From NCBI GenBank assembly GCA_020058085.1, contig JAGVER010000005.1, positions 2,743-66,742 of the forward strand: a DNA stretch of 64,000 bases, given 5' to 3'. Shown here piece by piece: positions 1 through 64,000 of the stretch. Both the position numbers and the translations under genes were made by a program. The DNA is from Candidatus Omnitrophota bacterium. GTDB taxonomy: Bacteria > Omnitrophota > Gorgyraeia > Gygaellales > Profunditerraquicolaceae. The notes below the pieces were generated by a model, which saw nothing but the letters and a program-made list of their open reading frames with translations, did not search any database and was not told the origin of the DNA. Positions within the stretch are counted from its first letter, which is position 1. Every line of letters starts with the position of its first letter.

Positions 1-3000
1 GGCGGAACCTGGCAGGATATAGTTTCGAATTTAGATGTTGTTCCGGGGGCTAATACCTACCCCTGGACAGTTCCTGTTTCTACCAGCACAAATACAGTGG
101 TTAAGGTAAGTGATTCTTCCGCGCTTTCTAGCGTCTTTAAGCAGACCGGCGTATTTACTATTCGCGGTGGTTTTAGCTTTGTGCATCCAGTAAGTACAGA
201 CCGTTGGTTGGCCAATAGTTCTAAACTTATAGAATGGAATACATTGGGTAGTATTTCTTCCGTTTATATACAGTATTCCTTGCAAGGCGGGGCAGGAGGA
301 ATTTGGAATTTTGTTAATGACGGTTCACCTATTTCTAATGCTACAGAGCAGTATAGTTGGACAGTTCCTAACGCAATTTCGTCTCAGGCGTGCATAAAAA
401 TCACTGATATTAATGATCCTCAAGCTAGCAAGATTTCGGATATTTTTAATATCCATGGCGCTATAACTTTGACCCAGCCCAATGGACAGGAAAAATTAAA
501 AGCGGGCCAGTCTGATACCTCAAGCAAAATCAAATGGACAATGACTGGGCCTATTTCTAGCGTTGACTTAGCACTTTCTACTAATGGCCAGGCGGGAACC
601 TATACGACTTTTGCTGTCAATCAATCAGCTGCGCTTTTAGAGTATCCGTGGTCAGTGCCTACTACTACGCTTTCAAATAATTGTTTTATCCGTATCCGCG
701 ATTCAGGAGATAATTTAGTGGAGGATTTTTCGGATTTAGCCTTTAAGATTATGGAGAACTTCAATCTTACTTCACCTAATGGCACAGAGCAGTGGGTGGT
801 GAGTGATCCACACGATATCACTTGGAACTCTGTAGGCCTGGCAAGTTCTGTTAATCTTAAATATTCCATAGATGCGGCTCATACCACTTGGACTCCGATT
901 ATTTCACAGACCGTTAATGATGGAGTTCATCCTTGGACTATTCCACCCACAATTTCGTCTACTTGTCAGGTACGGGTTTCTGATTTTAATGACGACACAG
1001 ACTCCTATGATCTTTCTGACAGTGACTTCAAAATCCAGGGTAGGGTTACTTTAATTTCTCCTGTAGGCGGTGAAAAATGGGGTTGCGCTAGCCAGCAGTG
1101 GATACGCTGGGGTTGGGATGGAAACATTGCCAAGGTAGACATTCATTATTATAACGGTTCAACCTGGGTAGCTATTGATGAAGCTCAAGGGTATATCAAT
1201 ACTGGTGAGTACGAATGGACCATACCTACGATTTCTACCATTGCGGCAAAGGTGCGCGTAAGAGATAATGCTGATCCCATCAATGTTTACGATATTTCGG
1301 CTGTTCCTTTTAAGATAATGGGCAGGGTAGTGGTTCAGGTTCCTAATGGCGCAGAGGTCTGGTATGCAGGTAGTAATGCTGTCATTACTTGGACAAAATA
1401 TGGGCCTGCTTCTTTTGATACTGTCCGGATTGATTATTCTCTTGATGACCCGGCGTTTAATAGCCCACAGTCTATCACTACTTCTACACCCAATGATGGC
1501 AGCTTTGACTGGTTAAATATGCCTCAAGAGGCAGTTTCAGGTAAGGTCAGAATTCGTATTGCCAAACCCGATGATATTGCCGATGTTTCGGATATCTCCG
1601 ACGGCGATTTCCGCGTGCGCGTGCAGTTCACTTTAAATTCGCCTAATGGCGGACAGAAATGGAGCGTGGCAGGAGAACAAACAATTACCTGGGCACAGAT
1701 TGGAAATACACAAGGGGTAAAGTTTATTTATTATAGACAGGGTAATCCCGCGATTAATCAAACATTTACTCTTCCTTCGGTTTATACAACCGGGACTTGG
1801 AACCATACCTGGACAATACCTGATTTTATTCAGAATGATTTAATAATGCGCGTAGAAGACCCACTGGACAACGGAGCTTTTGATATTTCTGACGCTACTT
1901 TTAAGATTATGGCGGGATTTGTGGTAACTCGTCCGGATGCTTCTTCGGCAAATGAGGTAGATTATAAATGGTATATAGAAGACCCTGAAATTATCCGTTG
2001 GACTTACACCGGAACAGTTTCAGATGTTGGTATTTATTACTCTACTGTTGGCGGTATAGATGGCAGCTGGGTAGCTTTAACCTCTGTCCCTGCCAGTAAT
2101 TTACAATGGACCTGGCCATCTGTGCCTAACCAGATTACTACGCAATTAAAAGTTAAAGTGGGTTCAGCTACTGATGCCGATGCTTATGGTCTTTCTTTCG
2201 GAATGTCCAGGATCGGATCCAAATTTAATTTAACCGCACCTTTAGGGGCTGAAGAATTAATTGTGCAAGATCCTTTTACGATTATCTGGGCTAATACCGG
2301 CACAGTAAGCAAGGTAGACCTGCATTATTCTACGGATGATTTTGTTACACCCAGGGAAATAATTACGAATCTAAACAATGGAGCAAACGGTGGTTTTTAT
2401 AACTGGACCGTTCCTGATGTATTTAGTCATCCGGGCGATCCGCAGACCGTAAAAGTGCGGGTAAAAAGATACACAGATGATGATTCCTTTTTCTTTGATA
2501 TTTCTGGCAATTTCAGGATTAAAGGTAGTCTCTGGGTTAAATCTCCGATTTTAGATGATGAATGGGATATTGGCCAGCCCTATCAGATTAAGTGGGGTTG
2601 GAAGGGAACAATGCCGCAGGTAAAGATTGCCTACTCTACAAATGGTCTATCCGGCCCGTTCAATCCAATTCTGGAGAGTTACGGAATCCCTAATGATGGT
2701 AAAGTGGCAAATGGCGCCGGCTCCGGCGGCCCCGGTTCAGAATATACCTATACTTGGACAATTCCGGATGAAGCCACAGCCAATGCCGTAATTAGAATTC
2801 AAGATGAGCGTATCACAGAATCAGATATAGTTGATGATAGTGAAATTTTTCATATCATTGGTTACCTTGCCAATGTAAAAATAAAAGACCCGGCAAATGG
2901 CCAGGAGGTGAATAAATTAGCCGTAGCCAGTAATTATAATATCAATTGGGAGTGGGGTGGGTCAATGCCCGAGGTTAAAATAACCTATTCTATAAACGGG

Positions 3001-6000
3001 GATACCGGGCCGTTTAATCCCATTGTGGAGAATTATGGAGTTCCTAATGATGGTAAAGTGGCAAATGGCGCCGGCTCCGGCGGCCCCGGTTCAGAATATA
3101 CCTATACTTGGACAATTCCCGATACTATCTCGCCGAATTGTAAGGTAAGAGTAGCAGACCCTAGGGATGAAACTGTGTTTAGCGAATCTGCAATATTTAA
3201 AATTCAGGGCGCCTTTACTTTGATTACTCCGCTAGTGGTTGATAATGGGCAGGGTGTTTATGAATGCCGCTGGGTTACTAATGAAGTAAGAGAAGTAAAA
3301 TGGACTACTTTTGGAACAATCCCCAAGGTTGATTTGGTTTATGCTAAAGATTCTGATAGTGATGGTGATATCGATAATGCGGATTTTACGCAAGAAATTG
3401 CCATGGTAAATGGGACTAATATTAATAATCTTAATACATTTAATTGGACAATTCCCAATGAGCGCTTAGCCAATCCGCCTTATTATGTGGAAGCCAAGAT
3501 ACGTATTTATGACCATAATGATCATGATGTTTATGTTCAGGGCCCGGTTACCGCCGGTGGAGTGGATAACTTGAAGATTGATTACTATAAGATTACCTGG
3601 GATATTAGGGATCTGATTACTAACCGGCAGATCGAAGGCTTGACAGTAAACGATACCTCCGGCTGGGTAGCTACCGGGCTTGCTTCGCCTATCACTCGTT
3701 ATGTTCCTGCAGGTTTCTGGACAGCAGAATGGACAAATAAAGATTATGGGCCGATATCTGAATCTTATCTTGCAGGCTGGGATGAAGATGCTCAGATTTG
3801 GCGGGGTGACCGCACAATTTATCGCACTATGGAGACTTTGGTAGTGCATATCTGGCGGGCTTATTCAGAATTTTCTTATGATGTTCCGCCTACGGATAAA
3901 TTAAATATTACCAGCTGGTTGGAAAGAGATGGTTATTTGGTTTCCGGCGTTTTGATTACAGATGTAACTATCTATGATGGTTTTGATAAGATAAAGAGAA
4001 AGACTAACTTAGTAGACGAGGCCGCTAATAAATTCTATTATTATACTGATATCCCTCCCGGCGTAAAATTGTGGATAGGCGACCGCTTGGGGGAACTGCG
4101 CACTATGCAAAATGTAATCAATGATTGCGCGCCGTATAAAACCGGCGAGATGGCTATACCTGCTGACTTTGCCGGTTTCTTTATCCAGTCTTGGTCTCCC
4201 ACTTCCTATACTGCCTCAGGCACAAATCACAGTACTTTGCAATCAGGTAGAGTCTACGCAGTTGCCAGCTATATGGGTTTATCCACCGGCGCTACCTTTA
4301 CTACTCCCGTATCATTTACGGTTACGATACCCATAGCCATGGCTAATGTTGAAGCAGCGGTTACTGGAATGGTTGACACGGTTAACTCTGTTTTGGATAA
4401 GCCTATATCCGTAGTCAGTGCGGAGATACAGGCTCAGTTAGAGGCGCAAACCGGGATTATTGACCAAAAAATGACTGAGCAGACCCAGATAATTCAGGTT
4501 GCCACCAATAATATGCAGACGATCATTCAGGATGCGATGGTTAGTTTTGAGACTACGGTGCAGGATTCAATTACTCTCTTGAAATCAAGCGCGGCGACAG
4601 CAGAAGAGGCAGCCGGGCTTCTGGAGACCACTGCTAAAAAATACTCTTGGAATGCTATGGTCTCTCCTGATCCGGCACTTACCGGCGATACTGTTACGCT
4701 AACTGCCCAGGGTATGCCCGGGTTAGCTCCCGTGCTTAAAGTTTATAGCTGGGATAATAAGACTATTTTAGATAATATAAAATTGACTGAGGCCAGCGAG
4801 GGAGTCTATAATTATGAATTTAAGGTGGATGCCCGTTTTACCGCGGGAAAGGCGTATACTTATGTGGTTACTGAGCAGAGTACTGCCGGCATGGTCTCCG
4901 GCTCCGGAATGGTAGAAAGTATGAGTCTTACTACGATTGCTGGTTTAGCGGCAGCCGCGCCTGGAGCGGAAAGGGCTGCCAAGAAGGCATTAGATGCGAT
5001 TGCGGCAGTTGAGGCAGTATTAATCTCTAAGGAGCCGATGAATATTGCCCTTACCCTAAAGAACCTTAAAGATTCCGTAGACGCGCTTCCAGAGGTAATG
5101 ACAAAAGAAGGCCCTTCCGCTCGTCTGGCTCAAACAGTAAATGAGATATCAAACAGGATAAAGAAATTGGGCGGCGATGAGGGGTATGATTTTACTACTT
5201 TAGTAGGTGAAGCTATAAACGAGGCGCCGGCTATCAAAGAATTACGCAGCAAGGCGGATGCAATCAGGACATCTACCGATGTTTTGACAAATGTTTTTGA
5301 AGCCAAATTTGGCGGCGTAGATAAGCCTGTTGTTGTAACTTCACTGGAACCCGGAAGCGTCAAATTCCGGATTGTAGCGCTTAACCCTTCGAAGACCAAG
5401 ACGCAAAAAACAGAGATAAAATACTATTTGCCTGCTGAAGTAAAACCAAAAGATATTTCAGATACAGCGGGCTTAGATTTGGAATATGATTCCGAAAAGT
5501 CTATTTACTACGTATATAAACCTGATCTAGAACTTTCTCCGGGTGAGATGCGCGTATTTGAGGTAGAAGTAGAAGATATTTGGTTCTTAGAGCAGAATAA
5601 ACTTTTAGAACTAAAGAATCGCACTGATATAGTCCTTGGTAAGCTTGAGACAACGCCTTATTATACAAAAGCTAAAGAGATAGCCGATACTATTTATCCG
5701 CGCTTAGATGAGATAGCTCTTTCTCAAAAAGATGATTCAATCAATCGCGAACAACATATAGGTATCTATCGGCAAAACCTTTTGACCTTAGGTCAGGTTA
5801 AAGAAGATATCGCCCGAATGGAAAAGATTCTTGTTACTGCCGGAGGGCCACCTGCGCCTGAAATGTTAGCCAAGACTAAAATAAAGGCGGATGAGCCTTC
5901 AAAGACAATGACCTGGATAGTTATTTGCACAGTTATTATTTTTACCGGGCTCTTAGCTGGAGTTCTTTTCTTTACTTGGCACCGCCAGGCACGCATCAGT

Positions 6001-6078
6001 AAAGAAGAACTTTTATCTGCTAAAAAGTCTGCCTTTCCAGAATCTGGTTCTAAAGAAGAACCTAAAGAAAATTCATAA
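1..6078 (+). CDS. Giant repeat-rich cell-surface protein, 5'-truncated by the window edge. It has >=12 tandem ~95-118 aa beta-rich (Ig-like) repeats, non-repeat beta and helical C-terminal regions, and a single C-terminal TM anchor.
   Basis: Frame 1 is open from nt 1, and GGTWQDIVSNLDVVPGANTYPWTVPVS already fits the repeat consensus, so the GTG at 97 is not the true start. Repeat consensus is roughly [FL]xLxSPNGGExW...ITW...G....V.I.YS....W..I....NDG.Y.WT[IV]P.....C.[IV]R[IV].D......D.SD..F.I.G. The TM helix MTWIVICTVIIFTGLLAGVLFFTW (nt 5908-5979) is followed by the basic tail HRQARISKEE. Confidence 0.85.
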   Translation, partial: GGTWQDIVSNLDVVPGANTYPWTVPVSTSTNTVVKVSDSSALSSVFKQTGVFTIRGGFSFVHPVSTDRWLANSSKLIEWNTLGSISSVYIQYSLQGGAGGIWNFVNDGSPISNATEQYSWTVPNAISSQACIKITDINDPQASKISDIFNIHGAITLTQPNGQEKLKAGQSDTSSKIKWTMTGPISSVDLALSTNGQAGTYTTFAVNQSAALLEYPWSVPTTTLSNNCFIRIRDSGDNLVEDFSDLAFKIMENFNLTSPNGTEQWVVSDPHDITWNSVGLASSVNLKYSIDAAHTTWTPIISQTVNDGVHPWTIPPTISSTCQVRVSDFNDDTDSYDLSDSDFKIQGRVTLISPVGGEKWGCASQQWIRWGWDGNIAKVDIHYYNGSTWVAIDEAQGYINTGEYEWTIPTISTIAAKVRVRDNADPINVYDISAVPFKIMGRVVVQVPNGAEVWYAGSNAVITWTKYGPASFDTVRIDYSLDDPAFNSPQSITTSTPNDGSFDWLNMPQEAVSGKVRIRIAKPDDIADVSDISDGDFRVRVQFTLNSPNGGQKWSVAGEQTITWAQIGNTQGVKFIYYRQGNPAINQTFTLPSVYTTGTWNHTWTIPDFIQNDLIMRVEDPLDNGAFDISDATFKIMAGFVVTRPDASSANEVDYKWYIEDPEIIRWTYTGTVSDVGIYYSTVGGIDGSWVALTSVPASNLQWTWPSVPNQITTQLKVKVGSATDADAYGLSFGMSRIGSKFNLTAPLGAEELIVQDPFTIIWANTGTVSKVDLHYSTDDFVTPREIITNLNNGANGGFYNWTVPDVFSHPGDPQTVKVRVKRYTDDDSFFFDISGNFRIKGSLWVKSPILDDEWDIGQPYQIKWGWKGTMPQVKIAYSTNGLSGPFNPILESYGIPNDGKVANGAGSGGPGSEYTYTWTIPDEATANAVIRIQDERITESDIVDDSEIFHIIGYLANVKIKDPANGQEVNKLAVASNYNINWEWGGSMPEVKITYSINGDTGPFNPIVENYGVPNDGKVANGAGSGGPGSEYTYTWTIPDTISPNCKVRVADPRDETVFSESAIFKIQGAFTLITPLVVDNGQGVYECRWVTNEVREVKWTTFGTIPKVDLVYAKDSDSDGDIDNADFTQEIAMVNGTNINNLNTFNWTIPNERLANPPYYVEAKIRIYDHNDHDVYVQGPVTAGGVDNLKIDYYKITWDIRDLITNRQIEGLTVNDTSGWVATGLASPITRYVPAGFWTAEWTNKDYGPISESYLAGWDEDAQIWRGDRTIYRTMETLVVHIWRAYSEFSYDVPPTDKLNITSWLERDGYLVSGVLITDVTIYDGFDKIKRKTNLVDEAANKFYYYTDIPPGVKLWIGDRLGELRTMQNVINDCAPYKTGEMAIPADFAGFFIQSWSPTSYTASGTNHSTLQSGRVYAVASYMGLSTGATFTTPVSFTVTIPIAMANVEAAVTGMVDTVNSVLDKPISVVSAEIQAQLEAQTGIIDQKMTEQTQIIQVATNNMQTIIQDAMVSFETTVQDSITLLKSSAATAEEAAGLLETTAKKYSWNAMVSPDPALTGDTVTLTAQGMPGLAPVLKVYSWDNKTILDNIKLTEASEGVYNYEFKVDARFTAGKAYTYVVTEQSTAGMVSGSGMVESMSLTTIAGLAAAAPGAERAAKKALDAIAAVEAVLISKEPMNIALTLKNLKDSVDALPEVMTKEGPSARLAQTVNEISNRIKKLGGDEGYDFTTLVGEAINEAPAIKELRSKADAIRTSTDVLTNVFEAKFGGVDKPVVVTSLEPGSVKFRIVALNPSKTKTQKTEIKYYLPAEVKPKDISDTAGLDLEYDSEKSIYYVYKPDLELSPGEMRVFEVEVEDIWFLEQNKLLELKNRTDIVLGKLETTPYYTKAKEIADTIYPRLDEIALSQKDDSINREQHIGIYRQNLLTLGQVKEDIARMEKILVTAGGPPAPEMLAKTKIKADEPSKTMTWIVICTVIIFTGLLAGVLFFTWHRQARISKEELLSAKKSAFPESGSKEEPKENS
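2689..3119 (+). repeat. Two perfect 77-nt direct repeats (2689-2765 and 3043-3119), 354 nt apart, inside adjacent protein repeats of the giant gene
   Basis: cctaatgatggtaaagtggcaaatggcgccggctccggcggccccggttcagaatatacctatacttggacaattcc occurs identically twice. It encodes PNDGKVANGAGSGGPGSEYTYTWTIP in both repeat units, while the flanking sequence has diverged. Confidence 0.95.
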
Positions 6079-6101
6079 AAAGGATAAGATTAAGATAAAA
6101 A

Positions 6102-6335
6102 ATGTTTCTTGATATTACTGTTTTAAGTCCAAAAGAAATAGTTTTTGAAGGAAAGGCTAAAAGTGTTATTTTACCGGGCGAAAATGGCGTATTCGAAGTG
6201 TTAGTGTTTCATAAATTTATCTTAAGCCGGCTTATTTCCGGAAAAATCACGGTAGATGAACAAAGCTTTCCCATACGCAGGGGGATTGTTAAGGCCCGTC
6301 AGAATAAAGTCACCATAATTATGGAAGAAGGATGA
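6102..6335 (+). CDS. atpC: F-type ATPase epsilon subunit, N-terminal beta-sandwich only (77 aa)
   Basis: VILPGENGVFEVLVFHKFILSRL...NKVTIIMEE matches the epsilon N-domain pattern (PG.eG.fgvL..H.p....L ... VtIla). The C-terminal two-helix hairpin is absent. ATGA overlap with the next gene. Confidence 0.7.
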   Translation: MFLDITVLSPKEIVFEGKAKSVILPGENGVFEVLVFHKFILSRLISGKITVDEQSFPIRRGIVKARQNKVTIIMEEG

Positions 6336-6550
6336 GCAGGAATATAGCACTTATTGTAATCTTTGGGTTCTGTGTATTGGGCCCTTGTGCTGTATTTGCC
6401 GCGGGTAGTTTCGCCAGTATTAACGCGCTGGGAAGGAATCCTTCAAGCGCGCCTAAAATATTTACCGCGATGATTATCGCGCTTGTTTTTGCTCAAGCCT
6501 TAGCAATTATAGCAATGTTAATAGTTTTTCAATTGTTCTCGCAATCATAG
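6332..6550 (+). CDS. ATPase c-subunit-like two-helix membrane hairpin lacking any acidic residue
   Basis: 72 aa with two hydrophobic helices joined by the polar loop GRNPSS (cf. ARQPE). It aligns nearly colinearly (one-residue offset) with 72-aa bacterial c subunits. ALVFAQALAIIAML corresponds to GVALVEALPIIGVV, with Gln55 (CAA, nt 6494-6496) at the ion-binding Glu position. The whole protein has no D or E, and the helix-1 GxGxGxG motif is degenerate. Confidence 0.6.
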   Translation: MSRNIALIVIFGFCVLGPCAVFAAGSFASINALGRNPSSAPKIFTAMIIALVFAQALAIIAMLIVFQLFSQS

Positions 6551-6601
6551 GCAGATAGAGTATAATTATCGCAAAGAGAGCTTAATTAGGAAAGGTAAAA
6601 T

Positions 6602-7318
6602 ATGTTTATCGTCCCTTTAATAATATTCCAGATATTTATTTTTGTTATTTTGGTTTTTGCTTTACGTAAAATAATGATGAAAAATGTGGTTTCGGCTACA
6701 AGGCACATTAATGAAATGGGCCAGGATTATGATAAAAAAGAAGAGGAGATAAGCAGGCGGTTTGAAGAACTAAAGCAGGAATCAGAGGAAACGGTTAGAA
6801 AAGCGCAACAAGAAGCGCAAGAGTTAAAGGCAGGGATTATTAAAGAAGCTGAAAGCGAAAGAGATAAAATGTTAAAACAGAGCAGGTCTCAAAGCGATGA
6901 GATAATTAAGCAGGCAGATAAGTCAAGGCAGCTTTTGCTCTCTGAAATAGACGAAAGAATAGCCAAAGAAGCGGTTAACAAAGCCTGTGAATTAATCCAG
7001 GAGACTTTGCCGGAACAGCTTAAGCAGAATGTGCATAGGTATTGGGTAAAAGAACTTATTAACGCTGGATTTAGCGAATTAGAGCGTTTACGCATTCCCA
7101 AAGATATCGACGAGGTAAAGATTATTTCAGCCTTTAATCTGGATGAAGAAGAGCGCAAAAATCTGTTTGATAAATTAAAAAACACGCTGGGTTCCGGGGT
7201 TAAATTTAAAGAAGAGATTGAACCAAAGGTAGTCGCAGGGATTATCATTACTATAGGCAGTCTTGTCCTAGACGGAAGTTTAAGGAATAAGATTAAGGAG
7301 AATATTAGGAATGCCTGA
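6602..7318 (+). CDS. ATPase peripheral-stalk b subunit fused to a delta/OSCP-like C-terminal domain
   Basis: N-terminal TM helix (MFIVPLIIFQIFIFVILVFAL), then a long charged coiled coil typical of subunit b. The C-terminus KVVAGIIITIGSLVLDGSLRNKIKENI matches the delta-subunit C-terminal signature (v.gG..i.iGd.viDgSvr..L..L). No separate atpH gene is present. Confidence 0.65.
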   Translation: MFIVPLIIFQIFIFVILVFALRKIMMKNVVSATRHINEMGQDYDKKEEEISRRFEELKQESEETVRKAQQEAQELKAGIIKEAESERDKMLKQSRSQSDEIIKQADKSRQLLLSEIDERIAKEAVNKACELIQETLPEQLKQNVHRYWVKELINAGFSELERLRIPKDIDEVKIISAFNLDEEERKNLFDKLKNTLGSGVKFKEEIEPKVVAGIIITIGSLVLDGSLRNKIKENIRNA

Positions 7319-8804
7319 TTCGGTATTAAAGGAAACAAGTATTAGAAGTGCGACCCGATTTGAAGTTAGAGAGATTGGACAAGTTCAGTCGGTGCGTAAA
7401 TTTATTCTTATTGTCAAGGGCCTGCCATCTTGTATTAATGGCCAGATTGTGGAGCTCGCAAATGGCACATTAGGATTGGTGATGGGTTTTACCGAAGATA
7501 AAGTCCAGATTTTAGTTTTAGGCGATGCTAGTTCTATCCGCGCGGGAGATGAGGTTTATAATAAAGGAAGGTCTTTGAATTTAGCTGTAGCAGACGCATT
7601 TTTAGGGCGGATAATCAACAGCCTTTGCCAGCCACAGGATGGCTTAGGCCCTATAGTGGTAAGCGAATTATATCCTGTATTTAAAGTGGCGCCGGGAGTT
7701 ATGGACCGCGCGCCTGTAAAAGATACCCTTGAAACAGGAACACTGATTCTGGACGCGATTATTCCTATAGCCAAGGGGCAGCGTCAGCTTCTTATAGGAG
7801 ATAGGCTTACCGGTAAGACAACGGTCGCGATTGACGCTATATTAAATCAAAAAGGCAAGGATGTTATTTGTATTTATTGCTGTATCGGGAAACCGTACTC
7901 CAGCTTCTTAAAGATTTTGGATATTCTAAATGAAAAAGATGCCTTACAATATACAATAATAGTCAGCGGTGTAGCATCTGTATCTACGGGAGAGCAATAT
8001 CTGGCCCCTTATACCGCCTGTATGCTGGGCGAATATTTTATGAATAAAGGCAAAGATGTTTTAGTTGTATTTGATGATTTGACTAAGCACGCGTGGATAT
8101 ATAGGCAGATATCTCTTCTTCTTGAGCGCGCGCCCGGAAGAGAGGCATACCCCGGAGATATATTTTATATTCATTCCCAATTAATGGAGCGCGCAGGTTT
8201 TCTTAAGCAGGAACTAGGTAGCGGATCAATGACATTTTTCCCCATTGTAGAAATACTTCAGGGCGATGTTACCGGTTATGTTTCCACAAACTTAATCTCT
8301 ATGACTGACGGGCAGCTGTATTTCTCTACCACACTTTTTAATAAAGGGTTTAAGCCGGCAATTGATTTTGGCCTTTCAGTTTCCCGTATCGGAAATAAGG
8401 CGCAATGGCCGGCGATGAAAGATTTAAGCAAATCTTTACGCCTGGATTACCTCCAGTATAAAGAACTTTTACAAATGACGCAATTACGGACTAGCGGGTT
8501 ATCCAAAGAAGCAGAGTTACGCTTAAAAAGAGGAGAAGCAATAAATCAACTTATTATTCAGGATAAAAATATCCCTGTTTCCTTGGAGGAGCAGATAATT
8601 TATCTGGTTGCTTTAAGCCGCGGCGTGCTTGATAATTTGCCGGTAAGTAAAATTAAACAATTTAAACAAGAGATCCTCAAATTCTTAGATAAGCGTTATC
8701 CGGGATTTTCTTTAAGCCTTCGTAACAGTAAGGCATTGACAGATGAAACCAAGATACAGATAGAGGATGTTTTGAGGGAGTATTTTAAGGAAGCGATAAA
8801 GTAA
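7311..8804 (+). CDS. atpA: F-type ATPase alpha subunit
   Basis: 497 aa. P-loop GDRLTGKTTVAID, LLLERAPGREAYPGDIFYIHSQLMERA, GLSVSRIG. Confidence 0.9.
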   Translation: MPDSVLKETSIRSATRFEVREIGQVQSVRKFILIVKGLPSCINGQIVELANGTLGLVMGFTEDKVQILVLGDASSIRAGDEVYNKGRSLNLAVADAFLGRIINSLCQPQDGLGPIVVSELYPVFKVAPGVMDRAPVKDTLETGTLILDAIIPIAKGQRQLLIGDRLTGKTTVAIDAILNQKGKDVICIYCCIGKPYSSFLKILDILNEKDALQYTIIVSGVASVSTGEQYLAPYTACMLGEYFMNKGKDVLVVFDDLTKHAWIYRQISLLLERAPGREAYPGDIFYIHSQLMERAGFLKQELGSGSMTFFPIVEILQGDVTGYVSTNLISMTDGQLYFSTTLFNKGFKPAIDFGLSVSRIGNKAQWPAMKDLSKSLRLDYLQYKELLQMTQLRTSGLSKEAELRLKRGEAINQLIIQDKNIPVSLEEQIIYLVALSRGVLDNLPVSKIKQFKQEILKFLDKRYPGFSLSLRNSKALTDETKIQIEDVLREYFKEAIK

Positions 8805-8807
8805 CCA

Positions 8808-9653
8808 ATGAAGACACTTTCAAACATAAAAAAAGATTTAGAGTTTAACCGCGGACTTTCTTCTTTAATCGAAGTGTTAAAAACTATGGCCGTGGCGCAA
8901 TACAGGATATTAGAGGAGAGGTTAAAGATTTTCGAGAAATTAATTGTATCCATAGAAGATTTTTTTGAGCATGTCGATATCACCAAGATTAATCATCCGT
9001 ATTTAATCCCCCAAAATAGATTTCAAGGAGTAGTGGCAATAACTTCTGACAGTGGGCTTTTGGGCGGCCTTAACATGCAGGTCGTCTCCGGCGCGCTTTT
9101 GGAATTAGAAAAGACCCCCGGCAAGCTTATTATTATCGGCGAACGCGGTAAACTTTATGTACGGGAGACTAACATTCCTTTTGTCTCTTTTGGCGGAGTT
9201 AAGGATGATGAGCGCTATGCCCAGGCCATGCAATTAAGGGATTATCTATTAGCTAAGGTTCTTGACGGCTCTTTCGGGTCTTTAAAGATAATTTATCCGC
9301 ATCCTGTATCTTTTACTGTGCAGCACGTGGAAACAGTTTCATTCCTGCCTTATAAGCCGAATTTAGTTAAGGAGAATACCGCTCTCCAAGCTTATCCAGA
9401 AGTTATTTTAGAATCAAGGGTAGGTGATATTATGCAATATTTGGTGTATACCTGGATGGGCCAGAAAATTTATGAAATCTTCGGCTTAAGCCGCTTGGCA
9501 GAATTTGCTGCCCGTTTTGTGCATCTTGAAGGAAGCCATCAGAGATTAAGAGAAATGGATACTAAAATTAAATTGGAGTATTTTCATGTCAGGCACGAAC
9601 TTATTGACCGTAATATGCGTGAGCTTTTCGCGGCAAGATTAGCTTTTTCTTAA
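8808..9653 (+). CDS. atpG: F-type ATPase gamma subunit
   Basis: 281 aa lying between alpha and beta. The N-terminal helix IKKDLEFNRGLSSLIEVLKTMAVAQY and C-terminal helix RHELIDRNMRELFAARLA fit the gamma coiled coil. Confidence 0.75.
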   Translation: MKTLSNIKKDLEFNRGLSSLIEVLKTMAVAQYRILEERLKIFEKLIVSIEDFFEHVDITKINHPYLIPQNRFQGVVAITSDSGLLGGLNMQVVSGALLELEKTPGKLIIIGERGKLYVRETNIPFVSFGGVKDDERYAQAMQLRDYLLAKVLDGSFGSLKIIYPHPVSFTVQHVETVSFLPYKPNLVKENTALQAYPEVILESRVGDIMQYLVYTWMGQKIYEIFGLSRLAEFAARFVHLEGSHQRLREMDTKIKLEYFHVRHELIDRNMRELFAARLAFS

Positions 9654-9656
9654 TAT

Positions 9657-11057
9657 ATGAAAGAAAATAAAGATATTATAATAGGGCATGTATCCGCGGT
9701 TCAGGGGCCTGTAGTGGATGTTAAATTCCAGAATTCAGTTGATGTGCCTAATATATTCAGCGTTATTCAAACCCAAACCATAGATAAAGAAAAGGTTGTT
9801 TTAGAGGTAGCAGAACATCTTCCGGGAAACATTGCCCGTTGCATTGCTATTAACTCGACGATAAATCTTCAGCGTAATCAGGAAGCCTACTCAAGTGGCG
9901 CTACTATTCAAATTCCTACAGGCGATATGCTTTATGGGCGCATAATAAATATGTTGGGGGAGCCCATTGATCAGAAAGGCGAAATTAAAAGTTCAGAGAG
10001 ATCTAATATAAGAAAAGCAGATATGGGAAGCCAGGTTAGATTAAAAAAAGATTTCCATAGGAGCTTTGATGTAATGGAGACCGGGATTAAAGTTATTGAT
10101 CTTCTTTTTCCCGTGGTTAAGGGAGGCAAAACCGGGATTTTAGGTGGCGCGGCTTTGGGAAAAAGTATTTTAACCCTGGAAATTATTCAGCATATTGTAA
10201 AAAGGCATCAGGGTAGCTGCGTATTTGTGGGTGTCGGTGAGCGTATCCGCGAGGGAAACGAGCTTTATTATGAATTATTAAAACACGAAGTTTTAGCTAA
10301 AACAATGATGGTCTTTGGCCAGATGAATGAGCCTCCGGGAGCCCGTTTCGGCGTGGCAATGACAGGTATTACCTTGGCTGAATCTGTTCAAAGGAAGAAT
10401 CAGGATGTCCTGCTTTTTGTGGATAATATTTTCAGGTTTGTTCAGGCAGGAGCAGAGATATCTACCCTTTTAGGCCGCGTTCCATCGGAGACAGGTTATC
10501 AGCCTACCTTGATTTCAGAGGCGAGTGAATTTCATGAGAGGATACGTTCTTCACAGGAAGCAGGCGGCGCGATTACTTCTTTTGAAGCAGTATATGTTCC
10601 TGCCGATGATTTAACTGATCCGGCAGTAGTAGCTATTTTTAGTTTCTTGGATTCAATTCTGGTACTTTCACGCGAACGCATACAATTGGGTTTGTATCCT
10701 GCGGTAGATCCCTTATTATCGTCCTGCGCTAATTTGGATATTGATATCGTCGGCAGAAAACATTTTGATATTTCTCAAGAGGTAATCAGGATTTTTCAGA
10801 GATACGAAGAATTAAGGCGCATTGTTTTAGTTGTGGGAATCGATGAATTATCGTCCACCGACCGCATTCTTTATGAACGCGCCAGAAAATTACAGAATTT
10901 TCTTACCCAGCCATTTTTTGTCGCGGAGACTTACACCGGTAAAAAGGGAGAGTATGTCACTTTGCCCCAGACTCTCGAAGGTTGTGAAAGGATTATCGCG
11001 GGAAGAGTTGATTCTATCCCCGAGGAACAATTTTATTTGATTGGTGTTTTGCCCTAA
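9657..11057 (+). CDS. atpD: F-type ATPase beta subunit (catalytic)
   Basis: 466 aa. P-loop GGAALGKS, VGVGERIREGNELY, DVLLFVDNIFRFVQAG, GRVPSETGYQPTL, YVPADDLTDPA. The DELSEED region reads DELSSTD. Confidence 0.92.
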   Translation: MKENKDIIIGHVSAVQGPVVDVKFQNSVDVPNIFSVIQTQTIDKEKVVLEVAEHLPGNIARCIAINSTINLQRNQEAYSSGATIQIPTGDMLYGRIINMLGEPIDQKGEIKSSERSNIRKADMGSQVRLKKDFHRSFDVMETGIKVIDLLFPVVKGGKTGILGGAALGKSILTLEIIQHIVKRHQGSCVFVGVGERIREGNELYYELLKHEVLAKTMMVFGQMNEPPGARFGVAMTGITLAESVQRKNQDVLLFVDNIFRFVQAGAEISTLLGRVPSETGYQPTLISEASEFHERIRSSQEAGGAITSFEAVYVPADDLTDPAVVAIFSFLDSILVLSRERIQLGLYPAVDPLLSSCANLDIDIVGRKHFDISQEVIRIFQRYEELRRIVLVVGIDELSSTDRILYERARKLQNFLTQPFFVAETYTGKKGEYVTLPQTLEGCERIIAGRVDSIPEEQFYLIGVLP

Positions 11058-11059
11058 AG

Positions 11060-11527
11060 ATGATTAGAAGTCCCAAAAGATTAGGTGATATCTTAATAGA
11101 GAAAGGCTTGATAACCCAAGAAGTGTTAGATGATGCTTTACGCGAGCAGCGGGAAACAAAGGAATTCTTGGGCGCAATATTATTAAGAAAAAAACGGATC
11201 AAAGAAGCGGATTTGTTAACGGCGCTATCTGAACAATTTCATATTCCACTTTTTAGTTTGAAAGATAAATATATTGATTGGAATTTAGTCAAGGGCTTCA
11301 GCGCTTCGCTAATTTTAGATTACAGATGTTTCCCTGTAGCCAAAGATGATTGGTCAATAACCATGGCCATAACTAACCCCTTGGATATCCGGGTACTAAA
11401 GAGGGTCGAAGATGAAGCAAAGGGATTAAGATTGAAATTAGTTTTGGTTTCCGAGGGAGATATCAACGATTCTATTAAGAGGTACAATAGCTATCTAAGG
11501 GGTAATATTTCTAAACTATTCGAGTAA
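11060..11527 (+). CDS. Stand-alone GspE/MshE N-terminal (MshEN / T2SSE_N) domain protein, predicted c-di-GMP receptor
   Basis: 155 aa. Residues 7-30, RLGDILIEKGLITQEVLDDALREQ, match the 24-residue MshEN motif RLGxx[LVI][LVI]xxG[LVI][LVI]xxxxLxxxLxxQ exactly. After a 5-residue spacer comes a second copy, FLGAILLRKKRIKEADLLTALSEQ, with G->K at one position. Confidence 0.8.
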   Translation: MIRSPKRLGDILIEKGLITQEVLDDALREQRETKEFLGAILLRKKRIKEADLLTALSEQFHIPLFSLKDKYIDWNLVKGFSASLILDYRCFPVAKDDWSITMAITNPLDIRVLKRVEDEAKGLRLKLVLVSEGDINDSIKRYNSYLRGNISKLFE

Positions 11528-11530
11528 AAT

Positions 11531-13684
11531 ATGCCTAAGAAACTAGATATAATTTTATCAGAAGCATTAATTGAAAAAAGGTTAATCGCGCAGAATGATA
11601 TAGGCAATTTTCTTAAAGAGGCTGAGTCATTGAATGAAAGCCTGCAGCAAATTTTAATTAAACGGGGCATTTTTCCTGAAAAAGATATTTTGAATATTTT
11701 GGGGGAAAAATTAAAGTTATCCAGCGTTAACTTAAGAGAGATCACAATTGATAAAGCTGTTTTAGCAAAAGTCCCGGTCAAAATTGCCTTGTATTATAGA
11801 TTCGTCCCGGTTCAAATAAAAGACAGGGTTTTAACTATTGCGGTTTCTTGCCCGTTAGAGATAAAAATCCAGGATGAGGTAAGGGCGCAGCTGGGTTATG
11901 ATATTGAGACGGTTCTCTCTTCTTCGGGCGATCTCCTGGAATCCCTGAAGAAATATTATGGCTTGGCGGCCGATACCTTAGAAAAGATTTCTTCTAACGT
12001 CCAGCAGGCCGAAGCATCCCACGAAACGCATTTTGAGACAGTAGAGGATATTGAAAAGCTGGCAGGAGACGCTTCGGTAATAAAATTGGTCAACCAGATA
12101 ATTCTGGAGGGATTCAGGAAACGCGCTACCGATATTCACATTGAGCCTTATAGAGAAGGGGTCTCTTTACGTTATCGCATTGACGGGTTGCTTTACGACG
12201 CAAATTTTCCTCCCGAAATAAAGAATTTCTTAAGCGCTATAATTTCCCGTATTAAGATAATGTCCAATTTAAATATTGTTGAGCGTAGGCTACCCCAGGA
12301 TGGCAGGGCGATAGTAAAGGTTGGAGAGCAGATGCTGGATCTGCGTATTTCCACAATACCTACGCCATTCGGGGAAAGTGTGGTAGTAAGGATCCTGCCT
12401 ACGCAGATGCTTTTTAGCCTGGAGAAGCTTGGGCTTGGGAAAAAAGATTTGCAGGTTTTTGAGGGATTAATTAAGAAACCCCATGGTATAATTTTTGTTA
12501 CCGGTCCGACAGGGAGCGGAAAGACTACTACCTTGTATGCCTGTTTAAGCAGGATTAATACCAAAGAACGTAAAATTATTACCATTGAGGATCCTATTGA
12601 GTATGAAATGTCCGGGATTACCCAGATACAGGTTAGTCCGGATATCGGCCTGGATTTTGCCCGGGGATTACGCAGTATTTTAAGGCATGACCCGGATGTA
12701 ATAATGGTAGGAGAGGTCAGGGATTTAGAAACCGCAGAAATAGCTATTCGCGTGGCCTTGACCGGCCACCTTGTATTTTCCACTCTCCATACTAATGATG
12801 CTGCCAGCGGTATCACCAGATTAATAGACATAGGAGTCGAACCGTTTCTTTTGGCTTCCAGCGTTGAGGCATTCATTGCCCAGCGTTTAATAAGATTAAT
12901 TTGTCCTGATTGTAAAATTGAGGATAACGCCGCTCCCATAGAATTAAAAGAGCTGATTGCCCGGGACATTTCCTTGAAGTCCTTAAATGAGGTTAAGATA
13001 TTTAAAGGTAAGGGTTGCCCGAGTTGCAACTTTACCGGATTTTTCGGCAGGACCGCAATTTACGAAATACTCCCGGTGGACGAAGCAATGAAGGATTTAA
13101 TTTTGAAGAAAGCCACTGCTACTCAGATAAAAAGGCTTGCTCTTTCAAAAGGGATGCGTACATTGCGTCAGGATGGTTGGCATAAAGTAATTCTCGGAGC
13201 GACCACCCCTGAAGAAGTGATGAAAGTTACTTCTGCCGAAGAGTATACGGAAGAAGATAAAAATGCCCGGTTCCTTCCCGCCGGTTCTTTAAAGCCAGTA
13301 ACTTATCAAGTCCCAAATCCCGATGAGAAAAGGGCGTATCTTCGCTTAAACAGCAAAGTGAATTTACGTTATAAAGTATTTGATACGGCAGAGAAGCTGC
13401 TCAAAAAAGGATTTAAGCCGGAAGAGTTTAGCGTTACAAATAATCTTTCCGCGGGGGGCCTGGTCTTTTTTTCAGACGATATGCTGGCTGTTGGTTTGAT
13501 TTTAGAATTAACTATAGAACTGCCTGATAGCGAGGAGCCGATAGGATGCCTGGCTAAAGTGGTAAGGCTGGAAGAGAGGCAGGATCATAAAGGTTATAAT
13601 GTTGCAGTTTGTTTTCTGGATATAACCGGCGCAGGAAGATCAAGGCTAGGAAGGTACATAGAATTAGAAACGGAGATGATATAA
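11531..13684 (+). CDS. GspE/PilB-family secretion ATPase with N-terminal T2SSE_N domain and C-terminal PilZ domain
   Basis: 717 aa. Walker A GPTGSGKTTT, Asp/His boxes, tetracysteine CPDC...CPSC. The C-terminal ~120 aa carry the PilZ motifs KRAYLR (RxxxR) and NLSAGG ([DN]xSxxG). Confidence 0.9.
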   Translation: MPKKLDIILSEALIEKRLIAQNDIGNFLKEAESLNESLQQILIKRGIFPEKDILNILGEKLKLSSVNLREITIDKAVLAKVPVKIALYYRFVPVQIKDRVLTIAVSCPLEIKIQDEVRAQLGYDIETVLSSSGDLLESLKKYYGLAADTLEKISSNVQQAEASHETHFETVEDIEKLAGDASVIKLVNQIILEGFRKRATDIHIEPYREGVSLRYRIDGLLYDANFPPEIKNFLSAIISRIKIMSNLNIVERRLPQDGRAIVKVGEQMLDLRISTIPTPFGESVVVRILPTQMLFSLEKLGLGKKDLQVFEGLIKKPHGIIFVTGPTGSGKTTTLYACLSRINTKERKIITIEDPIEYEMSGITQIQVSPDIGLDFARGLRSILRHDPDVIMVGEVRDLETAEIAIRVALTGHLVFSTLHTNDAASGITRLIDIGVEPFLLASSVEAFIAQRLIRLICPDCKIEDNAAPIELKELIARDISLKSLNEVKIFKGKGCPSCNFTGFFGRTAIYEILPVDEAMKDLILKKATATQIKRLALSKGMRTLRQDGWHKVILGATTPEEVMKVTSAEEYTEEDKNARFLPAGSLKPVTYQVPNPDEKRAYLRLNSKVNLRYKVFDTAEKLLKKGFKPEEFSVTNNLSAGGLVFFSDDMLAVGLILELTIELPDSEEPIGCLAKVVRLEERQDHKGYNVAVCFLDITGAGRSRLGRYIELETEMI

Positions 13685-13688
13685 CAAT

Positions 13689-14903
13689 ATGGGCACGTAT
13701 AAATATCGCGCAAAAAAAGGTTTTAATGAAGTTGTGGAAGGGTTAATTGACGCGCAGTCTGAAAAAGAAGCGATTGAAAAGTTAAGCTCTATGGAGTTGT
13801 TGCCCTTACACTTGGAAGAAGCCCGTGCCAGTAAATCTAAATCCATTTCTTTAGTCAAATTTCGCGGTAAAATTAAATCACGCGAAATTACTATTTTCAG
13901 CCGTCAATTAGCCAGCCTTTTGAAATCCGGCGTAGCTATTTTAAACGCCCTTAATATTATCAATGATCAGTCTGATGATTCTAACCTGAAAAATATACTT
14001 TATAATATTAGCAATGCAATAAAAGATGGCGCTACATTTTCTTCGGTGCTTGCGCAATATCCCCGGGTTTTTTCTCCTCTTTATGTTGCCATGATCCGCA
14101 CGGGAGAAGGCAGCGGGTCGCTTCCGGATGTGCTTTTAAGGATATCTGACTATCGCATCAAGCAAGAAGAGATGCTTTCGCGTTTTCGTATGGCCCTTGT
14201 TTACCCGATACTCATGGCAGTTGTGGGCCTGGGCACTATAATTTTTATGCTCACATTTGTAATGCCAAGATTAATGAAGATATTTTTGAGCATGGGGCAG
14301 GATTTACCTTTACCTACCCGTATTTTAATTGCGATAAGTGGTTTTCTTTGCCATAGCTGGTTTTGGGTAGTCTTAATTTTGGCAATCATAATTTTAATTC
14401 TTCGTAGAGAACTAAGGACAAAGTCCGGAAGGCTATCTTTGAGCCTGTTTAAATTACACCTTCCTTTGTTCGGAAAGCTTATCCTTAAAGCTGAACTTGC
14501 CCGTTTTTGCCGTACCCTGGAATTACTCATAAAAGATGGCATCACTATATTAAAGGCGATTGAAATAGCTGTTCCGGTAATTGACAACGAAATAATAAAG
14601 AACCATTTATTGCAGAGTTATCAACAACTACAGCGCGGCGGTTCTTTTGGTAGGAGTTTAAGAAATGTAAAATTATTTCCTGTTTTCATGAGTAACCTTA
14701 TAGGAGTAGGCGAAGAATCAGGCAGGCTTGATGAGGCCTTGGCGGAAGTGGCAGGTAATTACGAGCGGGATACTGACGAAGCAATTAAGGTAATGAACAG
14801 TCTCTTAGAGCCGGTGATGATTTTAGTAATGGGCTTAATCGTAGGTTTTATCGTGGTTGCAATGATTCTGCCCATATTTGAAATCAACATGATGGCTAAA
14901 TGA
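13689..14903 (+). CDS. GspF/PilC-family inner-membrane platform protein
   Basis: 404 aa with a duplicated T2SSF domain architecture, three TM segments, and a position directly after the GspE-like ATPase. Confidence 0.9.
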   Translation: MGTYKYRAKKGFNEVVEGLIDAQSEKEAIEKLSSMELLPLHLEEARASKSKSISLVKFRGKIKSREITIFSRQLASLLKSGVAILNALNIINDQSDDSNLKNILYNISNAIKDGATFSSVLAQYPRVFSPLYVAMIRTGEGSGSLPDVLLRISDYRIKQEEMLSRFRMALVYPILMAVVGLGTIIFMLTFVMPRLMKIFLSMGQDLPLPTRILIAISGFLCHSWFWVVLILAIIILILRRELRTKSGRLSLSLFKLHLPLFGKLILKAELARFCRTLELLIKDGITILKAIEIAVPVIDNEIIKNHLLQSYQQLQRGGSFGRSLRNVKLFPVFMSNLIGVGEESGRLDEALAEVAGNYERDTDEAIKVMNSLLEPVMILVMGLIVGFIVVAMILPIFEINMMAK

Positions 14904-15757
14904 TAAAGAAAGTAAAGATTTTACTTATTTTCCCGCTGCTATTTTTATCTTTATCTATAGCTAAGGCGGAAGAGTGGCAGGAGTTAAAGAGTGAACATTT
15001 TATCGCTTATTTTACCCGGGATGAAAAATTCGTCAAAGAAGTATTGGATAAAGCAGAGGTTTATTATCGTAGCATCGCTTTAGATTTAGGGTATTCTAGA
15101 TACAAAGAATTCTGGACTTGGGATAAAAGAGTAAAAATTTATATTTATCCGGACCATGCCTCCTATTTAAAGGCAACGGGTCAACCTGACTGGTCTCAGG
15201 GGGTAGCGGATTACAGGGCTAAACAGATAATTAGTTTTATCTGGAGCAGGGGATTTCTTGAATCGCTTCTTCCTCACGAAATGGCCCATTTGATTTTTAG
15301 GGATTTTGTGGGTTTTGAAAGCGATATACCCCTCTGGTTAGATGAAGGCGTGGCGCAATGGGCAGAAGATGTAAAAAGAGGGACAATGAAGAGGATGGTC
15401 AAGGATGCTTATAATCAGAATGGATTATTGAGTATGAATGATATGATGAAATTAGAGATTAGGAATTTAAAGGATAAAAACCTGGTTTTTATCCGGCCAA
15501 CACGCACAAAAGAAGGCAACGACGGAGTTGTAATTTTAAATAGCACTAATTTAGTTAATCTTTATTATTTAGAGGCCGCTTCACTAGTAGATTTTCTTAT
15601 AGCAAAATATGGCTCTGATAGTTTTGCTAATTTGTGTCGTCAGCTGCGCGACGGCAAGCAGATAGAAGAGGCCTTAACTTTTACTTATCCTAGTTCTATC
15701 CGTAGTATCGGTGACTTGGATAATCAGTGGAGAGATTATATAGCGAGGCAGTATTGA
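14900..15757 (+). CDS. Secreted zinc metalloprotease-like protein (peptidase MA-like, HExxH)
   Basis: Signal peptide MIKKVKILLIFPLLFLSLSIAKA. HEMAH at LLPHEMAHLIF and a downstream LWLDEGVAQWAE (gluzincin-type third ligand). ATGA overlap with the GspF-like gene. Confidence 0.6.
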   Translation: MIKKVKILLIFPLLFLSLSIAKAEEWQELKSEHFIAYFTRDEKFVKEVLDKAEVYYRSIALDLGYSRYKEFWTWDKRVKIYIYPDHASYLKATGQPDWSQGVADYRAKQIISFIWSRGFLESLLPHEMAHLIFRDFVGFESDIPLWLDEGVAQWAEDVKRGTMKRMVKDAYNQNGLLSMNDMMKLEIRNLKDKNLVFIRPTRTKEGNDGVVILNSTNLVNLYYLEAASLVDFLIAKYGSDSFANLCRQLRDGKQIEEALTFTYPSSIRSIGDLDNQWRDYIARQY

Positions 15758-15770
15758 CCAGGAGGGATTA

Positions 15771-16184
15771 ATGACTGGAATTAAAAAAACAGATGGTTTT
15801 ACTTTAATTGAGCTTATGCTTGTGGTTGTAATTATCGGTGCATTAGTGGCTATGGTTATGCCCAGGCTTACCGGAAGAGGCGAGCAGGCGCGCGTTGGCG
15901 CGGCCATGGCAGATATCCGCGCTAACATTGCCACTGCTTTAAAACTTTACGAATTAGATAATGGTAGTTTCCCCAGGACAGAAGAAGGATTGAATGCTTT
16001 ATTGAATAAACTTGCTTCTGCGTCAAACTGGAACGGCCCATATCTGGAAAAAAGCCCGGTAGACCCCTGGGGTAGGGAATATAAATATAAATGTCCGGGC
16101 GAACACAGGCCGGCGGATTACGATTTGTATTCATTAGGTAAAGACGGAGTGGAAAGCCAGGATGATGCCAAAAATTGGGAATAA
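15771..16184 (+). CDS. gspG: Type II secretion major pseudopilin GspG
   Basis: Prepilin leader MTGIKKTDG|FTLIELMLVVVIIG. C-terminus NGPYLEK.PVDPWGREYKYKCPGEHRPADYDLYSLGKDG is the classic GspG signature. Confidence 0.9.
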   Translation: MTGIKKTDGFTLIELMLVVVIIGALVAMVMPRLTGRGEQARVGAAMADIRANIATALKLYELDNGSFPRTEEGLNALLNKLASASNWNGPYLEKSPVDPWGREYKYKCPGEHRPADYDLYSLGKDGVESQDDAKNWE

Positions 16185-16557
16185 GCGGGCATTTACCCTT
16201 CTGGAGGTAATGGTTACTACCGCGGTATTATCATTAGGGACTGTTTTAATACATGAATCATTTTTTATTACTTTGGATTCATATGATTATTGTTCTAATT
16301 ATTTTAATGTTGCTCCATGGATGGATGAAAAAATCTGGCAGGTGCGGGATAATATAATCCGTCTTGGTTCATCCAGCCAGATAGAAACAAGCGGCACATT
16401 TACAATCAAAAATAAAGATTTTTCCTGGAATTTATCGCATAGTTTAGTAGAAGGCGCACAAGATTTGCATAAACTGGATCTGGTTGTTTTCTGGAAAGAA
16501 GGTCAGAGAAAGGTAAAATTATCAAGGACTGCTTATGCTAAGTATGCGCAAAGTTAG
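16162..16557 (+). CDS. Minor pseudopilin (prepilin-type N-terminal domain)
   Basis: N-terminus ...KRAFTLLEVMVTTAVLSLG has the conserved Glu5. The -1 residue is Ala rather than Gly. Confidence 0.6.
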   Translation: MMPKIGNKRAFTLLEVMVTTAVLSLGTVLIHESFFITLDSYDYCSNYFNVAPWMDEKIWQVRDNIIRLGSSSQIETSGTFTIKNKDFSWNLSHSLVEGAQDLHKLDLVVFWKEGQRKVKLSRTAYAKYAQS

Positions 16558-17119
16558 CCCGGGAATTACCCTTATTGAGTTACTCATTGTTACCGTATTG
16601 CTATCTGTAGTTTCAATGGCAGTATACGCAACTTTTAACAATGGCATAAAAATCTGGCAGAAACTGAATACACCGGTAGAGGGAGAAGATTTGGGTATTT
16701 TTTTTGATAAATTCACCCGGGACCTGGCGAATGGTTTCAAATTTTCAACTATTCCATTTTCGGGGTCAGAAGACAGGTTCCAATTCGCCACTCTCGTTAA
16801 CAGCCCAAGATTAGGCGGGAAGACAGTGGGCGAGGTAGTTTATTATTATGACCGCGGCAGCGTAACCTTAAATAGGCAGGAACTGGATTTCTCCCTGGTT
16901 TATAAAGGAGAAGAATCCGTAAGTAATCAGAAATTAAGCAATGTAAGATCCCTAAAATTTCAGTACTATTTTTATGATAAAGAAAAAAAAGAATATTCTT
17001 GGCAGGACGAATGGTTGAAAGAGACTCTACCTGTGGCTGTAAAGGTGGAATTTGAGATTAACTATGGTAAGGAAAATAACAAGTTCACGAAGACAGCCAA
17101 TATTCCCGTTGGCAGCTAA
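16535..17119 (+). CDS. Minor pseudopilin, GspJ/PulJ-like
   Basis: N-terminus ...SPG|ITLIELLIVTVLLSVVS. Size and beta-rich C-terminal part fit GspJ-like proteins. Confidence 0.6.
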   Translation: MLSMRKVSPGITLIELLIVTVLLSVVSMAVYATFNNGIKIWQKLNTPVEGEDLGIFFDKFTRDLANGFKFSTIPFSGSEDRFQFATLVNSPRLGGKTVGEVVYYYDRGSVTLNRQELDFSLVYKGEESVSNQKLSNVRSLKFQYYFYDKEKKEYSWQDEWLKETLPVAVKVEFEINYGKENNKFTKTANIPVGS

Positions 17120-18113
17120 AAAGGGAAGCATATTAATAATTGTGTTGTGGTCGCTTTGTTTATTAACTACTTTTGCTGTAATATTGGGTTATGGAGTTAG
17201 GCAGAAGCTTTCTTTGGCCAGCCGGATAGATGAGAGAGATAAGTTGCATTTTATCGTCGGGATTGGTGCAGAAAGGGCGATCCTTGAATTGAAGAATGAA
17301 CCGGAAAAGACTTATGACGTTTTTAAGGATAACTGGAGCAGTAATACCAACGCGTTTAAAGATATAGATATTGGCGACGCCAGGATTAATATCTGCTATA
17401 ATTATATCAACGAGCCTCAGGGGTTAGTTGAGGTTAGGTACGGGCTCATTGATGAGGAAAGAAAAATAAACATAAATAAGGCTGAGGTAAAAGTATTAGA
17501 GCGGTTTTTTCGCATTGCTCTTAATTACAATGAGAATCAGGCGCAGGAGTTGGCCGCATCTATTGTTGACTGGCGCGATAGTGATAGTGAACTATCCGTC
17601 CCTTTAGGCAGCGCGGAAGATTCATATTACAGGGATCTTGAGCAACCCTATGAAGCAAAGGACGCGGTATTTGAAATTTTAGAAGAACTCCTTTTGGTTA
17701 GAGGCATTAGAGAGGATAGCTTCCAGAAAATAAAAGATTATCTTACTGTCTACGGAAGTGGTAGAATTAATATCAATACCGTTTCTAAGCCGGTTCTTTT
17801 GGCCTTAGGATTAAGTGATGATATTACAGGTAAGATCTTAAATTTTCGTTCGGGAGAGGACGGGATTTTAGGTACCGACGATGACAATGTTTTCGATCAG
17901 ACCGCGAATATACTGCCGAAGTTAAGCCAGTTTTATGACTTAAGCGAATCTGAAGTAGCGGCGCTTAGCGCGGTTGTCAGCGAATATTTAACTACAAAAT
18001 CAAATATTTTTATGGCCAAAAGCACAGCCAGATTAAACGGCAAGAATTATACAGAAGAATTGACTTGCGTGTTTGACCGCAAGGGCAAGATTCTTTATTG
18101 GCAGGAGCAGTAA
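17052..18113 (+). CDS. GspK-like minor pseudopilin
   Basis: Hydrophobic N-terminus KKGSILIIVLWSLCLL without Glu5 (a GspK hallmark), plus HhH-like segments (RININTVSKPVLLALGL). The start is uncertain: ATG 17052/17064 or in-frame TTG 17109. Confidence 0.6.
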   Translation: MRLTMVRKITSSRRQPIFPLAAKKGSILIIVLWSLCLLTTFAVILGYGVRQKLSLASRIDERDKLHFIVGIGAERAILELKNEPEKTYDVFKDNWSSNTNAFKDIDIGDARINICYNYINEPQGLVEVRYGLIDEERKININKAEVKVLERFFRIALNYNENQAQELAASIVDWRDSDSELSVPLGSAEDSYYRDLEQPYEAKDAVFEILEELLLVRGIREDSFQKIKDYLTVYGSGRININTVSKPVLLALGLSDDITGKILNFRSGEDGILGTDDDNVFDQTANILPKLSQFYDLSESEVAALSAVVSEYLTTKSNIFMAKSTARLNGKNYTEELTCVFDRKGKILYWQEQ

Positions 18114-19601
18114 ATGTCTGGGGTCAACTTAAAGAGAATTAATCTTAGATCCTTCGCGAGAAACAGAAATGAACTTGTAGGCATAGATTTTAGCGGCAAT
18201 AATTTAAAGTTTGCCCATGCAAGAATCTCATCTAATAAAAGAGAGGTGATCAATCTTTCTAGCCGCGATATAAGCGGCCTAGCCGATGCCGATATCTCCA
18301 AGGTTATAAGGTCCGGCTATGGCGAATTAGGCGCTAAAAACCCACAAATTATAAATATCATACCTCCGCATTTGGTGATAACTAAGAATATTGAAATTCC
18401 TTCGGTTAATGAAAAAGAGATAAGAGAGATTATAAACCTGCAGGCAGGCAGGCATACTCCATATTCGCGCGAAGAGATAATTGTGGATTATATTGATATA
18501 GGCACTTACAAGAATAGTTATACCAAAATACTTTTGGTGATTGTTGCGCGTAGTGTCGTAAAAAGGCAGTTTGAGATATTGGATAAAGCCGGCCTTCAGT
18601 TAGAGCGGGTGTTGCTTGCTCCGGAAGGCTTGGCCTGGTCTGTTTCCAAGGTATTAAAGATTGAAACCCAGGATTCTCCGGCTAACGTCGTACATATTGA
18701 TGAAGGTTTTACCGATTTTAGTATTGTTTTTAAGAATAACGTAGTCTTTATCAGGTCTATCCCCATAGGAACAAGGCATTTATTAAATGAGAAGGGAAAG
18801 TATGAAAGCAGATTTGTTGAAGAGCTTAAAAATTCTCTCGAGGCTTATCAAAATGAGGATATAGAAAAGAGCCCCAGTGTTATTATTTTAACAGGAGCTG
18901 TTGAAGAATTAAAAGATTTGGAAGCCGTCTTAAATAGCAGTTTGCATTTGCCTATTAAAGTAATGCCTTATTTTAAGAATCTTACAATTTCAGACCAGGC
19001 ATTAAAGGCAGCATCCGCAACAAGGAATTTATCTTTTCTGAATGTAATTGCCCCTCTTCTTACAACGCAAGATATGAAGATAAACCTTGTGCCCGAGGAA
19101 GTAAAACTAAGAAAATCGCTTGAAGAAAAAGGAAGAGATCTGATTAAAGCAGGGATTTTTGTTTTATTGTCTTTTGTTTTGTTATTTTCTATAATGGCAA
19201 GTAAAATTTATTTTAAAAGCGCTTATTTAAAGGTTTTAAATAATAAATACCAGCCATTGAGCCAGGATGCGCAAAAATTAGAAGAAGATTTTACCAAAGT
19301 GAGCGCGATAAAAGGTTATCTGGCTAAGCGCGGATATCTTTTAGAGATATTAACTGAATTATATAATGTTACTCCGGAGGGCTTAGAGTTAAACGATATC
19401 CGTTTTGATGAGCAGGGTAAGTTTACCGTTAGAGGCGTTGCTGAGTCCATGTCTACGGTATTTTCTTTTGTTGGCAGTATGGAAAAATCAAAATATTTTG
19501 AAGATGTTAAGACCAAATACACCTCAAAACGAAAAGACGGGATGAAAGATGTAACTGATTTTGAGATAGCTGCTTCGCTTAAAAAGTATTTTTCTTCATG
19601 A
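18114..19601 (+). CDS. PilM-PilN fusion (GspL-like) assembly protein
   Basis: N-terminal actin-like PilM region (VGIDFSGNNLKFAHARIS...), then a single TM (IFVLLSFVLLFSIMASKIYF), then a PilN-like periplasmic domain. Confidence 0.7.
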   Translation: MSGVNLKRINLRSFARNRNELVGIDFSGNNLKFAHARISSNKREVINLSSRDISGLADADISKVIRSGYGELGAKNPQIINIIPPHLVITKNIEIPSVNEKEIREIINLQAGRHTPYSREEIIVDYIDIGTYKNSYTKILLVIVARSVVKRQFEILDKAGLQLERVLLAPEGLAWSVSKVLKIETQDSPANVVHIDEGFTDFSIVFKNNVVFIRSIPIGTRHLLNEKGKYESRFVEELKNSLEAYQNEDIEKSPSVIILTGAVEELKDLEAVLNSSLHLPIKVMPYFKNLTISDQALKAASATRNLSFLNVIAPLLTTQDMKINLVPEEVKLRKSLEEKGRDLIKAGIFVLLSFVLLFSIMASKIYFKSAYLKVLNNKYQPLSQDAQKLEEDFTKVSAIKGYLAKRGYLLEILTELYNVTPEGLELNDIRFDEQGKFTVRGVAESMSTVFSFVGSMEKSKYFEDVKTKYTSKRKDGMKDVTDFEIAASLKKYFSS

Positions 19602-20161
19602 AAATAATAAATCTGCAGGTTTTGTCTATGGTTCTTTCTCGTTTATCTAAAAGAGAAAAGGCCATTCTTTATGGCACGGTTCTTGTCGTATCTTTGACCG
19701 CGATAGATCGCTTAATAATAAATCCTATTTTCTCTAAGATGGAGGCGTTAAATAAGCAGATACAGGAAAAAGATGCCGGGATTAAAAAGGATTTGCGCAT
19801 ACTGGCGCAGAAAGAGAGGATCCTGGCTGAAAAGGTAAAATATGCCTCTTTTTTAAGTTCTTCAGCATCCGAAGAAGAAGAGATGACCTCAATTTTGAAA
19901 GAAGTTGAAGCCTTGGCGGGAAAAAGTTCGGTGTATCTTGTCGATATGAAGCCCGTGGGTTTGAAAAAGTCCGGTTCATCGGAAAAATACCTGATTAATG
20001 TTAATTGCGAGGCGCAAATGGAACAACTTACTGAATTTATTTATAATATAGAAAGTTCAAACAAGTTACTCTCCGTTGAGAAGTGCCAGATAAACCCGAA
20101 ATCAAAAGATTCAAGCGTGGTAAAGTGCAGTATGTCAATAGCCAAAATAGTGGTAAAATAA
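19598..20161 (+). CDS. PilO/GspM-like bitopic assembly protein
   Basis: N-terminal TM (AILYGTVLVVSLTAIDRLII), a coiled coil, then a small alpha/beta C-terminal domain. ATGA overlap with the PilMN gene. Confidence 0.5.
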   Translation: MKIINLQVLSMVLSRLSKREKAILYGTVLVVSLTAIDRLIINPIFSKMEALNKQIQEKDAGIKKDLRILAQKERILAEKVKYASFLSSSASEEEEMTSILKEVEALAGKSSVYLVDMKPVGLKKSGSSEKYLINVNCEAQMEQLTEFIYNIESSNKLLSVEKCQINPKSKDSSVVKCSMSIAKIVVK

Positions 20162-20163
20162 AT

Positions 20164-20379
20164 ATGCCTGATGCGATTACACAAGTAGGTTTGGTAGCCG
20201 GAGAGATATGGCATTTTATTAATGATAAGGGCGGTGAGGCAACTTTATCCGCGCTCTTAAGTTCCATAAACCATAGCCAACAAGTTGTTTTTATGAGCCT
20301 TGGCTGGTTAGCGCGCGAGGGCCAGGTGTTCTTGGAAGAAAAAGATAGTGATTTCAAGGTGGTAGTTAAAAAACGGTAA
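20164..20379 (+). CDS. Small winged-helix protein (DUF2582-like)
   Basis: The ATG at 20164 lies 2 nt after the upstream stop. MPDAITQVGLVAGEIWHFINDKGGEATLSALL...LGWLAREGQV fits the small wHTH family. The ORF-track start at 20083 would overlap the PilO-like gene by 79 nt. Confidence 0.5.
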   Translation: MPDAITQVGLVAGEIWHFINDKGGEATLSALLSSINHSQQVVFMSLGWLAREGQVFLEEKDSDFKVVVKKR

Positions 20380-20427
20380 CACCCGGCCTTAATGGATAGG
20401 CCGGTGTGCACTTACTGTGCAAGGAGG
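20379..20427 (+). promoter_or_regulatory. Hairpin-hairpin-SD leader motif (copy 1 of a repeated element)
   Basis: acacccggcc(20379-88)/ggccggtgtg(20399-408) form a stem with a bulged C. A second hairpin, tgcac-ttact-gtgca, is followed by SD aggagg (20422-27) and the ATG at 20433. The motif is nearly identical to 22028-22076. Confidence 0.6.
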
Positions 20428-20432
20428 TTTAG

Positions 20433-20924
20433 ATGAAGAAAGTAACCGGTATTATCTTAGCCTTGTTGATAGCCACAAGCTTAAATTCTTTTGCCTTGGA
20501 TATTCCGCTTATGGACATGCGTAATAAAATCTTTGAAGAATCTAAAGTCATGAAGAAGAAATTGGCGAATTCAAAAGATATTATTTTCTTAAACAGCATG
20601 TGGGATTCATGCGTAATAGCGATTAACCAATTAGACGCGTATTTTTCTTTAGTGGGGATTTTTAATACTATTAAAAAAGAAAACCTGACAGAAGCTTCCG
20701 TAGGATACCTTATCAGTTGGCTAAATCAGACTAAGCAGACGAACGAATTGAATATAAAAAACCTGAATTCGTTGACATCTACATTTGAGGCAAGGACCAA
20801 GCTTTACAAGGCAAAATTAACAAATATTTTTACCGAGTTAGATAGCCACATAACTAAAGAGCTGGAGAAGCTTTCGTTATTACAGAGATCTCTTCAAAAA
20901 ACTAAGCCCGGTAAGAAACCTTAG
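20433..20924 (+). CDS. Hypothetical secreted helical protein
   Basis: Signal peptide MKKVTGIILALLIATSLNSFA and a strong SD. I recognise no family. Confidence 0.6.
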   Translation: MKKVTGIILALLIATSLNSFALDIPLMDMRNKIFEESKVMKKKLANSKDIIFLNSMWDSCVIAINQLDAYFSLVGIFNTIKKENLTEASVGYLISWLNQTKQTNELNIKNLNSLTSTFEARTKLYKAKLTNIFTELDSHITKELEKLSLLQRSLQKTKPGKKP

Positions 20925-20933
20925 GGTATGTGA

Positions 20934-21287
20934 ATGTTTATCAAAATAAAAAATATCTGCCTGTTAGCTATATTTTCTCTTATTATTTTATTCCCTCTCT
21001 TCGCGCAGGATGATACGGGCCTGAAGGAAGATGCCGAGGGGAAAACAGTAATTAAGACTGTATCCGGGCTTAAATTTGAAGTTCCTGAAGACAGGCCCAT
21101 CGAAGAGAGGAATAATATTATCGCCCCAATGCCCTTGGATGAATATGTCGCGTTAAAATTTTCGAAGTTTGAATCCCGCTTGCAGAAAATCGAGGAGAAT
21201 ATCAACCAAATTCAGGATCAATTAAATATTATTCAAGGGGAGTTAAACTCACCCAAGGCCAAAGAAAACCCTTCGCAAAAACCGTAA
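20934..21287 (+). CDS. Hypothetical secreted protein with C-terminal coiled coil
   Basis: Signal peptide MFIKIKNICLLAIFSLIILFPLFAQ. The C-terminal heptad-like segment is LQKIEENINQIQDQLNIIQGEL. Confidence 0.55.
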   Translation: MFIKIKNICLLAIFSLIILFPLFAQDDTGLKEDAEGKTVIKTVSGLKFEVPEDRPIEERNNIIAPMPLDEYVALKFSKFESRLQKIEENINQIQDQLNIIQGELNSPKAKENPSQKP

Positions 21288-21422
21288 TCAGTTAAGAAAT
21301 AAAAAAAAGATACTATAATAAACTCTGCTGACTTTTATGTTTTTATCTTTGGCTTCACTCACGTTCAGGTCCTTGTTGCCTACGGCAATTTCGCTAAACA
21401 AAAACTTAAAGAGCTCAAATTT

Positions 21423-21637
21423 CGCACAGCCAGTGCGCATACCTCGCCTCGACCGAAGGGCGAGTGTGTTGCTTTCTGCAGCACTTGCCAATCGCCTCAG
21501 AAGAGGCGCACTTTACTATCAGATAAGTAAAGGTGCCTATTTGGCAAGGTGCGCTAGACCAAAGATTAAGGTGCTCTTATCCTTGATCTCACTTGCGTTC
21601 GATCAAGGATTTCGCTGGACCAAAGATTAAGGTGCTC
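21423..21637 (+). ncRNA. Candidate structured RNA or long 5' leader of unknown class
   Basis: Consecutive hairpins: cgcac/gtgcg (21423-37), ctcgcc/ggcgag (21443-64), gtgttgc/gcagcac (21466-84, U.G wobble only on the plus strand). There is also a three-way junction closed by cttgccaa/ttggcaag (21484-21548), then two 25-nt direct repeats cgct[ag]gaccaaagattaaggtgctc (21552-76, 21613-37) flanking the hairpin atccttgatc/gatcaaggat. Confidence 0.35.
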
Positions 21638-21714
21638 AAATTATTATTGCATTAATCTGACTTTAGCTATACAATAAAAAGCCTGTGAAAGTTTTATGCT
21701 AAAAAGGAGAAGAG

Positions 21715-21876
21715 ATGGTTGAGCGTAGTGAGTTTAAGGGTAAGCCTGTTTTGGTAATCAAGAGGGATGAGAATGATCAATACCCGTTTTCATTCGGAAT
21801 TAGCAAGGCCAAGTTGATCCTGGAGAACATTGAAGAGATCAAAAAGTTTGTTTCAGAGACAGAGGCTAAGCAATAA
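21715..21876 (+). CDS. Small hypothetical protein (53 aa), absent from the ORF track
   Basis: SD aaaaggaga sits 5 nt upstream of the ATG at 21715. Product is MVERSEFKGKPVLVIKRDENDQYPFSFGISKAKLILENIEEIKKFVSETEAKQ, with protein-like composition. Confidence 0.5.
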   Translation: MVERSEFKGKPVLVIKRDENDQYPFSFGISKAKLILENIEEIKKFVSETEAKQ

Positions 21877-21890
21877 AAAATATGAATATG

Positions 21891-21919
21891 TTGACTTGGG
21901 AATTAAATTAAAGTATAAT
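21891..21919 (+). promoter_or_regulatory. Sigma70-type promoter for rpsO-pnp
   Basis: TTGACT (21891-96), 17-nt spacer, TATAAT (21914-19). Confidence 0.65.
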
Positions 21920-21931
21920 ATTAAATATGAG

Positions 21932-22076
21932 ACACCCCGCGTTAAACATGAGGCACCTGGCCTCGATAGGAATTAGGCCAGTGTTCGCCTGGTGGCGAAA
22001 ATTGCGCGGGTGTGCGCTTACTGTGCAACACCCGGCCTTATTTGAGAGGCCGGTGTGCACTTACTGTGCAAGGAGG
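21932..22076 (+). promoter_or_regulatory. Structured rpsO 5' leader made of two tandem copies of the hairpin motif; candidate S15 autoregulatory element
   Basis: Unit A is acaccccgcg(21932-41)/cgcgggtgtg(22005-14) enclosing two internal hairpins, then tgcgc-ttact-gtgca. Unit B is acacccggcc(22028-37)/ggccggtgtg(22048-57), then tgcac-ttact-gtgca, then SD aggagg (22071-76). Stem sequences covary between units (ccgcg/cgcgg vs cggcc/ggccg). Confidence 0.6.
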
Positions 22077-22085
22077 TGATTAAGG

Positions 22086-22355
22086 TTGGTTTTGGTAAAA
22101 GAAAAGAAGATAAAGATCATTGATGAGTTTAGGGTTCACGCTAGGGATACCGGTTCAGCCGAGGTCCAGATCGCAATATTAACTGAAAGAATTAATCAGT
22201 TAGGGGATCATTTTAAGGCCCACAAAAAAGATTTTAGTTCTCGCCGCGGTTTACTTTGCCTTGTAGGCACGCGCCGTAGTCTGCTCAGTTATCTCAAGAA
22301 GAAAAATGCCAAGAAGTACGAAGAGGTTTTGGGCAAGCTTCACTTGAGAAAATAA
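22086..22355 (+). CDS. rpsO: 30S ribosomal protein S15
   Basis: TTG start 9 nt after the SD. ...DTGSAEVQIAILTERINQLGDHFKAHKKDFSSRRGLLCLVGTRRSLLSYLKKKN... is canonical S15. Confidence 0.95.
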   Translation: MVLVKEKKIKIIDEFRVHARDTGSAEVQIAILTERINQLGDHFKAHKKDFSSRRGLLCLVGTRRSLLSYLKKKNAKKYEEVLGKLHLRK

Positions 22356-22380
22356 ACCGGAGTTATAATCCTAAAATAAT

Positions 22381-24462
22381 ATGAATGATAATACCTTAAA
22401 ATTAAAATTTGGTAGGAACGACCTAATCTTAGAAACAGGTAAGGTTGCTAAGCAAGCTAACGGTTCCGTAGTTGTTACTTATGGCGGAACAGTTGTGCTA
22501 ATTACTGCCTGTATGTCTCGCGAAGTAAGAGAAGGGCGTGATTTCTTTCCTTTAACAGTAGAATATCAGGAGAAGACTTACGCTGCCGGAAGGATTCCGG
22601 GAGGTTTTTTCAAGCGAGAGGGCAGGCCTTCGGAGAGCGAGATTCTTGCTGCCCGATTAATCGACCGGCCAATAAGGCCGCTTTTCCCAAAAGGTTTATT
22701 TAATGACGTACAGGTTATGGCTATTGTCCTCTCAAGCGACGGAGAGAATGATCCGGATGTCTTAGCGGTCAATGGCGCTTCAGCGGCATTATGTATATCT
22801 GATATACCATTTAATGGCCCATTAGTAGCATGTCGTGTAGCCAGAGTAAATAACGAATTAATAATTAATCCTACTTATGCCGAATTAGATATCGCGGACT
22901 TAGAAGTAATTATAGCCGCTAACAATAAAGGTATCGTGATGCTTGAATCAAAAGCCAAAGAGATATCCGAAGAAGAGTATCTTGAGGTAGTTAGGTTTGG
23001 GCATAATCATTTGAAAGATCTGATTCATCTTCAGGAGGAATTTGCTAAGAAGTACGGAAAACCTAAAGCAAATGTTGAATTTAAGAAGATAGACCCGGAT
23101 TTAAAGGCTAAGGTTAACGAATTATCGCGCGATAGGCTAAAAGAAGTCTATAGCCTTGGTAAAAAAGAAGAGCGTGAAGAAGCAGTGCATTTATTGGCTA
23201 AAGAACTTGAAGAAAAACTTACTGCTGAAGGTTATTCTAGCGATCAGATTAAGCTTGCGCTTGATGAAGTAGAGGCGCAGCAAGTTAGAAATAAGATACT
23301 TACCGAAAATGTGCGTATTGACGGCAGGGGTTTTAAAGATATACGACCGATTACTTGTGAAGTTTCTCTCTTACCCCGTACTCATGGTTCAAGTTTGTTT
23401 ACCCGCGGGCAGACACAGAGTCTTGCTGTAACTACTTTAGGCACAGGTGAAGATGAACAGATGGTCGAAGCCTTAGAGGGCAAAAAATATAAATCTTTTA
23501 TGTTGCATTATAGTTTTCCGCCTTTTAGTGTTGGTGAGACCGGGCCTGTGCGTGGTCCGGGCAGAAGAGAGATAGGCCATGGAGCATTGGCTGAGAAAGC
23601 TATCCTTGCAGTAATGCCGTCTAAAGAAAAATTTCCTTATACAGTAAGAGTGGTATCCGAGATTTTAGAGTCAAATGGCTCTTCAAGCATGGCTACAGTT
23701 TGTGCTGTGGCTTTATCGCTTATGGATGCGGGTGTGCCTATAAAAGATACTGTTGCCGGTATTGCTTTAGGTTTAATTAAAGAAGGGGATAAAGCTTTAA
23801 TTCTGACAGATATCGCGGGCCTTGAAGATCATTTCGGAGATATGGATTTTAAAGTTGCCGGAACTAGGCAGGGTGTTACTGCTGTGCAATTAGATTTAAA
23901 AATAGACGGCATAGAGATAGAGTTATTAGGTAAGTGTTTATCTGAAGCTAAAATAGCCAGAATGACCATTTTAGATAAAATGAGCGAAGCCTTATCCAAG
24001 CCCCGCGAGAAATTATCCAGCTATGCCCCGCGTATAGATGTATTAAAGATAAATACCGAGAAGATCGGGGAACTTATTGGCCCAGGCGGAAAGAATATCA
24101 AAGCGATTATTGCCGCAACCGGAGCAAGCGTAGATATAGAGGACGATGGCACGGTTTTGGTTGGTTCTACTGACGCTTTAAAGTCAGAGGCGGCGATTAA
24201 GATGATTAGGGCAATAACCGATGATGTAGAAGTTGGCCGTGTCTATATAGGTAAAGTAAAGCGTATCATGCCGTTTGGCGCTTTCTGTGAAATTGCCCCG
24301 CGTAAAGAAGGTTTGGTGCATGTTTCAGAACTTTCGGATAAATTCATCAAGAATGTTGATGAAGTGGTTAAAATCGGCGATGAGATTAAAGTTAAGGTCA
24401 TCGGTATAGATGAATTAGGCAGGATAAATTTAAGTAAGAAACAAGCCGAGCAGGCTGGTTAG
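22381..24462 (+). CDS. pnp: Polyribonucleotide nucleotidyltransferase (PNPase)
   Basis: 693 aa with two RNase PH domains, KH and S1 domains. rpsO-pnp synteny. Confidence 0.95.
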   Translation: MNDNTLKLKFGRNDLILETGKVAKQANGSVVVTYGGTVVLITACMSREVREGRDFFPLTVEYQEKTYAAGRIPGGFFKREGRPSESEILAARLIDRPIRPLFPKGLFNDVQVMAIVLSSDGENDPDVLAVNGASAALCISDIPFNGPLVACRVARVNNELIINPTYAELDIADLEVIIAANNKGIVMLESKAKEISEEEYLEVVRFGHNHLKDLIHLQEEFAKKYGKPKANVEFKKIDPDLKAKVNELSRDRLKEVYSLGKKEEREEAVHLLAKELEEKLTAEGYSSDQIKLALDEVEAQQVRNKILTENVRIDGRGFKDIRPITCEVSLLPRTHGSSLFTRGQTQSLAVTTLGTGEDEQMVEALEGKKYKSFMLHYSFPPFSVGETGPVRGPGRREIGHGALAEKAILAVMPSKEKFPYTVRVVSEILESNGSSSMATVCAVALSLMDAGVPIKDTVAGIALGLIKEGDKALILTDIAGLEDHFGDMDFKVAGTRQGVTAVQLDLKIDGIEIELLGKCLSEAKIARMTILDKMSEALSKPREKLSSYAPRIDVLKINTEKIGELIGPGGKNIKAIIAATGASVDIEDDGTVLVGSTDALKSEAAIKMIRAITDDVEVGRVYIGKVKRIMPFGAFCEIAPRKEGLVHVSELSDKFIKNVDEVVKIGDEIKVKVIGIDELGRINLSKKQAEQAG

Positions 24463-24469
24463 ACAAGAA

Positions 24470-26617
24470 GTGAGAGAGAAAAGGTTAAATGAAATAAAAG
24501 GCGTAATTTTGGTTGCGGTAGGCCTAATGGTTTTGGCCAGCCTCGTACGATTTGAACGCTTTGACCTTCCGTTTTATACTTCGTATCCCAATCTCCCCCC
24601 AAAAAATCTATTAGGAATATTCGGCGCTTATTTAGGCGAGTTGATTGTATTCTTATTTGGCAGGCCCACCAGTTTTGTCTTACCGATATTGATTATCTTG
24701 TTAGGTGTTAAATTCTTTCGCCAGGAGAAACCTTATTTGAGCATACCTAGGATTTCAGGGATGTTCGTATTGCTTATTTCTATAAGTTCCCTGATAGGCA
24801 TGTTTAATTTAAGCAGCGAAAGCATGAGGTTTTATTATTCCGGGCTTTTTGGGGCCTTGTTAACAAAATTCATAACTACTTACTTTAGCCGTTTAGGCGG
24901 GTTTATTATATTTATTACTTTTGCTCTTTTGTCATTAGCATTAGTTAGCGAGATCTTATTATCTTCATTATTTGCTAATTCTGCGGAAAAACTCAAGGGT
25001 TTATTAGCGGCTATATTTAAACCAAGGAAGGCGATAGAAGTCAAGTCTAAGATTATTGAAAAGAAAAATAATCTTTCTCTCTTTCCTAAGCCTAGCCTAG
25101 TTAAAGAAGAGTCGCTTGTCTCTAGGCCAAAGATTCAGATTAAGGCTAAGCCTATTAATCCGGAGCCGAAAGCAAAACCGCAGGAATTAAAAATTGGCGA
25201 TTATCGTCTTCCTTCTCTGGATTTATTAGATGCTCCTCCGCCGCCAGAGGCGAGGCAGATTAAGGAAAACCTGGAGGATAATGCTAGAATACTCGAAGAT
25301 ACTTTAGGAGATTTCGGTATTGTGGCTAAAGTTACGGATATTGAGCGCGGCCCGATAATCACTCGTTATGAGCTTGAGCCTGCGCCGGGTATAAAACTAA
25401 GCCGTATTATGAATTTAAGCGATGATATCGCTTTAAGTATGAAGGCGCAATCAGTAAGAATTCTTGCTCCTATCCCGGGTAAGGATAGGGTGGGGATAGA
25501 AGTTCCTAATACTCAAGGGAGTTTTGTATATTTGGAGGAGGTTTTTGCTTCTAGTGAATTTCAGAAAACCGATACTGCCCTTACTCTCGCTTTAGGTAAA
25601 GATATCACCGGCCGGCCCATAATTACCGATCTTGACGACATGCCACATCTTTTGATTGCCGGGACTACCGGTTCAGGAAAAACAGTTTGCGTAAATTCTC
25701 TGATTTTGTCTTTGCTTTTTAAGAGTTCTCCAACAGATTTGAAATTCGTGATGATCGACCCTAAGATGGTTGAGCTTATGCCTTTTAACGGCCTGCCGCA
25801 TCTTTTATGCCCGGTTGTAACGGATTCTAAGAAAGCTTACACTGCCCTTAATTGGGTGGTAGGAGAGATGGAAGAGCGTTATCGGCTCTTGTCTAAGGCA
25901 AGCGCGAGGAATATCGAAGCTTATAACGAAAAGCAGGAAAAACTGCCTTATATAATTGTTATTGTTGATGAATTTGCTGATCTTATGACTGTGGCCCGTG
26001 ATCAGACCGAGACAGCAGTTCAGCGTTTAGCGCAGTTATCCCGCGCCGTCGGCATTCATCTTATATTGGCAACTCAAAGGCCTTCGGTAAATGTTATTAC
26101 CGGAGTGATTAAGGCAAATTTACCTGCGCGTATCTCTTTTAAGGTTGCATCTAAAGTAGATTCACGTACGGTCTTGGATATGAATGGAGCAGATAAATTA
26201 TTGGGTAAGGGGGATATGCTTTTTTTGCGTCCCGGGGAATCAAAACCTATTCGTATTCAGGGTACATTGATTAGCGATAAGGAGATAGAAAGAGTTGTGA
26301 ATTTTATAAAATCGCAAGCTGAACCCGTATACGATGAAGAGATATTGAAGGAACAGCAAAAGAGCGGAATAAATGGTAACGAAAAAGATGAATTTTATAA
26401 TGAGGCGGTAAAGATTATAATGGAGAGTAACCAAGCCTCGGTATCTATATTGCAGAGGAGGATGCGCTTGGGTTATACTCGTGCCGCCCGGATTATTGAT
26501 ATGATGGAGCAGGAAGGATTAGTCGGTCCATTTGAGGGAAGTAAACCACGCAGGATTTTGATTGACCGGGATGCTTGGTTAAAAAATACTGTTGCCGGAA
26601 TCGGAGATAAAGAATAA
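24470..26617 (+). CDS. ftsK: DNA translocase FtsK
   Basis: N-terminal TM segments, a proline-rich linker, a motor domain with AGTTGSGKT, and a C-terminal gamma wHTH (ASVSILQRRMRLGYTRAARIID). Confidence 0.92.
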   Translation: MREKRLNEIKGVILVAVGLMVLASLVRFERFDLPFYTSYPNLPPKNLLGIFGAYLGELIVFLFGRPTSFVLPILIILLGVKFFRQEKPYLSIPRISGMFVLLISISSLIGMFNLSSESMRFYYSGLFGALLTKFITTYFSRLGGFIIFITFALLSLALVSEILLSSLFANSAEKLKGLLAAIFKPRKAIEVKSKIIEKKNNLSLFPKPSLVKEESLVSRPKIQIKAKPINPEPKAKPQELKIGDYRLPSLDLLDAPPPPEARQIKENLEDNARILEDTLGDFGIVAKVTDIERGPIITRYELEPAPGIKLSRIMNLSDDIALSMKAQSVRILAPIPGKDRVGIEVPNTQGSFVYLEEVFASSEFQKTDTALTLALGKDITGRPIITDLDDMPHLLIAGTTGSGKTVCVNSLILSLLFKSSPTDLKFVMIDPKMVELMPFNGLPHLLCPVVTDSKKAYTALNWVVGEMEERYRLLSKASARNIEAYNEKQEKLPYIIVIVDEFADLMTVARDQTETAVQRLAQLSRAVGIHLILATQRPSVNVITGVIKANLPARISFKVASKVDSRTVLDMNGADKLLGKGDMLFLRPGESKPIRIQGTLISDKEIERVVNFIKSQAEPVYDEEILKEQQKSGINGNEKDEFYNEAVKIIMESNQASVSILQRRMRLGYTRAARIIDMMEQEGLVGPFEGSKPRRILIDRDAWLKNTVAGIGDKE

Positions 26618-27384
26618 TGAATATAGAATTAATAGGTGAGAGGTTAAAAAAGATTCGTCAAGAAAAAGGCTTAACCTTAGAGGATCTCCAGAAGAAAACC
26701 AAGGTACATCTTAATATTTTAAAGGCTATAGAGGGAGAGACGCTTACTAATTTAAGCCCAATATATTTGAAAGGGTTTATTAAGATTTATTGTAAGGCCC
26801 TAGATTTAGAACCTAAGGATTATATACCAGATTATAAAGAATCATCTTCGAGCGTTATATTAGGAGCACATAAAACTAAGGATTCGTTCCTAAGAAGTGT
26901 AGGCATGAAGATGAGTTTTTTAAAACCAAATAAGAATATAAGAAAGATAATTATTATTGGATTAATTATTCTGGCTTTTTCAATTGTTTTGTTTAAAGTG
27001 GTTGGCTGTTTGTCCTCGAGGCGAACCGCCGCCATTCCTCTCTCCTCAAAAATTAACCAGTCTAGAAAACAAGAATCTTTTCAGCCAGCCGCAGGAACCA
27101 ATATTCCTAAAGAGGCATCGGGTGGTATAAGGCTTGTGGTCAGCGCAAGGGAAAATTGTTTAGTTCTTGTTAAGTCTGATGGAAAGGTAGTTTTCCATAG
27201 GGTCTTAGAAAAAGGAAGGTCTAACAACTGGAAAGCTAAAGAAAGAATAGATCTTTCTCTGGGTAATGCTTCAGCTGTAGAGATAGTTGTTAACGGCCAG
27301 CGTTTTAAAGATTTAGGTAGAAAGGGCCAGCCTTTAAAGAATATAGTCATTACTGAAAAAGAAGGTTTGAGTATTCCCCGGTGA
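26617..27384 (+). CDS. rodZ: RodZ-like cytoskeleton protein (HTH + TM + DUF4115)
   Basis: N-terminal XRE-type HTH (IGERLKKIRQEKGLTLEDLQKKTKV), one TM, and a C-terminal beta domain. Confidence 0.7.
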   Translation: MNIELIGERLKKIRQEKGLTLEDLQKKTKVHLNILKAIEGETLTNLSPIYLKGFIKIYCKALDLEPKDYIPDYKESSSSVILGAHKTKDSFLRSVGMKMSFLKPNKNIRKIIIIGLIILAFSIVLFKVVGCLSSRRTAAIPLSSKINQSRKQESFQPAAGTNIPKEASGGIRLVVSARENCLVLVKSDGKVVFHRVLEKGRSNNWKAKERIDLSLGNASAVEIVVNGQRFKDLGRKGQPLKNIVITEKEGLSIPR

Positions 27385-28634
27385 AGCCAAGGATCGGGAT
27401 ATTAAGCTTAGGTTGTCCTAGGAATCTGGTAGATTCAGAAGATATCTTAGGTAGATTATTTAGAAAAGGCTACGAAATAGTTGATATAGATAAAGCTCAG
27501 GTCGCGTTGGTAAATACATGTGCATTTATTGAAGAAGCAAAACAGGAATCTATTGAGGCGATTCTGGAGCTGATAGATTTAAAGAAAAAAGGCAAGCTTA
27601 AGAAGGTTATTGTGTATGGCTGTTTATCCCAGCGCTATAAAAGTATCTTAAGCAAGGAATTATCGGAAGTAGATGCTTTTGTAGGCAGGATTTCACTTAA
27701 TTATGGGCTTAGCCGGTTTGCTATTACTCCTAAACATTACGCGTATCTGAAGATTTGCGAAGGTTGCGTAAACCTGTGCAGTTTCTGTGTAATCCCCAAG
27801 ATTAAAGGAAGGCTGAATAGTCTTTCTTTTGATTCGATTATAAGTAAAGTAGGGCAATTCTCAAAAGAAAGAATTTCGGAATTAAATATCGTTGGCCAAG
27901 ATATTACGGGATACGGTATAGATTTGAAGAATGGTATAAACCTTGCTAAGCTTCTTGGCAAAATAATTAAGAAGGCCAAGGGGATAGATTGGATTAGGCT
28001 CTTATATCTCAATCCGATAAGATTAGGCGAAGACTTATTAGAATTAATAAGGGAAGAGGGAAAGATCTGCAAGTATATTGATTTACCTATTCAACATATC
28101 AATAATCGTATCTTAAAGCTTATGAATAGGAATGTTTCCCGGGATCCCCGGGGGGGGATTGTTAAGGTTATTGATAAGGTGCGTAAGAATATACCCGGAG
28201 TTGCCTTACGCACTAGCGTAATTACCGGTTTCCCGGGTGAGACAGATAAAGAGTTCTTGGAACTTTTGGAATTTATCAAAGAGGCTAAGTTTGAAAGATT
28301 GGGTGCATTTAAATACTCAAGAGAAGAAGGGACAAAAGCTTATGATTTTAAAGGGCAGATCCCCGAAGCAGTTAAATCCGATCGTTTTAGCCAAATAATG
28401 TCTCTTCAGCAGGAGATCTCGACCGGAATCAATAGTAAATTTATTGGTAAAACCTTGAAGGTTTTGGTTGATGAATGTAAGAATGGCGATTATGTTGGGC
28501 GTAGCGAGTTTGATGCACCCGAGGTGGACGGCCTAGTCTATATAAAATCAAAAAGAAGGCTCAAACCGGGAGATTTTGTGAATTTGAAAATTACAGATAC
28601 GCTAGAATATGATTTAGTAGGGGAGGAGAGATAA
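27381..28634 (+). CDS. rimO: Ribosomal protein S12 methylthiotransferase RimO
   Basis: SLGCPRNLVDSE N-terminus, radical-SAM CEGCVNLCSFC, and a C-terminal TRAM domain. Confidence 0.85.
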   Translation: MKPRIGILSLGCPRNLVDSEDILGRLFRKGYEIVDIDKAQVALVNTCAFIEEAKQESIEAILELIDLKKKGKLKKVIVYGCLSQRYKSILSKELSEVDAFVGRISLNYGLSRFAITPKHYAYLKICEGCVNLCSFCVIPKIKGRLNSLSFDSIISKVGQFSKERISELNIVGQDITGYGIDLKNGINLAKLLGKIIKKAKGIDWIRLLYLNPIRLGEDLLELIREEGKICKYIDLPIQHINNRILKLMNRNVSRDPRGGIVKVIDKVRKNIPGVALRTSVITGFPGETDKEFLELLEFIKEAKFERLGAFKYSREEGTKAYDFKGQIPEAVKSDRFSQIMSLQQEISTGINSKFIGKTLKVLVDECKNGDYVGRSEFDAPEVDGLVYIKSKRRLKPGDFVNLKITDTLEYDLVGEER

Positions 28635-29213
28635 ATGAATTTAGCCAATAGGTTAACAATGTTTAGAATACTGCTTACTTTTTTATTCATGTTTGTTTTT
28701 TCTTGGCAGGGATTGTGGTTTAAAGTTGTGGCACTTCTTATATTTACGGCTGCGGCGCTCTCCGATCTTTTCGACGGTATGATTGCCAAAAAAAGAAACA
28801 TGATTACTGACTTTGGCCGGCTTATGGATCCTATAGCTGATAAGATTCTAGTTCTTGCGGCATTTGCTGCCTTTTTAGAGATGCAGTTATTTGAGGCTTG
28901 GATGTTTGTGATTATTGTTTCCCGTGAGATTTTAATTACATCCCTAAGACTATTTGCTCTTAATAAGGGCAAGATACTCTCTGCTGTGCGCGCAGGAAAA
29001 CATAAGACAGTATCTCAGATGGCGGTGATATTTTACATCTTGATTTTTATTGTGATTAAAGAGGCAGTTAAGATTTATTCTGTCTGGAATCCGGTTTGGG
29101 AGGAGCTTTTCCGCAAGAGCATAAATATCCTGATGTTAATAACTGTCGGGCTTACCCTTTATTCGGGTTTAGCTTATTTATGGGAGAACCGTAAAATAGT
29201 TACTAAGTTGTAA
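28635..29213 (+). CDS. pgsA: CDP-diacylglycerol--glycerol-3-phosphate 3-phosphatidyltransferase
   Basis: CDP-alcohol phosphatidyltransferase motif DGMIAKKRNMITDFGRLMDPIADK. Confidence 0.88.
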   Translation: MNLANRLTMFRILLTFLFMFVFSWQGLWFKVVALLIFTAAALSDLFDGMIAKKRNMITDFGRLMDPIADKILVLAAFAAFLEMQLFEAWMFVIIVSREILITSLRLFALNKGKILSAVRAGKHKTVSQMAVIFYILIFIVIKEAVKIYSVWNPVWEELFRKSINILMLITVGLTLYSGLAYLWENRKIVTKL

Positions 29214-29674
29214 TGGATAAATTCATCACAAAAATATTAAGTACTTTTTTTTATATTGGTTATTTGCCCCTTATCCCCGGCACGTTCGGCAGCCTCGCGG
29301 GTATTTTTTTATTTTACTTAGTTAAGATCAATGCTTTAAATTATACCTTATTTACTTTGGCAGTTATAGTTGTTGGTTTTTTGGTTTGCGGGAAGGCCGA
29401 GAAGGCAATGCATAAGAATGATCCGCGCTACGTTGTAATAGATGAGGTCTCCGGGATGCTTTTAAGCCTTATATTTATTCCTTACGATATTAAATTGGTC
29501 ATAAGCGCTTTTATTTTATTCCGCATTTTGGATACGCTCAAGCCATATCCTGCGGGGCGCTTGGAAAGATCGAAAGGGAGTATAGGGATAATGAGCGACG
29601 ATTTAATCGCGGGATTATATACGAATCTTATTCTTCAGGTAGTGTCGAGGGTTACTTCTTTCAAGACTTCGTAG
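29213..29674 (+). CDS. pgpA: Phosphatidylglycerophosphatase A
   Basis: GYLPLIPGTFGSLAG, VIDEVSG and DTLKPYP motifs. Confidence 0.85.
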   Translation: MDKFITKILSTFFYIGYLPLIPGTFGSLAGIFLFYLVKINALNYTLFTLAVIVVGFLVCGKAEKAMHKNDPRYVVIDEVSGMLLSLIFIPYDIKLVISAFILFRILDTLKPYPAGRLERSKGSIGIMSDDLIAGLYTNLILQVVSRVTSFKTS

Positions 29675-30207
29675 ATTGGCCCGTTGGGTTTAAGGCTGCT
29701 CTTAAAAAGAGTAATTTTATCTGCAATAAAGCTAATCTTTTCCTTAGGCAAGTCATCTCTTAGGGTGCTTAGTCCTCCAATTAGTTTATCTTTATTAAGC
29801 CAAGATTTTATTCTGCCAATAGTAATGTGTCCCGAGAATTGCCGTTCCTCTTTAGGTATATTTAGTCTTTGTAATTTTTCTTCAAGCTCTTCAGCTATGA
29901 GTTTAGTCTCGTTATCCCCATTTTTAATTCCAACCCAGATTATTTTAGGATGATTTATATTCGGGAAGACCCCTAATCCGGCGAGTGTTATTTCAAATTT
30001 AAGTTTATTCTCAGCGGTGTCCTTAATTATTTGATTAATCTTCTCCAGTTTACTATCTTCAATTTCGCCCAAGAATTTTAAGGTTAAATGGATATTATGA
30101 GGCTCTACCCATTTTACATCCGCCCCGCATTGCTTTAATTTATCTTGGAGGCGGCTAAGAGTAGTTTTAATATTTTCGGGTAATTCAATAGCAATAAATG
30201 TTCTCAT
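29635..30207 (-). CDS. thpR: RNA 2',3'-cyclic phosphodiesterase (2H family, LigT/ThpR)
   Basis: Two HxTx motifs: HLTLKFLGE and HITIGR. Confidence 0.88.
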   Translation of the reverse strand: MRTFIAIELPENIKTTLSRLQDKLKQCGADVKWVEPHNIHLTLKFLGEIEDSKLEKINQIIKDTAENKLKFEITLAGLGVFPNINHPKIIWVGIKNGDNETKLIAEELEEKLQRLNIPKEERQFSGHITIGRIKSWLNKDKLIGGLSTLRDDLPKEKISFIADKITLFKSSLKPNGPIYEVLKEVTLDTT

Positions 30208-30220
30208 TATAATATAGTGT

Positions 30221-30398
30221 GAGCTTTTACGTTTTCGCTTCCGGCGCTGAAAACTTTCGCCGTCTGCTTCGGTTTACGGCTCGTTCTCGGCCGACCATAC
30301 AAGGCGTCGGCCTCCACTCGCCGTAATCCCTCGCAGACAAATATTTAATAGCAGTGCCGAAAGTTTTCTAATGCGCCTTCAGCAAAAACGCAAAAGCT
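30221..30398 (-). repeat. GC-rich long imperfect hairpin (~178 nt rod-like inverted repeat) between pncC and thpR
   Basis: The outer arms 30221-59 and 30358-98 are largely complementary. Inner helices are gtctgc/gcagac, ttacggc/gccgtaa and ggccgac/gtcggcc, with apical loop catacaag. One A.C mismatch on the plus strand becomes U.G on the minus strand, which is the transcribed one. Confidence 0.7.
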
Positions 30399-30405
30399 TA
30401 TTATA

Positions 30406-30873
30406 CTATAAAACTAGTTTTAATAATTGTAAGGCTTTTAGCGCCGACTGTTTTCTTATAGAGGCGCGATTGCCTTGAAAGATAAACTTTTTACAGATAG
30501 TTTTATTCTTGTTGGCTAGAGCAATAAAAACTGTGCCGACAGGTTTATCAGGAGTTGCTCCGGTTGGCCCGGCAATGCCTGTTATACCGATTCCGAAATC
30601 AGTTTTGGCTATGCGGCGGATACTTTTTGCCATAAGGCAGGCAATATCTTTTGAGACTACGCCTTTTCTGGTGATTATTGAAGCAGGCACTTTTAGGATA
30701 CTTCTTTTGGCTTGGTTGTTGTAAGTGATTACTCCCAGGATGAAGTATTGAGAGCTACCGGAGAATTGAGTAAGGAGGCTGGAGAGGATTCCACCGGTGC
30801 AAGATTCGGCGGTTGCTATGGTTTTGTTGTTTTTTATTAGAGACTTATGTATATGTTCTGTAATGTTTTGCAT
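30406..30873 (-). CDS. pncC: Nicotinamide-nucleotide amidohydrolase (CinA C-terminal domain)
   Basis: TIATAESCTGGILSSLLT and GITGIAGPTG motifs. Confidence 0.85.
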   Translation of the reverse strand: MQNITEHIHKSLIKNNKTIATAESCTGGILSSLLTQFSGSSQYFILGVITYNNQAKRSILKVPASIITRKGVVSKDIACLMAKSIRRIAKTDFGIGITGIAGPTGATPDKPVGTVFIALANKNKTICKKFIFQGNRASIRKQSALKALQLLKLVL

Positions 30874-30906
30874 AGTTATACTAATATTATAGCCTTTTTA
30901 TCCTTC

Positions 30907-30934
30907 TTGACAAGATGAGTTTTTGTGCTACAAT
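30907..30934 (+). promoter_or_regulatory. Sigma70-type promoter of the rib operon
   Basis: TTGACA (30907-12), 16-nt spacer, TACAAT (30929-34), just upstream of the riboswitch. Confidence 0.6.
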
Positions 30935-30948
30935 TAATCAATAGATTA

Positions 30949-31149
30949 ATCTTCAGGGCAGGGTGGAATTCCCGACCGGCGGTTGCGCAGAAGCGCACAC
31001 CGACGCTTCCTTTAGCGTTGGGTGAAAAGTCCGCGAGCTCTTAACGAAAGTTAGAGCATGAACCGGTGAGACTCCGGTACCGATGGTAGCGCACAGGCGC
31101 ATACTAACCTATCCTATTAGGTTGGGTAACAGTCCAGATGAAAGAAGAT
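30949..31149 (+). ncRNA. FMN riboswitch (RFN element) with expanded peripheral stems
   Basis: P1 is atcttc/gaagat. Conserved cores are cagggcagggtggaattcccgaccggcgg, aaaagtccgcgagc, accggtgagactccggtaccgatgg and aacagtccagatgaaagaaga. It lies upstream of ribBA. Confidence 0.92.
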
Positions 31150-31160
31150 GTTTACACTTA

Positions 31161-31188
31161 AGCCCGAAGATTATATCCGGGCTTTTTT
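31161..31188 (+). terminator. Intrinsic terminator (riboswitch expression platform)
   Basis: agcccg(31161-66)/cgggct(31178-83) stem followed by a T6 tract. Confidence 0.6.
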
Positions 31189-31299
31189 AATGAGCGGATA
31201 ATTTGCGGAAGCGAAGCGACGCAAATTATAGGCTGAAAGCCGTCCGCGAATTAACCCTACCTATTTTATAGATGGGCGGGGGTCATCAGGTCATAATAT

Positions 31300-32511
31300 A
31301 TGCTGAATACTATTCCAGAAATACTTGAGGATTTAAAAAACGGGAAGATGGTCATTGTGGTTGATGATGAAAGCCGCGAGAACGAAGGTGACCTGGTTGT
31401 GGCTGCGTCTTTTACCAAACCAGAAGACATAAATTTCATGGCCAAATTTGGCCGTGGGCTAATTTGTGTCCCTATGGAAGAATCAAGACTTGATTCTCTA
31501 GGTCTAGGACCAATGTTAAAGGAGCAGTATCTTCCTATTCAGAAAGATCCTTTTTCTACTGCTTGGGTTATCTCGGTTGATGCGGCTAGAGGAGTTACTA
31601 CCGGGATATCTGCTTATGACCGTTCGCGTACAATTGAAGTTTTGATCGATCCTAAAACAAGGCCTGAAGATTTAGTTAAGCCAGGGCATGCATTTCCTTT
31701 AAGGGCGCGTCAAGGAGGTGTTTTAGTTCGTGCAGGCCATACTGAAGCAACTCTGGATCTTATGCGTTTAAGCGGATTATATCCGGCAGGAGTTATCTGT
31801 GAGATTATGAATGATGACGGAAGTATGAGTCGGATGCCGCAGCTCTTAGAATTCTCTAAGAAACATAATTTGAAGATCTGTTCTATCGCTAATCTTATTG
31901 AATACCGGCGTAAATCTGAAAGATTAATTGAGAAGTTAGCGGAGACTATTTTACCCACAGAATTCGGAGAATTTAAACTTATCCTTTACAAGGACCTTAC
32001 GAATAATAAGGTTCATACTGCTTTAGTTATGGGACAATTGAACGAGGATCCGGTTTTAGTGCGCGTGCATTCAGAGTGTTTGACTGGAGATGTCTTTGGT
32101 TCATTGCGTTGTGACTGCGGCCGGCAGTTAGCTAAGGCAATGCAGATTATATCTTCTGAAGGTAGGGGAGTTATACTTTATATGAATCAAGAGGGTAGGG
32201 GGATTGGCCTTGTGGATAAGATCAAGGCTTATCATTTGCAGGATAAAGGCATGGATACAGTTGAGGCTAATGAAGCATTGGGGCATAAGCCTGATTTAAG
32301 AGATTATGGAATAGGCGCGCAGATTCTGGTAGATTTAGGAATAAAAAATATAAGGTTGTTTACCAATAATCCGCGTAAGATTATCGGCTTGGAGGGTTAT
32401 GGCCTGCGTGTTGTTGAGCGGGTTTCTTTAGAGATTGGGCATAATCCGGCGAATTACAAATATCTAAAAACCAAAAAGGAGAAGTTGGGGCATAATTTAA
32501 AGATAGAATAA
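31300..32511 (+). CDS. ribBA: Bifunctional 3,4-dihydroxy-2-butanone-4-phosphate synthase / GTP cyclohydrolase II
   Basis: [12 protein letters not shown] (RibB part) and [18 protein letters not shown] (RibA part). Confidence 0.95.
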
Positions 32512-32528
32512 ATAATAGGAGGTGTGAA

Positions 32529-32996
32529 ATGAGTAAAGTAATTGAAGGTAATTTGATCGCCAAGGGGAGAAAGTTTAGTATTGTTGCTTCGCGTTTCAAT
32601 GATTTTATGACTAAGGAACTGGTTTCTGGTTGCGAGGACACTTTAGTCAGGCATGGTGTTTTGGATCAGGATCTAACTATAGCTTGGGTTCCGGGCGCTT
32701 TTGAGATCCCTACTGTTGCCCAGAAGTTGGCTAAAACTAAAGCATATGACGCAGTAATTTGTTTAGGTACGATTATACGCGGAGCAACCCCGCATTTTGA
32801 TTATATTGCTTCTGAAGTAGTCAAGGGTATTGCCAAAGTCTCTTCTGATACGGGGGTTCCGGTAATCTTTGGGGTAATCACCGCTGATACAATTGAACAG
32901 GCGATAGAGCGTTCAGGAACTAAGGATGGTAATAAGGGCCGCGATGCTGCTCTTTCAGCGATCGAGATGGTAAATATTTTAGAGAAGATAAAATAA
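32529..32996 (+). CDS. ribH: 6,7-dimethyl-8-ribityllumazine synthase
   Basis: 155 aa. VPGAFEIP and TPHFDYI motifs. Confidence 0.95.
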
Positions 32997-33412
32997 TGCG
33001 TAAGCGTACAGTTTCCCGCGAATTTGCCTTACAAATTCTTTATCAGTTGGATATTACCCGTGATACCCCTGAGGCTGCTTTGGAAAACTTTTGGTCTGCG
33101 CGCAGCCAAGAGGTGATTGAAGTCGAGTTAAAGGAATTTACTTCCAAACTGGTCAAGGGCGTTGCCTCTTATATAGATGAGATCGATAAAAAGATATCCA
33201 AATATGCCGCTAATTGGCAGCTTAAGCGCATGGCTGTTGTAGATAGGAATATTATGCGCATGGGCTGTTTTGAGATTCTCTATTGCGAGGATATTCCCCC
33301 TAAGGTCTCAATTAACGAGGCAGTTGACCTTGCCAAGAAATTCTCAGGTATAGAGGCAGGCAAATTTGTTAACGCAATTCTGGATAAGGTAAAGATAGAA
33401 AAGGAAAAGTGA
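32996..33412 (+). CDS. nusB: Transcription antitermination factor NusB
   Basis: RKRTVSREFALQILYQLD N-terminus and conserved ribH-nusB synteny. Confidence 0.9.
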   Translation: MRKRTVSREFALQILYQLDITRDTPEAALENFWSARSQEVIEVELKEFTSKLVKGVASYIDEIDKKISKYAANWQLKRMAVVDRNIMRMGCFEILYCEDIPPKVSINEAVDLAKKFSGIEAGKFVNAILDKVKIEKEK

Positions 33413-34233
33413 GATTCGCAGATTTGCACCTACACACCATTTTTTCCGACGGAACATATACTCCTGTTGAGTTGGTATCAAAGGCATTAGATGCCGGTTT
33501 ATCCTGTGTTGCCTTAACTGATCATGATACCGTAGATGCCCTAGAGGAGACGATTAGCATAGGTAATGATCGCGGGCTTGAGGTATTACCTGGCATAGAA
33601 CTTAGCGCTGAATATGAATCTCAAGAAGTGCATGTATTAGGTTATCTTGTTGATTACAGATCGCCTCCATTCTTAAAACAGCTAGAGATCTTAAAAGAAA
33701 ATCGCGTTAAGCGCGTATACAAAATAGTTGAAAAATTAAATAAGCTTGGCATAGGTTTAAATGCACAAGATGTATTTAATATTTCTGAAGGCGCGACTCC
33801 CGGCAGGTTGCATATTGCCCGGGCTTTGGTTAAATCTGGTTTTGTAAAATCAATTTTTGAGGTTTTCAATAGATATATTGGGGACAGAGGTCCGGCTTAT
33901 AGTTTAGGTTTTCGTTTTAGCCCTAAAGAGGCGATAAAATTTATCCGTGATGCAGGAGGGGTACCGGTTTTAGCGCATCCTTACGTCCTTCATAATGATG
34001 AGCTGATCTTGGAATTTATAAGATTAGGGCTTATGGGCCTAGAGGCTTATTACCCGGAACATTCTCAAGGAGAAGTAAACTTTTATTTGAATCTAGCTAA
34101 GGAACATAATTTGTTAGTTACCGGAGGTTCAGATTGCCATGGTAAGGCTAAACCTGAAGTGCGCATTGGTTCATTAAAGATACCTTATGAATTAGTAGAA
34201 AAATTAAAAGAGGCGAAGGAAGGTTTAAAATGA
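33409..34233 (+). CDS. PHP-domain metal-dependent phosphoesterase (TrpH/YciV-like)
   Basis: FADLHLHTIFSDGTYTP, ALTDHDT, AHP and GGSDCHG motifs. Confidence 0.8.
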   Translation: MRFADLHLHTIFSDGTYTPVELVSKALDAGLSCVALTDHDTVDALEETISIGNDRGLEVLPGIELSAEYESQEVHVLGYLVDYRSPPFLKQLEILKENRVKRVYKIVEKLNKLGIGLNAQDVFNISEGATPGRLHIARALVKSGFVKSIFEVFNRYIGDRGPAYSLGFRFSPKEAIKFIRDAGGVPVLAHPYVLHNDELILEFIRLGLMGLEAYYPEHSQGEVNFYLNLAKEHNLLVTGGSDCHGKAKPEVRIGSLKIPYELVEKLKEAKEGLK

Positions 34234-35321
34234 AGAAGTCCCACGAATATTATATGAATTTGGCGATGAAGCTTGCTTTAAGGGCTAAGGGGAAGACATA
34301 TCCTAATCCTATGGTCGGCGCTTTGGTTGTTAAGGGCGACAGGATTTTAGGCAGAGGTTTTCATGCAAAAGCCGGTTTGCCTCACGCGGAGATTATAGCC
34401 TTAGATGAAGCTGGCAAGAATTCTAAGGGAGCAACTCTTTATGTAACTTTGGAACCTTGCGTGCATTTTGGCAGGACTGCGCCTTGCGTGGATAGAATTA
34501 TTAGCAGCCGGATTAAGGAAGTCATTGTAGGTATGATTGATCCTAATCCAATAAATAACGGTAAAGGTATCGCTATCTTAAAGCAGCGTGGGATTAAGGT
34601 TAGCGTAGGGATTTTAGAGGGTAAATTGAAGCGGATGAACGAAGTTTTTATAAAGTATATCTCTAAAAGGATGCCATTTATTACGGTAAAAGTTGCGGAA
34701 TCTCTAGATGGCCGTATTGCCACTAGGACAGGGGATTCTAAATGGATTACCTCGGATAAATCACGAGGTTTTGCGCATCGCATTCGGCAGGATTTTGACG
34801 CAATTATGGTTGGTGTGAATACGGTATTAAGGGATAATCCTAAATTAGACGCGTGGTTTACTAAGAAGCAGCCAGTTAAGATAATTGTAGATAGTCAATT
34901 AAGCACGCCTCAAAGCTCGAATGTTTTTTCTCATGGCGCAGCAGTAATAATTGTAACATTACCTACCAAATCAGGACAGGAGACTGAGAATAGGAAGATT
35001 TTGGTTGATAAAGCTAAGGTTTTAGAAGTTAAAGAAAAAGATGGGCAGATTAATTTAAAAGATATGTTTAAAAAGTTATTTCAGATGGGCATAAGAAGCA
35101 TATTGGTTGAAGGCGGGGGGACATTAAACGGATCTTTGTTTGACGACGGGCTTGTAGATAAGGTAATGTTTTTTATAAGCCCTAGAATCATCGGCGGGAA
35201 AGAAGCGATTGGTTCAGTGATGGGGCAGGGGATAGCGCGTGTTGAACGCTCTGTCAGGATAAAAGATTTGAGGTTAAGGCGCTTCGGCGAAGATATTTTA
35301 GTGGAAGGTTACGTAAAATAA
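34230..35321 (+). CDS. ribD: Bifunctional diaminohydroxyphosphoribosylaminopyrimidine deaminase / 5-amino-6-(5-phosphoribosylamino)uracil reductase
   Basis: HAEIIAL and LEPCVHFGRTAPC (deaminase), plus a C-terminal reductase domain. Confidence 0.93.
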   Translation: MKKSHEYYMNLAMKLALRAKGKTYPNPMVGALVVKGDRILGRGFHAKAGLPHAEIIALDEAGKNSKGATLYVTLEPCVHFGRTAPCVDRIISSRIKEVIVGMIDPNPINNGKGIAILKQRGIKVSVGILEGKLKRMNEVFIKYISKRMPFITVKVAESLDGRIATRTGDSKWITSDKSRGFAHRIRQDFDAIMVGVNTVLRDNPKLDAWFTKKQPVKIIVDSQLSTPQSSNVFSHGAAVIIVTLPTKSGQETENRKILVDKAKVLEVKEKDGQINLKDMFKKLFQMGIRSILVEGGGTLNGSLFDDGLVDKVMFFISPRIIGGKEAIGSVMGQGIARVERSVRIKDLRLRRFGEDILVEGYVK

Positions 35322-35322
35322 T

Positions 35323-35898
35323 ATGTTTACCGGTATAATTGAAGAATTAGGGATAGTTAAGAGAATATCGCGTTCTGGCAATTTTATTCTTCTTGAGATC
35401 TCTGCTCTCAAGGTTACCGAGGCTGTTAAGATAGGGGATAGCATATCTGTGAATGGAGTTTGTCTTACAGTAGTTAAGTCTGGAAATAGTTCAATTAGTT
35501 TTGAGGTAATGGCTGAGACATTTAAAATAACTAACTTAGGTGTTTTAAGGATTAATGAAAAGGTTAACCTTGAAAGCAGCCTAAAAGTAGGGGATAGGCT
35601 ATCCGGACATTTTGTCCTAGGCCATATTGATTGTTTAGGGATAATCCGTAAGAAAGGGATAGTTTCAGGAAACCTAGCGTTCGAAATAACTATACCAGAC
35701 GGGTTTACTAAATATTGCCTGCCTAAAGGTTCAGTTGCTGTCGATGGAATTAGCCTGACTATTCAAGAGAAAAAGTTCGGTTCTTTTAGTGTCTACATTA
35801 TTCCGCATACACTTAAGAATACTACTTTAAGTTTTAAGGGCCCATCTGATAAAGTTAATATTGAATTTGATATGCTCGCCAAAAAAGCTGTATCATGA
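35323..35898 (+). CDS. ribE: Riboflavin synthase alpha chain
   Basis: MFTGIIEELG start and duplicated lumazine-binding barrels (GDSISVNGVCLTV / GSVAVDGISLTI). Confidence 0.93.
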   Translation: MFTGIIEELGIVKRISRSGNFILLEISALKVTEAVKIGDSISVNGVCLTVVKSGNSSISFEVMAETFKITNLGVLRINEKVNLESSLKVGDRLSGHFVLGHIDCLGIIRKKGIVSGNLAFEITIPDGFTKYCLPKGSVAVDGISLTIQEKKFGSFSVYIIPHTLKNTTLSFKGPSDKVNIEFDMLAKKAVS

Positions 35899-35918
35899 GT
35901 TATGTTAACCTGTAGTTA

Positions 35919-35947
35919 TTGCCAACCTCGATAATTTCTGGTATACT
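35919..35947 (+). promoter_or_regulatory. Sigma70-type promoter upstream of tRNA-Pro
   Basis: TTGCCA (35919-24), 17-nt spacer, TATACT (35942-47). Confidence 0.5.
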
Positions 35948-36007
35948 AATAAAATAATAATTTAGGTATTACACGCAAGGATTTCGCCACGGTGCCAAAA
36001 AGATTAA

Positions 36008-36081
36008 CGGGGCGTGGCTCAGTTTGGTAGAGCGCTTGGTTCGGGACCAAGAGGCCGACAGTTCGAATCTGTCCGCCCCGA
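36008..36081 (+). tRNA. tRNA-Pro (anticodon CGG), CCA not encoded
   Basis: Acceptor stem cggggcg/cgccccg, D-arm gctcagtttggtagagc, anticodon stem cttgg/ccaag with loop ttCGGga, T-arm gacag-ttcgaat-ctgtc. Confidence 0.9.
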
Positions 36082-36086
36082 TAACT

Positions 36087-36359
36087 ATGAAAAAGCTCGT
36101 TCATGTTTATTATTTTGGCAGGGTGCAGGGAGTAGGATTTAGATTTACTGCTCAACGTATTGCCGAAGAGCTTGGTCTTTGTGGTTGGGTTAGTAATCTT
36201 GACGACGGGAGTGTTGAGATATGCGCTGAAGGAGATGAAGGCGTATTAAATGATTTTCTTACGCAGATTAACAGTGCTTTTAACAGCTATATTAAGGATA
36301 AGCAAGTAAACTGGAAGCCTGCTGCAGGCGAGTTCCGTGATTTTAGCATAAAGTTTTAA
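36087..36359 (+). CDS. acyP: Acylphosphatase
   Basis: The ATG at 36087 lies just after the t[17 protein letters not shown] and [13 protein letters not shown] motifs. The ORF-track start at 36024 would overlap the tRNA. Confidence 0.85.
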
Positions 36360-38351
36360 ATGCAAGATATTAAAAAAACCATAGAATCCCTAAGAGAAGA
36401 GATTCGCCAGCACGACTACCTTTATTATATTTTAAGCCAACCTAAAGTCTCCGATAAAGAATACGATTTATTGCTCTCTAAACTAAAGAAATTGGAGGAT
36501 GGATTTCCTAAGCTTAAATCCGACGATTCTCCTACTGTGCGCGTATCCGGTGGAATCTCAGAAGGTTTTAGTACGGTCAAGCATAGGGAGAAAATGCTTT
36601 CTCTTGAAAATACCTATTCTTTTGAAGAGTTAAAAGAGTGGGATGCGCGGGTACTCAAGGGTTTAGGCAAGAGTAAAAAAATAGAATATGTTCTTGAGCT
36701 TAAAATTGACGGGGTAAGCGCAAACCTAAGTTACAAGCAAGGCAAATTTGTTATTGGAGCAACTAGGGGGGACGGCGAGAGAGGTGAAGACGTTACACAG
36801 AATTTAAAAGCAATCAGAGCGATACCTCTAAAGTTATTAGGAAAAAATATCCCCGCGTTTATTGAAATACGCGGTGAAGTCTATATGGAAAGGGCTGATT
36901 TTATTAAGTTAAATGAGGAGAGGGAGGATGAGGGAGAAGTTTCGTTTGCTAACCCTCGTAATGCTACAAGTGGTTCTTTAAAGCTTCTTGATTCCGGGCT
37001 TACCTATAAACGTAGGCTCAATTTCTTCGCGCATTCTTTAGGTGAGCTTAAGGGTTTAGAGATTAAGACTCACTGGGATTTCTTGAGCTTATTAAAAGAG
37101 TGGGGGGTGCGCGGAAATATGCACGCTAAACTTTGCCGTAATTTAAATGAAGTAATTGAGTATTGCAATTTCTGGGAGAAGAAACGAGAAAAGCTAACTT
37201 ATGATATAGATGGAATAGTAGTAAAGGTTAATGAGATTACGCAGGAGAAGAGTTTAGGAGCTACCTTAAAGAGCCCGCGCTGGGCAGTGGCTTATAAATT
37301 TCCCGCGCGCCAGGCGACTACTGAAGTTTTAAAGATAAATGTTAATGTTGGCAGAACCGGAGTGATAACTCCGGCTGCAGAGCTTGCACCCGTAGAATGC
37401 GCAGGGGTAATTATTAGCCACGCGACCCTACATAATTTTGACGAGATAAAACGCCTGAATATAAGAGTAGGCGATCGTGTGCTCATTGAACGCGCAGGTG
37501 AGGTTATCCCAAAGGTAATTAAGGTGGTGGAGCCCCGAGGTAAGGAAGAATTTAAGATTCCCAAGAGTTGTCCGGCGTGCCAAGGGCGCGTAGTTAAAGA
37601 GAAGAAAGAAGATGTGGCTTACCGCTGTATTAATCCTTTTTGTCCGGCGCAGCTCGAAAGAGGGATATTTCATTTTGCATCACGCGCGGCTATGGATATC
37701 GAGGGTTTAGGAGAATCAGCCATAGCACAACTGGTCAAACTAAGATTGGTAAAGAACTTTGCAGATATTTATAAATTAAGGCAGGCGGATCTAGAAAAGT
37801 TGGATCTATTTAAAGAGAAAAAGATAGATAATTTACTTACGGCAATTCAAAAAAGCAAGACCCGTCCCTTATCTCGGCTTATTTATGCTTTAGGTATTCG
37901 TCATGCAGGAGAGAAAGCTTCTTTTGTTTTGGCTAAAAAGTTTAAGTCGCTGGATAATTTATTAAAGGCTAAAAAAGAGGACTTAGAGAAAATATACGAG
38001 GTGGGCCCGGTTATTGCTGATTCAGTTATAGGTTATTTTTCTCAGAGTCAGACTAAGCAGATGATTAGAACTTTAAAAGAAATGGGTTTAAATTTTAATG
38101 AAGAATTCGCTCCTCTTAGGGATACGGATTTGGCCGGTAAGTCAGTAGTTTTTACCGGAGAGTTGAAAGATTATAGCCGTCTTCAAGCTGAAGAATTAGT
38201 GCGTAACCTCGGAGGAAATTCGTCTTCATCGGTTAGCAAGAATACGGATTTTTTAGTGGCAGGAGATAGCCCCGGGTCTAAATTTGAAAAAGCAAAAAAG
38301 TTAAGCGTGAAGATTATTGACGAAAGAAAATTTAAGGAGATAATCAGATGA
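36360..38351 (+). CDS. ligA: NAD-dependent DNA ligase
   Basis: Adenylation motif ELKIDGVS, Zn finger CPACQG...C..C, HhH and BRCT domains. Confidence 0.95.
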   Translation: MQDIKKTIESLREEIRQHDYLYYILSQPKVSDKEYDLLLSKLKKLEDGFPKLKSDDSPTVRVSGGISEGFSTVKHREKMLSLENTYSFEELKEWDARVLKGLGKSKKIEYVLELKIDGVSANLSYKQGKFVIGATRGDGERGEDVTQNLKAIRAIPLKLLGKNIPAFIEIRGEVYMERADFIKLNEEREDEGEVSFANPRNATSGSLKLLDSGLTYKRRLNFFAHSLGELKGLEIKTHWDFLSLLKEWGVRGNMHAKLCRNLNEVIEYCNFWEKKREKLTYDIDGIVVKVNEITQEKSLGATLKSPRWAVAYKFPARQATTEVLKINVNVGRTGVITPAAELAPVECAGVIISHATLHNFDEIKRLNIRVGDRVLIERAGEVIPKVIKVVEPRGKEEFKIPKSCPACQGRVVKEKKEDVAYRCINPFCPAQLERGIFHFASRAAMDIEGLGESAIAQLVKLRLVKNFADIYKLRQADLEKLDLFKEKKIDNLLTAIQKSKTRPLSRLIYALGIRHAGEKASFVLAKKFKSLDNLLKAKKEDLEKIYEVGPVIADSVIGYFSQSQTKQMIRTLKEMGLNFNEEFAPLRDTDLAGKSVVFTGELKDYSRLQAEELVRNLGGNSSSSVSKNTDFLVAGDSPGSKFEKAKKLSVKIIDERKFKEIIR

Positions 38352-38842
38352 TGCGCAAGTCGTTTATTTATATTCTCGGATTAATCATGTTAATGAATTT
38401 AGTGGGTTGCGAAGCATTCGTGCGCAAGTTTACCCGCAAATCTAAAAAGGAGAAGGCTCCGGAAGAGATGGTCATTGCCCCTGAAGAGTGGAAGGGGCCA
38501 AAAATGACTAAGGAGCAGATGTATAGGCAATATTATACCTTTTGGAAATCTTGGCAGGATGAATTAATTAGCGCCTTATCGCAGAGTAGCGTGTCTTTAA
38601 AGAAAAAGAATGATTGCGCAGAACAGGCAGTTAAGAATCTTTTAGGGATGAGGACGATGTTAAATGAGACCGAGCAAAAACAATTGGATGTTTATCTGAA
38701 GCAGATGACTGATTTAAAGAACGCAATCAAGTCCGATATCTATGGAGCGTCCAATAATTCTAACCGTCAGGATGCCGAAAGAGTAAGAAGGAACATACTC
38801 CAGAGGTATTCTTACAGCGATATTAAGGATGATCTAAAATGA
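38348..38842 (+). CDS. Hypothetical lipoprotein
   Basis: Lipobox LMNLVGC. Confidence 0.55.
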   Translation: MMRKSFIYILGLIMLMNLVGCEAFVRKFTRKSKKEKAPEEMVIAPEEWKGPKMTKEQMYRQYYTFWKSWQDELISALSQSSVSLKKKNDCAEQAVKNLLGMRTMLNETEQKQLDVYLKQMTDLKNAIKSDIYGASNNSNRQDAERVRRNILQRYSYSDIKDDLK

Positions 38843-39450
38843 TTCTGGAGACAGTTTCTGTAGGGGCAATGGGAGTAAATTGTTATATACTTGCCTCAAA
38901 AGAAGGCTCTAAGGCTATTATTATTGATCCCGGAGATCAGGAACGTAAGATTCGGCAAGTATTAGATAAACATAAATTAGTGCCGGGTTTTATTATTAAT
39001 ACCCATGGACATTATGATCATATCGGGGCAGATGATAAATTTAATGTGCTAGTATATGCGCATAAGCTCGAAGTACCTTTATTAAAAGAGCCGATGCTTA
39101 ATCTCTCCGGTTTGTTTTCTCTGCCCTATCAAGTCAAATCAGAGGTTAAGTCTTTAGAAGATGGAGAAAGAGTCACTTTGGATGATATTCAGTTAAAGGT
39201 GATACATACTCCCGGGCATACTCGTGGAGGAATAACCTTATTATTAGAAAAGCCAGTAGATAAAGTTGCTTTTACCGGGGATACATTATTTTGTCAGGGG
39301 ATCGGCAGGTCGGATTTATCCGGAGGAGATGAAGAGTTGTTAATTAAATCCATAAAAGAGAAGCTCTTTACCTTACCTTCTGAAACTAAGATCTATCCCG
39401 GGCATGGAGCGTCTTCTACGATAGGAGAAGAGAAGAATAATTTAAGATGA
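38839..39450 (+). CDS. MBL-fold metallo-hydrolase
   Basis: NTHGHYDHIG motif, later HTPGHT and GD..F. Confidence 0.85.
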   Translation: MILETVSVGAMGVNCYILASKEGSKAIIIDPGDQERKIRQVLDKHKLVPGFIINTHGHYDHIGADDKFNVLVYAHKLEVPLLKEPMLNLSGLFSLPYQVKSEVKSLEDGERVTLDDIQLKVIHTPGHTRGGITLLLEKPVDKVAFTGDTLFCQGIGRSDLSGGDEELLIKSIKEKLFTLPSETKIYPGHGASSTIGEEKNNLR

Positions 39451-40334
39451 AGGAATTAATTGATACATTTCTTAATTATCTTTCAGTTGAGCGGGGTTTA
39501 GCCAATAATACGATTATTGCCTACCGTGAAGATTTAAATAATTATTTAGGTTTTATTGAGAAGAGCCATATCGAAGTTTTATCAAAAATATCTAAAGACA
39601 ATATTACAGGTTTTATGCTTAGCCAGCGGGATAGCGGGATTGCTCCTAATTCAGTAGCGAGAAGGCTTGCGGCAATCAGGATGTTTCACAGATTCTTGGC
39701 TCGCGAGAGGATCTTAAAATCTGACCCTAGCACCCTGATTGATTCGCCAAAATTATGGAAGAGGGTCCCGGATACACTTACAGTTAATGAGGTTGAGGCT
39801 TTAATCGCCCAACCAAATGTGCATGATACGCAAGGAACAAGAGACAAGGCAATATTAGAGACGCTTTATGCCACAGGGATGCGTGTTTCCGAAGCAGTAA
39901 ACCTAAAAAAAGACAATACGAACTTGGATATCGGGTTTTTGCGTTGTATCGGCAAGGGGAATAAAGAGAGGATTATTCCTTTGGGAAAGAAGGCCATCGT
40001 CAGCATAAATAGGTATCTTCAAGTCTCTCGGCCCAAGCTTCTTAAAGATAAAGAATCCGAATTCTTATTTGTAAGCCGTTTTGGTAAAAAGATCTCACGC
40101 CAATCATTTTGGAAGATTATTAAAAAATACGCGAAACTTGCGCGCATTAAGAAGCCGATTAAGCCGCATACCTTAAGGCATTCTTTTGCCACGCACCTAT
40201 TAGAGCATGGAGCGGATCTGCGTTCTGTTCAGGAGATGCTCGGGCATTCGGATATCTCTACGACCCAGATTTATACGCATATAAATAAAGATAGATTAAA
40301 GAGCGTGCATAAACAATTTCACCCAAGGCCGTAA
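39447..40334 (+). CDS. xerD: Tyrosine site-specific recombinase XerD/XerC
   Basis: C-terminal catalytic region HTLRHSFATHLLEHGADLRSVQEMLGHSDISTTQIYTH. Confidence 0.85.
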   Translation: MKELIDTFLNYLSVERGLANNTIIAYREDLNNYLGFIEKSHIEVLSKISKDNITGFMLSQRDSGIAPNSVARRLAAIRMFHRFLARERILKSDPSTLIDSPKLWKRVPDTLTVNEVEALIAQPNVHDTQGTRDKAILETLYATGMRVSEAVNLKKDNTNLDIGFLRCIGKGNKERIIPLGKKAIVSINRYLQVSRPKLLKDKESEFLFVSRFGKKISRQSFWKIIKKYAKLARIKKPIKPHTLRHSFATHLLEHGADLRSVQEMLGHSDISTTQIYTHINKDRLKSVHKQFHPRP

Positions 40335-40335
40335 A

Positions 40336-41649
40336 ATGGAAAAACTTTTAAGTAAAATACCGGAAGAATTAAGAAGCCTAATAAGCAAGTTGCGTGAACA
40401 AGCCTTAGCGCAAGATTTAAAGGTATATCTTGTGGGCGGATTTGTGCGCGATCTTATCCTAGGGGTTAAGAATCTTGATTTAGATATTGTGGTAGAAGGT
40501 GATGGGATAAAATTTGCCGAGGATTTTGTTAAGCCACAAGAGGGCAAGATTATTGTGCATAAACATTTCGGCACAGCTACGGTTTTTCTGGAAAAAATAT
40601 TTAAAGTAGATTTCTCAAGCGCAAGAAAAGAGATCTACCCTAAGCCTGCACACTTGCCAATAGTCTCACCTGGATCATTAAAGGATGATTTATTCCGCCG
40701 TGACTTTACTATTAATGCTATGGCGATAAGTTTAGCCGAAGGAACAATTGTAGATTATTTTGACGGTCAAGACGATTTACGCAATAAGAAGATACGCATC
40801 CTGCATGATTTAAGCTTTATAGACGATCCTACGCGGGTATTAAGGGGGATACGTTTTGAGCAAAGATTTAATTTTAGTATAGAATCTAAGACGCTCAAAC
40901 TCCTTAAAGAAGCAGTAAAGCTTAGAATGCTAGAAAAGGTTCAGCCTCACCGCACACGTGATGATCTGATCCTAGCGTTGAAAGAAAATAATCCCATAGG
41001 TAATATTATTCGGATAAAACAACTCGTAGGTTTTAAGTTTATCCATCCCAAACTTCGTCTCTTCGCGAATAATTTTGCCTATTTAAGGTCTTTGGAAAAA
41101 GAGATTAAATGGTTTGATAAGAATTATCCCCAGCGCAGAGGATTGGATGTTTGGTTAATTTATCTTATAGGGCTAGTCGATTCTCTTAAGCCTCTAGCTA
41201 TCAGAAATATCTGTGATAGGTTTGGGCTACGTAAGGGCGAAGAAAAAAGGTTACTAGGTCCTAAGCAAGTTACACGCAGGTTTATCGTTGATTTAAGTAA
41301 TCCCAAGATTAAGCCAGCGAGAATATTTGCTTTATTAAATCCTTTAAGTTACGAAACGGTTATTGCCTTGAAGGCAAAATATAATAATCCCGTATTAAAG
41401 CGGCACATTGCTGATTTCTTGGAGATTTATAATGATATGTGTATCTTTGTTTCCGGGGATGATTTACATTGTCTGGGGCTCTCTCCCGGTCCAAGGTATC
41501 AGGAGATATTTACTCTGGTTTTAAATGCCAAGCTTAACGGTGAGGTTAAGAATAAAGAAGAAGAGTTGTCTCTAATCAAAGAGTTGTTAAACAAGAGGCA
41601 CCCAATTCTAAGAGGAGTGGCACCCAATTCTAAAGGCACCTTGCCCTAA
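40336..41649 (+). CDS. cca: tRNA nucleotidyltransferase / poly(A) polymerase family (CCA-adding enzyme)
   Basis: VGGFVRDLILG..NLDLDIVVEG and RRDFTINAMA motifs. Confidence 0.8.
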   Translation: MEKLLSKIPEELRSLISKLREQALAQDLKVYLVGGFVRDLILGVKNLDLDIVVEGDGIKFAEDFVKPQEGKIIVHKHFGTATVFLEKIFKVDFSSARKEIYPKPAHLPIVSPGSLKDDLFRRDFTINAMAISLAEGTIVDYFDGQDDLRNKKIRILHDLSFIDDPTRVLRGIRFEQRFNFSIESKTLKLLKEAVKLRMLEKVQPHRTRDDLILALKENNPIGNIIRIKQLVGFKFIHPKLRLFANNFAYLRSLEKEIKWFDKNYPQRRGLDVWLIYLIGLVDSLKPLAIRNICDRFGLRKGEEKRLLGPKQVTRRFIVDLSNPKIKPARIFALLNPLSYETVIALKAKYNNPVLKRHIADFLEIYNDMCIFVSGDDLHCLGLSPGPRYQEIFTLVLNAKLNGEVKNKEEELSLIKELLNKRHPILRGVAPNSKGTLP

Positions 41650-41716
41650 AGGATAAGCAAGTGTCCCGCCTTCTGCGGGAATGAATTGGTGCCCATAACC
41701 ATGGGAGTTAAATAAG

Positions 41717-42103
41717 ATGTCAAGACAGGAAAAGATAGCTGAAGCAATCAGGCAGGAAGCAAGTGTTATAATACATGATAAGCTCAAGGATCCGCGATTA
41801 GGGTTTGTAACTATTACCAATGTTGAGATAACCCATGACTTAAGATTCGCTAAGATATTCTTTAGCGTGTTAGGTAATGAAGTGGCTTATAAGAAGACTA
41901 AGGCGGCTTTAAATTCTTCTCTGGGATTTGTGCGCAAGCTGATCGCCCAGAGGTTATCCTTAAGATTCGCGCCGGAGATCGCTTTTTACGATGATAGGTC
42001 TACTGAATATAGCGTGCGTATCGAAGAGGTATTAAATTCGTTAAAGGAGAATGATGAACAAGCAAAACCTAAAAAAAGTCGCCGGAGCAATAAGAAAATA
42101 TAA
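41717..42103 (+). CDS. rbfA: Ribosome-binding factor A
   Basis: LKDPRLGFVTITNVEITHDLRFAKIFFSV. Confidence 0.92.
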   Translation: MSRQEKIAEAIRQEASVIIHDKLKDPRLGFVTITNVEITHDLRFAKIFFSVLGNEVAYKKTKAALNSSLGFVRKLIAQRLSLRFAPEIAFYDDRSTEYSVRIEEVLNSLKENDEQAKPKKSRRSNKKI

Positions 42104-43034
42104 CAGTTTTTTAATCACAGTTCATACTTCTCCCGAAGGTGATGCTATTGGTTCGGAATTAGCGTTTTATCATCTCTTAAGGAAGTTGAGAAAAACCGCG
42201 ATTGTTGTAAATGAAGACCCCACACCCGTAGAGTATGATTCTTTCCCTGAAAAAGAACGGATACAAGTCTATAAGCCCAATCTAAAAGATATTGATTTTG
42301 ACTGCATGGTTGTTTTGGATTGCTCTGATTTAATCCGCACAGGAGAGATTTATAAATTAAATAAAGATAATAAGCCTGTAATTAATATAGATCACCATAT
42401 AAGTAATAGTAACTTCGGCACTCTAAATTTAGTTGATGCAGGAGCATCTTCTGCCTCCGAATTAGTTTATAGTTTATATAAAAAGATGCATGTACCTTTT
42501 GATAAAGACTCTGCGTTTCTTTTATATGTCGGGATTATGACTGACACTGGCTCATTCCGTTATTCTAATACTACAAGTTATACACATAGAGCAGTAGCAG
42601 AGTTGATGTGTTTTGGATTTGATGTTCGGAAAACTTACAGTGATATCTACGAAAACATTCCTTTTGCAGATACGCAATTATTGATTAAGGCCCTTGCGCA
42701 TGTGCATCTTACGGCTAATGGCAGAATTGCTTGGGTTGAGCTTCCAGCTAAACTCTTAAGGCATAAAAAACTATCCTTTGATCTATCCGACCATATTTTA
42801 AGTTTTATCCGCTCAATAAAAAATACGCAGGTTGTCGTGCTCTTTAGGGAGAATCTGGGTACAAAGAAAGAGATTCGTTTTAATTTGAGATCTAGCGGTA
42901 TGGTTGATGTAAATAAAGTCGCGCAAGCATTTGGCGGTGGCGGACACAAAAGCGCCGCTGGCTGCACTACTCTTGGTAAGCTTTCAGAAGTCCGCCGTAA
43001 GGTTATTGCCAAGATTTGCGCGGATCTCAAATAG
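42051..43034 (+). CDS. nrnA: DHH-family phosphoesterase, NrnA-like (oligoribonuclease/pAp phosphatase)
   Basis: SPEGDAIGS, IDHH and GGGHKSAAG motifs. It overlaps the rbfA 3' end by 53 nt. Confidence 0.85.
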   Translation: MMNKQNLKKVAGAIRKYNSFLITVHTSPEGDAIGSELAFYHLLRKLRKTAIVVNEDPTPVEYDSFPEKERIQVYKPNLKDIDFDCMVVLDCSDLIRTGEIYKLNKDNKPVINIDHHISNSNFGTLNLVDAGASSASELVYSLYKKMHVPFDKDSAFLLYVGIMTDTGSFRYSNTTSYTHRAVAELMCFGFDVRKTYSDIYENIPFADTQLLIKALAHVHLTANGRIAWVELPAKLLRHKKLSFDLSDHILSFIRSIKNTQVVVLFRENLGTKKEIRFNLRSSGMVDVNKVAQAFGGGGHKSAAGCTTLGKLSEVRRKVIAKICADLK

Positions 43035-43052
43035 AGATTACCTTTATTTATT

Positions 43053-43721
43053 ATGCTTAACGACTATGTATTAAAGAATAGGAATAACCTTAACGCGAGA
43101 ATTATTCTTCTCGGGTTTTTTATTCTATTGAGTCCATTTCTCCATCCACAAGCGGCAATTCCCGCGGAGTATCCTTGGCAGCTTAGGTTAAATAAAGAGG
43201 AGATCTTAGTCTATACCCGCAGGGTTGAAGCTTCCCCGATTCTTGAGTTTAAAGCGAATATAATTGTGGATGAGCCGCTGGATAAAGTAGTTCGCTTCTT
43301 TGAAGACGAAAAAAATATGACTCAATGGTATTATCAATGTGTTCGGGCGGAACTTGTCCAGAAGGAGAGCGTAGGGAAAAAGATCTTTTATTTTGTTCTT
43401 CATCTACCTTGGCCGGTTACAGAACGTGATTGCGTTTTTAGCCAGATCAAGTCTATTAATCCTGATAATGGGGTGGTTAGTTATATTATTAGCGTGCTTC
43501 CCGAGAGGCTCCTAGAACAAAAAGGAAAGATCCGTGTACTTTCTCTTAACTCCATCTGGCGTTTTGTTCCCTTAAAAGATGGCCGGACGGAGGTTTATTT
43601 TCAACAACATAGCAATCCCGGAGGCAGCATTCCATCTTTTCTGATAAATAAGCTCTCCGTAGAAATTCCTTTCTATAGTCTTAAAAATCTAAGTAAGATG
43701 GTTAAGGATATAAAAGAATAG
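43053..43721 (+). CDS. START/SRPBCC lipid-binding domain protein with signal peptide
   Basis: N-terminal hydrophobic signal, ~200 aa domain with the START-like pattern (W..........F.....V......V......D...WD). Confidence 0.5.
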   Translation: MLNDYVLKNRNNLNARIILLGFFILLSPFLHPQAAIPAEYPWQLRLNKEEILVYTRRVEASPILEFKANIIVDEPLDKVVRFFEDEKNMTQWYYQCVRAELVQKESVGKKIFYFVLHLPWPVTERDCVFSQIKSINPDNGVVSYIISVLPERLLEQKGKIRVLSLNSIWRFVPLKDGRTEVYFQQHSNPGGSIPSFLINKLSVEIPFYSLKNLSKMVKDIKE

Positions 43722-43733
43722 GGGCTAAATTTT

Positions 43734-44501
43734 ATGTCTAAATATTATACTGGCAGGAGAACCAAGAATTTATTTGATCCGCAATCCAAGGCTCCTTTTA
43801 AGCTAAGCCGCACGAAAATTGAACTTTTTATTAACTGCCCGCGATGTTTTTATTTAGATAGGAGGTTGGGCGTAGGGCAGCCTCCCGGATATCCCTTTGC
43901 TTTAAATTCCGCAGTAGATAAACTATTGAAAAAAGAATTTGATTTTTATAGGGAGAGGCAAAGAGTCCATCCTCTTATGGAAGCCAATGGAATTAAGGCA
44001 GTTCCTTTTAAGCATGAGAAGATGGATTATTGGCGGGATGCCCTGCGCGGTGGAATTGAGTATTTGCATCCTCCGACTAATCTTTTGCTTTGTGGGGGTA
44101 TCGATGATCTTTGGGTTGCGCCAAGCGGAGAGCTTTTTATCGTGGATTACAAGAGCACAGCCAAGGAAGAAGAAGTAAACATAGATGCGGATTGGCAGAT
44201 ATCTTATAAGAGGCAGATGGAGATATACCAGTGGTTATTCAGGCGCAATGGTTTTAATGTATCGCCAACCAGTTATTTTGTATATTGCAACGGCTTGACG
44301 GATAAAGAGAGTTTTGAGGCAAGGCTTGATTTTGATATAAAGATAATACCTTATCTGGGGGATGATTCTTGGTTGGAGGCTAAGATTGTTCAGATGCATA
44401 AATGCCTGATTAGCACTGAAGTTCCTGATTGCGGCGCTGACTGTGACTATTGCCGATATAGGAAGGCTATCTCTGAAGTGAGTAAACAAAGCTTTTGTTA
44501 G
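43734..44501 (+). CDS. PD-(D/E)XK nuclease family protein with Cas4-like cysteine cluster
   Basis: IDDLW...IVDYKS core. An N-terminal cysteine pair (NCPRC) and C-terminal CGADCDYC suggest a 4Fe-4S cluster. Confidence 0.6.
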   Translation: MSKYYTGRRTKNLFDPQSKAPFKLSRTKIELFINCPRCFYLDRRLGVGQPPGYPFALNSAVDKLLKKEFDFYRERQRVHPLMEANGIKAVPFKHEKMDYWRDALRGGIEYLHPPTNLLLCGGIDDLWVAPSGELFIVDYKSTAKEEEVNIDADWQISYKRQMEIYQWLFRRNGFNVSPTSYFVYCNGLTDKESFEARLDFDIKIIPYLGDDSWLEAKIVQMHKCLISTEVPDCGADCDYCRYRKAISEVSKQSFC

Positions 44502-44512
44502 GCTAGTAAAGA

Positions 44513-45583
44513 ATGAAAAGCAAAGTATATTTTATTCGTCTTAGGAATTCAGAGGAGTTACGAGTGGTTATAAGCAAGCTTGAACATCTGCTTGAAAAAA
44601 GCCATCTCTTTGATTTTATTCGTCCAAATTCTAAGGTTGCTGTTAAGATGCATTTCGGAGAAGAAGGGAACACCGGATTTGTCAAACCAGAGTATCTGCG
44701 TGTAGTCTGCAATAAGGTATCCGGTCAGGGAGCAAGCGCATTTATATCAGATACCAATACTCTTTACCGTGGCCGGCGCACTAATTCCCCAGATCATTTG
44801 GCACTTGCCCGCGAACATGGTTTTACCCGCGAGGCAACCGGTGTTGAAGTGGTTGTGCCCGATGATCATGATAAAGGAAGTACCATAGATATACCAATCA
44901 ATCAAAGATTTATCAAGATTGCTAAGCTTGCGCGAATTTTTGTGGATGCTGATGCCATCGTAGGTGTCAGCCATTTCAAGGGGCATATCATGACTGGTTT
45001 TGGCGGAGCTCTGAAAAATCTTGGTATGGGTTGTGCCGCGCGGGTAGGTAAACTACAGCAGCATTCTGATATTTCGCCTATTGTCTATGAGCAGAGATGC
45101 ACGGGTTGCGGGGAGTGCGTTAATGTTTGTCCTGTAGACGCAATTCTTATTAAAAATAATAAATCGGTTATCAATGGCTTAAAATGTATTGGTTGCGCAA
45201 CTTGTATCGCAGTATGCCCTTATTCGGCGATAGATGTACCTTGGGAATCAGGCGGAGCCATTATTCAGGAGAAGATGATTGAATATGCTTCGGCGGTGAT
45301 GAGAAACAAGAAGGGAAAAGCCACGTTTTTAAATTTTGCTCTTAAGATTACCAAGGAATGCGACTGTCTGGCAAAGGATGACCCCAGGATTGCGCCTGAT
45401 ATCGGAGTATTGGCGTCGAATGATCCGGTAAGTATTGATAAGGCCAGTTTTGATTTAATAAATCAGGCATGCGGTAGGGATATCTTTAAAGAGCTTCATC
45501 CTCAGCGTGATGGTAGCAAACAGCTTAAGTATGCTCAAGAATTGGGTTTGGGTAGTTTGGATTATGAGCTGATTGATTTGTAG
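44513..45583 (+). CDS. DUF362-domain protein with 2x[4Fe-4S] ferredoxin insert
   Basis: CTGCGECVNVCP and CIGCATCIAVCP motifs inside a DUF362-like frame. Confidence 0.75.
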   Translation: MKSKVYFIRLRNSEELRVVISKLEHLLEKSHLFDFIRPNSKVAVKMHFGEEGNTGFVKPEYLRVVCNKVSGQGASAFISDTNTLYRGRRTNSPDHLALAREHGFTREATGVEVVVPDDHDKGSTIDIPINQRFIKIAKLARIFVDADAIVGVSHFKGHIMTGFGGALKNLGMGCAARVGKLQQHSDISPIVYEQRCTGCGECVNVCPVDAILIKNNKSVINGLKCIGCATCIAVCPYSAIDVPWESGGAIIQEKMIEYASAVMRNKKGKATFLNFALKITKECDCLAKDDPRIAPDIGVLASNDPVSIDKASFDLINQACGRDIFKELHPQRDGSKQLKYAQELGLGSLDYELIDL

Positions 45584-46643
45584 TAAAAATAGGGTTGAAT
45601 TGATAATGGAAAAGAATCGGAAAGAATATGAAGTTGGCGATCAGGCAATCGATAGCTTAATTAATGAACTTGCCAAGAGGTCCAGTTCTGTTGAAACCGA
45701 GCATTTATTGCGCGAGATACTCACGACTACAGTTAAATTGGGTATGGAGTCCGGAGACAGAGGAGATCTTAAGCTTGTAAATAATGCACTAAAGGAATTG
45801 CGCTATTCTTTTAAGATTTTTTTTCCTTATCGGGCTGTTAAAAAGGTAATAATCTTTGGGTCGGCAAGGTCAAAGAAAGAATCAGCAGAATATAAGATGG
45901 CCGAGGCATTCTCCGGAAAACTGACAAAAAAAGGCTATATGATTGTAACCGGAGGTGGCCCCGGGGTAATGGAAGCTGGCAATAAGGGTGCGGAAATCGG
46001 GAAAGACTTCGCGCTAAACATCCGTCTTCCTTTTGAGCAAAAACCAAATCCTTACGTGCATGAAAAAGATAAATTAATTAATTTTAAATATTTTTTCACG
46101 AGAAAGTTAATTTTTGTAAAAGAAACTGATGCAACCGCTCTTTTCCCGGGTGGATTCGGGACTCAAGATGAGGGGCTTGAAATGCTTACTCTAATCCAAA
46201 CCGGTAAATCCCGGCCCCGTCCCGTAGTTTTAATGGAACCGAAAGGTTCAAGATACTGGTCCGCGTGGATGGATTTTGTGAATAACCAGTTAGTTAAGAA
46301 AGGTTTTATTAAAAAAGAAGACCTTAATATTTTTCGTATCGTGAAAACTGTTGATCAAGGAATTAAGTATATAGAAGATTTTTATCGAGTATACCACTCG
46401 ATAAGGTATGTTCTAGGCTTAACTGTGCTAAGGCTGAATAAGGAGATTTCCGGAAAAAAGTTGAAGTTTATCAATCAAGAATTTAAGGACATTTTGACAA
46501 GCGGAGAGATTAAAGTTTCTCCTCCGACGAAGAAAGAAATTTTGGAAAATGAATTTCTTAATCTACCTAGGCTCGCGATGAATTTTAACTTACGTGATTA
46601 CGGCAGGCTCTTCGAGTTGATTCGAGTTATTAACGAAGTTTAA
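45573..46643 (+). CDS. LOG/TIGR00730-family nucleotide 5'-monophosphate nucleosidase-like protein (PpnN-like long form)
   Basis: IFGSAR, TGGGPGVMEAGNKGA and PGGFGTQDE motifs. The start may be ATG 45606. Confidence 0.7.
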   Translation: MICSKNRVELIMEKNRKEYEVGDQAIDSLINELAKRSSSVETEHLLREILTTTVKLGMESGDRGDLKLVNNALKELRYSFKIFFPYRAVKKVIIFGSARSKKESAEYKMAEAFSGKLTKKGYMIVTGGGPGVMEAGNKGAEIGKDFALNIRLPFEQKPNPYVHEKDKLINFKYFFTRKLIFVKETDATALFPGGFGTQDEGLEMLTLIQTGKSRPRPVVLMEPKGSRYWSAWMDFVNNQLVKKGFIKKEDLNIFRIVKTVDQGIKYIEDFYRVYHSIRYVLGLTVLRLNKEISGKKLKFINQEFKDILTSGEIKVSPPTKKEILENEFLNLPRLAMNFNLRDYGRLFELIRVINEV

Positions 46644-46660
46644 TGCGCAGGCGGGAGAAT

Positions 46661-47158
46661 TTAGGGTGTTTCTTGTTCGGCCTTATTTGTTATCTTCTGA
46701 ATTATCGGATTATCTTTAAGCCGTATCAATTTCTCATTATTCATCAAGCTAGCGGTATTTCCGGATTTTACCGCATTAATAATTTCAGGGTCATTAAGGA
46801 CCGCCTGAAACTGGGGATCATTTTGCAGTGACGTAACCATTCCCATGGTTTCTTTGTCGCCGAGTATTTTATTTTTCATAGCTTCTATCTGATCTGAAGA
46901 AGGTCCATAGCCTCGGGGTGTCGTAACTCCTGGATTTTTCTCGGTGTCAGCGAGAATGATCTGCTTAATACGCGATTCTTCTATTTGTAACACGCCCATC
47001 TCTTGAGAATTAATGGTATATTTCCCGTTATTTATTCCAGAGACTTCACCGATAATAACACTTCCATCAACAAGCTCAACCTTGCTTAACTTATTTGCTA
47101 GCGCTAGAGAGATAAAAATATTAAAGAATACAATCAAAGTTAATATAGTCTTCTTCAT
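46661..47158 (-). CDS. Hypothetical secreted protein with C-terminal DP/STI1-like repeats
   Basis: Signal peptide MKKTILTLIVFFNIFISLALA. The C-terminus is LQNDPQFQAVLNDPEIINAVKSGNTASLMNNEKLIRLKDNPIIQKI. Confidence 0.6.
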   Translation of the reverse strand: MKKTILTLIVFFNIFISLALANKLSKVELVDGSVIIGEVSGINNGKYTINSQEMGVLQIEESRIKQIILADTEKNPGVTTPRGYGPSSDQIEAMKNKILGDKETMGMVTSLQNDPQFQAVLNDPEIINAVKSGNTASLMNNEKLIRLKDNPIIQKITNKAEQETP

Positions 47159-47271
47159 TATTTTTTCCTTTCTTTTCCAGATTTATATTTTACAATATAG
47201 CATTTTTTATTTTGAATAGCAATAAGATATTGATATTTACTTTATTATCTTTATAATAAGAACTATAAAAT

Positions 47272-48222
47272 ATGAAAATCATTTACGGAATAAATAAGAT
47301 TGAAGAATTTAAGAAGCCTGTTTTGGCGATGGGGGTCTTTGATGGAGTCCATCGCGGGCATAAGAAGATACTTAAGGCGGCTGTGGAGAAAGCGCGTAAG
47401 ATTAGAGGCACGAGCATTGCCTTGACTTTCTGGCCGCATCCGCAGAAAGAAGGGAACCTTTATTCTTTGGAGCATAGATTACGGCTTATCGCCGAGCTAG
47501 GGATTGATCTCTGCATTGTGGTTAATTTTAGCCGGAATTTTGCCGAGATTAAGGCGCAGGATTTTATAAAAGATATCTTAGTTGATAAAATATGCGCAGA
47601 ATATATTTATGTGGGCAATGATTTTAAGTTTGGCAAGAATGCGGAAGGCGACCTTGTCCTTTTAGATAATTTAGGCAGGATTTATGGTTTTAAAGCAAAG
47701 GGCCTTAAGATAATTAAGTCCGGAAGTAAACCTGTAAGTAGTACGTTAATCCGTAGCCTTGTCAAAAAAGGCGAGATAAGAAAAGCGCAAGGGCTCTTGC
47801 ACCGGCCGGTAAGTATTCTTGGGACTGTAATAAGGGGAACAACTTTGGGCAGGATATTAGGTTTTCCGACGGCAAATATAGATCCGCATCATGAAGTAAT
47901 CCCGGCAACGGGAATCTATGCTGTAAAAGTTGTTCTTGGAAAAAATAAATTAAAAGGCGTTTGTTACATTGGCATAAGGCCAACCATTAAAACAAGGGGA
48001 CGGTTCTATTTTTCTAAAAATAGAACCGTCCCCATTGTTTTAAAAAATAACAAGGTGAATGTCGAAGTTTACATATTTAATTTTAAGAAAAATATTTACG
48101 GAAAATATCTGGAGATCCAATTTGTGAAAAAGATCCGTTCGGACAGAAAATTTCCTTCTTTAACGCTCTTAGCCAATCAGATCAAAAAAGACGTAGCCTC
48201 TGCAAAGAAAATCCTCTCCTAA
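47272..48222 (+). CDS. ribF: Bifunctional riboflavin kinase / FMN adenylyltransferase
   Basis: GVFDGVHRGH, FWPHP, GFPTANI and IRSDRKFPSL motifs. Confidence 0.92.
   Translation: MKIIYGINKIEEFKKPVLAMGVFDGVHRGHKKILKAAVEKARKIRGTSIALTFWPHPQKEGNLYSLEHRLRLIAELGIDLCIVVNFSRNFAEIKAQDFIKDILVDKICAEYIYVGNDFKFGKNAEGDLVLLDNLGRIYGFKAKGLKIIKSGSKPVSSTLIRSLVKKGEIRKAQGLLHRPVSILGTVIRGTTLGRILGFPTANIDPHHEVIPATGIYAVKVVLGKNKLKGVCYIGIRPTIKTRGRFYFSKNRTVPIVLKNNKVNVEVYIFNFKKNIYGKYLEIQFVKKIRSDRKFPSLTLLANQIKKDVASAKKILS
47989..48041. repeat. Perfect 18-bp-arm palindrome (extended to ~25 bp) lying in-frame inside ribF
   Basis: ggggacggttctattttt (47996-48013), ct, aaaaatagaaccgtcccc (48016-48033). It is flanked by aaaacaa/ttgtttt. 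It encodes ...KTRGRFYFSKNRTVPIVLK..., which sits between conserved RibF blocks (GIRPT ... VEVYIFNF). Confidence 0.9.
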
Positions 48223-48307
48223 GCCTTTTGAGCACCACAATGCCTAGTAATTTAATCTAGATTAGCCACTACCTCTTGTTTTAGAGCAATTTAGGTAAAT
48301 TTTTTTC

Positions 48308-48336
48308 TTGACAAAGGGGAGGATTATATCTATACT
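48308..48336 (+). promoter_or_regulatory. Near-consensus sigma70 promoter of the dcw cluster (Pmra)
   Basis: TTGACA (48308-13), 17-nt spacer, TATACT (48331-36). Confidence 0.7.
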
Positions 48337-48347
48337 TTGACTACAAA

Positions 48348-48372
48348 GTGGATGAAAGTGGGACATAGTGGA
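48348..48372 (+). promoter_or_regulatory. MraZ operator: three GTGG[AG] boxes at 10-nt periodicity
   Basis: GTGGA(48348) tgaaa GTGGG(48358) acata GTGGA(48368), between the -10 element and the mraZ SD. Confidence 0.75.
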
Positions 48373-48385
48373 AGGAGTCTAAGCC

Positions 48386-48823
48386 ATGTTCTATGGCGAA
48401 TATTTGCATTCTATAGATCGTAAGGGCCGCTTAATATTGCCTGCCAAATTTCGTGAGGCTGCCAAAGCACATTTTATTGAAAAATTCTTTGTGACTCGAG
48501 GTTTGGATAGCTGTCTTTTTATGCTCGCTGAAGAAGAGTGGAAGACTCAAGAAAGCAAGTTTAAGGCAATCTCTTTTACTAAGGCAGAGTCACGAAAATT
48601 TAACCGTCTTTATTTTTCCGGGGCCGTAGAGGTAAATTTTGATACACAAGGCAGGATTCTTCTGCCGCAATACTTAAAAGATTTCGCCCAGATTAAGAAA
48701 GATGTAGTTATCGTTGGTGTTTCTAACAGGATTGAGATTTGGGCAAAAGATAAATGGAACGAGTTTTACGGAAATTCTAAGCAGTCTTTCGAAGAGATTG
48801 CCGAGAAGTTGATGGATGCTTAA
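48386..48823 (+). CDS. mraZ: Transcriptional regulator MraZ
   Basis: MFYGEY.HSIDRKGRLILPAKFR and a second DTQGRILLPQYL SpoVT-AbrB repeat. Confidence 0.95.
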   Translation: MFYGEYLHSIDRKGRLILPAKFREAAKAHFIEKFFVTRGLDSCLFMLAEEEWKTQESKFKAISFTKAESRKFNRLYFSGAVEVNFDTQGRILLPQYLKDFAQIKKDVVIVGVSNRIEIWAKDKWNEFYGNSKQSFEEIAEKLMDA

Positions 48824-49718
48824 TACAAAATTTCATACTCCCGTAATGCTGCGGGAGGTCTTAGAATATTTAGATTTAAAGCCCGGCAAGGTAATAGTGG
48901 ATGCTACATTAGGGACCGCTGGGCATTCGGAAAATATATTAGAGCGGATTCTCCCTGGAGGAGGGCTCATCGGAATTGACCGCGATGAAGAATCTTTGTC
49001 TATCGCGCGAGAAAGGTTGAGTAAATTTGGGTTCGCTGCTAAATTTATCCACGGAAATTTCGTGGATTTAGATACGCTCTTAGAAAACTTGAAAGTAAGT
49101 AAGGTTGATGGCGTGCTTTTTGATTTAGGTATTTCTTCTGTCCAGCTTCAAGACACTGGCCGCGGTTTTAGTTTTCAAAGGGAGGGGCCTTTGGATATGC
49201 GTATGGATAAAGATAGTTATGTATCGGCGTATGATTTAGTGAATAACTTAAATGAAGAAGAGCTTTCTACTCTACTCTGGAATTTCGGAGAAGAGAGGTG
49301 GCATAATCGTATCGCTCGTATTCTGGTTCAGGAGAGAGAGAAGCATCCTATAACTACTACTCTAGAATTGGCCGATATCGTAGCCAGATCAATTCCTTCA
49401 AGGTATCGTTACCACCATTACCGTATACATCCGGCAACTCGGACTTTTCAGGCAGTGCGTATTGCCGTAAACAGGGAGTTGGAGATCCTGGAGTCCGCGG
49501 TTAATAAAGCCATTGCGATTTTAAATAAAAAAGCTAGGATTTGCGTTATTTCATTTCATTCGCTAGAAGACAGGGTGATAAAATTTGCGTTCCGTAGGGC
49601 AGAGGCCGACGGATTAATAAATATAGTAACTCCTAAACCTTTAACTCCGGCTCAGTCAGAAGTTGTGGCTAATCCGGCAAGCCGCTCCTCAAAGTTGAGA
49701 GTGGCAGAAAGAATATAA
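48816..49718 (+). CDS. rsmH: 16S rRNA (cytosine1402-N4)-methyltransferase
   Basis: HTPVML.EV, DATLGTAGHS, FDLGISS.Q, SFHSLEDR. Confidence 0.95.
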   Translation: MLNTKFHTPVMLREVLEYLDLKPGKVIVDATLGTAGHSENILERILPGGGLIGIDRDEESLSIARERLSKFGFAAKFIHGNFVDLDTLLENLKVSKVDGVLFDLGISSVQLQDTGRGFSFQREGPLDMRMDKDSYVSAYDLVNNLNEEELSTLLWNFGEERWHNRIARILVQEREKHPITTTLELADIVARSIPSRYRYHHYRIHPATRTFQAVRIAVNRELEILESAVNKAIAILNKKARICVISFHSLEDRVIKFAFRRAEADGLINIVTPKPLTPAQSEVVANPASRSSKLRVAERI

Positions 49719-49722
49719 AGCT

Positions 49723-50091
49723 ATGAGACTAAATAAATTCTTATCCCTGATTATTTCTGTTACTCTTTTCTCGGTGCTTTATGTTTACCAACAAAGCGAA
49801 ATTGTACGATTGGCTTATGCAGAACAAAAGCAACATACGGTCTTTCAGGATTTGTTAGATAAGAATAGTCTCCTAAGGTATAATATTGAAAAGAACTCTT
49901 CTCTGGTTAATATCGGGAATACTTTATCAAGCCGTTCGGATTTCCAGATGCCGGAGAAATATCAGTTAGTAAGATTAGTACCTACTAAGACAGGCGTTAC
50001 TTTTGCTCAAGGTTTTGGAGTCAGAGAAACTTTATTATCGCGTATTTTTGGTCCCAATAAGCAAGCGGAAGCAAGGACTATCAACCCCTAA
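49723..50091 (+). CDS. ftsL: FtsL-like bitopic division protein
   Basis: Single N-terminal TM and a position between rsmH and ftsI. Confidence 0.55.
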   Translation: MRLNKFLSLIISVTLFSVLYVYQQSEIVRLAYAEQKQHTVFQDLLDKNSLLRYNIEKNSSLVNIGNTLSSRSDFQMPEKYQLVRLVPTKTGVTFAQGFGVRETLLSRIFGPNKQAEARTINP

Positions 50092-50112
50092 TTTTCTTAG
50101 TCAAGGCTTAAT

Positions 50113-51828
50113 GTGCATATAAGTAACTATCGCCGAAAGTGCGAGGCGGTATTCCTATTTCTCCTTCTATTTTTAATCTTCTGCATTCTTAGATTACTCT
50201 ATATTCAAATCTTCCGCTCGAATTATCTAGCGGAAATTGCCAATAAGCAGCATAATCTATTTGCGGAGCTGGAACCATTTCGCGGCATAATTTATGATAT
50301 TAACTTTAAGCCGCAAACTCTTAATCTTCCTGCGGATTCGCTCTATGCTTCCCCGAACATGATGACAGAGAAGGATAAAGAAGCAGCTATCTTTCAACTA
50401 TCTGGTATATTAAATTTTAGCAAGGATTATTTAAGGGGTAGGTTATATCGCAAAAAATCTTTTATTTGGCTTGCGCGCAAAATAACTCCGGAACAAGCGC
50501 AGGCAATTAAGAAGCTAAAGATTAAAAGTTTAGGTTTCCTAAGGGAGAGCAAACGCAGTTATCCTAATACTTATCTGGCCAGTCAGATTATAGGATTTGC
50601 CGGGATTGACAATAGAGGATTAGAGGGGATCGAGCTTTATCTGGATAGATACTTAATGGGTGAGCCGGGGTGGGGAATATTTCTAAGGGACGCGCGGCAG
50701 AAGAGGTTGGATATTTACCAAAAAATGGTTTTGCCTAAAGATGGCATGGATGTTGTTTTAACTATTGATCAGGTGGTACAATATATCGCTGAGAGGGAAC
50801 TGGATAAGGCGTATAAGACTCACAATGCCAAAGGCGCAAGTATTATTGTTATGGATCCGCATACTGGTAGGATCCTGGCTTTAGCTAATCGGCCTACTTA
50901 TAACTTAAATGAGTATAGCAATGTTAGTAAAGATCAGACACGCAACCGCGCGATATGCGATTTATTCGAGCCGGGTTCAGTATTTAAGATAGTTACTGCT
51001 TCTGCAGCTTTGGAAGAGAAGAGGATAACCGAGGAGGATAAGATATTTTGCGAAAATGGATCTTATCGCGTAGCTAATCATACTTTACATGACCATACTT
51101 CGCATGGGTGGCTAACGTTTCGGGAGGTAATCGAGCAGTCAAGTAATATTGGTACTACTAAAATTGCCCAGATGCTTGGTCCGGAAATAGTCTATAAATA
51201 TGTAAGGCTTTTCGGTTTTGGCTCTAAGCTGGGGATCGACCTGCAGGGAGAGATATCTGGAATGATTAAGGAGCCGCGTTTCTGGTCTAAGACATCTATA
51301 GGCGCTGTGCCGATAGGGCAGGAAGTAGGAGTAACTACCCTGCAATTAGCTAGTGCGCTCTCCGTTATTGCGAACGGTGGCCAATTAATGAAGCCTTATA
51401 TTATAGAGGAGATTCGTGATAAACAGGGAAGGGTTATCAAGCGGACATCCCCTACCTTAATACGTAAAGTTATCTCTTTAGATACTGCGGCGCGAATATC
51501 TAAGATGCTTACCGGAGTAGTTGAGGAAGGGACGGGCAGAATGGCTCAGATTCCCGGGCTTACTTCTGCAGGCAAGACCGGAACTGCCCAGAAACTAGAT
51601 GCTAATGGCGCATACTCGCATGATAAGTTTGTCGCTTCATTTATTGGTTTTGCTCCGGTAGAAGACCCGGTGGTGACAATTGTAGTTTCTCTTGATGAAC
51701 CTCATCCATATTATTTTGGAGGCGTGGTTGCTGCTCCGGTATTTAGAAATGTAGCTGCCGATGTAGTGCGATACTTAAAGACAAAGCAGTCTTTAGATAC
51801 CCAGATGAACTCACTGAGTCATCAATAA
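50113..51828 (+). CDS. ftsI: Peptidoglycan D,D-transpeptidase FtsI (class B PBP)
   Basis: GTG start, N-terminal TM, and SxxK (GSVFK), SSN and KTGT motifs. Confidence 0.9.
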   Translation: MHISNYRRKCEAVFLFLLLFLIFCILRLLYIQIFRSNYLAEIANKQHNLFAELEPFRGIIYDINFKPQTLNLPADSLYASPNMMTEKDKEAAIFQLSGILNFSKDYLRGRLYRKKSFIWLARKITPEQAQAIKKLKIKSLGFLRESKRSYPNTYLASQIIGFAGIDNRGLEGIELYLDRYLMGEPGWGIFLRDARQKRLDIYQKMVLPKDGMDVVLTIDQVVQYIAERELDKAYKTHNAKGASIIVMDPHTGRILALANRPTYNLNEYSNVSKDQTRNRAICDLFEPGSVFKIVTASAALEEKRITEEDKIFCENGSYRVANHTLHDHTSHGWLTFREVIEQSSNIGTTKIAQMLGPEIVYKYVRLFGFGSKLGIDLQGEISGMIKEPRFWSKTSIGAVPIGQEVGVTTLQLASALSVIANGGQLMKPYIIEEIRDKQGRVIKRTSPTLIRKVISLDTAARISKMLTGVVEEGTGRMAQIPGLTSAGKTGTAQKLDANGAYSHDKFVASFIGFAPVEDPVVTIVVSLDEPHPYYFGGVVAAPVFRNVAADVVRYLKTKQSLDTQMNSLSHQ

Positions 51829-51830
51829 AT

Positions 51831-51949
51831 AATGGTCACATTGGCTGAGCTGATTTTGGTGCGAGACAAGGAACGAGGACGCAGGCGTAGCCTTCTGCTA
51901 CGCCAAGGACGAGTGACGCAGTCAGAGCCCAAAATCAGCTCAGCCCATT
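51831..51949 (+). repeat. GC-rich long hairpin element B (ftsI-murE spacer)
   Basis: Perfect 17-bp arms ggctgagctgattttgg (51843-59)/ccaaaatcagctcagcc (51929-45), and an apical hairpin ggcgtagc-cttct-gctacgcc (51884-51904). Confidence 0.8.
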
Positions 51950-51962
51950 AAATAGAATTAGC

Positions 51963-52070
51963 AGGGGAAGCCCGCCTTTCGGCCGTCTGCGGCGTTGCTC
52001 CTCCTCGGCGTAGTGCTTCGACTACGCCATCGTCGTCGCGCCTTGCATACGGCCTAAACTCGGGCTTTCA
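51963..52070 (+). repeat. GC-rich long hairpin element C (ftsI-murE spacer)
   Basis: Helices are gaagcccg/cgggcttt (G.U on the plus strand), ggccgt/acggcc, and the apical ggcgtagt-gcttcg-actacgcc (52007-28). It shares the ggcgtag apex with element B. Confidence 0.75.
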
Positions 52071-52100
52071 ATGTGCCCATTATTTGTTGATGACTCAGTA

Positions 52101-53537
52101 ATGCAAATAGAAGACCTCATTAAATTAATTAGGGCTCGTAAGATTAACGGCATAAGTTGTAATTCTAAGGCCGTGAAGAAAGGTTCTCTCTTTGTGGCGG
52201 TAAAAGGCGCGAAAGAGGACGGAAGCAGGTTTATTGATCAGGCGATATCAAGAGGCGCAAAGATTATAGTTTACGGATTAGGTTTAAGAAAGAATATAAA
52301 GAGAGGTGTTTCTTTGGTAAAAGTTAAAGATACACGTCTGGCGATAGCGCAATTATCTTCGGAATTCTACGGTAATCCTTCTGAACAATTAAAGATTATA
52401 GGAGTTACCGGGACTAACGGTAAAACTACGATTACCTATATCTTAGAGGCCATACTGAAGGAAGCGGGATCTAAGGTAGCAGTTATAGGCACGGTAAATT
52501 ATCGTTTTAAGGATATTATTCTGCCGGCTAGAAATACTACCCCTGGGCCGTTGGAACTTCAGTCAATGATGGCAAGTATGGTTAAAGAGAGGATTGATTA
52601 TTGTGCAATCGAAGTTTCTTCTCACGCCTTGGAGCAGGGGAGAGTTTTGGGTATAAATTTTCAATCCGCGATATTTACTAATCTCGCTCAAGATCATCTT
52701 GATTACCATAAGACCATAGGAAGTTATTTTTTGGCGAAAACTAAGCTTTTTAAGGGGCTATCCCCGCGTTCTTTTGCTGTTTTGAATTATGATGATAAAT
52801 ATTTTTCGTCGCTCAAAAAATTAACTAAGGCAAAAGTAATCACTTATGGGTTAAGCGTTAAATCTCAGGTGAGAGCCGTAAATATAAAATATGGTTTAAG
52901 TTCTACAGAGTTCTTACTATTTTTTCCTAAAGGAGAGATGGAGATAAAAACCCGTCTTATTGGCAAGCATAATCTCTATAATCTGTTGGCTGCATTTAGT
53001 TGGGCTTATCAGGAAGACATAGATTTAAAAGATATAAAGACTGCACTAGAAAAATTCTCTTTTGTGCCAGGCAGGCTTGAAAGAATAGAATGCAAAAAAG
53101 GATTTTATGTATTTGTGGATTACGCCCATACCGAAGATGCCTTAAAAAATATCCTCCTTTTTTTAAGAGGTTTATCGCCGAGAAAAATTATCACTGTTTT
53201 TGGTTGCGGTGGAGAGAGGGATAAGCTTAAGCGTCCAAAGATGGGGAGAGTAGCAACCGAGTTATCAGATTTTGTGGTGATTACGGATGACAATCCGCGT
53301 TCTGAAAAATCCGAAAATATAATTAGTGATATAAAAAAAGGGACAAAGAAAGATAATTATTCTGTTTTCCCAGCTAGAAAAGCGGCGATAAAAAACGCAA
53401 TATCTATGGCGGTTAAGGGAGATATTGTGGTAATTGCTGGTAAGGGGCATGAGGATTATCAGGTGCTTGGGGATGGTGTTATACATTTTGATGATCGGGA
53501 GGAGGTAAGGTTATGTTTAAAATCCCTGAATTATTAA
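52101..53537 (+). CDS. murE: UDP-N-acetylmuramoyl-L-alanyl-D-glutamate--2,6-diaminopimelate ligase
   Basis: GVTGTNGKTT, and DNPR at ITDDNPRSE. ATG 52101 is preferred because ATG 52071 lies within or next to hairpin element C. Confidence 0.9.
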   Translation: MQIEDLIKLIRARKINGISCNSKAVKKGSLFVAVKGAKEDGSRFIDQAISRGAKIIVYGLGLRKNIKRGVSLVKVKDTRLAIAQLSSEFYGNPSEQLKIIGVTGTNGKTTITYILEAILKEAGSKVAVIGTVNYRFKDIILPARNTTPGPLELQSMMASMVKERIDYCAIEVSSHALEQGRVLGINFQSAIFTNLAQDHLDYHKTIGSYFLAKTKLFKGLSPRSFAVLNYDDKYFSSLKKLTKAKVITYGLSVKSQVRAVNIKYGLSSTEFLLFFPKGEMEIKTRLIGKHNLYNLLAAFSWAYQEDIDLKDIKTALEKFSFVPGRLERIECKKGFYVFVDYAHTEDALKNILLFLRGLSPRKIITVFGCGGERDKLKRPKMGRVATELSDFVVITDDNPRSEKSENIISDIKKGTKKDNYSVFPARKAAIKNAISMAVKGDIVVIAGKGHEDYQVLGDGVIHFDDREEVRLCLKSLNY

Positions 53538-54859
53538 AAGCCACGCAGGGTAAATTAACTTCCGGAGATGATGGCGTAATTGTCAAGGACATTTCTATTG
53601 ATTCCCGTCAGATTAGAAAAGGCATGGCTTTTATTGCCATCAAGGGTGATAATTTCGATGGTCATAATTTTATTTGGAAATCCGTAGAGAAAGGCGCAAA
53701 TTGCGTTATTACAGAGAGGAAAATCAAGAAAATAGATAATCTAGCTATAATCAAGGTTAAGAATACTATCCGAGCCTTAGGAGATATTGCCCGGTTTAAT
53801 CGCAATAGATATAAGATTCCAGTTATCATAGTTACCGGTTCTAACGGCAAGACTACAACTAAGGATATGATTGCTGAGGTTTTATCTAAAGATCTTAGAG
53901 TTCTTAAAAATGAGGGGACCAAGAATAACCATATCGGCCTTCCCCTGACTCTGCTTAAACTGAATAGTTCTTACGACGTAGCTGTATTAGAGGTAGGTAC
54001 TAATCATTTCGGAGAAGTAAAATATCTTAGCGATATAGCTTGTGCGAACATAGGGGTAGTTACCAATATCGGTCCTTCTCACTTGGAGTACTTTAAAGAC
54101 CTAAGAGGAGTCTTTAAGGAAAAATATGATTTGATAAGAAGCCTTAAAGATCCGGCTATTGCAGTATTAAATGCCGATGATCCGTATTTAAGGAGAGAGC
54201 TAATTAAGAAAAAGAATAAGCCATTTCTTATAGGCGTGGGTGTAAAAAACAAAAGCGATTATCTGGCTTCTGATATTTTGGATTTTTTCGGTAAGTATAG
54301 CTTTAAGCTGAATCAAAGATTAGAATTTGCATTAAACGTCCCGGGGTACTATAATATCCATAATAGTTTACTTGCTATAGCTGTGGCTAGGATTCTCGGA
54401 GTGGAGCATCGCAAGATCGCTTCGGCGTTATCAAGCTTTGAGCTTCCCAAGGGCAGGCTAAATTTCCTTAAGGTAAAAGGCGTTAGATTTATCGACGATA
54501 CTTATAATTCTAATCCACTTTCTTTAAAGCAGGCCTTGGGTTTAGTTAAAGAGGCTAGGGTTAAGGGAAGAAAGATTGTTGTTATGGGCGATATGCTGGA
54601 GCTGGGCGCAGCAAGTAAAAAGCTGCATATTCAGGCTATAGAAGATGCCGCTAAAGTTTGTGATAATCTTATAATTGTAGGCAGGATTAACGGTTTAAGC
54701 TTAAAAGATGCGCGTCCATTAAAGAATAATGTAATCTCCTGCGAAAATTCATTGCAGGCAAAGAAGATCTTATTAGAGAGAATAATTGTTGAGCCCGGAG
54801 ATATGGTTTTGGTGAAAGGCTCACGGATGATGAAAATGGAAGAGGTCTTTAGCTTTTAA
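53513..54859 (+). CDS. murF: UDP-N-acetylmuramoyl-tripeptide--D-alanyl-D-alanine ligase
   Basis: VTGSNGKTTTKDM and dcw synteny. Confidence 0.92.
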   Translation: MFKIPELLKATQGKLTSGDDGVIVKDISIDSRQIRKGMAFIAIKGDNFDGHNFIWKSVEKGANCVITERKIKKIDNLAIIKVKNTIRALGDIARFNRNRYKIPVIIVTGSNGKTTTKDMIAEVLSKDLRVLKNEGTKNNHIGLPLTLLKLNSSYDVAVLEVGTNHFGEVKYLSDIACANIGVVTNIGPSHLEYFKDLRGVFKEKYDLIRSLKDPAIAVLNADDPYLRRELIKKKNKPFLIGVGVKNKSDYLASDILDFFGKYSFKLNQRLEFALNVPGYYNIHNSLLAIAVARILGVEHRKIASALSSFELPKGRLNFLKVKGVRFIDDTYNSNPLSLKQALGLVKEARVKGRKIVVMGDMLELGAASKKLHIQAIEDAAKVCDNLIIVGRINGLSLKDARPLKNNVISCENSLQAKKILLERIIVEPGDMVLVKGSRMMKMEEVFSF

Positions 54860-55947
54860 TGTTCTATAATCTACTTTACCCCCTACACAATATAATATCC
54901 GCTTTTAATATATTCCGTTATATTACCTTTCGTTCAGCTATGGCTGCTTTGACCAGTTTTATTATAAGCCTCTTATTAGGCCCCATTGTAATAAAAAAGC
55001 TTAAGGCTTTAAAGATAGGGGAGAAGATAAATAAGGGGGATAGTGTTAAGCTTGATGATTTACATCGTATTAAACATGACACCCCTACTATGGGGGGAAT
55101 ACTTATATTAATCGCAATAGTTTCTTCTACGTTGCTTTGGGCGGATATGACTAATAAATATATCTGGGTTGCCCTTTTTAGCACCATATGGCTTGGGGTA
55201 ACCGGATTTGCCGATGACTATCTAAAGCAGGTTAAGAAAAAGTCTAAGGGACTTTCTGCCAAAACAAAATTTACCAGTCAAGTTGTCCTTGGCTTAATTC
55301 TCGGTGTGATCTTCCTCTTTAATTTTCAGAATAGCCTAAAATTGGACGTGCCATTCTTAAAGAATGTAGCTCTGGATTTAGACGGTCTTTATATAATTTT
55401 TGTTATTTTGGTTGTAGCTGGAACTTCTAACGCGGTAAACCTTACCGACGGATTAGACGGTTTGGCTATAGGGATTGTAGTCATGGCGGCTTTAGCTTTT
55501 AGCATTCTTTGCTATGTCTCCGGTAATATAAAAATGAGCGAATATCTTCTAGTGCCTTATCTTCAGGGTAGCGGAGAGTTAACTGTCTTTTGCGCGGGCA
55601 TATTAGGCGCAGGTTTAGGTTTTCTATGGTTTAACTGTTATCCTGCCACTATATTTATGGGGGATGTGGGTTCTTTGGCCCTTGGCGGAGCATTAGGCAC
55701 AGTAGCACTCTTAATACGCAAAGAGCTTCTTTTGATTCTTGTAGGAGGAATCTTTGTGGTTGAGGCCTTATCCGTAATATTGCAGGTAGGGTCTTTTCGT
55801 CTAACCAAGAAGCGAATCTTTAAGATTGCGCCGTTGCATCATCATTTTCAGTTTCTTAACTGGCCGGAGAATAAGGTTATTGTCAGGTTTTGGATTATTG
55901 CCGGTTTTTTGGCGCTTATGACTATAGTGACTTTAAAGATTCGCTAG
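54859..55947 (+). CDS. mraY: Phospho-N-acetylmuramoyl-pentapeptide transferase
   Basis: NAVNLTDGLDGLA, PATIFMGDVGSL, APLHHHF. Confidence 0.95.
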   Translation: MFYNLLYPLHNIISAFNIFRYITFRSAMAALTSFIISLLLGPIVIKKLKALKIGEKINKGDSVKLDDLHRIKHDTPTMGGILILIAIVSSTLLWADMTNKYIWVALFSTIWLGVTGFADDYLKQVKKKSKGLSAKTKFTSQVVLGLILGVIFLFNFQNSLKLDVPFLKNVALDLDGLYIIFVILVVAGTSNAVNLTDGLDGLAIGIVVMAALAFSILCYVSGNIKMSEYLLVPYLQGSGELTVFCAGILGAGLGFLWFNCYPATIFMGDVGSLALGGALGTVALLIRKELLLILVGGIFVVEALSVILQVGSFRLTKKRIFKIAPLHHHFQFLNWPENKVIVRFWIIAGFLALMTIVTLKIR

Positions 55948-55954
55948 TTTTTCC

Positions 55955-57229
55955 ATGAAAAATAAAGATTACTTTAGAGGTAAGAATGTTTTAATTACCG
56001 GATTTGCGCGTAGTGGCTTGGCTTCAGCTAATCTTCTTTATGATTTAGGAGCCAATGTAAGTGTAACTGATAATCAGGATAATCTAATAACCCATCAGAA
56101 TTTAAAAGAACTAAAATCTCAAAAGATAAAAATAGAGCTAGGCAAGCATTCCCGCGAGTTTATCAAGGATGTCGATCTTTTGGTTATTTCTCCGGGGGTG
56201 CCTAACAATGCCTTGCCAATCCTCTGGGCGAGAGAAGCTAGGGTTCCGGTTATCAGCGAGATTGAGTTGGCTTGGATCTTATGCCCGGCGCAAATTATTG
56301 CCATAACCGGGACTAACGGTAAAACTACGGTTACTACATTACTAGGCAAAATAATCGAGGCTTCAGGTAAAAGAGTTTTTACCTGCGGAAATATCGGAAA
56401 ACCTTTTTCTTCGGAAGTAGATAAAATGCGAGAGGGTGATTTTGTTTCTCTTGAAGTTAGCTCTTTTCAGCTTGAGAATATAGATAAATTTAAGCCAAAT
56501 GTTTCAGTAGTTCTTAATCTAAGTCGTAATCACCTCGATCGTTATAATGATATGCAGGAATATCTTGAAGCTAAGAAACGTATATTTAAGAATCAGGATA
56601 GTTCTGATTCTTTAGTATTAAATTATGATGATCCTGTAATCCGCGATTTAAGTCGAGATTCGAGGGCTAAGATAGTTTATTTCAAGAAAGAGGCTGGCTT
56701 GAATCCCAATCAATCGGCAGCCTTAGTAATTGCCGCTATTTTTAATATAGAGAGGGATCTGGTCTTTAATATCTTTCGGGATTTTAAGGGAGTCGAGCAT
56801 CGGATGGAGGAGGTTTCAGAATTAGACGGGGTAAGGTTTATCAATGATTCTAAATCTACTACTACAGAGGCAACGGTATGGGCCTTAAAGAGCCTCTCTT
56901 GCCCGGTTATTCTTATTGCCGGCGGCAGGGAGAAGGGTAATGATTATAGCGAAGTCTTAAAGCTCGCGCGTGGTAAAGTTAAGTCGGCGATATTAATCGG
57001 AGAGGCAAAAGATAAAATACGCGAGGCATTCACAGGAGTGGTTGATACAGAATTTGCCGCTACTCTCGGTGAAGCTGTAAAAAAAGCCGTCTCTCTGGCG
57101 CCTAAAGGAGACTGCGTTTTGTTTTCTCCTATGTGTAAAAGTTTTGATATGTTTCCCAATTATGAAGAAAGAGGGAAGGCTTTTAAGTCAATAGTATCTG
57201 ATTTATCTAAATTCAAGCCTAAGTTATGA
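55955..57229 (+). CDS. murD: UDP-N-acetylmuramoylalanine--D-glutamate ligase
   Basis: ITGTNGKTTV and dcw synteny. Confidence 0.92.
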   Translation: MKNKDYFRGKNVLITGFARSGLASANLLYDLGANVSVTDNQDNLITHQNLKELKSQKIKIELGKHSREFIKDVDLLVISPGVPNNALPILWAREARVPVISEIELAWILCPAQIIAITGTNGKTTVTTLLGKIIEASGKRVFTCGNIGKPFSSEVDKMREGDFVSLEVSSFQLENIDKFKPNVSVVLNLSRNHLDRYNDMQEYLEAKKRIFKNQDSSDSLVLNYDDPVIRDLSRDSRAKIVYFKKEAGLNPNQSAALVIAAIFNIERDLVFNIFRDFKGVEHRMEEVSELDGVRFINDSKSTTTEATVWALKSLSCPVILIAGGREKGNDYSEVLKLARGKVKSAILIGEAKDKIREAFTGVVDTEFAATLGEAVKKAVSLAPKGDCVLFSPMCKSFDMFPNYEERGKAFKSIVSDLSKFKPKL

Positions 57230-58320
57230 TACGCAATATTAGAATTAATCTTTTTACGGTTTCGGTTATACTTATGTGCATAGGTATTATAATGATTTAT
57301 AGCTCGTCAAGTATCTATGCTTGGGAGAGATATAAGGATGGTTTCTTCTTTTTAAAGAGGCATTTAGTCTTTATGCTTATAGGCGCTCTCCTTACGTTTA
57401 TTTTTATGGCTATTGATTATCGCAAGCTAAGAAGTATTGTCCAGCCGTTGATTTTAATTTCTATCCTCTTGTTAGTATTAGTTTTGATCCCGGGCATAGG
57501 AAGAGAAGTCTCCGGAGCGCGAAGGTGGTTTAGGTTTAAGATGTTAAGTTTTCAGCCTTCGGAGTTTGCTAATCTTGCAGTTATTATTTATATCTCTGAT
57601 TTTATCGCCCGTAAAGGCAACCTTATCAAAACATTCTTGAAAGGTTTTCTACCCCCGATGTTTTTATTGGGTGTTTTTTCTATACTGATACTAATACAGC
57701 CGGATCTAGGAACAACAGTGGCTTTAGGGCTTGTAGTTATAACTATGCTTTTTGTGGCAGGGGTTCGGCCGGCGTATATATTGTCTCTAATTCTAAGTAG
57801 TATTCCGTTGTTGTATGTTTTAATATTTAGCGTACCCTATCGAAGGGCAAGGATTATGGCATTTATTAATCCTTGGCTTGATCCTAGAGGAAGCGGTTTT
57901 CAGATAATTCAATCGCAGATTGCCTTAGGGTCTGGAGGAATATTTGGTGTTGGTCTAGGGCATTCAAGGCAGAAGTTATTTTATCTTCCGGCGGCGCATA
58001 CCGATTTTATCTTCTCCATAATCGGAGAAGAGCTAGGGTTATTAGGCACCATAGGCGTAATCATATTATTCATTATTTTTATTCAGCAGGGAATTAAGAT
58101 TATCAAGAATGCTCCGGATAAATTTGGTTATTTTCTTAGTTTAGGTTTGGTTTTGATGATCTCATTCAGGGCAATAGTAAATATAGGAGTCTCCTGCGGC
58201 ATGTTGCCTACTAAAGGACTGCCACTTCCCTTTATCAGTTATGGAGGTTCGTCTTTTATTTTTGATATGGTTAGTGTGGGCATATTGGTTAATATCGCGC
58301 GCACCGGAGAGTATCCTTAA
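57226..58320 (+). CDS. ftsW: SEDS peptidoglycan glycosyltransferase FtsW
   Basis: Multi-TM protein with FQPSEFA, PDLGT and LPTKGLPLPFISYGGSS motifs. Confidence 0.92.
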   Translation: MIRNIRINLFTVSVILMCIGIIMIYSSSSIYAWERYKDGFFFLKRHLVFMLIGALLTFIFMAIDYRKLRSIVQPLILISILLLVLVLIPGIGREVSGARRWFRFKMLSFQPSEFANLAVIIYISDFIARKGNLIKTFLKGFLPPMFLLGVFSILILIQPDLGTTVALGLVVITMLFVAGVRPAYILSLILSSIPLLYVLIFSVPYRRARIMAFINPWLDPRGSGFQIIQSQIALGSGGIFGVGLGHSRQKLFYLPAAHTDFIFSIIGEELGLLGTIGVIILFIIFIQQGIKIIKNAPDKFGYFLSLGLVLMISFRAIVNIGVSCGMLPTKGLPLPFISYGGSSFIFDMVSVGILVNIARTGEYP

Positions 58321-58326
58321 AATAGT

Positions 58327-59412
58327 ATGAAAATTATAGCTGTTGCAGGAGCAAGCGGCGGGCATATCTATCCGGCCTTAGCTTTTCTAGAGAGGTTTTC
58401 AGGGGAAGAGGGAGAAATTGAAGCATTATTGGTCCTACCCTCTAGAAGCATAAAGGCTGATTTTGATTCTTGCAATTATCCGATAAAATACATATCTTCT
58501 GGCCGGGTTAGTTTCTCTCTGAACCAGAGAAGCGTTTTAGCTTTTCTAAAATTTCTAAAAGGGGGATGGGAAAGCCTTTCTATACTACTTAAGTTTAATC
58601 CTGATATTGTAATAGGTTTTGGCAGTATTGATTCTGTTCCTTTGGTTATGCTGGCTTGGTTTTTTAGGATTAAAACCATTATACACGAACAGAATCTCCT
58701 GCCGGGTAAGGCGAACAGGTTTTTAGCTAGGTTTGTAGATAAGATTGCTCTCTCTTATCCTGGCTCTGGGAGATATTTTAATTTATCAGAGAGCAAAATA
58801 CTCCTTACCGGGAATCCAATAAGGGGGAGGCTAAGGAAGATTGGTAGAGAAGAGGCTTTAAATTTCTTTGGATTAAAGAAGGATAAGTTTACTATCTTGG
58901 TTATGGGCGGCAGCCAGGGGAGTAAACATATTAATACCGCGTTTCTTAATATAACAGGATTGATAAAAGATAAAGCTAATCTGCAGGTCATACATCTTTT
59001 GGGTAAGGAGGAACGCAAGGAGATCAGAGAGGCATATGAAAAAATAGGTATTAAAGCTAAAGTATTTGATTTTTTTAGCGCCATGGAATTTGCCTATAGC
59101 GCCGCGGATCTGGCGGTAACTCGCGCCGGTGCGTCTACTATATCCGAATTGATTTATTTTAAGCTACCGGCGATAATCTTCCCGTATCCGTATGCTTACG
59201 AGCATCAGCTTGAGAACGCCAAGATATTAAGTGAGAGAGGGTGCGCGGTAGTTATGAATGAGAGTAATTTAGAGGATGGTTTATTTTTGGAGAGATTAGA
59301 GTTGTTAATTAAAGACAAGAATATATTAAATAATATGGTTTTGAACTTCGATAGTTTTCCTGTAATTTCTGCCGCAAACAGGCTTAAGGAAGTAGTACTA
59401 GCTTTAAATTAG
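58327..59412 (+). CDS. murG: UDP-N-acetylglucosamine--N-acetylmuramyl-(pentapeptide) pyrophosphoryl-undecaprenol N-acetylglucosamine transferase
   Basis: GGHIYPALA, MGGSQGS, RAGASTISE. Confidence 0.92.
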   Translation: MKIIAVAGASGGHIYPALAFLERFSGEEGEIEALLVLPSRSIKADFDSCNYPIKYISSGRVSFSLNQRSVLAFLKFLKGGWESLSILLKFNPDIVIGFGSIDSVPLVMLAWFFRIKTIIHEQNLLPGKANRFLARFVDKIALSYPGSGRYFNLSESKILLTGNPIRGRLRKIGREEALNFFGLKKDKFTILVMGGSQGSKHINTAFLNITGLIKDKANLQVIHLLGKEERKEIREAYEKIGIKAKVFDFFSAMEFAYSAADLAVTRAGASTISELIYFKLPAIIFPYPYAYEHQLENAKILSERGCAVVMNESNLEDGLFLERLELLIKDKNILNNMVLNFDSFPVISAANRLKEVVLALN

Positions 59413-59413
59413 A

Positions 59414-60775
59414 ATGCAAAAACATTATCATTTGGTGGGTATTGGCGGGATAGGGATGAGTGGGATTGCGCAGTTACTTTTGTGCTGTAATTATAAAGTA
59501 ACCGGTTCAGACTTAAAAGAGAATAAGAATACGAAGGAGTTAAGAAGATTAGGCGCGGTGATTTTTATCGGCCATAGTCCGGAAAACATAAAAGGCGCTG
59601 ATGTGGCAGTATATTCCTCGGCGATAAAAGAAGATAATCCGGAGGTTAAGGAAGCCAAGAGATTAAAAATTACTTTGATTATGCGTGCTCAGGCCCTAGC
59701 AGAACTGATGATTGATAAATCAGTAGTTACTGTAGCCGGAAGCCATGGCAAGACTACGATCACATCATTGGTCTCTTACCTCTTGCTTGAAGCCGGGCTT
59801 TCACCTACTGTGGCCATAGGCGGGATCTTGAGAAATATTGATACCAATGCCTGTGTAGGAAACGGTAAGTTTTTTGTTGCTGAAGCTGATGAATCTGACG
59901 GCTCATTCCTTTATTATAGACCGAAGTTTTCCATAATTACTAATATTGACCATGAGCATCTTGATTACTATAAAGATTTTGAGAAAGAAGTCGAGGCGTT
60001 CCGTAAATTCTTAAATTCAACCAGTGAAGACGGCTGTGTATTTTGTTGCAGTGATGATTTAAATCTTAAAGAGCTAATTAAAGGATACAAGAAGAGATTT
60101 GTTTTGTTCGGTTTAAAACCGGGGGCGGATATATATCCTAAGAATATAACGATGGAGGGCCTGCGTAGTGATTTCGACTGCTTCTTTAAGGACAAATTTG
60201 TGGCGAGGTTCAGCCTTGCTTTAGGAGGCGAGCATAATATCTCTAATGCTCTCTCAGTAATTGCCTTAGGCTTGGAACTTGGCATAGATCTAAAGTTTAT
60301 TAAGGATGCGCTCGCAGGATATAAAGGCGCCGTGAGGCGGTTAGAAGTAAAATTTAAGGATCAAAATTATACAATTATCGATGATTATGCGCATCATCCT
60401 ACAGAGATTAAGGCGACGCTAAAAGCAGTAAGTAATTTAAAGGCAAAAAGAGTTATTGCTATATTCCAGCCGCATCGTTTTACGCGCACACAATTGCTTT
60501 TTGATGAATTTGTCAAAAGTTTTGATAATGCCGACTATCTTATTATTACGGATATATATCCCGCAAGTGAGCAGCCAATCTTAAATATCAATAGTGCTAA
60601 TCTTTGCCGTAGAATTAAAGAGTATGCGTCTGATAAAAAGGTTTATTTTGTTCCTAAGGAAGAGATCGTAAATAAGGTTTCAGAGATAGCTAAGCCCGGG
60701 GATATAATTATTACGCTTGGGGCAGGTGATATCGTGAGGATAAGCGATGAATTGGCAGAGAAGTTTAGAAATTAA
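59414..60775 (+). CDS. murC: UDP-N-acetylmuramate--L-alanine ligase
   Basis: HLVGIGGIGMSGIA, VAGSHGKTTITS, DDYAHHPTEI. Confidence 0.93.
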   Translation: MQKHYHLVGIGGIGMSGIAQLLLCCNYKVTGSDLKENKNTKELRRLGAVIFIGHSPENIKGADVAVYSSAIKEDNPEVKEAKRLKITLIMRAQALAELMIDKSVVTVAGSHGKTTITSLVSYLLLEAGLSPTVAIGGILRNIDTNACVGNGKFFVAEADESDGSFLYYRPKFSIITNIDHEHLDYYKDFEKEVEAFRKFLNSTSEDGCVFCCSDDLNLKELIKGYKKRFVLFGLKPGADIYPKNITMEGLRSDFDCFFKDKFVARFSLALGGEHNISNALSVIALGLELGIDLKFIKDALAGYKGAVRRLEVKFKDQNYTIIDDYAHHPTEIKATLKAVSNLKAKRVIAIFQPHRFTRTQLLFDEFVKSFDNADYLIITDIYPASEQPILNINSANLCRRIKEYASDKKVYFVPKEEIVNKVSEIAKPGDIIITLGAGDIVRISDELAEKFRN

Positions 60776-61634
60776 GCGCAACCAGTCGTTAAAAAATAAA
60801 ACCACCTTTAAAATCGGAGGCAAGGCTGATTTTTTTAGCGAGCCCAATGATCTAGCGGAATTAAATCTGGTTGTTAGTTGGGCTAAAAAAAATAGTATAC
60901 CTGTTTCTGTTGTTGGCGCGGGGAGTAACTTATTGATAAGCGATAAAGGGGTTAGAGGGCTGGTAATAAGATTAAACTCTGCTTATTTTAGAAATATATC
61001 ATTAAAGGGGAGTTGTATAGAGGCGGGCAGCGGGGTAACGCTTCCCCAACTTATCCAATTCGTGAAAAATAAGTCATTGAGCGGATCTGAATTTTTAGCG
61101 GGAATACCCGGAACTTTAGGCGGGGCATTAGCGATGAATGCCGGATGCTGGGGAAAGAGTATCGGGGATTTAGTTAGGGAAGTAGAGGTGCTGGATTACG
61201 CGGGGAATATAAAAAAGATTAGAAGCAAAGAGATAAAATTCGGTTATCGTAAAACCAATCTGAAGAATTGTATTATTTTAAGCGCGGTATTAAAGTTCAA
61301 GAGAGGCGGCAGAGAGGCGATTATTCGTAGTATTAAGGAATATATTTTGAAGAGGCGCAATAGTCAGGACTTGACTTTTCCTAATGCCGGGTGTATCTTT
61401 AAAAATCCCAAATCTTTATCTGCAGGCAGGCTGATAGATCTTTGTGGGCTAAAAGGCAAAAGCATGGGGGGCGCACTCATCTCTGATAAACATGCGAATT
61501 TTATCTTAAATAAAGGTGATGCTAAGGCTGGAGACGTTTTAAAGCTTATGCGTTTGATTAAAACGAGGGTGAGGAAGAGATTCAAAGTTAATCTAGAGCC
61601 GGAAATAAAAATATGGGGAGGCACTCAACGCTAA
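60747..61634 (+). CDS. murB: UDP-N-acetylenolpyruvoylglucosamine reductase
   Basis: FAD-binding N-terminus (TTFKIGGKADFF, GAGSNLL), SAGRLID and HANFILN motifs. Confidence 0.9.
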   Translation: MNWQRSLEIKRNQSLKNKTTFKIGGKADFFSEPNDLAELNLVVSWAKKNSIPVSVVGAGSNLLISDKGVRGLVIRLNSAYFRNISLKGSCIEAGSGVTLPQLIQFVKNKSLSGSEFLAGIPGTLGGALAMNAGCWGKSIGDLVREVEVLDYAGNIKKIRSKEIKFGYRKTNLKNCIILSAVLKFKRGGREAIIRSIKEYILKRRNSQDLTFPNAGCIFKNPKSLSAGRLIDLCGLKGKSMGGALISDKHANFILNKGDAKAGDVLKLMRLIKTRVRKRFKVNLEPEIKIWGGTQR

Positions 61635-61702
61635 GGGGTACCTGGCGCAAATAGGTATTGCGCCAGTATGCGCTTGGTAGCGCAGAATTGCGTTGGTGCC
61701 CC
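61635..61702 (+). repeat. GC-rich multi-hairpin element D (murB-ddl spacer)
   Basis: The outer stem ggggtacc/ggtgcccc (U.G on the plus strand) encloses ctggcgcaa/ttgcgccag and tgcgct/agcgca hairpins. Confidence 0.7.
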
Positions 61703-61708
61703 ATTGGT

Positions 61709-62647
61709 ATGGGGAAAAAAGATTTTGGTAGAGTTGGTGTTTTAATGGCCGGACCATCGAGCGAGAAGAAGATTTCGCTAAAGTCAGGGCACGCGGTATT
61801 AAATGCCTTAAGGGAATCAGGGGTTAACGCTCTTCCGGTAATTATTAAGAATGATAGCATTAAAGATAATATACGCCTGCTTAAATCTAAGAATATAGAT
61901 TGCGCTTTTATTGCTTTGCATGGTTCATTTGGTGAAGATGGTGGGATACAAAATATTTTGAGCAAACTCAAAATACCTTTTACCGGTTCAGGGGTTTGCG
62001 CGAGCAGATTAGCTATGGATAAGGTTGCTTCGCGAAATATCTTTAAAAAACATGGTTTAGATGTGCCGTGTTTTCAAGTAATCAAAAGAAATTCTTATAA
62101 GATTAATAATCTCCGGGCATTTAATTTTCCTTTAGTAGTCAAGCCGGTTAGCCATGGTTCAAGTATCGGGCTTTCTATCGTGGATAGTAAAAAGAATATT
62201 CCTAAAGCAATAAAGCTAGCTTTTAAGTTTGACAAAAGAATAATTATTGAGGAATATATAAGGGGGAGAGAATTAACCGTTGGGATCATCGACGGTAAGG
62301 CTCTTCCGGTGGTGGAGATATTCACTAAACATTTTTTCTTTGATTATCAAGCTAAATATAAAAAGGGGTTAACGGATTACGTTGTTCCGGCTAAGTTGCC
62401 AAGTAAGGTCGCCACTAAGGTAAAGAAAAAAGCGCTATTGGCACATAAGCTTTTAGGTTGTTTTGGTTGTTCCAGAGTAGATATTATTTTGGATGCTAAA
62501 AGTAAGCCTTTTATACTTGAGTTAAATACGATACCCGGTTTTACCGCAACCAGCCTTTTGCCTAAAGCAGCAAATAAATCTGGCATAGGTTTTAATGAAT
62601 TATGCATTAAATTAATTAGTTTAGCTTATGAAAAGACGCAAAGATAA
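61709..62647 (+). CDS. ddl: D-alanine--D-alanine ligase
   Basis: RVGVLMAGPSSE, ALHGSFGEDGGIQ, ELNTIPG. ATG 61709 is preferred because ATG 61658 lies inside hairpin element D. Confidence 0.9.
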   Translation: MGKKDFGRVGVLMAGPSSEKKISLKSGHAVLNALRESGVNALPVIIKNDSIKDNIRLLKSKNIDCAFIALHGSFGEDGGIQNILSKLKIPFTGSGVCASRLAMDKVASRNIFKKHGLDVPCFQVIKRNSYKINNLRAFNFPLVVKPVSHGSSIGLSIVDSKKNIPKAIKLAFKFDKRIIIEEYIRGRELTVGIIDGKALPVVEIFTKHFFFDYQAKYKKGLTDYVVPAKLPSKVATKVKKKALLAHKLLGCFGCSRVDIILDAKSKPFILELNTIPGFTATSLLPKAANKSGIGFNELCIKLISLAYEKTQR

Positions 62648-63416
62648 TTTTCCTGTTAGGCCATTGTTTTTAAGTATAATTATTATTGCTATTATTTTTA
62701 TTATAGGTTATATCCGGAAAGTTTTGACTACTTCAGATTATTTTAAGGTCAAAGGTATTATTAGCCGAGAGGAATTAAATACTGATTTTTCATATCTTAA
62801 AGGGAGAAATATATTTACTCTTGATTTGAGCGGAGAATCTGTGAATATCGCCAAGAAATGCCCGGATTGTTTAAGGGTAAGGTTAGCGCGCGTCTTACCA
62901 GACCACTTATTTGTAGAATTTATAAGGCGTAGGCCAGTAGCATTAGTAAAACTTTATCGTTATTTTGTCGTTGACCAGTACGGTGTATTCTTTGGTAGTG
63001 TCTTAAATCCCGACGGCTTAAACTTGCCTTTGGTTACCGGGTTAGAGACAAGATTATTTGGAATAACTCTCGGTAAGAGGAGCGCGACAAAAGAGTTGAT
63101 TTTAGTCCTAAGTATTATTAAGGAATTCAATAAGTCGTTTTTAATGAGAGATTACCAAATTCGCAGGATTGAAGTTGGTACGGTGGAAGATATTACGATT
63201 TTTATCCCCTTTGATTTAAATAAAGACGCATATTCCCAATGGCAGGTGCCGGCAAGAGAAAATATACTTGAAGTTAGGATATCTCAAGGTAATATATTAG
63301 AGAAGATTGCGGTTATCTCTGGATTGATGAATCAGGAAAAGCATAATCTCGGTAACATTAAATACATAGACTTACGGTTTAAGGAGCCGGTAATAAAGTT
63401 TAAGGATGCTAAATAA
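62628..63416 (+). CDS. ftsQ: Cell division protein FtsQ
   Basis: N-terminal TM, POTRA-like region, and a position between ddl and ftsA. Confidence 0.8.
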   Translation: MKRRKDNFPVRPLFLSIIIIAIIFIIGYIRKVLTTSDYFKVKGIISREELNTDFSYLKGRNIFTLDLSGESVNIAKKCPDCLRVRLARVLPDHLFVEFIRRRPVALVKLYRYFVVDQYGVFFGSVLNPDGLNLPLVTGLETRLFGITLGKRSATKELILVLSIIKEFNKSFLMRDYQIRRIEVGTVEDITIFIPFDLNKDAYSQWQVPARENILEVRISQGNILEKIAVISGLMNQEKHNLGNIKYIDLRFKEPVIKFKDAK

Positions 63417-64000
63417 TTATATTTGCGCGTTAGATATTGGTTCAAGCAAGATTGCTGTAGTTTTAGCAGAGTTTAGAAAGAAGAAGCTTGCGAATATTTA
63501 CTTTGATTCTATCTCTGTTAAGGGGGTGAAAGAAGGGGCGATTGTAGACTCCACAAACCTTATCGGTTTGGTAAGCAAGATACTAAAAGGTCTGAAGATA
63601 AAATCCGGGATAAATATTAAATTTGTTTCAGTAAATATCTCCGGCCAGGATATAATCACCAAGCATAGCCGCGCGGTTATCCCCCTAGCCGAGAGGGGGA
63701 ATAAGGTTATAAGTATCGCTGATTTGCAGCGGGTGAATGAGCAGGCGCGAATACTCGGCTCAAGCATTGAAGACGAAATAATCCATATGATTCCTTTGAG
63801 TTATTCCATAGATGCTAAGGGCGACATATTAAATCCTCTAGGGTTATATAGCCATAGGCTGGAGGTGGATTTATATCTGGTTTGTAGCAAATTATCTTCG
63901 GTGCAGAGCCTGACCCGGATAATCAACCAGTCAGGGTATGAGGTTAGAGATCTTTTCCTCTCAGGGATAGCCACTAGTAAAGCAGTCTTTGGCCCGGGAT
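63406..64000 (+). CDS. ftsA: Cell division protein FtsA, 3'-truncated by the window edge (absent from the ORF track)
   Basis: The ATG at 63406 overlaps the ftsQ stop. MLNNYICALDIGSSKIAVVLAE...VNISGQDI...IHMIPLSYSIDAKGDILNPLG is a typical FtsA N-terminus, and the frame is open to nt 64000. Confidence 0.88.
   Translation, partial: MLNNYICALDIGSSKIAVVLAEFRKKKLANIYFDSISVKGVKEGAIVDSTNLIGLVSKILKGLKIKSGINIKFVSVNISGQDIITKHSRAVIPLAERGNKVISIADLQRVNEQARILGSSIEDEIIHMIPLSYSIDAKGDILNPLGLYSHRLEVDLYLVCSKLSSVQSLTRIINQSGYEVRDLFLSGIATSKAVFGPG

Follow-up and report, generated by a model that had tools for sequence, protein, structure and literature searches.

To our knowledge, the grip of the δ N-terminal domain (NTD) on the α N-terminus is regarded as the universal hold of an F-type stator on F1. 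This contact is also the OSCP interface at which several inhibitors act. The Omnitrophota, which host the locus described here, are ultra-small and possibly predatory bacteria. The stator protein AtpF of the N-ATPases, a known Na+/H+-exporting F-type variant, is said to have been dealt with by Sumi in 1997 and Saum in 2009 as well. According to Dibrova et al. (2010; PMC2881411), atpH is missing from the N-ATPase operons, as the earlier note on this DNA had correctly, if tentatively, suggested, and the unusually long AtpF has a C-terminus that aligns with δ. Seymour et al. (2023; PMC10066038) describe an Omnitrophota cluster as a non-respiratory F-type homologue located beside pilus genes; they give phylogenies for α and β only and label them type 2/3, Mycoplasma-like. 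The locus studied here is that locus, with F-type α and β genes less than 10 kb from GspE/PilB-type pilus genes. In contrast to the published label, its α and β pass the cutoffs of the genuine atpA and atpD models and perform poorly on the Mycoplasma models (the type 2/3 models scored 400.6 vs a cutoff of 600, 304 vs 520, 427 vs 850, and 403 vs 570 on the cluster). The searchable main text of Seymour et al. (2023; PMC10066038) gives no account of the stator, of the polymorphic c site and truncated ε, or of the absence of subunit a, and in the literature we found no description of this Omnitrophota stator.

Within the 64,000-nucleotide stretch analyzed here (the window), one forward-strand ORF at 6602..7318 encodes a 238-aa b-δ(CTD) fusion, recognized from the ORF list, from Pfam OSCP and ATP-synt_B matches, and from a conserved ~240-aa family. 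The parts of the operon described below all lie on this (+) strand. A Shine-Dalgarno-like stretch read from the sequence, AGGAAAGG (6588..6595), precedes the ATG by six bases, and the initial methionine is kept in at least 90% of the members in the family alignment. The stop codon shares bases with the start of the α gene (ATGCCTGA, 7311-7318), which suggests coupled expression. An antisense ORF of 149 aa (6889-7338) was set aside, being a shadow of the sense gene, which is strongly conserved. The fusion is the sole predicted peripheral-stalk gene of its operon. The earlier note had proposed a single ORF combining a b-type anchor and coiled coil with a δ C-terminal segment, and this architecture was borne out by Pfam, pairwise and family alignments, AlphaFold2 (AF2), and Foldseek.

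The b part begins with an N-terminal transmembrane helix (residues ~3-25, 6608..6676; hydrophobic MFIVPLIIFQIFIFVILVFAL, helical in the AF2 model), directly followed by a juxtamembrane motif, N28-V29-x-x-A32-T33-x-H35, whose columns are invariant. A long b-type helix of ~110 residues follows (residues 26-135, 6677..7006), which is supported by AF2, hydrophobic periodicity, and alignments to b chains. Its hydrophobic periodicity peaks at 3.67 residues (hendecad, 11/3) with a power of 86, compared to a 99th percentile of 63 in shuffled controls. The dimerization helix of E. coli b has the same hendecad (11/3) periodicity and forms a right-handed coiled coil, and the fusion probably forms a homodimer whose shaft is a coiled coil of this hand. 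An L136-P137 kink and a helix spanning residues 138-162 complete this part (7007..7087; AF2, conservation, and b alignments). H145 is invariant in this helix, and W148 and L152 are found in at least 90% of the family. By alignment, the kink and helix correspond to the C-terminal, δ-binding end of a free b subunit. ATP-synt_B (PF00430) matches residues 7-132 over positions 2-131 of 132 (E 1.7e-5), with a score of 25.4 bits that falls a little short of the gathering score of 28, and the b model TIGR01144 gave 17.4 bits vs a cutoff of 65.5. Residues 11-164 of Bacillus PS3 b (168 aa) align to residues 7-156 (E 7e-7), and E. coli b reaches position 152 of the family profile with its final residue (156/156). 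All solved b chains, including those of PS3, E. coli, and P. aeruginosa, align within family positions 6-155 and up to their own C-termini. These alignments indicate that the b part of the fusion is a complete b subunit.

The remaining residues, 163-238 (7088..7315), form the δ/OSCP C-terminal domain according to Pfam OSCP, Foldseek, and BLASTP. This alpha/beta domain carries the δ/OSCP motif G-x-x-[VI]-D-G-S, here as the nearly invariant GSLVLDGSL of residues 219-227 (7256-7282). Matching the OSCP and ATP-synt_B profiles had been named as a check of the earlier proposal: besides the ATP-synt_B match described above, OSCP (PF00213) covers residues 162-233 with profile positions 95-167 of 172 (E 6.2e-14), and its 52.9 bits exceed the gathering score of 22.3. 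The δ model TIGR01145 scored 47.7 bits vs a cutoff of 57.5. Only the C-terminal part of δ is matched: residues 99-169 of solved E. coli δ align to residues 163-232 of the fusion, the E. coli δ alignment to the family profile begins at its residue 93 (family position 157), and no solved δ/OSCP chain aligns before its own residue 74, all of them falling within family positions 137-237. Likewise, BLASTP matched only residues 90-171 of a canonical 182-aa δ. Foldseek placed the last 68 residues on δ C-terminal domains (6oqr_W, 9o19_W, 7nkd_d) with an rmsd of 1.4-1.5 Å. The AF2 model (pLDDT 87.8) consists of a helix at 3-135, the L136-P137 kink, the helix at 138-162, and an alpha/beta domain at 171-237; its monomer pTM is just 0.49, so the orientation of the shaft relative to the head is uncertain.

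A six-helix δ N-terminal bundle was found neither in the OSCP profile match nor in the δ alignments or the AF2 model. Since E. coli b ends at position 152 and δ only starts at its residue 93, there is no room for it, as had been suspected beforehand, and the alignments and the model show that the bundle (~90-105 residues) has been deleted from the fusion. Several δ models align back to ~98-136, which suggested a degenerate δ NTD at residues ~98-160. This candidate was rejected, because the AF2 helix is unbroken to residue 135, b chains align up to 152-156, and the extended δ alignments cover charged helical sequence only.

The presumed partner of this domain is altered as well. The α gene (497 aa, 7311..8804; NF009884 561.5 bits vs a cutoff of 554) starts with a short, unconserved tail of residues 1-16 (7311..7358) in an alignment of ~50 family α N-termini, where the top-residue frequency is 0.21 vs 0.78 in the following 70 residues. 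The δ-binding amphipathic helix EISExIK, present in α of E. coli and of a canonical locus (L053), is absent from these ~50 N-termini. By this comparison, the α N-terminal helix, the ligand of the missing δ domain, has been lost in parallel. The other subunits comprise γ (281 aa, 8808..9653; Pfam ATP-synt, E 3.8e-30), β (466 aa, 9657..11057; TIGR01039 559.7 bits vs a cutoff of 462.85), and an ε of 77 aa that is reduced to its beta-sandwich domain (6102..6335; ATP-synt_DE_N; TIGR01216 positions 2-79 of 130), in line with family ε lengths of mostly 74-85 aa. Subunit c (72 aa, 6332..6550; Pfam ATP-synt_C) has a glutamine, Q55 (caa, 6494-6496), at the position of the ion-binding carboxylate, aligned with D61 of E. 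coli c. Across related loci, this site reads E 25 times, Q 19 times, and A and W once each, which makes the c carboxylate dispensable. Glutamate is retained by about half of these related c subunits, and ion coupling is possible in those species.

The design is not restricted to this contig. A word search with the fusion yielded 238 homologues, which carry the names Omnitrophota or Omnitrophica, and at least 147 clusters (50% identity, E<=1e-30) have the b-δ architecture, nearly all at full length (236-250 aa). It is retained in a variant with 24% identity and also in ten divergent members. The gene order giant protein-ε-c-b/δ-α-γ-β-GspE/F was seen at about 48 of the 54 related loci. The upstream giant protein is anchored C-terminally, and GspE/GspF/pseudopilin genes lie downstream; in the window, β runs to 11057 and GspE begins at 11531. 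None of the ~48 of 54 syntenic loci has genes for b', δ, or a, and no other b, δ, or a homologue was found within the 64-kb window. In agreement with the earlier note, a separate atpH gene was thus seen neither in the window nor in the conserved cluster of ~50 related loci. The absence of subunit a is based on a transmembrane scan of all ORFs in the window and on the conserved cluster having no unassigned gene-sized gap; a phmmer search with E. coli subunit a did not match in the window or any locus, but this test is insensitive, being negative for the canonical L053 as well. A subunit a or a free δ may be encoded beyond these 64 kb of the genome. Public pipelines name the fusion inconsistently, as subunit δ or as subunit b. 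With names used interchangeably in this way, the complex passes for an incomplete ATP synthase in KO-based surveys.

Our preferred reading, which we consider likely, is that the b-δ fusion is the sole stator of an Omnitrophota-specific F-type-derived ATPase and probably serves a motor that does not translocate ions. The lack of subunit a and the dispensable c carboxylate point to such an ATP-driven motor. The b-δ contact, normally non-covalent, would have been turned into a peptide bond. The long helices of two copies would wind into a right-handed hendecad coiled coil, and the head, consisting of helix 138-162 and the δ C-terminal domain, would bind the α3β3 crown directly, in a manner akin to V/A subunit E or N-ATPase AtpF rather than by the δ-NTD/α-tail grip. 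With such a stalk, the catalytic hexamer would stay anchored to the membrane as γ-ε and the c-ring are turned by ATP hydrolysis, and the motor may be functionally tied to its neighbors, the giant surface protein and the T2SS/T4P-like genes. Besides a homodimer, one, two, or three stalks are conceivable. A homodimer would bring two δ C-terminal domains, an arrangement without structural precedent that speaks against a stalk of this kind.

The similarity to N-ATPases is extensive. Like AtpF, the fusion is one protein of ~240-250 aa with a b-type anchor, a helix, and a δ C-terminal part, it occurs without atpH, it is read as the only peripheral-stalk subunit, and it has been compared with V/A subunit E. 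Given this shared architecture and the same atpH absence reported in the literature, and with TIGR03321 (246 positions) as the top NCBIfam model, aligned from end to end with residues 8-231 on positions 9-238 (E 1e-15), the protein might be a plain N-ATPase AtpF. We regard this as very improbable. The TIGR03321 score is 58.2 bits vs a cutoff of 224.7, and ten divergent family members reach only 38-78 bits (maximum 77.7). Moreover, the canonical atpA, atpD, and γ models give α, β, and γ higher scores than their N-ATPase counterparts do, and the latter scores stay far below the cutoffs (508 vs a cutoff of 750, 483 vs 752, and 23 vs 282, respectively). The operon, ε-c-b/δ-α-γ-β, also differs from atpDCQRBEFAG and lacks genes for AtpQ, AtpR, and a, while its c subunit has neither the Na+-binding set nor a carboxylate (Q55). 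The fusion is thus set apart from AtpF by profiles and operon, and the model scores indicate that b/δ, α, and β would fall outside the N-ATPase clade. A real N-ATPase AtpF sequence was sought by tblastn against 72,556 plasmids, which matched only canonical atpH from misfiled chromosomes, one of which provided the E. coli atp operon comparator; the PDB copy searched held no structure of a short b-δ(CTD) stator or of an N-ATPase stator. Since the AtpF design was already described in 2010, the compact stator is unusual, as the earlier note had stated, yet it has a precedent. Inconsistent δ/b naming by public pipelines, and nothing else, would fit an artificial fusion created in one contig by a frameshift, a misassembly, or a truncated δ merged with b. 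The chance of this is close to nil: the same ~238-aa single ORF is present in 54 genome loci and at least 147 clusters from independent assemblies, the junction (L136-P137, H145, W148) is among its best conserved parts, and the conservation of the fusion refutes such an origin.

Two other explanations accept the fusion as real, and we judge both to be unlikely, to about the same degree. The missing δ N-terminal function could be supplied in trans by a free δ or δ-NTD-like protein encoded elsewhere, for instance in a second canonical atp operon; the visible genome is limited to 64 kb, and respiratory F-type or V/A-type ATPases occur in some Omnitrophota as well. However, the α tail, to which a δ NTD would have to bind, is short and variable throughout the family and is not a helical-amphipathic segment, none of the ~50 conserved clusters contains a δ-NTD-like gene, and N-ATPases function without this domain (PMC2881411). 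Alternatively, the fusion could be a FliH- or E-like tether in a non-rotary system, docking an F1-like ATPase on the T2SS/T4P-like machine or on the giant membrane protein, with c as a passive anchor. The invariant synteny with the giant protein upstream and GspE/GspF/pseudopilin downstream would suit this role, as would the missing subunit a, the E or Q at the c site, and the similarity of the whole-chain fold to subunit E, given the published argument that FliH, E, and b+δ are homologous. But the rotor subunits γ, ε, and c are all kept and conserved, which favors rotation, α and β score above the genuine atpA and atpD equivalog cutoffs, and contact with a T2SS component would be conjectural. 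A more speculative extension, which we find possible but doubtful, combines an E/FliH-like stalk with a rotary F-type ATPase that has given up ion translocation or never had it, and that serves the giant protein and the T2SS/T4P-like apparatus. It includes the missing subunit a, an optional c carboxylate, the lack of inhibitory ε helices, and the lack of a δ-NTD/α-tail grip, with ATP-driven torque or anchoring being delivered to the co-conserved apparatus. If true, F-type machines would include a third functional class in addition to ATP synthases/ion pumps and the Mycoplasma gliding motor, and the proposed translocase-like ancestor with an unsplit peripheral stalk would have a living analogue.

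On the preferred reading of a sole stator, the features that appear to be new are the short b-δ design in a complex other than an N-ATPase and, by the family alignments, the degeneration of the α N-terminal tail together with the missing δ domain. The stator belongs to a phylum-wide complex that apparently has no coupling to ion transport and is linked to a secretion/pilus locus. This large natural family lacks both sides of the δ-NTD/α interface but keeps all catalytic and rotor subunits, and it therefore offers a clean system for the question of how a stator might hold F1 with only the δ C-terminal domain. The same question of F1 attachment applies to the N-ATPases. Stator attachment is also a direct route to the role of the machine in ultra-small, possibly predatory bacteria.

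Compared to other known systems, the fusion resembles the mycobacterial b-δ proteins (NF009961; 7jg5_d, 9vkp_d, 8j0s_d; 445-448 aa) in having a b-type N-terminus fused to δ. Residues 2-141 align to mycobacterial residues 4-142 and residues 163-231 to 367-436, and ~220 residues of 7jg5_d remain unmatched in between; NF009961 itself gave 39.6 bits vs a cutoff of 328. The earlier remark that the mycobacterial fusions are longer is correct (445 aa vs 238 aa): they have a long linker and the full δ, N-terminal bundle included, which amounts to ~200 extra residues that the Omnitrophota fusion does not have. Furthermore, mycobacterial b-δ pairs with a separate b' in a proton-coupled ATP synthase having subunit a, whereas no b' gene exists here. 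With V/A subunit E (6wm4_H, 9cf8_J), the protein shares an overall shape in which one very long helix leads into a small alpha/beta head. In Foldseek, the whole chain aligned to V-ATPase subunit E over 218-224 columns (TM 0.42-0.45, identity 12-16%), and the Pfam search with the fusion gave no subunit E profile match at E<=1. Unlike E, the fusion has a transmembrane helix, and E needs a G partner, for which no G-like gene is present here. In contrast to the Mycoplasma type 2/3 F1-like clusters, b/δ and c homologues are encoded. The canonical b2-δ stalk of E. coli and Bacillus PS3 has in common with the fusion a complete b with a hendecad shaft and a δ C-terminal domain of the same fold (rmsd ~1.4 Å, 32% identity). 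It differs in that b and δ are covalently joined in the fusion, and that both the δ NTD and the α N-terminal helix are missing here, so the head must attach to F1 differently from the canonical stalk.

The b/delta fusion is encoded by an ORF at 6602-7318 (+; 238 aa), one of six closely packed ATPase genes on the + strand of the window. They are arranged in the order epsilon (6102-6335, 77 aa), c (6332-6550, 72 aa), b/delta, alpha (7311-8804), gamma (8808-9653), and beta (9657-11057), all in the + orientation. The ATG start codon of b/delta has AGGAAAGG six bases upstream, and its stop overlaps the start of alpha (ATGCCTGA), which suggests that both genes are translationally coupled. A word-indexed search retrieved 238 homologues of the protein. 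The 120 listed were all 233-254 aa long, mostly derived from Omnitrophota, and were named either "subunit delta" or "subunit b" by their sources. An exhaustive profile search gave 147 clusters (50% identity) at E<=1e-30 and 519 at E<=1e-10, and among the clusters listed all but fragments aligned end-to-end. The gene is real and conserved.

The earlier note described this protein as a b-type anchor and helix joined to the C-terminal segment of delta/OSCP, and suggested an HMM comparison with the OSCP profile. In this comparison, Pfam OSCP matched residues 162-233 (E 6.2e-14) with just positions 95-167 of its 172, while Pfam ATP-synt_B matched residues 7-132 over the whole profile (E 1.7e-5; 25.4 bits vs a gathering score of 28). 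Based on these two matches, the observation is real and far beyond chance. This two-part match was kept in ten of the most divergent family members, with the curated cutoffs never approached. In a search of solved chains, residues 11-164 of the 168-aa b subunit of Bacillus PS3 aligned to residues 7-156, and residues 99-169 of E. coli delta to residues 163-232. We also ran a family profile of 120 members against E. coli b and delta and the whole PDB. E. coli b aligned through its last residue (156, family position 152), and the alignment of E. coli delta began at its residue 93 (family position 157). All b chains of the PDB fell inside positions 6-155, and every delta/OSCP chain was matched by its C-terminal domain only. 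Likewise, only residues 90-171 of the canonical 182-aa delta of an ordinary atp operon (L053) were covered by BLASTP.

An AlphaFold2 model based on an alignment of 69 sequences (mean pLDDT 87.8, pTM 0.49) consists of a single unbroken helix (residues 3-135), a kink at the conserved L136-P137, a helix from 138 to 162, and a strand-helix-strand-strand-strand-helix domain (171-237). Foldseek superimposed the last 68 residues on the delta C-terminal domains of E. coli (6oqr_W), P. aeruginosa (9o19_W), and M. smegmatis (7nkd_d) with an rmsd of 1.4-1.5 Å and 24-32% identity; the whole chain matched V-ATPase subunit E over 218-224 columns (TM 0.42-0.45). The 238 residues thus comprise a complete b subunit of ~160 residues followed by the delta C-terminal domain of ~75 residues. 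The absence of the N-terminal helical bundle of delta, also suspected previously, is borne out by four independent lines: the solved-chain alignments, the family profile, BLASTP against canonical delta, and the AlphaFold2 model. With some delta models, the aligned region started as early as about residue 100, where a hidden delta bundle could be sought; we attribute this extension to charged helical sequence and rejected this candidate.

The binding partner of the delta N-terminal domain in canonical enzymes is an amphipathic N-terminal helix of alpha, which in E. coli corresponds to residues ~1-22. This helix was seen in the alpha subunits of E. coli (STEISELIKQRIAQF) and of the ordinary atp operon (PEEISEYIKKQIDNF). 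In the alpha subunits of the family, the region preceding the conserved F-E-V-R-E-V-G is variable in length, hydrophilic, and unrelated among species: the mean frequency of the top residue was 0.21 for residues 1-16 of the window alpha vs 0.78 for the next 70. Since the alpha tail is unconserved and the delta N-terminal domain absent, both sides of the interface are lost together. Of the arguments against a delta N-terminal domain provided in trans, this joint loss is the strongest.

We subsequently analyzed the genomic neighborhood in one genome per species, resulting in 54 loci including the ordinary atp operon, with its separate b and delta genes, as a control. About 48 of the 54 share the order giant protein (2,000 to >3,100 aa), epsilon, c, b/delta, alpha, gamma, beta, small MshEN-domain protein, GspE/PilB, GspF/PilC, Peptidase_MA_2 protein, and pseudopilins. 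No gene for subunit a, b', or delta was found in any of these ~48 clusters, and no second b or delta homologue in the 64-kb window. The claim that a separate atpH is missing therefore holds for the window and for the conserved cluster of ~50 related loci. A divergent variant with another gene order is present in L049, L050, and L054 (giant-alpha-epsilon-c-c'-b/delta-gamma-beta-GspE with two c-like genes, L049 1874-12743); its b/delta protein shows 24% identity and an unchanged architecture.

The gene immediately preceding epsilon in the window is a 1993-aa ORF (97-6078) that has a C-terminal transmembrane helix but no Pfam match, and nearly every related locus has a homologue of 2,000 to >3,100 aa at this position. 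The downstream region (11060-19601) encodes an MshEN-only protein, a GspE with MshEN and a C-terminal PilZ domain, GspF, a Peptidase_MA_2 protein, T2SS G/J/K-like pseudopilins, and a PilM-PilN fusion. This cluster looks closer to T2SS than to the literature label "T4aP", and the PilZ-bearing GspE together with the MshEN protein suggests control by c-di-GMP. The locus is the Omnitrophota ATPase/pilus locus of Seymour et al. 2023 (PMC10066038), who regarded its ATPase as a non-respiratory F-type homologue and described it from alpha and beta trees alone; the main text of that paper does not contain the word "stator". West-Roberts et al. 2023 drew attention to T2SS-like loci beside giant genes, but not to the ATPase.

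The b/delta gene is the only stalk gene of the cluster. In the E. coli enzyme, delta binds the b C-terminus with its C-terminal domain and alpha with its N-terminal domain. In the fusion, the b-delta contact would have become covalent and the grip on the alpha tail been dropped, so that the head (helix 138-162 plus C-terminal domain) would have to attach to the alpha3beta3 crown through a different surface, as subunit E heads do on V/A-ATPases and as is assumed for AtpF on N-ATPases. The family-averaged hydrophobicity of helix 28-135 peaked at a period of 3.67 residues (power 86 vs 63 for the 99th percentile of shuffles). This period is the hendecad signature of the right-handed coiled coils of b dimers and E-G stalks, and the long helix may form such a coiled coil. 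Because the cluster contains no gene for b' or G, a homodimer is the simplest reading. Near-invariant positions include the junction (L136-P137, H145, W148, L152), the delta motif GSLVLDGSL, and a juxtamembrane motif directly after the transmembrane helix, N28-V29-x-x-A32-T33-x-H35 (6683-6706). To our knowledge, canonical b subunits have nothing comparable to the latter, which may mark a contact replacing the missing subunit a.

The complex had already been regarded as non-canonical, in agreement with further features. Residue Q55 of c (codon 6494-6496) aligns with the essential D61 of E. coli c. At this site, 46 related c subunits carry E (25), Q (19), A (1), or W (1); the ion-binding carboxylate thus seems not to be required, whereas a polar residue of that size is kept. 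One related locus contains two tandem c genes (L032 2861-3326), the extra copy having Trp at this position. Epsilon consists of the beta-sandwich domain only and lacks the C-terminal inhibitory helical hairpin; family epsilons are mostly 74-85 aa long. No subunit a gene was found in the window (1-64000) or in the conserved cluster of ~50 related loci (L001-L052), nor any ORF with its transmembrane pattern in the 64-kb window. The P-loops of alpha (GDRLTGKT) and beta (GGAALGKS) are legible, and both proteins pass the NCBIfam equivalog cutoffs (atpA, 561.5 vs 554; atpD, 559.7 vs 462.85). Taken together, these features suggest an ATP-hydrolysing rotary machine uncoupled from ion translocation, and the fixed neighborhood makes the giant surface protein and the T2SS/T4P-like system candidates for the target of its torque or anchoring. 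The stator would be of considerably greater significance should the complex as a whole turn out to be an F-type motor that does not pump ions and serves a secretion/adhesion apparatus.

The b-delta observation is thus confirmed, and its interpretation as a stator of b plus delta C-terminal domain is supported. This architecture is already known from N-ATPase AtpF. As the earlier note tentatively suggested, N-ATPase operons lack atpH; their atpF is unusually long, AtpF can be aligned with AtpH in the C-terminal region, and AtpF, like subunit E, corresponds to a b-delta fusion (Dibrova et al. 2010, PMC2881411; the last point restated in PMC5706428). The N-ATPase b model (TIGR03321) is also the best end-to-end NCBIfam match of our protein. 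Despite the same design, the protein falls outside the N-ATPases on all remaining defining features: its score, the operon order, AtpQ/AtpR/a, the ligands of the c subunit, and the alpha, beta, and gamma types. The mycobacterial b-delta protein is indeed longer (445 vs 238 aa) and, unlike the window protein, retains the N-terminal domain of delta and requires b', which excludes membership there. Subunit E was rejected based on the missing profile match, the transmembrane helix of the b/delta protein, and the missing G. Membership in the Mycoplasma F1-like clusters failed as well; alpha and beta scored far under the NCBIfam Mycoplasma type 2/3 models and, as they pass atpA and atpD, the published "type 2/3" label for the Omnitrophota ATPase looks doubtful on these scores. 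No solved structure of a short b-delta(CTD) stator was present in the PDB copy searched. The b/delta protein is best classified as a separate family without a curated model, belonging to the pilus-associated F-type ATPase of Omnitrophota.

Follow-up and report, generated by a model that had tools for sequence, protein, structure and literature searches.

The locus lies within the window, the whole stretch of 64,000 nucleotides that was analysed, between a set of F-type ATPase genes and a gsp/pil operon. The 3' end of the gene for a very large Ig-repeat protein comes first and is followed by F-type ATPase genes for epsilon-like, c-like, b/delta, alpha, gamma and beta subunits; the epsilon-like ORF is truncated to 77 aa, and no gene for the a subunit was seen in this cluster. 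An ORF with an ATG start and a TAA stop begins 2 nt past the stop codon of the beta subunit gene (atpD), and only 3 nt separate its own stop from the ATG of a much longer ORF, which encodes a GspE/PilB secretion ATPase within the gsp/pil operon. The genes after this ATPase encode, in order, GspF, a Peptidase_MA_2 protein, GspG, three pseudopilins that include T2SSJ-like and T2SSK-like proteins (GspJ and GspK), a PilM-PilN fusion and a GspM/PilO-like protein. Further downstream, an interval of 1.4 kb (20924–22381) lacks long ORFs and holds only small ORFs and rpsO; it gave no Rfam matches. A regular expression search of the 64-kb window for GGDEF, EAL and HD-GYP genes gave none, so c-di-GMP turnover in this organism rests on the literature on the phylum. 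The features of the locus are collected in Table 1.

Table 1. Features of the free MshEN gene, the adjoining secretion ATPase and selected neighbours (coordinates in the window).
Feature	Coordinates	Strand	Basis
F-type ATPase beta subunit gene (atpD), conserved upstream neighbour	9657..11057	+	Pfam
Free MshEN protein gene, stand-alone, 155 aa	11060..11527	+	ORF list; Pfam MshEN and NCBIfam c-di-GMP_motif above cut-offs; AlphaFold2
c-di-GMP half-site 1 (predicted), residues 7–30, RLGDILIEKGLITQEVLDDALREQ	11078..11149	+	11/11 fixed motif positions
Spacer RETKE, 5 residues	11150..11164	+	Read from the sequence; length as in the published 53-residue module
c-di-GMP half-site 2 (predicted), residues 36–59, FLGAILLRKKRIKEADLLTALSEQ	11165..11236	+	8/11 fixed motif positions
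MshEN_C / ND1-like alpha-beta subdomain, residues 60–145	11237..11494	+	Pfam PF05157; strands in AlphaFold2 model
GspE/PilB-type ATPase, 717 aa, degenerate MshEN - T2SSE - PilZ	11531..13684	+	Pfam, NCBIfam
Degenerate 53-residue module of the ATPase, residues 8–60	11552..11710	+	NF053729 below cut-off
T2SSE ATPase core, residues 178–564	12062..13222	+	Pfam PF00437, E = 1.5e-129
C-terminal PilZ domain, residues 600–711	13328..13663	+	Pfam PF07238; RAYLR 601–605, NLSAGG 638–643
GspF/PilC platform protein gene	13689..14903	+	Pfam T2SSF, NCBIfam GspF
PilM-PilN fusion, GspL-like, candidate docking partner of ND1-type domains	18114..19601	+	Pfam PilM_2, PilN

The smaller ORF is a genuine, separately translated gene that encodes one complete MshEN domain, consisting of a four-helix c-di-GMP module and an ND1-like alpha/beta subdomain. 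Its presence, claimed in a first-pass annotation of this DNA, was confirmed from the ORF list and by reading of the sequence. The two half-sites were scored against the consensus RLGxx(L/V/I)(L/V/I)xxG(L/V/I)(L/V/I)xxxxLxxxLxxQ (Wang et al., 2016, PMC5013675). The first was found to fit every fixed position, as the annotation had it, and the second follows after the spacer and ends where it had been placed; the single deviation ascribed to this second copy was however an undercount, as three departures from the strict consensus were found. These are F for R at position 1, K for G at position 10 and R for L/V/I at position 11, and the turn formed by positions 10 and 11 does not fit the motif of Wang et al. 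(PMC5013675) even in its relaxed form. The Leu, Gly-3 and Gln-24 contact residues are all present in both half-sites. The NCBIfam profile NF053729 ("c-di-GMP_motif", MshE-related) matched residues 7–59 at 61.6 bits against a cut-off of 38, and the Pfam profile MshEN (PF05157) matched residues 60–145 at 47.5 bits (E = 1.8e-12, cut-off 23.1). A relaxed motif expression applied to all six frames of the 64-kb window matched the two half-sites of this gene only.

The structure of the free protein was predicted as a single chain with AlphaFold2 using an alignment of 55 sequences, which gave a model with a mean pLDDT of 90.5. The model contains helices at residues 8–14, 20–33, 37–43 and 49–60, followed by an alpha/beta subdomain with strands at residues 91–95, 99–104 and 124–129. 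When the model was compared with the PDB using Foldseek, the closest structural match was c-di-GMP-bound MshE (5HTL), with TM scores of 0.83/0.90 and an rmsd of 1.9 Å over 140 columns. The next matches were c-di-GMP-bound PilF GSPII-B and then the Xanthomonas PilB N-domain in its PilZ complex (7LKO and 7LKM chains), and the Foldseek probability was 1.00 for both 5HTL and PilF GSPII-B. The predicted fold is that of an MshEN domain, with a four-helix bundle (MshEN_N) and an alpha/beta subdomain containing a three-stranded sheet (MshEN_C / ND1).

The adjoining ATPase carries an N-terminal MshEN copy of its own. The half-sites of this copy, ILSEALIEKRLIAQNDIGNFLKEA and SLQQILIKRGIFPEKDILNILGEK, are joined by the spacer ESLNE and keep the hydrophobic scaffold, while the R/G/Q residues are missing from both; the contact positions for Gly-3 and Gln-24 of the two half-sites are occupied by S10, A31, Q39 and K60. 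The NF053729 profile gave 18.6 bits, below the cut-off of 38. [quoted passage not shown] At the opposite end of the protein the Pfam PilZ profile (PF07238) matched at 43.4 bits against a cut-off of 22.5, and regular expressions found both PilZ signatures, RxxxR and (D/N)xSxxG, intact in the tail. From the profile and the motifs together the C-terminus is classed as a PilZ domain, and c-di-GMP binding by this domain is predicted. The NCBIfam GspE profile TIGR02533 gave 589 bits, slightly under its equivalog cut-off of 630. The best 120 homologues of the ATPase all have the order degenerate MshEN - T2SSE - PilZ with lengths of 702–737 aa, and 116 of them keep both PilZ motifs. The earlier claim that the ATPase retains the T2SSE_N scaffold after losing its contact residues therefore holds both in the window and across these homologues. 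The division of labour proposed in the first-pass annotation also stands as far as the intact free copy and the degenerate tethered copy are concerned, but the picture it gave was incomplete, as the C-terminal PilZ domain had been overlooked. The ATPase is not expected to be blind to c-di-GMP, because of this canonical PilZ domain, and the free protein and the ATPase together appear to form a system with two different c-di-GMP sensors, MshEN and PilZ, which are the two widespread dedicated receptor domains for this messenger.

Relatives of the free protein were collected by a search of 5.8 billion proteins, which returned 133 clusters at E <= 1e-3. The best 120 of these are nearly all about 145–160 aa long (overall 130–211 aa) at 47–100% identity, and the named sources among them are Candidatus Omnitrophica/Omnitrophota. 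The contact residues of the free copies were compared with those of the N-domains of 120 clusters of partner ATPases. Gly-3 of half-site 1 is conserved in the free family (G9 in 114 of 120 clusters), whereas the ATPase N-domains have S, A or Y at this position, and the Gln-24 of the same half-site (Q30), present in all 120 free clusters, is replaced by A, I, V or T. The pattern in half-site 2 is the same: G38 is found in 120/120 free copies against Q, A, R or K in the ATPases, and Q59 in 115/120 against K, R or E. In the 120 partner ATPases the Gly or Gln of the motif is absent from the four commonest residues at each of the four contact positions, while the hydrophobic positions are kept. The stacking leucines of the free copy (L8, L23, L27, L37, L52 and L56) are kept in 97–119 of the 120 clusters, with L52 in 111 and L56 in 119. 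At motif position 1 the free family has R, K or L in half-site 1 and a conserved Phe in half-site 2 (F36 in 110/120), while the turn residues 45 and 46 vary across the 120 free copies.

These differences can be read as binding versus non-binding on the basis of published mutagenesis. [quoted passage not shown] Position 1 of the motif tolerates K or L: the corresponding residues of Thermus PilF GSPII-B are Lys and Leu, with a Kd of 6 nM that falls to 2 nM in the K167L variant, and the authors concluded that a hydrophobic residue at this position predicts very high affinity (PMC11731258). A conserved Phe would thus be no obstacle to tight binding. As aligned, the free copy retains the c-di-GMP contact residues, with a family-specific Phe in place of the Arg that opens half-site 2, and the tethered copy has lost them; c-di-GMP binding by the free protein, like the high affinity ascribed to it in the first-pass annotation, is accordingly a prediction from sequence and from the mutagenesis of other MshEN domains. 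The ND1-like half of the free copy is conserved to the same degree as the helical ligand module, with Y71, W74, F80, S83, C90, N106, E117 and E119 as invariants. The ND1 subdomain of the ATPases has a different set (K75, P82, K84, A86, Y88, F91, D115, R118, Y143 and G144). That the free subdomain has an invariant set of its own points to a distinct conserved interaction surface, and the difference between the sets weakens the idea that the free copy mimics the ND1 subdomain of the ATPase and competes for an identical site.

The features of half-site 2 leave room for another explanation, in which the free protein has lost c-di-GMP binding through this half-site and serves as a ligand-independent adaptor, a structural or docking subunit like XpsE and the Xanthomonas PilB N-domains. 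Non-binding MshEN domains are common, and an adaptor would fit the equal conservation of the ND1-like half. The three departures, among them the missing turn Gly and a charged residue in place of a hydrophobic one, likewise count against a c-di-GMP receptor, as does the variable turn. The near-invariance of the Gly, Gln and Leu contacts across proteins that are 47–66% identical would however be hard to explain without ligand binding, and the sister domain on the ATPase of the same operon shows how such a domain looks once the constraint is relaxed. The NF053729 score is also far over its cut-off, and PilF GSPII-B, a 6 nM binder, tolerates both position-1 substitutions and a shortened half-site 2 (PMC11731258). 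The adaptor explanation was on balance judged unlikely, though it is the strongest of the alternatives considered.

The distribution of the free gene was examined by two further searches. Searching 1.84 billion cluster representatives (50% identity) with a profile yielded 163 proteins at E <= 1e-30, and the best 150 of these include 57 proteins of 136–185 aa, 30 of 261–520 aa that lack a Walker A motif and 50 longer multi-domain proteins; those of the 30 that were examined consist of tandem MshEN domains only. When one genome per GTDB species was scanned with a query alignment of 12 sequences, 40 loci were obtained. About 29 Omnitrophota species share the order atpD, free MshEN in one or two copies, GspE-PilZ, GspF, Peptidase_MA_2 and GspG, where the step from atpD to MshEN was counted for those Omnitrophota loci read that had upstream sequence. 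How often free MshEN genes precede GspE/PilB genes had been put forward as a point to survey, and about 29 Omnitrophota species among the GTDB species representatives is the figure obtained. Taxa are named as in the deposited MAGs, several of which carry the label "uncultured Planctomycetia" though the synteny is identical. Three loci (L023, L028 and L031) contain two free MshEN copies in tandem. When four ATPases of the PilZ type were picked on long contigs without regard to the small gene, all four were found to have a free MshEN upstream; three adjoin it directly, and in the fourth (L052) a response-regulator gene stands between the two. The spacer between the free MshEN gene and the ATPase gene ranges from -89 to +119 nt over 29 species, and in 15 of these the two genes are in different reading frames. 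The remaining 14 are in frame, compared with about 10 expected by chance, and 7 of the 14 have a 3-nt gap, i.e. a single codon. In this window the two ORFs also share a frame and are parted only by TAA AAT.

The conserved position next to atpD could be taken to indicate a target other than the T2SS-like ATPase, in which case the free protein might buffer c-di-GMP or act as a sink for it, or might regulate the F-type ATPase. The gene sits in the slot usually held by atpC, the epsilon-like gene elsewhere in the cluster encodes merely 77 aa and is truncated, and the gene for the a subunit was not seen; the coupling to atpD is tight, and the synteny of the atp genes with MshEN is conserved. Three other Omnitrophota loci (L035–L037) speak against this, as they have no free copy and no PilZ domain, and an ordinary MshEN-T2SSE ATPase itself directly follows atpD. 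The adjacency to atpD therefore belongs to the gspE operon rather than to the free copy, which is moreover a paralogue of the GspE N-domain and whose presence accompanies changes in the ATPase, namely the degenerate N-domain and the PilZ domain. A target outside the secretion machinery is for these reasons considered improbable.

The excess of in-frame pairs, half of them with a single-codon gap, would be expected if programmed read-through of the stop codon produced some fused (MshEN)2-T2SSE-PilZ protein beside the two separate products. About half of the species nevertheless have the genes out of frame or overlapping, and the in-frame excess can equally be a remnant of an original in-frame duplication. 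The stop codon in this window, TAA, has an A after it, a context in which termination is efficient, and read-through is regarded as very improbable. The possibility that positions 11060–13684 form a single (MshEN)2-T2SSE-PilZ gene that a sequencing error or recent nonsense mutation has interrupted, which the shared frame in this window and the known (MshEN)2-4-T2SSE ATPases of Clostridia, Deinococcus-Thermus and Nitrospirota might bring to mind and against which the first-pass annotation had already argued, is refuted for practical purposes by the conserved lengths (more than 120 small-protein clusters share the same end point), the varying spacers, the species that are out of frame, the intervening gene of L052 and the best 120 ATPase homologues, the longest of which is 737 aa, so that none carries a second fused MshEN.

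The relationship between the free and tethered copies was examined by neighbour joining on about 150 columns, which gave a rough tree that carries no support values. In this tree the free copies form one clade and the N-domains of the partner ATPases another, and the N-domains of ordinary MshEN-T2SSE ATPases of 538–565 aa fall between both. The mean identity to these ordinary N-domains is 32% for the free copy and likewise 32% for the tethered copy, compared with 23% between the free and tethered copies, which indicates that both diverged in different directions from an ancestor of the ordinary type. By these comparisons the free and tethered copies are related by duplication. The description of the free protein as a module split off from the ATPase was therefore right in recognising a free-standing relative and wrong about a split, since the ATPase retains a full N-domain and the two copies lie in separate clades. 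The tandem free copies pair within their own genomes in the same rough tree, which points to later local duplications. Three further loci (L033 and L047/L048) combine a free copy that has intact half-sites with an ATPase of 559–596 aa that lacks PilZ and whose N-domain is only partly degenerate, and these could possibly represent an intermediate state. The data suggest an order in which duplication of the N-domain came first, gain of PilZ by the ATPase second and loss of the MshEN contact residues of the ATPase last.

The reading we favour, with a probability of roughly 60%, is that the ATPase N-domain underwent an ancient duplication, from which a c-di-GMP receptor subunit that would act in trans arose, and that the ATPase itself shifted to sensing through PilZ. 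The free protein would bind c-di-GMP in its helical bundle, and its diverged ND1-like subdomain would dock it on the secretion or pilus motor, either on the ATPase or on the GspL-like PilM-PilN platform; once docked, it may gate the machine in trans, at the level of assembly or of activity. Through its PilZ tail the ATPase would gain a second input from c-di-GMP, for which the affinity is probably lower. The ND1 domains of GspE/PilB proteins dock on GspL/PilM, according to the work on EpsE-EpsL and GspE-GspL summarised in PMC8389850, and the Xanthomonas PilB N-domain binds a PilZ protein (PMC8389850). From these precedents the candidate partners of the free protein are the PilM-PilN fusion, the degenerate N-domain of the ATPase and its PilZ tail. 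In the architectural model for M. xanthus the PilM-PilN units outnumber the PilB protomers, with a dodecamer around a hexamer (PMC8389850).

With MshEN and PilZ sensors on one machine, a response to c-di-GMP with two thresholds is plausible. A more specific version, in which a diffusible c-di-GMP-loaded MshEN subunit gates the T2SS/T4P-like motor in trans with a nanomolar threshold set by MshEN and its Phe stacking and a micromolar threshold set by PilZ, is offered tentatively. The MshEN subunit might then occupy the PilM-PilN/GspL sites or clamp the degenerate N-domain or the PilZ tail of the ATPase.

When compared with systems that are already known, the closest likeness in fold is to Vibrio cholerae MshE (5HTL, PMC5013675), with which the free protein shares the two subdomains, the module of 24 + 5 + 24 residues and a half-site 1 that is identical at the fixed positions. 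One obvious difference is that the MshEN domain of V. cholerae is covalently part of the ATPase, while in Omnitrophota it is a separate polypeptide. Half-site 2 also differs, with a conserved Phe for Arg and an unconserved turn, and the identity is about 24–25%. Small proteins that contain only MshEN-type modules and no ATPase are likewise known, as Pseudomonas aeruginosa PA3740 (MshEN - divergent T2SSE_N1) and Cyanothece cce_1044 ((MshEN_N)2), and both are listed in Supplementary Table 4 of Wang et al. (2016), PA3740 among the experimentally characterised c-di-GMP binders. As far as the available descriptions of these two proteins go, neither has a described GspE/PilB neighbour or a degenerate tethered partner; in the same descriptions the C-subdomain of PA3740 is highly divergent and cce_1044 has none, whereas the Omnitrophota protein has one.

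Several modules per motor, some binding and some degenerate, are also found in the multi-MshEN ATPases, such as Thermus thermophilus PilF with GSPII-A/B/C and the (MshEN)2-4-T2SSE proteins of Clostridia and Nitrospirota; in PilF, GSPII-A does not bind c-di-GMP and GSPII-B binds it at 6 nM (PMC11731258). In those proteins the modules are fused in one chain, whereas the module predicted to be binding-competent in Omnitrophota is the product of its own gene, which means that the stoichiometry and localisation of MshEN can be uncoupled from those of the ATPase. The PilB-PilZ-FimX system of Xanthomonas citri (7LKO, PMC8389850) resembles the present one in having a degenerate MshEN-like N-domain on the ATPase, a c-di-GMP signal that arrives through accessory proteins and a PilZ-fold module that cooperates with the PilB N-domain. 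In X. citri, however, PilZ is a free protein without c-di-GMP binding, and sensing falls to the EAL domain of FimX; in Omnitrophota the PilZ domain is fused to the ATPase with RxxxR and NxSxxG intact, and the free sensor would be MshEN.

The founding paper (PMC5013675) already lists stand-alone MshEN-type proteins, ATPases with 2–4 fused MshEN domains and MshEN-T2SSE fusions to cNMP-binding domains. A free MshEN conserved just upstream of its parent ATPase, a T2SSE-PilZ fusion, and the combination of both with a degenerate tethered copy were each looked for in the architecture table of that paper and in the open-access literature and were not found. The locus is a known domain with a known logic in a new conserved wiring. 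The route by which the ligand signal of MshEN reaches the ATPase is not yet clear (review PMC11656802). By placing the sensing MshEN apart from the motor, keeping a copy on the motor that is predicted to be ligand-blind and adding a PilZ tail, this Omnitrophota lineage amounts to a natural dissection experiment, in which the separate proteins let the effect of c-di-GMP-bound MshEN on the machine be tested. In addition, the stacking position occurs in this family as a Phe variant, for which published work predicts that tight binding is favoured, and a conserved "hypothetical protein" is given an annotation in a poorly understood phylum. In work on the giant genes of Omnitrophota, T2SS-like loci and small PilZ genes were noted in their vicinity and GGDEF domains within the giant genes themselves; a free-MshEN module is not mentioned there. 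The T2SS-like loci of this phylum have been linked to giant proteins and to a predatory or host-dependent life style. On the more specific, tentative version with two thresholds, the module, which in Omnitrophota shares its operon with the genes of an unusual F-type ATPase and lies beside giant surface-protein genes, could switch the coupling of attachment or predation to secretion.

The free MshEN gene and the gene for the GspE/PilB-type ATPase were found to share a reading frame, with only TAA AAT between the two ORFs (window 11525–11533). When the same pair was compared across 29 species, the ORFs were in frame in 14 and out of frame in 15, and this mild in-frame excess may be a leftover of an in-frame duplication. 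Additional or unusually arranged MshEN copies were present in several of the homologous loci compared. The tandem free copies of the Omnitrophota loci L023, L028 and L031 are each other's nearest relatives and therefore represent lineage-specific duplications; in the second copy of L023 Gln-24, the last fixed position of the MshEN motif, has been lost from half-site 2. In L019 the start of the ATPase is preceded by a 366-aa ORF, in which an ATPase-N-like domain is joined to an MshEN resembling the free copy, and that ORF is in turn preceded by a free MshEN; this odd order could stem from a duplication at the locus or from faulty assembly. The triple tandem protein of L046 adjoins no T2SS or pilus gene. 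Approximately 30 of the best 150 profile matches were 261–520 aa in length and had no Walker A motif.

The PilZ domain of the window ATPase is canonical, and its fusion to T2SSE was common to the best 120 homologues. This fusion was found neither in the MshEN architecture table nor in the open-access literature searched. Two-component genes inside or beside the operon of some relatives hint at further regulatory input. In L052 the free MshEN is separated from the ATPase by a gene encoding only a REC domain, and in L049 and L050 histidine kinases and a response regulator are located downstream.

Coordinates of the features described, in the window or in the homologous loci compared (L-numbers)
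Feature	Location	Remarks
3' end of the gene for a very large protein built from repeats of Ig-like modules	window 97-6078	1993 aa, open at window start
F-type ATPase gene set	window 6102-11057	directly 5' of the T2SS-like operon
PilZ domain	window 13328-13663	ATPase residues 600-711, C-terminal; motifs RAYLR, NLSAGG
Peptidase_MA_2 (zinc metallopeptidase-like) gene	window 14900-15757	between gspF and gspG
PilM-PilN fusion	window 18114-19601	single 495-aa protein; GspL-like architecture
Two tandem free MshEN genes	L023 5995-6911; L028 6001-7010; L031 5493-6468	5' of the ATPase
Unusual arrangement of MshEN copies	L019 1001-2853	CAYIMR010000157.1
Triple tandem MshEN protein	L046 6001-7395	464 aa; within a 2.9-Mb contig
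Two-component genes	L052 2626-2991; L049 7223-; L050 6383-7625	

The Peptidase_MA_2 gene occurred in most loci with a PilZ-type ATPase and was missing from those with an ordinary or PilZ-less ATPase (L033, L035–L037 and L047). No secretin gene was seen among the ORFs examined in the 64-kb window.

The F-type ATPase set consists of an epsilon-like ORF (77 aa, N-domain only), a c-like hairpin of 72 aa, a b/delta fusion, alpha, gamma and beta, and no a-subunit gene was seen. These genes are probably co-transcribed with the T2SS-like operon, and the atpD–gspE neighbourhood is kept throughout the Omnitrophota loci. The protein of Ig-like modules has a C-terminal transmembrane helix. In L001 the gene at the same position codes for 10,669 aa, in line with the "giant gene" setting described for Omnitrophota.

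What the first reader, a model, noticed from the sequence alone, without database searches (positions are those of the whole stretch)
11060..20379. T2SS/T4P hybrid gene set without secretin, GspC or prepilin peptidase
Present are the E ATPase, the F platform, a bona fide GspG, three minor pseudopilins (one with Ala at -1, one GspK-like without Glu5), a PilM-PilN fusion that mimics GspL, and a PilO/GspM-like protein. Absent from the whole 64-kb window are GspD/PilQ, GspC/PilP and the PilD/GspO peptidase. The operon ends with a small wHTH protein. The mix of T2SS-type pseudopilins with T4P-type PilMNO alignment parts, and the lack of an outer-membrane conduit in cis, suggests a non-canonical pseudopilus. 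It could be periplasmic or a piston working with the giant protein. Alternatively the secretin may be encoded elsewhere.
Basis: partly seen in the sequence, partly recalled or inferred. Interest (0 to 1): 0.6.

Follow-up and report, generated by a model that had tools for sequence, protein, structure and literature searches.

The report
Conserved Omnitrophota pseudopilus assembly operon
This is an intact, widely conserved gene cluster of the uncultured phylum Omnitrophota that builds a short pilus-like fibre under c-di-GMP control. The locus type is already published, and its missing outer-membrane pore and processing enzyme are most likely encoded elsewhere in the genome.

Summary
The gene set is real and sits at the stated coordinates. 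It holds a PilB/GspE ATPase, GspF, a bona fide GspG, three minor pseudopilins, a full PilM+PilN fusion and a GspM/PilO-like protein. No secretin, GspC/PilP or prepilin peptidase lies anywhere in the 64 kb.

- a separate MshEN-only c-di-GMP receptor gene (11060-11527);
- a C-terminal PilZ domain on the ATPase;
- a signal-peptide zinc metalloprotease (14900-15757) between F and G.

The cluster is the tail of one tightly packed gene run. That run starts with a giant membrane-anchored Ig-repeat protein, followed by an F1-like ATPase that has no a subunit and no carboxylate in its c subunit.

The same order recurs in at least six independent Omnitrophota assemblies, and none has a secretin within about 10 kb. 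Seymour et al. 2023 already described these 'F-type ATPase/T4aP loci' across the phylum.

The pseudopilins keep intact prepilin-peptidase sites, so the peptidase must be unlinked. An unlinked secretin is therefore the simplest reading, but I could not test it genome-wide.

Verdict: an ordinary new member of a described locus class. It is a T2SS-ordered, GspG-type filament machine with a PilM-type platform. A secretin-free or composite machine remains a minority possibility.

The parts
1..6078 (+). C-terminal ~2025 aa of a giant (at least 2925 aa) Ig-repeat surface protein with a C-terminal transmembrane anchor. It is the first gene of the run.
   Evidence: The frame is open from nt 1. It is 100% identical to the 2925-aa P0121. 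There is a faint Kre9_KNH Ig-like repeat match. The TM helix ...TWIVICTVIIFTGLLAGVLFFTW is read directly. Orthologues sit directly upstream of the ATPase in L013, L019 and L020.
6102..6335 (+). ATP synthase epsilon-like protein, N-terminal domain only (77 aa)
   Evidence: ORF. The orthologue in L013 is called ATP-synt_DE_N.
6332..6550 (+). ATP synthase c-like hairpin (72 aa) without the ion-binding carboxylate (Gln instead)
   Evidence: Helix 2 reads ...ALVFAQALAII. Relatives L002 and L008 have Ile at that position.
6602..7318 (+). b-delta fusion stator (N-terminal TM helix plus OSCP C-domain)
   Evidence: Pfam OSCP 6e-14 and ATP-synt_B 1.7e-5.
7311..11057 (+). F1-like alpha (7311-8804), gamma (8808-9653) and beta (9657-11057) subunits. 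No a subunit is present in the operon.
   Evidence: Pfam. Alpha is close to canonical F1 alpha (2qe7, 463 bits). No a subunit appears in the window, L013, L018, L019 or L020.
11060..11527 (+). Stand-alone MshEN protein (155 aa) with a canonical tandem c-di-GMP-binding motif
   Evidence: MshEN 1.8e-12. NF053729 c-di-GMP_motif scores 61.6 bits against a cutoff of 38, residues 7-59. The motif RLGDILIEKGLITQEVLDDALREQ-RETKE-FLGAILLRKKRIKEADLLTALSEQ is read. The separate gene is conserved in L001, L003, L018 and L020.
11531..13684 (+). Assembly ATPase (717 aa): degenerate MshEN domain, GspE/PilB core, C-terminal PilZ
   Evidence: T2SSE 1.5e-129 and PilZ 4.6e-11. GspE scores 589 bits and PilB 564 bits, both below cutoff. 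PDB PilB 5zfr scores 473 bits; EpsE scores 388 bits over the core only. Walker A GPTGSGKT, CPDC...CPSC, and PilZ RAYLR plus NLSAGG are read.
13689..14903 (+). Polytopic platform protein GspF/PilC
   Evidence: T2SSF 3.9e-55. GspF TIGR02120 scores 373 bits, PilC models 312 and 272.
14900..15757 (+). Exported gluzincin zinc metalloprotease (Peptidase_MA_2). It lies immediately upstream of GspG in most relatives; L016 is the exception.
   Evidence: Pfam 4.5e-18. The signal peptide, HEMAH and WLDEGVAQW are conserved. AF2 pLDDT is 85. The fold is nearest M9 collagenase and M1 aminopeptidase catalytic domains, but only weakly (E about 1e-4). More than 1200 homologues were found; the named ones are mainly Omnitrophota. 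Synteny.
15771..16184 (+). Major pseudopilin GspG (leader MTGIKKTDG|FTLIE)
   Evidence: T2SSG 6e-31. TIGR01710 scores 135 bits against a cutoff of 88.9. PDB 5wda 5e-24.
16162..16557 (+). Small minor pseudopilin, GspI/H-sized (KRA|FTLLE)
   Evidence: N_methyl 2.3e-5. Orthologues alternate between G and A at -1.
16535..17119 (+). GspJ-like minor pseudopilin
   Evidence: N_methyl 1.2e-5 and T2SSJ 1.9e-5. gspJ TIGR01711 5e-7.
17052..18113 (+). GspK-like minor pseudopilin without Glu5 (KKG|SILII)
   Evidence: T2SSK_1st 5e-16. NF037980 2.5e-25. PDB XcpX 5vtm 2.6e-7. Orthologues.
18114..19601 (+). PilM-PilN fusion (495 aa), topologically equivalent to GspL
   Evidence: PilM_2 plus PilN. AF2 model: actin-like domain 20-316, helix 328-405, ferredoxin-like domain 410-489. 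Foldseek places PilM well ahead of GspL-cyto. At least 120 clusters share 57% or more identity; every organism-named one is Omnitrophota/Omnitrophica.
19598..20161 (+). GspM/PilO-like bitopic protein
   Evidence: T2SSM_b 9e-6 and PilO 1.3e-3. GspM_XpsM 1e-9.
20164..20379 (+). Small DUF2582 winged-helix protein (ORF 20083-20379). It is seen only in this window, not in the relatives' loci.
   Evidence: DUF2582 2e-14. It is absent from L011, L015, L016, L017, L018 and L019.
20433..20924 (+). Conserved signal-peptide protein of unknown function (163 aa) that always follows the M gene
   Evidence: No Pfam match. Orthologues in L003, L011, L015, L016, L017, L018 and L019 share the MWDSC...QLDAYF motifs.
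20934..21287 (+). Small signal-peptide ORF (117 aa). Its membership in the system is uncertain.
   Evidence: No Pfam match. It is followed by a terminator-like hairpin at 21443-21464.

Best explanation
This is the inner-membrane and filament half of a type IV filament machine built on the T2SS plan. It is conserved across Omnitrophota as the tail of a larger gene run (giant anchored Ig-repeat protein, then F1-like ATPase, then this cluster).

**Proposed mechanism.**
1. c-di-GMP is sensed by the stand-alone MshEN protein and by the PilZ domain fused to the hexameric PilB/GspE-type ATPase.
2. The ATPase docks on a cytoplasmic ring formed by the PilM part of the PilM-PilN fusion. That fusion pairs with the GspM/PilO-like protein in the periplasm.
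3. The ATPase drives the GspF platform to polymerise GspG.
4. Polymerisation starts beneath a priming tip of the small pseudopilin, GspJ and the Glu5-less GspK.

**Unlinked parts.** The pseudopilins must be cleaved by an unlinked prepilin peptidase. Most probably the fibre works through an unlinked secretin.

**Proposed output.** The fibre exports or exposes envelope factors. The exported zinc protease encoded just before GspG is the obvious candidate cargo.

**Shown versus inferred.** Gene content, domain content, motifs, folds and synteny are shown. The order of events, the cargo and the existence of an unlinked secretin and peptidase are inferred.
For: - **Intact components.** All components are intact and strongly matched.
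- **T2SS-like order and scores.** The gene order is colinear with gsp operons, and G, F, J, K and M score best on T2SS models.
- **Fusion protein.** The PilM-PilN fusion is modelled with confidence and keeps the PilN INLVPEE motif.
- **c-di-GMP sensing.** The MshEN-only protein passes the NCBIfam c-di-GMP motif cutoff. The ATPase's own MshEN domain is degenerate, but its PilZ keeps RxxxR and NxSxxG.
- **Processing sites.** Pseudopilin cleavage sites are conserved in orthologues. Since no A24 peptidase lies within 64 kb, an unlinked peptidase is required.
- **Synteny.** The same block, pepMA-G-H/I-J-K-L-M-orf160, recurs in at least six assemblies with 40-83% identity.
- **Outer membrane.** Relatives encode outer-membrane proteins: a TonB-dependent receptor Plug domain and an OEP/TolC.
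- **Sibling cluster.** A sibling cluster has a PilP/GspC-like protein (weak T2SSC hit).
- **Secretins in the phylum.** The literature reports RcpA and gspD secretin genes, and TXSScan calls of 'complete T4aP', in Omnitrophota.
- **Protease.** The protease has a signal peptide, an intact HExxH...E site and a gluzincin fold.
Against: - **No secretin in cis.** No secretin, PilP/GspC or prepilin peptidase was seen in about 20 kb around the cluster in any of nine related loci, nor in 45 kb of a 649-kb contig.
- **No genome-wide test.** I could not search any whole genome, so the unlinked secretin is an assumption.
- **PilM-type platform.** The platform protein is PilM-type, not GspL-type.
- **Ambiguous ATPase.** E is as close to PilB as to GspE and falls below both curated cutoffs.
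- **Published label.** The published TXSScan-based label for these loci is T4aP, not T2SS.
- **Cargo is a guess.** Nothing shows that the protease or the giant protein is cargo.
- **F1-like ATPase unexplained.** Its tight, conserved linkage to the cluster is not explained by a plain T2SS model.
Confidence: 0.55

Rival explanations
1. It is a true surface type IVa-like pilus used to attach to, or move on, host or prey cells. This is how Seymour et al. labelled these loci. In this reading GspG is the pilin of an extended fibre, and c-di-GMP switches piliation on, as for the MSH pilus.
For: - The PilM-type cytoplasmic ring and full PilN.
- The PilB-like full-length match of E (5zfr, 473 bits).
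- MshE-style c-di-GMP control.
- The published T4aP label, and reported expression of T4a pili in V. archaeovorus.
- The predatory or epibiotic lifestyle proposed for the phylum.
Against: - The major subunit passes the GspG equivalog cutoff and has the T2SSG globular domain, not a PilA-type head.
- It has GspK- and GspJ-type minor subunits.
- There is no PilT in the window or in any related locus.
- There is no PilP or PilQ.
- A second, more pilus-like sibling cluster exists in relatives, with several plain prepilins, PilM_2 and a PilP-like protein. It could be the real T4aP.
Confidence: 0.2
2. It is a secretin-independent or composite machine. The pseudopilus stays in the periplasm, or uses an unknown outer-membrane exit. 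It works physically together with the membrane-anchored, non-ion-pumping F1-like ATPase and the giant anchored Ig-repeat proteins encoded in the same run, for example to extend, move or shed the giant adhesin.
For: - Secretin and PilP/GspC are absent in cis in all relatives.
- The spacing is operon-like: a 2-nt gap between the beta stop and the MshEN start, and overlapping or closely spaced genes throughout.
- The E-ATPase adjacency survives even where F, G and the rest are elsewhere (L002, L007, L008).
- The ATPase lacks an a subunit and the c-ring carboxylate, so it is not a proton-driven synthase.
- The giant proteins carry a C-terminal TM anchor.
- Mycoplasma mobile offers a precedent for an F1-like ATPase powering giant surface 'legs' (cited).
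Against: - The evidence is purely contextual, and gene adjacency does not show physical coupling.
- Prepilin peptidase is equally missing in cis yet clearly required, so absence in cis is a weak argument.
- L015 and L016 carry the G-to-M block without an adjacent ATPase.
- Secretin genes do exist in the phylum according to the literature.
Confidence: 0.15
3. It is a decaying remnant of a T2SS or T4P that has lost its outer-membrane parts and no longer functions.
For: Secretin, GspC and the peptidase are missing from the window.
Against: - All 11 ORFs are intact.
- Orthologues share 40-83% identity, with conserved catalytic and processing motifs, across many assemblies.
- That pattern is strong purifying selection.
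Confidence: 0.02

Closest known systems
Omnitrophota 'symbiotic F-type ATPase / type-4a pilus' loci (Seymour et al. 2023, Nat Microbiol, PMC10066038)
   Same: - The phylum matches: the closest loci are Omnitrophota MAGs.
- An atypical F-type ATPase sits directly next to a PilB/PilC/PilM-type cluster. The paper found co-location within 10 kb in 57 of 66 contigs and in every class.
- A giant ORF lies nearby.
   Different: - The paper labels the cluster T4aP via TXSScan. In the text I could read, it does not describe the GspG/J/K-type subunits, the PilM-PilN fusion, the in-operon zinc protease, the MshEN-only partner, the PilZ fusion or the missing secretin.
- I did not reproduce their alpha-subunit phylogeny.
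Canonical Gsp type II secretion system (Klebsiella Pul, Vibrio Eps, Pseudomonas Xcp)
   Same: - The gene order is E-F-G-(H/I)-J-K-L-M.
- GspG scores above the equivalog cutoff.
- The GspK-type cap lacks Glu5.
- There are GspF and GspM-like proteins.
- There is no retraction ATPase.
   Different: - There is no GspD, GspC or GspO in cis.
- There are only three minor pseudopilins.
- The L position is a full PilM plus PilN, not the reduced GspL cytoplasmic domain.
- E has an MshEN N-terminus and a PilZ C-terminus.
- E, F, K and M all fall below the NCBIfam trusted cutoffs.
Type IVa pilus machine (P. aeruginosa, M. xanthus, T. thermophilus PilBCMNOPQ)
   Same: - The PilM fold, and the PilN N-terminal motif bound to it (here fused).
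- A PilO-like partner.
- Full-length similarity of E to PilB.
   Different: - There is no PilP, PilQ, PilT or PilA-type pilin.
- The subunits are of T2SS type.
- PilM and PilN form one polypeptide.
V. cholerae MshE and other MshEN-type c-di-GMP-gated secretion ATPases (Wang et al. 2016, PMC5013675; Roelofs et al. 2015, PMC4624772)
   Same: A 53-residue tandem MshEN c-di-GMP motif sits at the head of a GspE/PilB-family system.
   Different: - The canonical motif is on a separate 155-aa protein.
- The ATPase's own MshEN domain is degenerate.
- A canonical PilZ is fused at the ATPase C-terminus.
Mycoplasma mobile type-2 F1-like gliding ATPase with giant leg proteins (as cited by Seymour et al.; otherwise from my own knowledge)
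   Same: An F1-like alpha/beta/gamma set that is not a proton-driven synthase is encoded with very large membrane-anchored surface proteins.
   Different: - The alpha subunit here is close to ordinary F1 alpha.
- A c-like subunit and a b-delta stator are present.
- The organism is probably diderm.
- No functional data exist.
E. coli T2SS-beta operon with its cargo metalloprotease SslE/YghJ encoded in the operon (from my own knowledge, not tested here)
   Same: A signal-peptide zinc metalloprotease is encoded inside a T2SS-type operon, which suggests cognate cargo.
   Different: - The protease family differs (M60-like versus Peptidase_MA_2).
- The E. coli operon carries its own secretin, GspC and peptidase.

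Membership tests
Type II secretion system (Gsp) | Outer-membrane secretin GspD | tested here: not met
   There is no Secretin Pfam hit in any ORF of at least 100 aa in the 64-kb window, nor in nine related loci. The test covers genes in cis only; a genome-wide test was not possible.
Type II secretion system (Gsp) | Major pseudopilin GspG | tested here: met
   TIGR01710 scores 135.3 bits against a cutoff of 88.85. T2SSG 6e-31. PDB GspG 5e-24.
Type II secretion system (Gsp) | GspE ATPase and GspF platform | tested here: inconclusive
   GspE is the best model for E (589 bits), but this is below the cutoff of 630 and PilB scores 564. GspF is the best model for F (373 bits), but below the cutoff of 424.
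Type II secretion system (Gsp) | Minor pseudopilins H, I, J, K, with K lacking Glu5 | tested here: inconclusive
   K-like (no Glu5), J-like and one small pseudopilin are present. A fourth minor subunit is missing, and all scores are below the equivalog cutoffs.
Type II secretion system (Gsp) | GspL with a reduced actin-like cytoplasmic domain | tested here: not met
   No T2SSL or GspL model hit. The fold is closest to full PilM (5e-22), with GspL-cyto at 1.7e-10.
Type II secretion system (Gsp) | GspC (HR domain) and GspO prepilin peptidase | tested here: not met
   No T2SSC, PilP or Peptidase_A24 hit in the window. The test covers genes in cis only.
Type IVa pilus | PilM, PilN, PilO alignment subcomplex | tested here: met
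   PilM_2 plus PilN on one polypeptide, and a weak PilO/T2SSM_b protein. The components are fused rather than separate.
Type IVa pilus | PilP lipoprotein and PilQ secretin | tested here: not met
   No hits in the window or in related loci (same calls as for GspD).
Type IVa pilus | PilT retraction ATPase | tested here: not met
   Only one T2SSE-family gene lies in the window. Whether one exists elsewhere in the genome is unknown.
Type IVa pilus | PilA-type major pilin | tested here: not met
   The only major-subunit candidate is GspG-type. Pilin hits in PDB are confined to the N-terminal helix.
Omnitrophota F-type ATPase/T4aP locus (Seymour et al. 2023) | F-type ATPase alpha/beta genes within 10 kb of the PilB/PilC/PilM-type cluster, in an Omnitrophota genome | tested here: met
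   The beta stop is at 11057 and the cluster starts at 11060. The nearest loci and protein names are Omnitrophota.
Omnitrophota F-type ATPase/T4aP locus (Seymour et al. 2023) | Alpha subunit in the non-respiratory 'type 2/3' clade | not tested
   No phylogeny was run. Indirect support comes from the missing a subunit, the c subunit without a carboxylate, and the truncated epsilon. Against it, alpha is close to ordinary F1 alpha in PDB.
MshEN c-di-GMP receptor | Tandem 24-residue motifs (RLGxxhhxxGhhxxxxLxxxLxxQ) separated by 5 residues | tested here: met
   For the 155-aa protein, NF053729 scores 61.6 bits against a cutoff of 38, and the motif was read directly. The ATPase's own copy scores 18.6, so it does not meet the feature.
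PilZ c-di-GMP receptor | RxxxR and (D/N)xSxxG motifs | tested here: met
   PilZ 4.6e-11 at residues 600-711. RAYLR and NLSAGG were read directly. Binding itself is not testable with these tools.

The most novel reading that the evidence does not exclude
The Gsp-like pseudopilus has no secretin of its own. Instead it is one module of a composite envelope machine specific to Omnitrophota, with three further modules:
- a membrane-anchored F1-like rotary ATPase that cannot pump ions (no a subunit, carboxylate-free c-ring);
- giant C-terminally anchored Ig-repeat proteins;
- an exported zinc protease.

Together they would extend, move or fire adhesins and lytic factors at host or prey cells, switched by c-di-GMP. 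A PilB-type hexamer and an F1-type hexamer would then act in one apparatus.
Probability: 0.12. Interest if true: 0.85.

Novelty: new member of a known kind. Interest (0 to 1): 0.35.

Why it matters
As it stands, this is a well-preserved example of a locus class already reported across Omnitrophota. On its own it changes little.

Its value is descriptive. It shows that the 'T4aP' of those loci is really a gsp-ordered, GspG/J/K-type filament module, with four notable features:
- an unreduced PilM-PilN fusion, a plausible living intermediate between T4aP PilM/PilN and T2SS GspL;
- a dedicated exported zinc protease;
- a split c-di-GMP input (MshEN-only protein plus PilZ-fused ATPase);
- direct continuity with an F1-like ATPase that looks unable to translocate ions.

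Suppose complete genomes showed no matching secretin. The system would then be a rare case of a diderm type IV filament machine working without a secretin, and a lead into how ultra-small predatory or parasitic bacteria engage their hosts.

Tried and rejected
1. **Exact look-up of window proteins.** Two look-ups found nothing on record (E; the PilMN fusion), so the source contig could not be extended.
2. **Collection scans with E.** The genome contigs and metagenome-contig scans returned only five loci each.
3. **Large unexplained ORFs in relatives as possible secretins.** All turned out to be PAS/GAF histidine kinases:
   - L003, 654 aa;
   - L001, 1252 aa and 801 aa.
4. **Supplementary files of Seymour et al.** A search for pilQ, secretin, gspD, pilD and T2SS found no occurrences.
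5. **Promoter and terminator scan of 5800-22600.** Counts equalled the shuffled expectation. Only the hairpin at 21443-21464 and the 11/12 promoter at 21891-21919 (before rpsO-pnp) are suggestive.
6. **The zinc protease as a stand-in for the missing prepilin peptidase.** Rejected for two reasons:
   - It has an N-terminal signal peptide, and hence a periplasmic location, whereas prepilin leaders are cut at the cytoplasmic face.
   - It has a gluzincin fold, not a polytopic aspartic protease.
7. **orf163 (20433-20924) as a PilP/GspC or pilotin analogue.** It has no Pfam match, no lipobox Cys and no detectable HR domain.
8. **PDB sequence searches for F and M.** These did not discriminate T2SS from T4P.
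9. **Reference-based E/F/G phylogeny.** Not attempted, because no labelled reference set was available offline. NCBIfam model scores were used instead.
10. **Cluster look-up of the identical proteins.** It gave no accession numbers.
11. **Rfam and tRNA scans.** Nothing was found inside the locus.

Full report
**1. What is in the sequence**

The stretch 11060-20379 contains eleven ORFs on the + strand. They are separated by gaps of at most 13 nt or overlap by a few bases.

Profile searches identify them as follows:
- A 155-aa MshEN-only protein.
- A 717-aa ATPase with MshEN, T2SSE (1.5e-129) and PilZ domains.
- GspF/PilC (3.9e-55).
- A 285-aa Peptidase_MA_2 protein.
- GspG (T2SSG 6e-31; TIGR01710 135 bits against a cutoff of 88.9).
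- A 131-aa prepilin-type protein.
- A GspJ-like protein.
- A GspK-like protein (T2SSK_1st 5e-16).
- A 495-aa PilM_2 plus PilN protein.
- A T2SSM_b/PilO-like protein.
- A DUF2582 winged-helix protein.

The N-termini read directly are TDG|FTLIE (G), KRA|FTLLE, SPG|ITLIE (J) and KKG|SILII (K, no Glu5).

All other ORFs of the window that are not overlapped by a gene were scanned. They are housekeeping genes. None matches Secretin, Peptidase_A24, T2SSC or PilP, and there is no second T2SSE-family (PilT-type) ATPase.

- The first ORF is a separate gene.
- The ATPase has a PilZ tail.
- A protease gene lies between F and G.
- Two more signal-peptide ORFs follow the wHTH gene before a terminator-like hairpin at 21443-21464.

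**2. The cluster is the tail of a longer gene run**

Immediately upstream lies an F-type ATPase set, with a 2-nt gap between the beta stop (11057) and the MshEN start (11060):
- an epsilon N-domain (6102-6335);
- a c-like hairpin (6332-6550);
- a b-delta fusion;
- alpha, gamma and beta.

There is no a subunit. The c-like protein has Gln where the ion-binding carboxylate belongs, and Ile in more distant relatives.

Before the ATPase lies a giant Ig-repeat protein. The window cuts it: the frame is open from nt 1, and the identical database protein is at least 2925 aa. It ends in a transmembrane helix and a short tail.

**3. Where it comes from, and how conserved it is**

The nearest loci and the named homologues are almost all Candidatus Omnitrophota MAGs.

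The PilM-PilN fusion has at least 120 database clusters at 57-71% identity. The protease has more than 1200 homologues, and the listed 120 share 57-67% identity.

The same gene order, epsilon-c-b/delta-alpha-gamma-beta-(MshEN)-E(PilZ)-F-protease-G-H/I-J-K-PilMN-M-orf~160, is found in several places:
- L003, L011 and L013;
- L018;
- L019;
- L017, partly;
- L020, partly.

Several variants exist:
- Two-component sensor genes are inserted between F and the protease in L001, L003, L015, L020 and the P0113 contig.
- L015 and L016 have the G-to-M block without an adjacent ATPase.
- In more distant 'Planctomycetota'-labelled MAGs (L002, L007, L008), only the PilZ-bearing E gene follows the ATPase.

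The wHTH gene is unique to this window.

In none of these loci is there a Secretin or Peptidase_A24 hit. Each covers about 20 kb, and together they cover 45 kb of one 649-kb contig.

**4. T2SS, T4P or hybrid?**

*Evidence for T2SS.*
- The gene order is that of gsp operons.
- G passes the GspG equivalog cutoff.
- F, J, K and M score best on T2SS models, though below the cutoffs.
- The PDB matches of G and K are T2SS proteins.

*Evidence for T4P.*
- E is equidistant: GspE 589 bits and PilB 564 bits, both under their cutoffs. The best full-length PDB match is Geobacter PilB.
- The L position is not GspL. The AF2 model (pLDDT 81) shows three parts:
  - a complete actin-like domain;
  - the PilN N-terminal INLVPEE motif leading into a long helix;
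  - a ferredoxin-like domain.
- Foldseek ranks PilM (5e-22, TM 0.6-0.7 on the target) well above the GspL cytoplasmic domain (1.7e-10).

The machine is laid out like a T2SS but keeps an unreduced PilM+PilN. Since GspL is regarded as a PilM-PilN fusion derivative (established view, e.g. Denise et al. 2019, from my knowledge), this may be an intermediate form. I did not run a phylogeny.

**5. Regulation**

The 155-aa protein carries a textbook tandem MshEN c-di-GMP motif (NF053729 61.6 bits against a cutoff of 38). The ATPase's own MshEN copy is degenerate (18.6 bits), but its PilZ domain keeps RxxxR and NxSxxG.

c-di-GMP control of MshE-type ATPases is established (PMC5013675, PMC4624772). Splitting the signal between a partner protein and a fused PilZ is, as far as I could find, not described. 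It is a detail rather than a new principle.

**6. The protease**

The protein has three defining features:
- a signal peptide;
- invariant HEMAH and WLDEGVAQW motifs;
- a confidently modelled gluzincin fold (pLDDT 85), distantly like M9 collagenase and M1 aminopeptidase catalytic domains (E about 1e-4).

It lies immediately upstream of GspG in the window, L003, L006, L011, L015, L017, L018, L019 and the P0113 contig.

It cannot replace the prepilin peptidase, because both its topology and its fold are wrong. The most economical role is cognate cargo or an accessory of the pseudopilus. This is inference.

**7. The missing parts**

Orthologous pseudopilins keep G or A at -1 and Glu5. A class III signal peptidase must therefore exist, yet none lies within 64 kb. 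So essential partners of this system are unlinked, and absence of a secretin in cis carries little weight.

Four further observations bear on this:
- Relatives encode outer-membrane proteins: a TonB-dependent receptor Plug domain and an OEP/TolC.
- A sibling filament cluster next to this one in L016 ends with a protein that has a weak T2SSC (GspC/PilP HR-domain) hit.
- Published surveys report RcpA and gspD genes and 'complete' T4aP sets in Omnitrophota.

The unlinked secretin therefore remains an assumption. I rate it at roughly 3 to 1 over a secretin-free machine.

**8. Comparison with the literature**

Seymour et al. [quoted passage not shown] West-Roberts et al. 2023 (bioRxiv 10.1101/2023.11.21.568195) noted T2SS-like loci and pilZ genes around giant genes.

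The present locus is a clean member of that class. This analysis adds the following anatomical details:
- gsp-type subunits and gene order;
- the PilM-PilN fusion;
- the protease;
- the MshEN-only partner and the PilZ fusion;
- a carboxylate-free c subunit with no a subunit;
- conserved absence of secretin, PilP and PilD in cis.

**9. Verdict**

The finding is real, but its headline, a secretin-less hybrid, rests on absence from a neighbourhood where absence is expected.

The best explanation is a c-di-GMP-gated, gsp-ordered pseudopilus assembly module whose peptidase, and probably its secretin, are encoded elsewhere (0.55).

The rivals are:
- a true surface T4a-like pilus (0.20);
- a secretin-independent composite machine with the F1-like ATPase and giant proteins (0.15);
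- a decaying remnant (0.02).

Novelty: a new member of a known, recently described kind. Interest: 0.35.

Noticed in passing
L003:16184-16945 (same gene in L011/L012, about 7246-8028): In two related Omnitrophota MAGs, one open frame encodes a complete REC receiver domain that runs without a stop into the GspG prepilin (...AIEKVTAPKG|FTLIELM...). Gene callers disagree on a start codon. It looks like a prepilin whose 'leader peptide' is a response-regulator receiver domain.
   Followed up: partly
window 6102-11057: The F-type ATPase set has four unusual features: no a subunit, a c-like subunit with Gln (Ile in L002/L008) at the ion-binding carboxylate position, an epsilon reduced to its N-domain, and a fused b-delta stator. 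Alpha is nevertheless close to ordinary F1 alpha.
   Followed up: partly
L002, L007, L008 (about 4500-12300): In more distant MAGs labelled 'Planctomycetota', the PilZ-bearing PilB/GspE-type ATPase directly follows the F1-like beta subunit, but F, G and the rest are not nearby. The ATPase-to-ATPase adjacency is therefore more conserved than the E-F adjacency. A DUF1570/M1-like peptidase lies upstream.
   Followed up: partly
window 1-6078: The 'giant protein' is cut by the window start and is at least 2925 aa. It consists of about 90-aa Ig-like repeats, then a coiled-coil region, one C-terminal TM helix and a short cytoplasmic tail. Relatives have two such genes in tandem (2770 and 3070 aa in L013). 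Distant homologues in Bacteroidota carry T9SS sorting domains instead of the TM anchor.
   Followed up: partly
L016:1-6743 and the P0113 contig (12568-20723 of that locus): A second, paralogous filament cluster sits directly next to the G-to-M block in some relatives. It contains E of about 555 aa without PilZ, F, three or four plain prepilins, a PilM_2 protein of about 538 aa, a roughly 195-aa protein and a 133-153-aa protein with a weak T2SSC hit. It also lacks a secretin.
   Followed up: no
L001:4399-12738; L003:14223-16187; L015:1-6745; L020:17352-18410: Large PAS/GAF/CHASE4 histidine kinases and several REC proteins are inserted between F and the protease in many relatives, but not in this window, which instead has a small DUF2582 wHTH gene after M.
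   Followed up: no
   Followed up: yes
L011:13684-14583: Two small stand-alone PilZ proteins (113 and 115 aa) lie a short distance downstream of the cluster in a relative. This echoes the pilZ genes reported near giant genes by West-Roberts et al..
   Followed up: no
window 30945-31153 and 36008-36081: An FMN riboswitch lies ahead of ribBA. A tRNA-Pro(CGG) overlaps the mechanically extended start of the acylphosphatase ORF at 36024.
   Followed up: no
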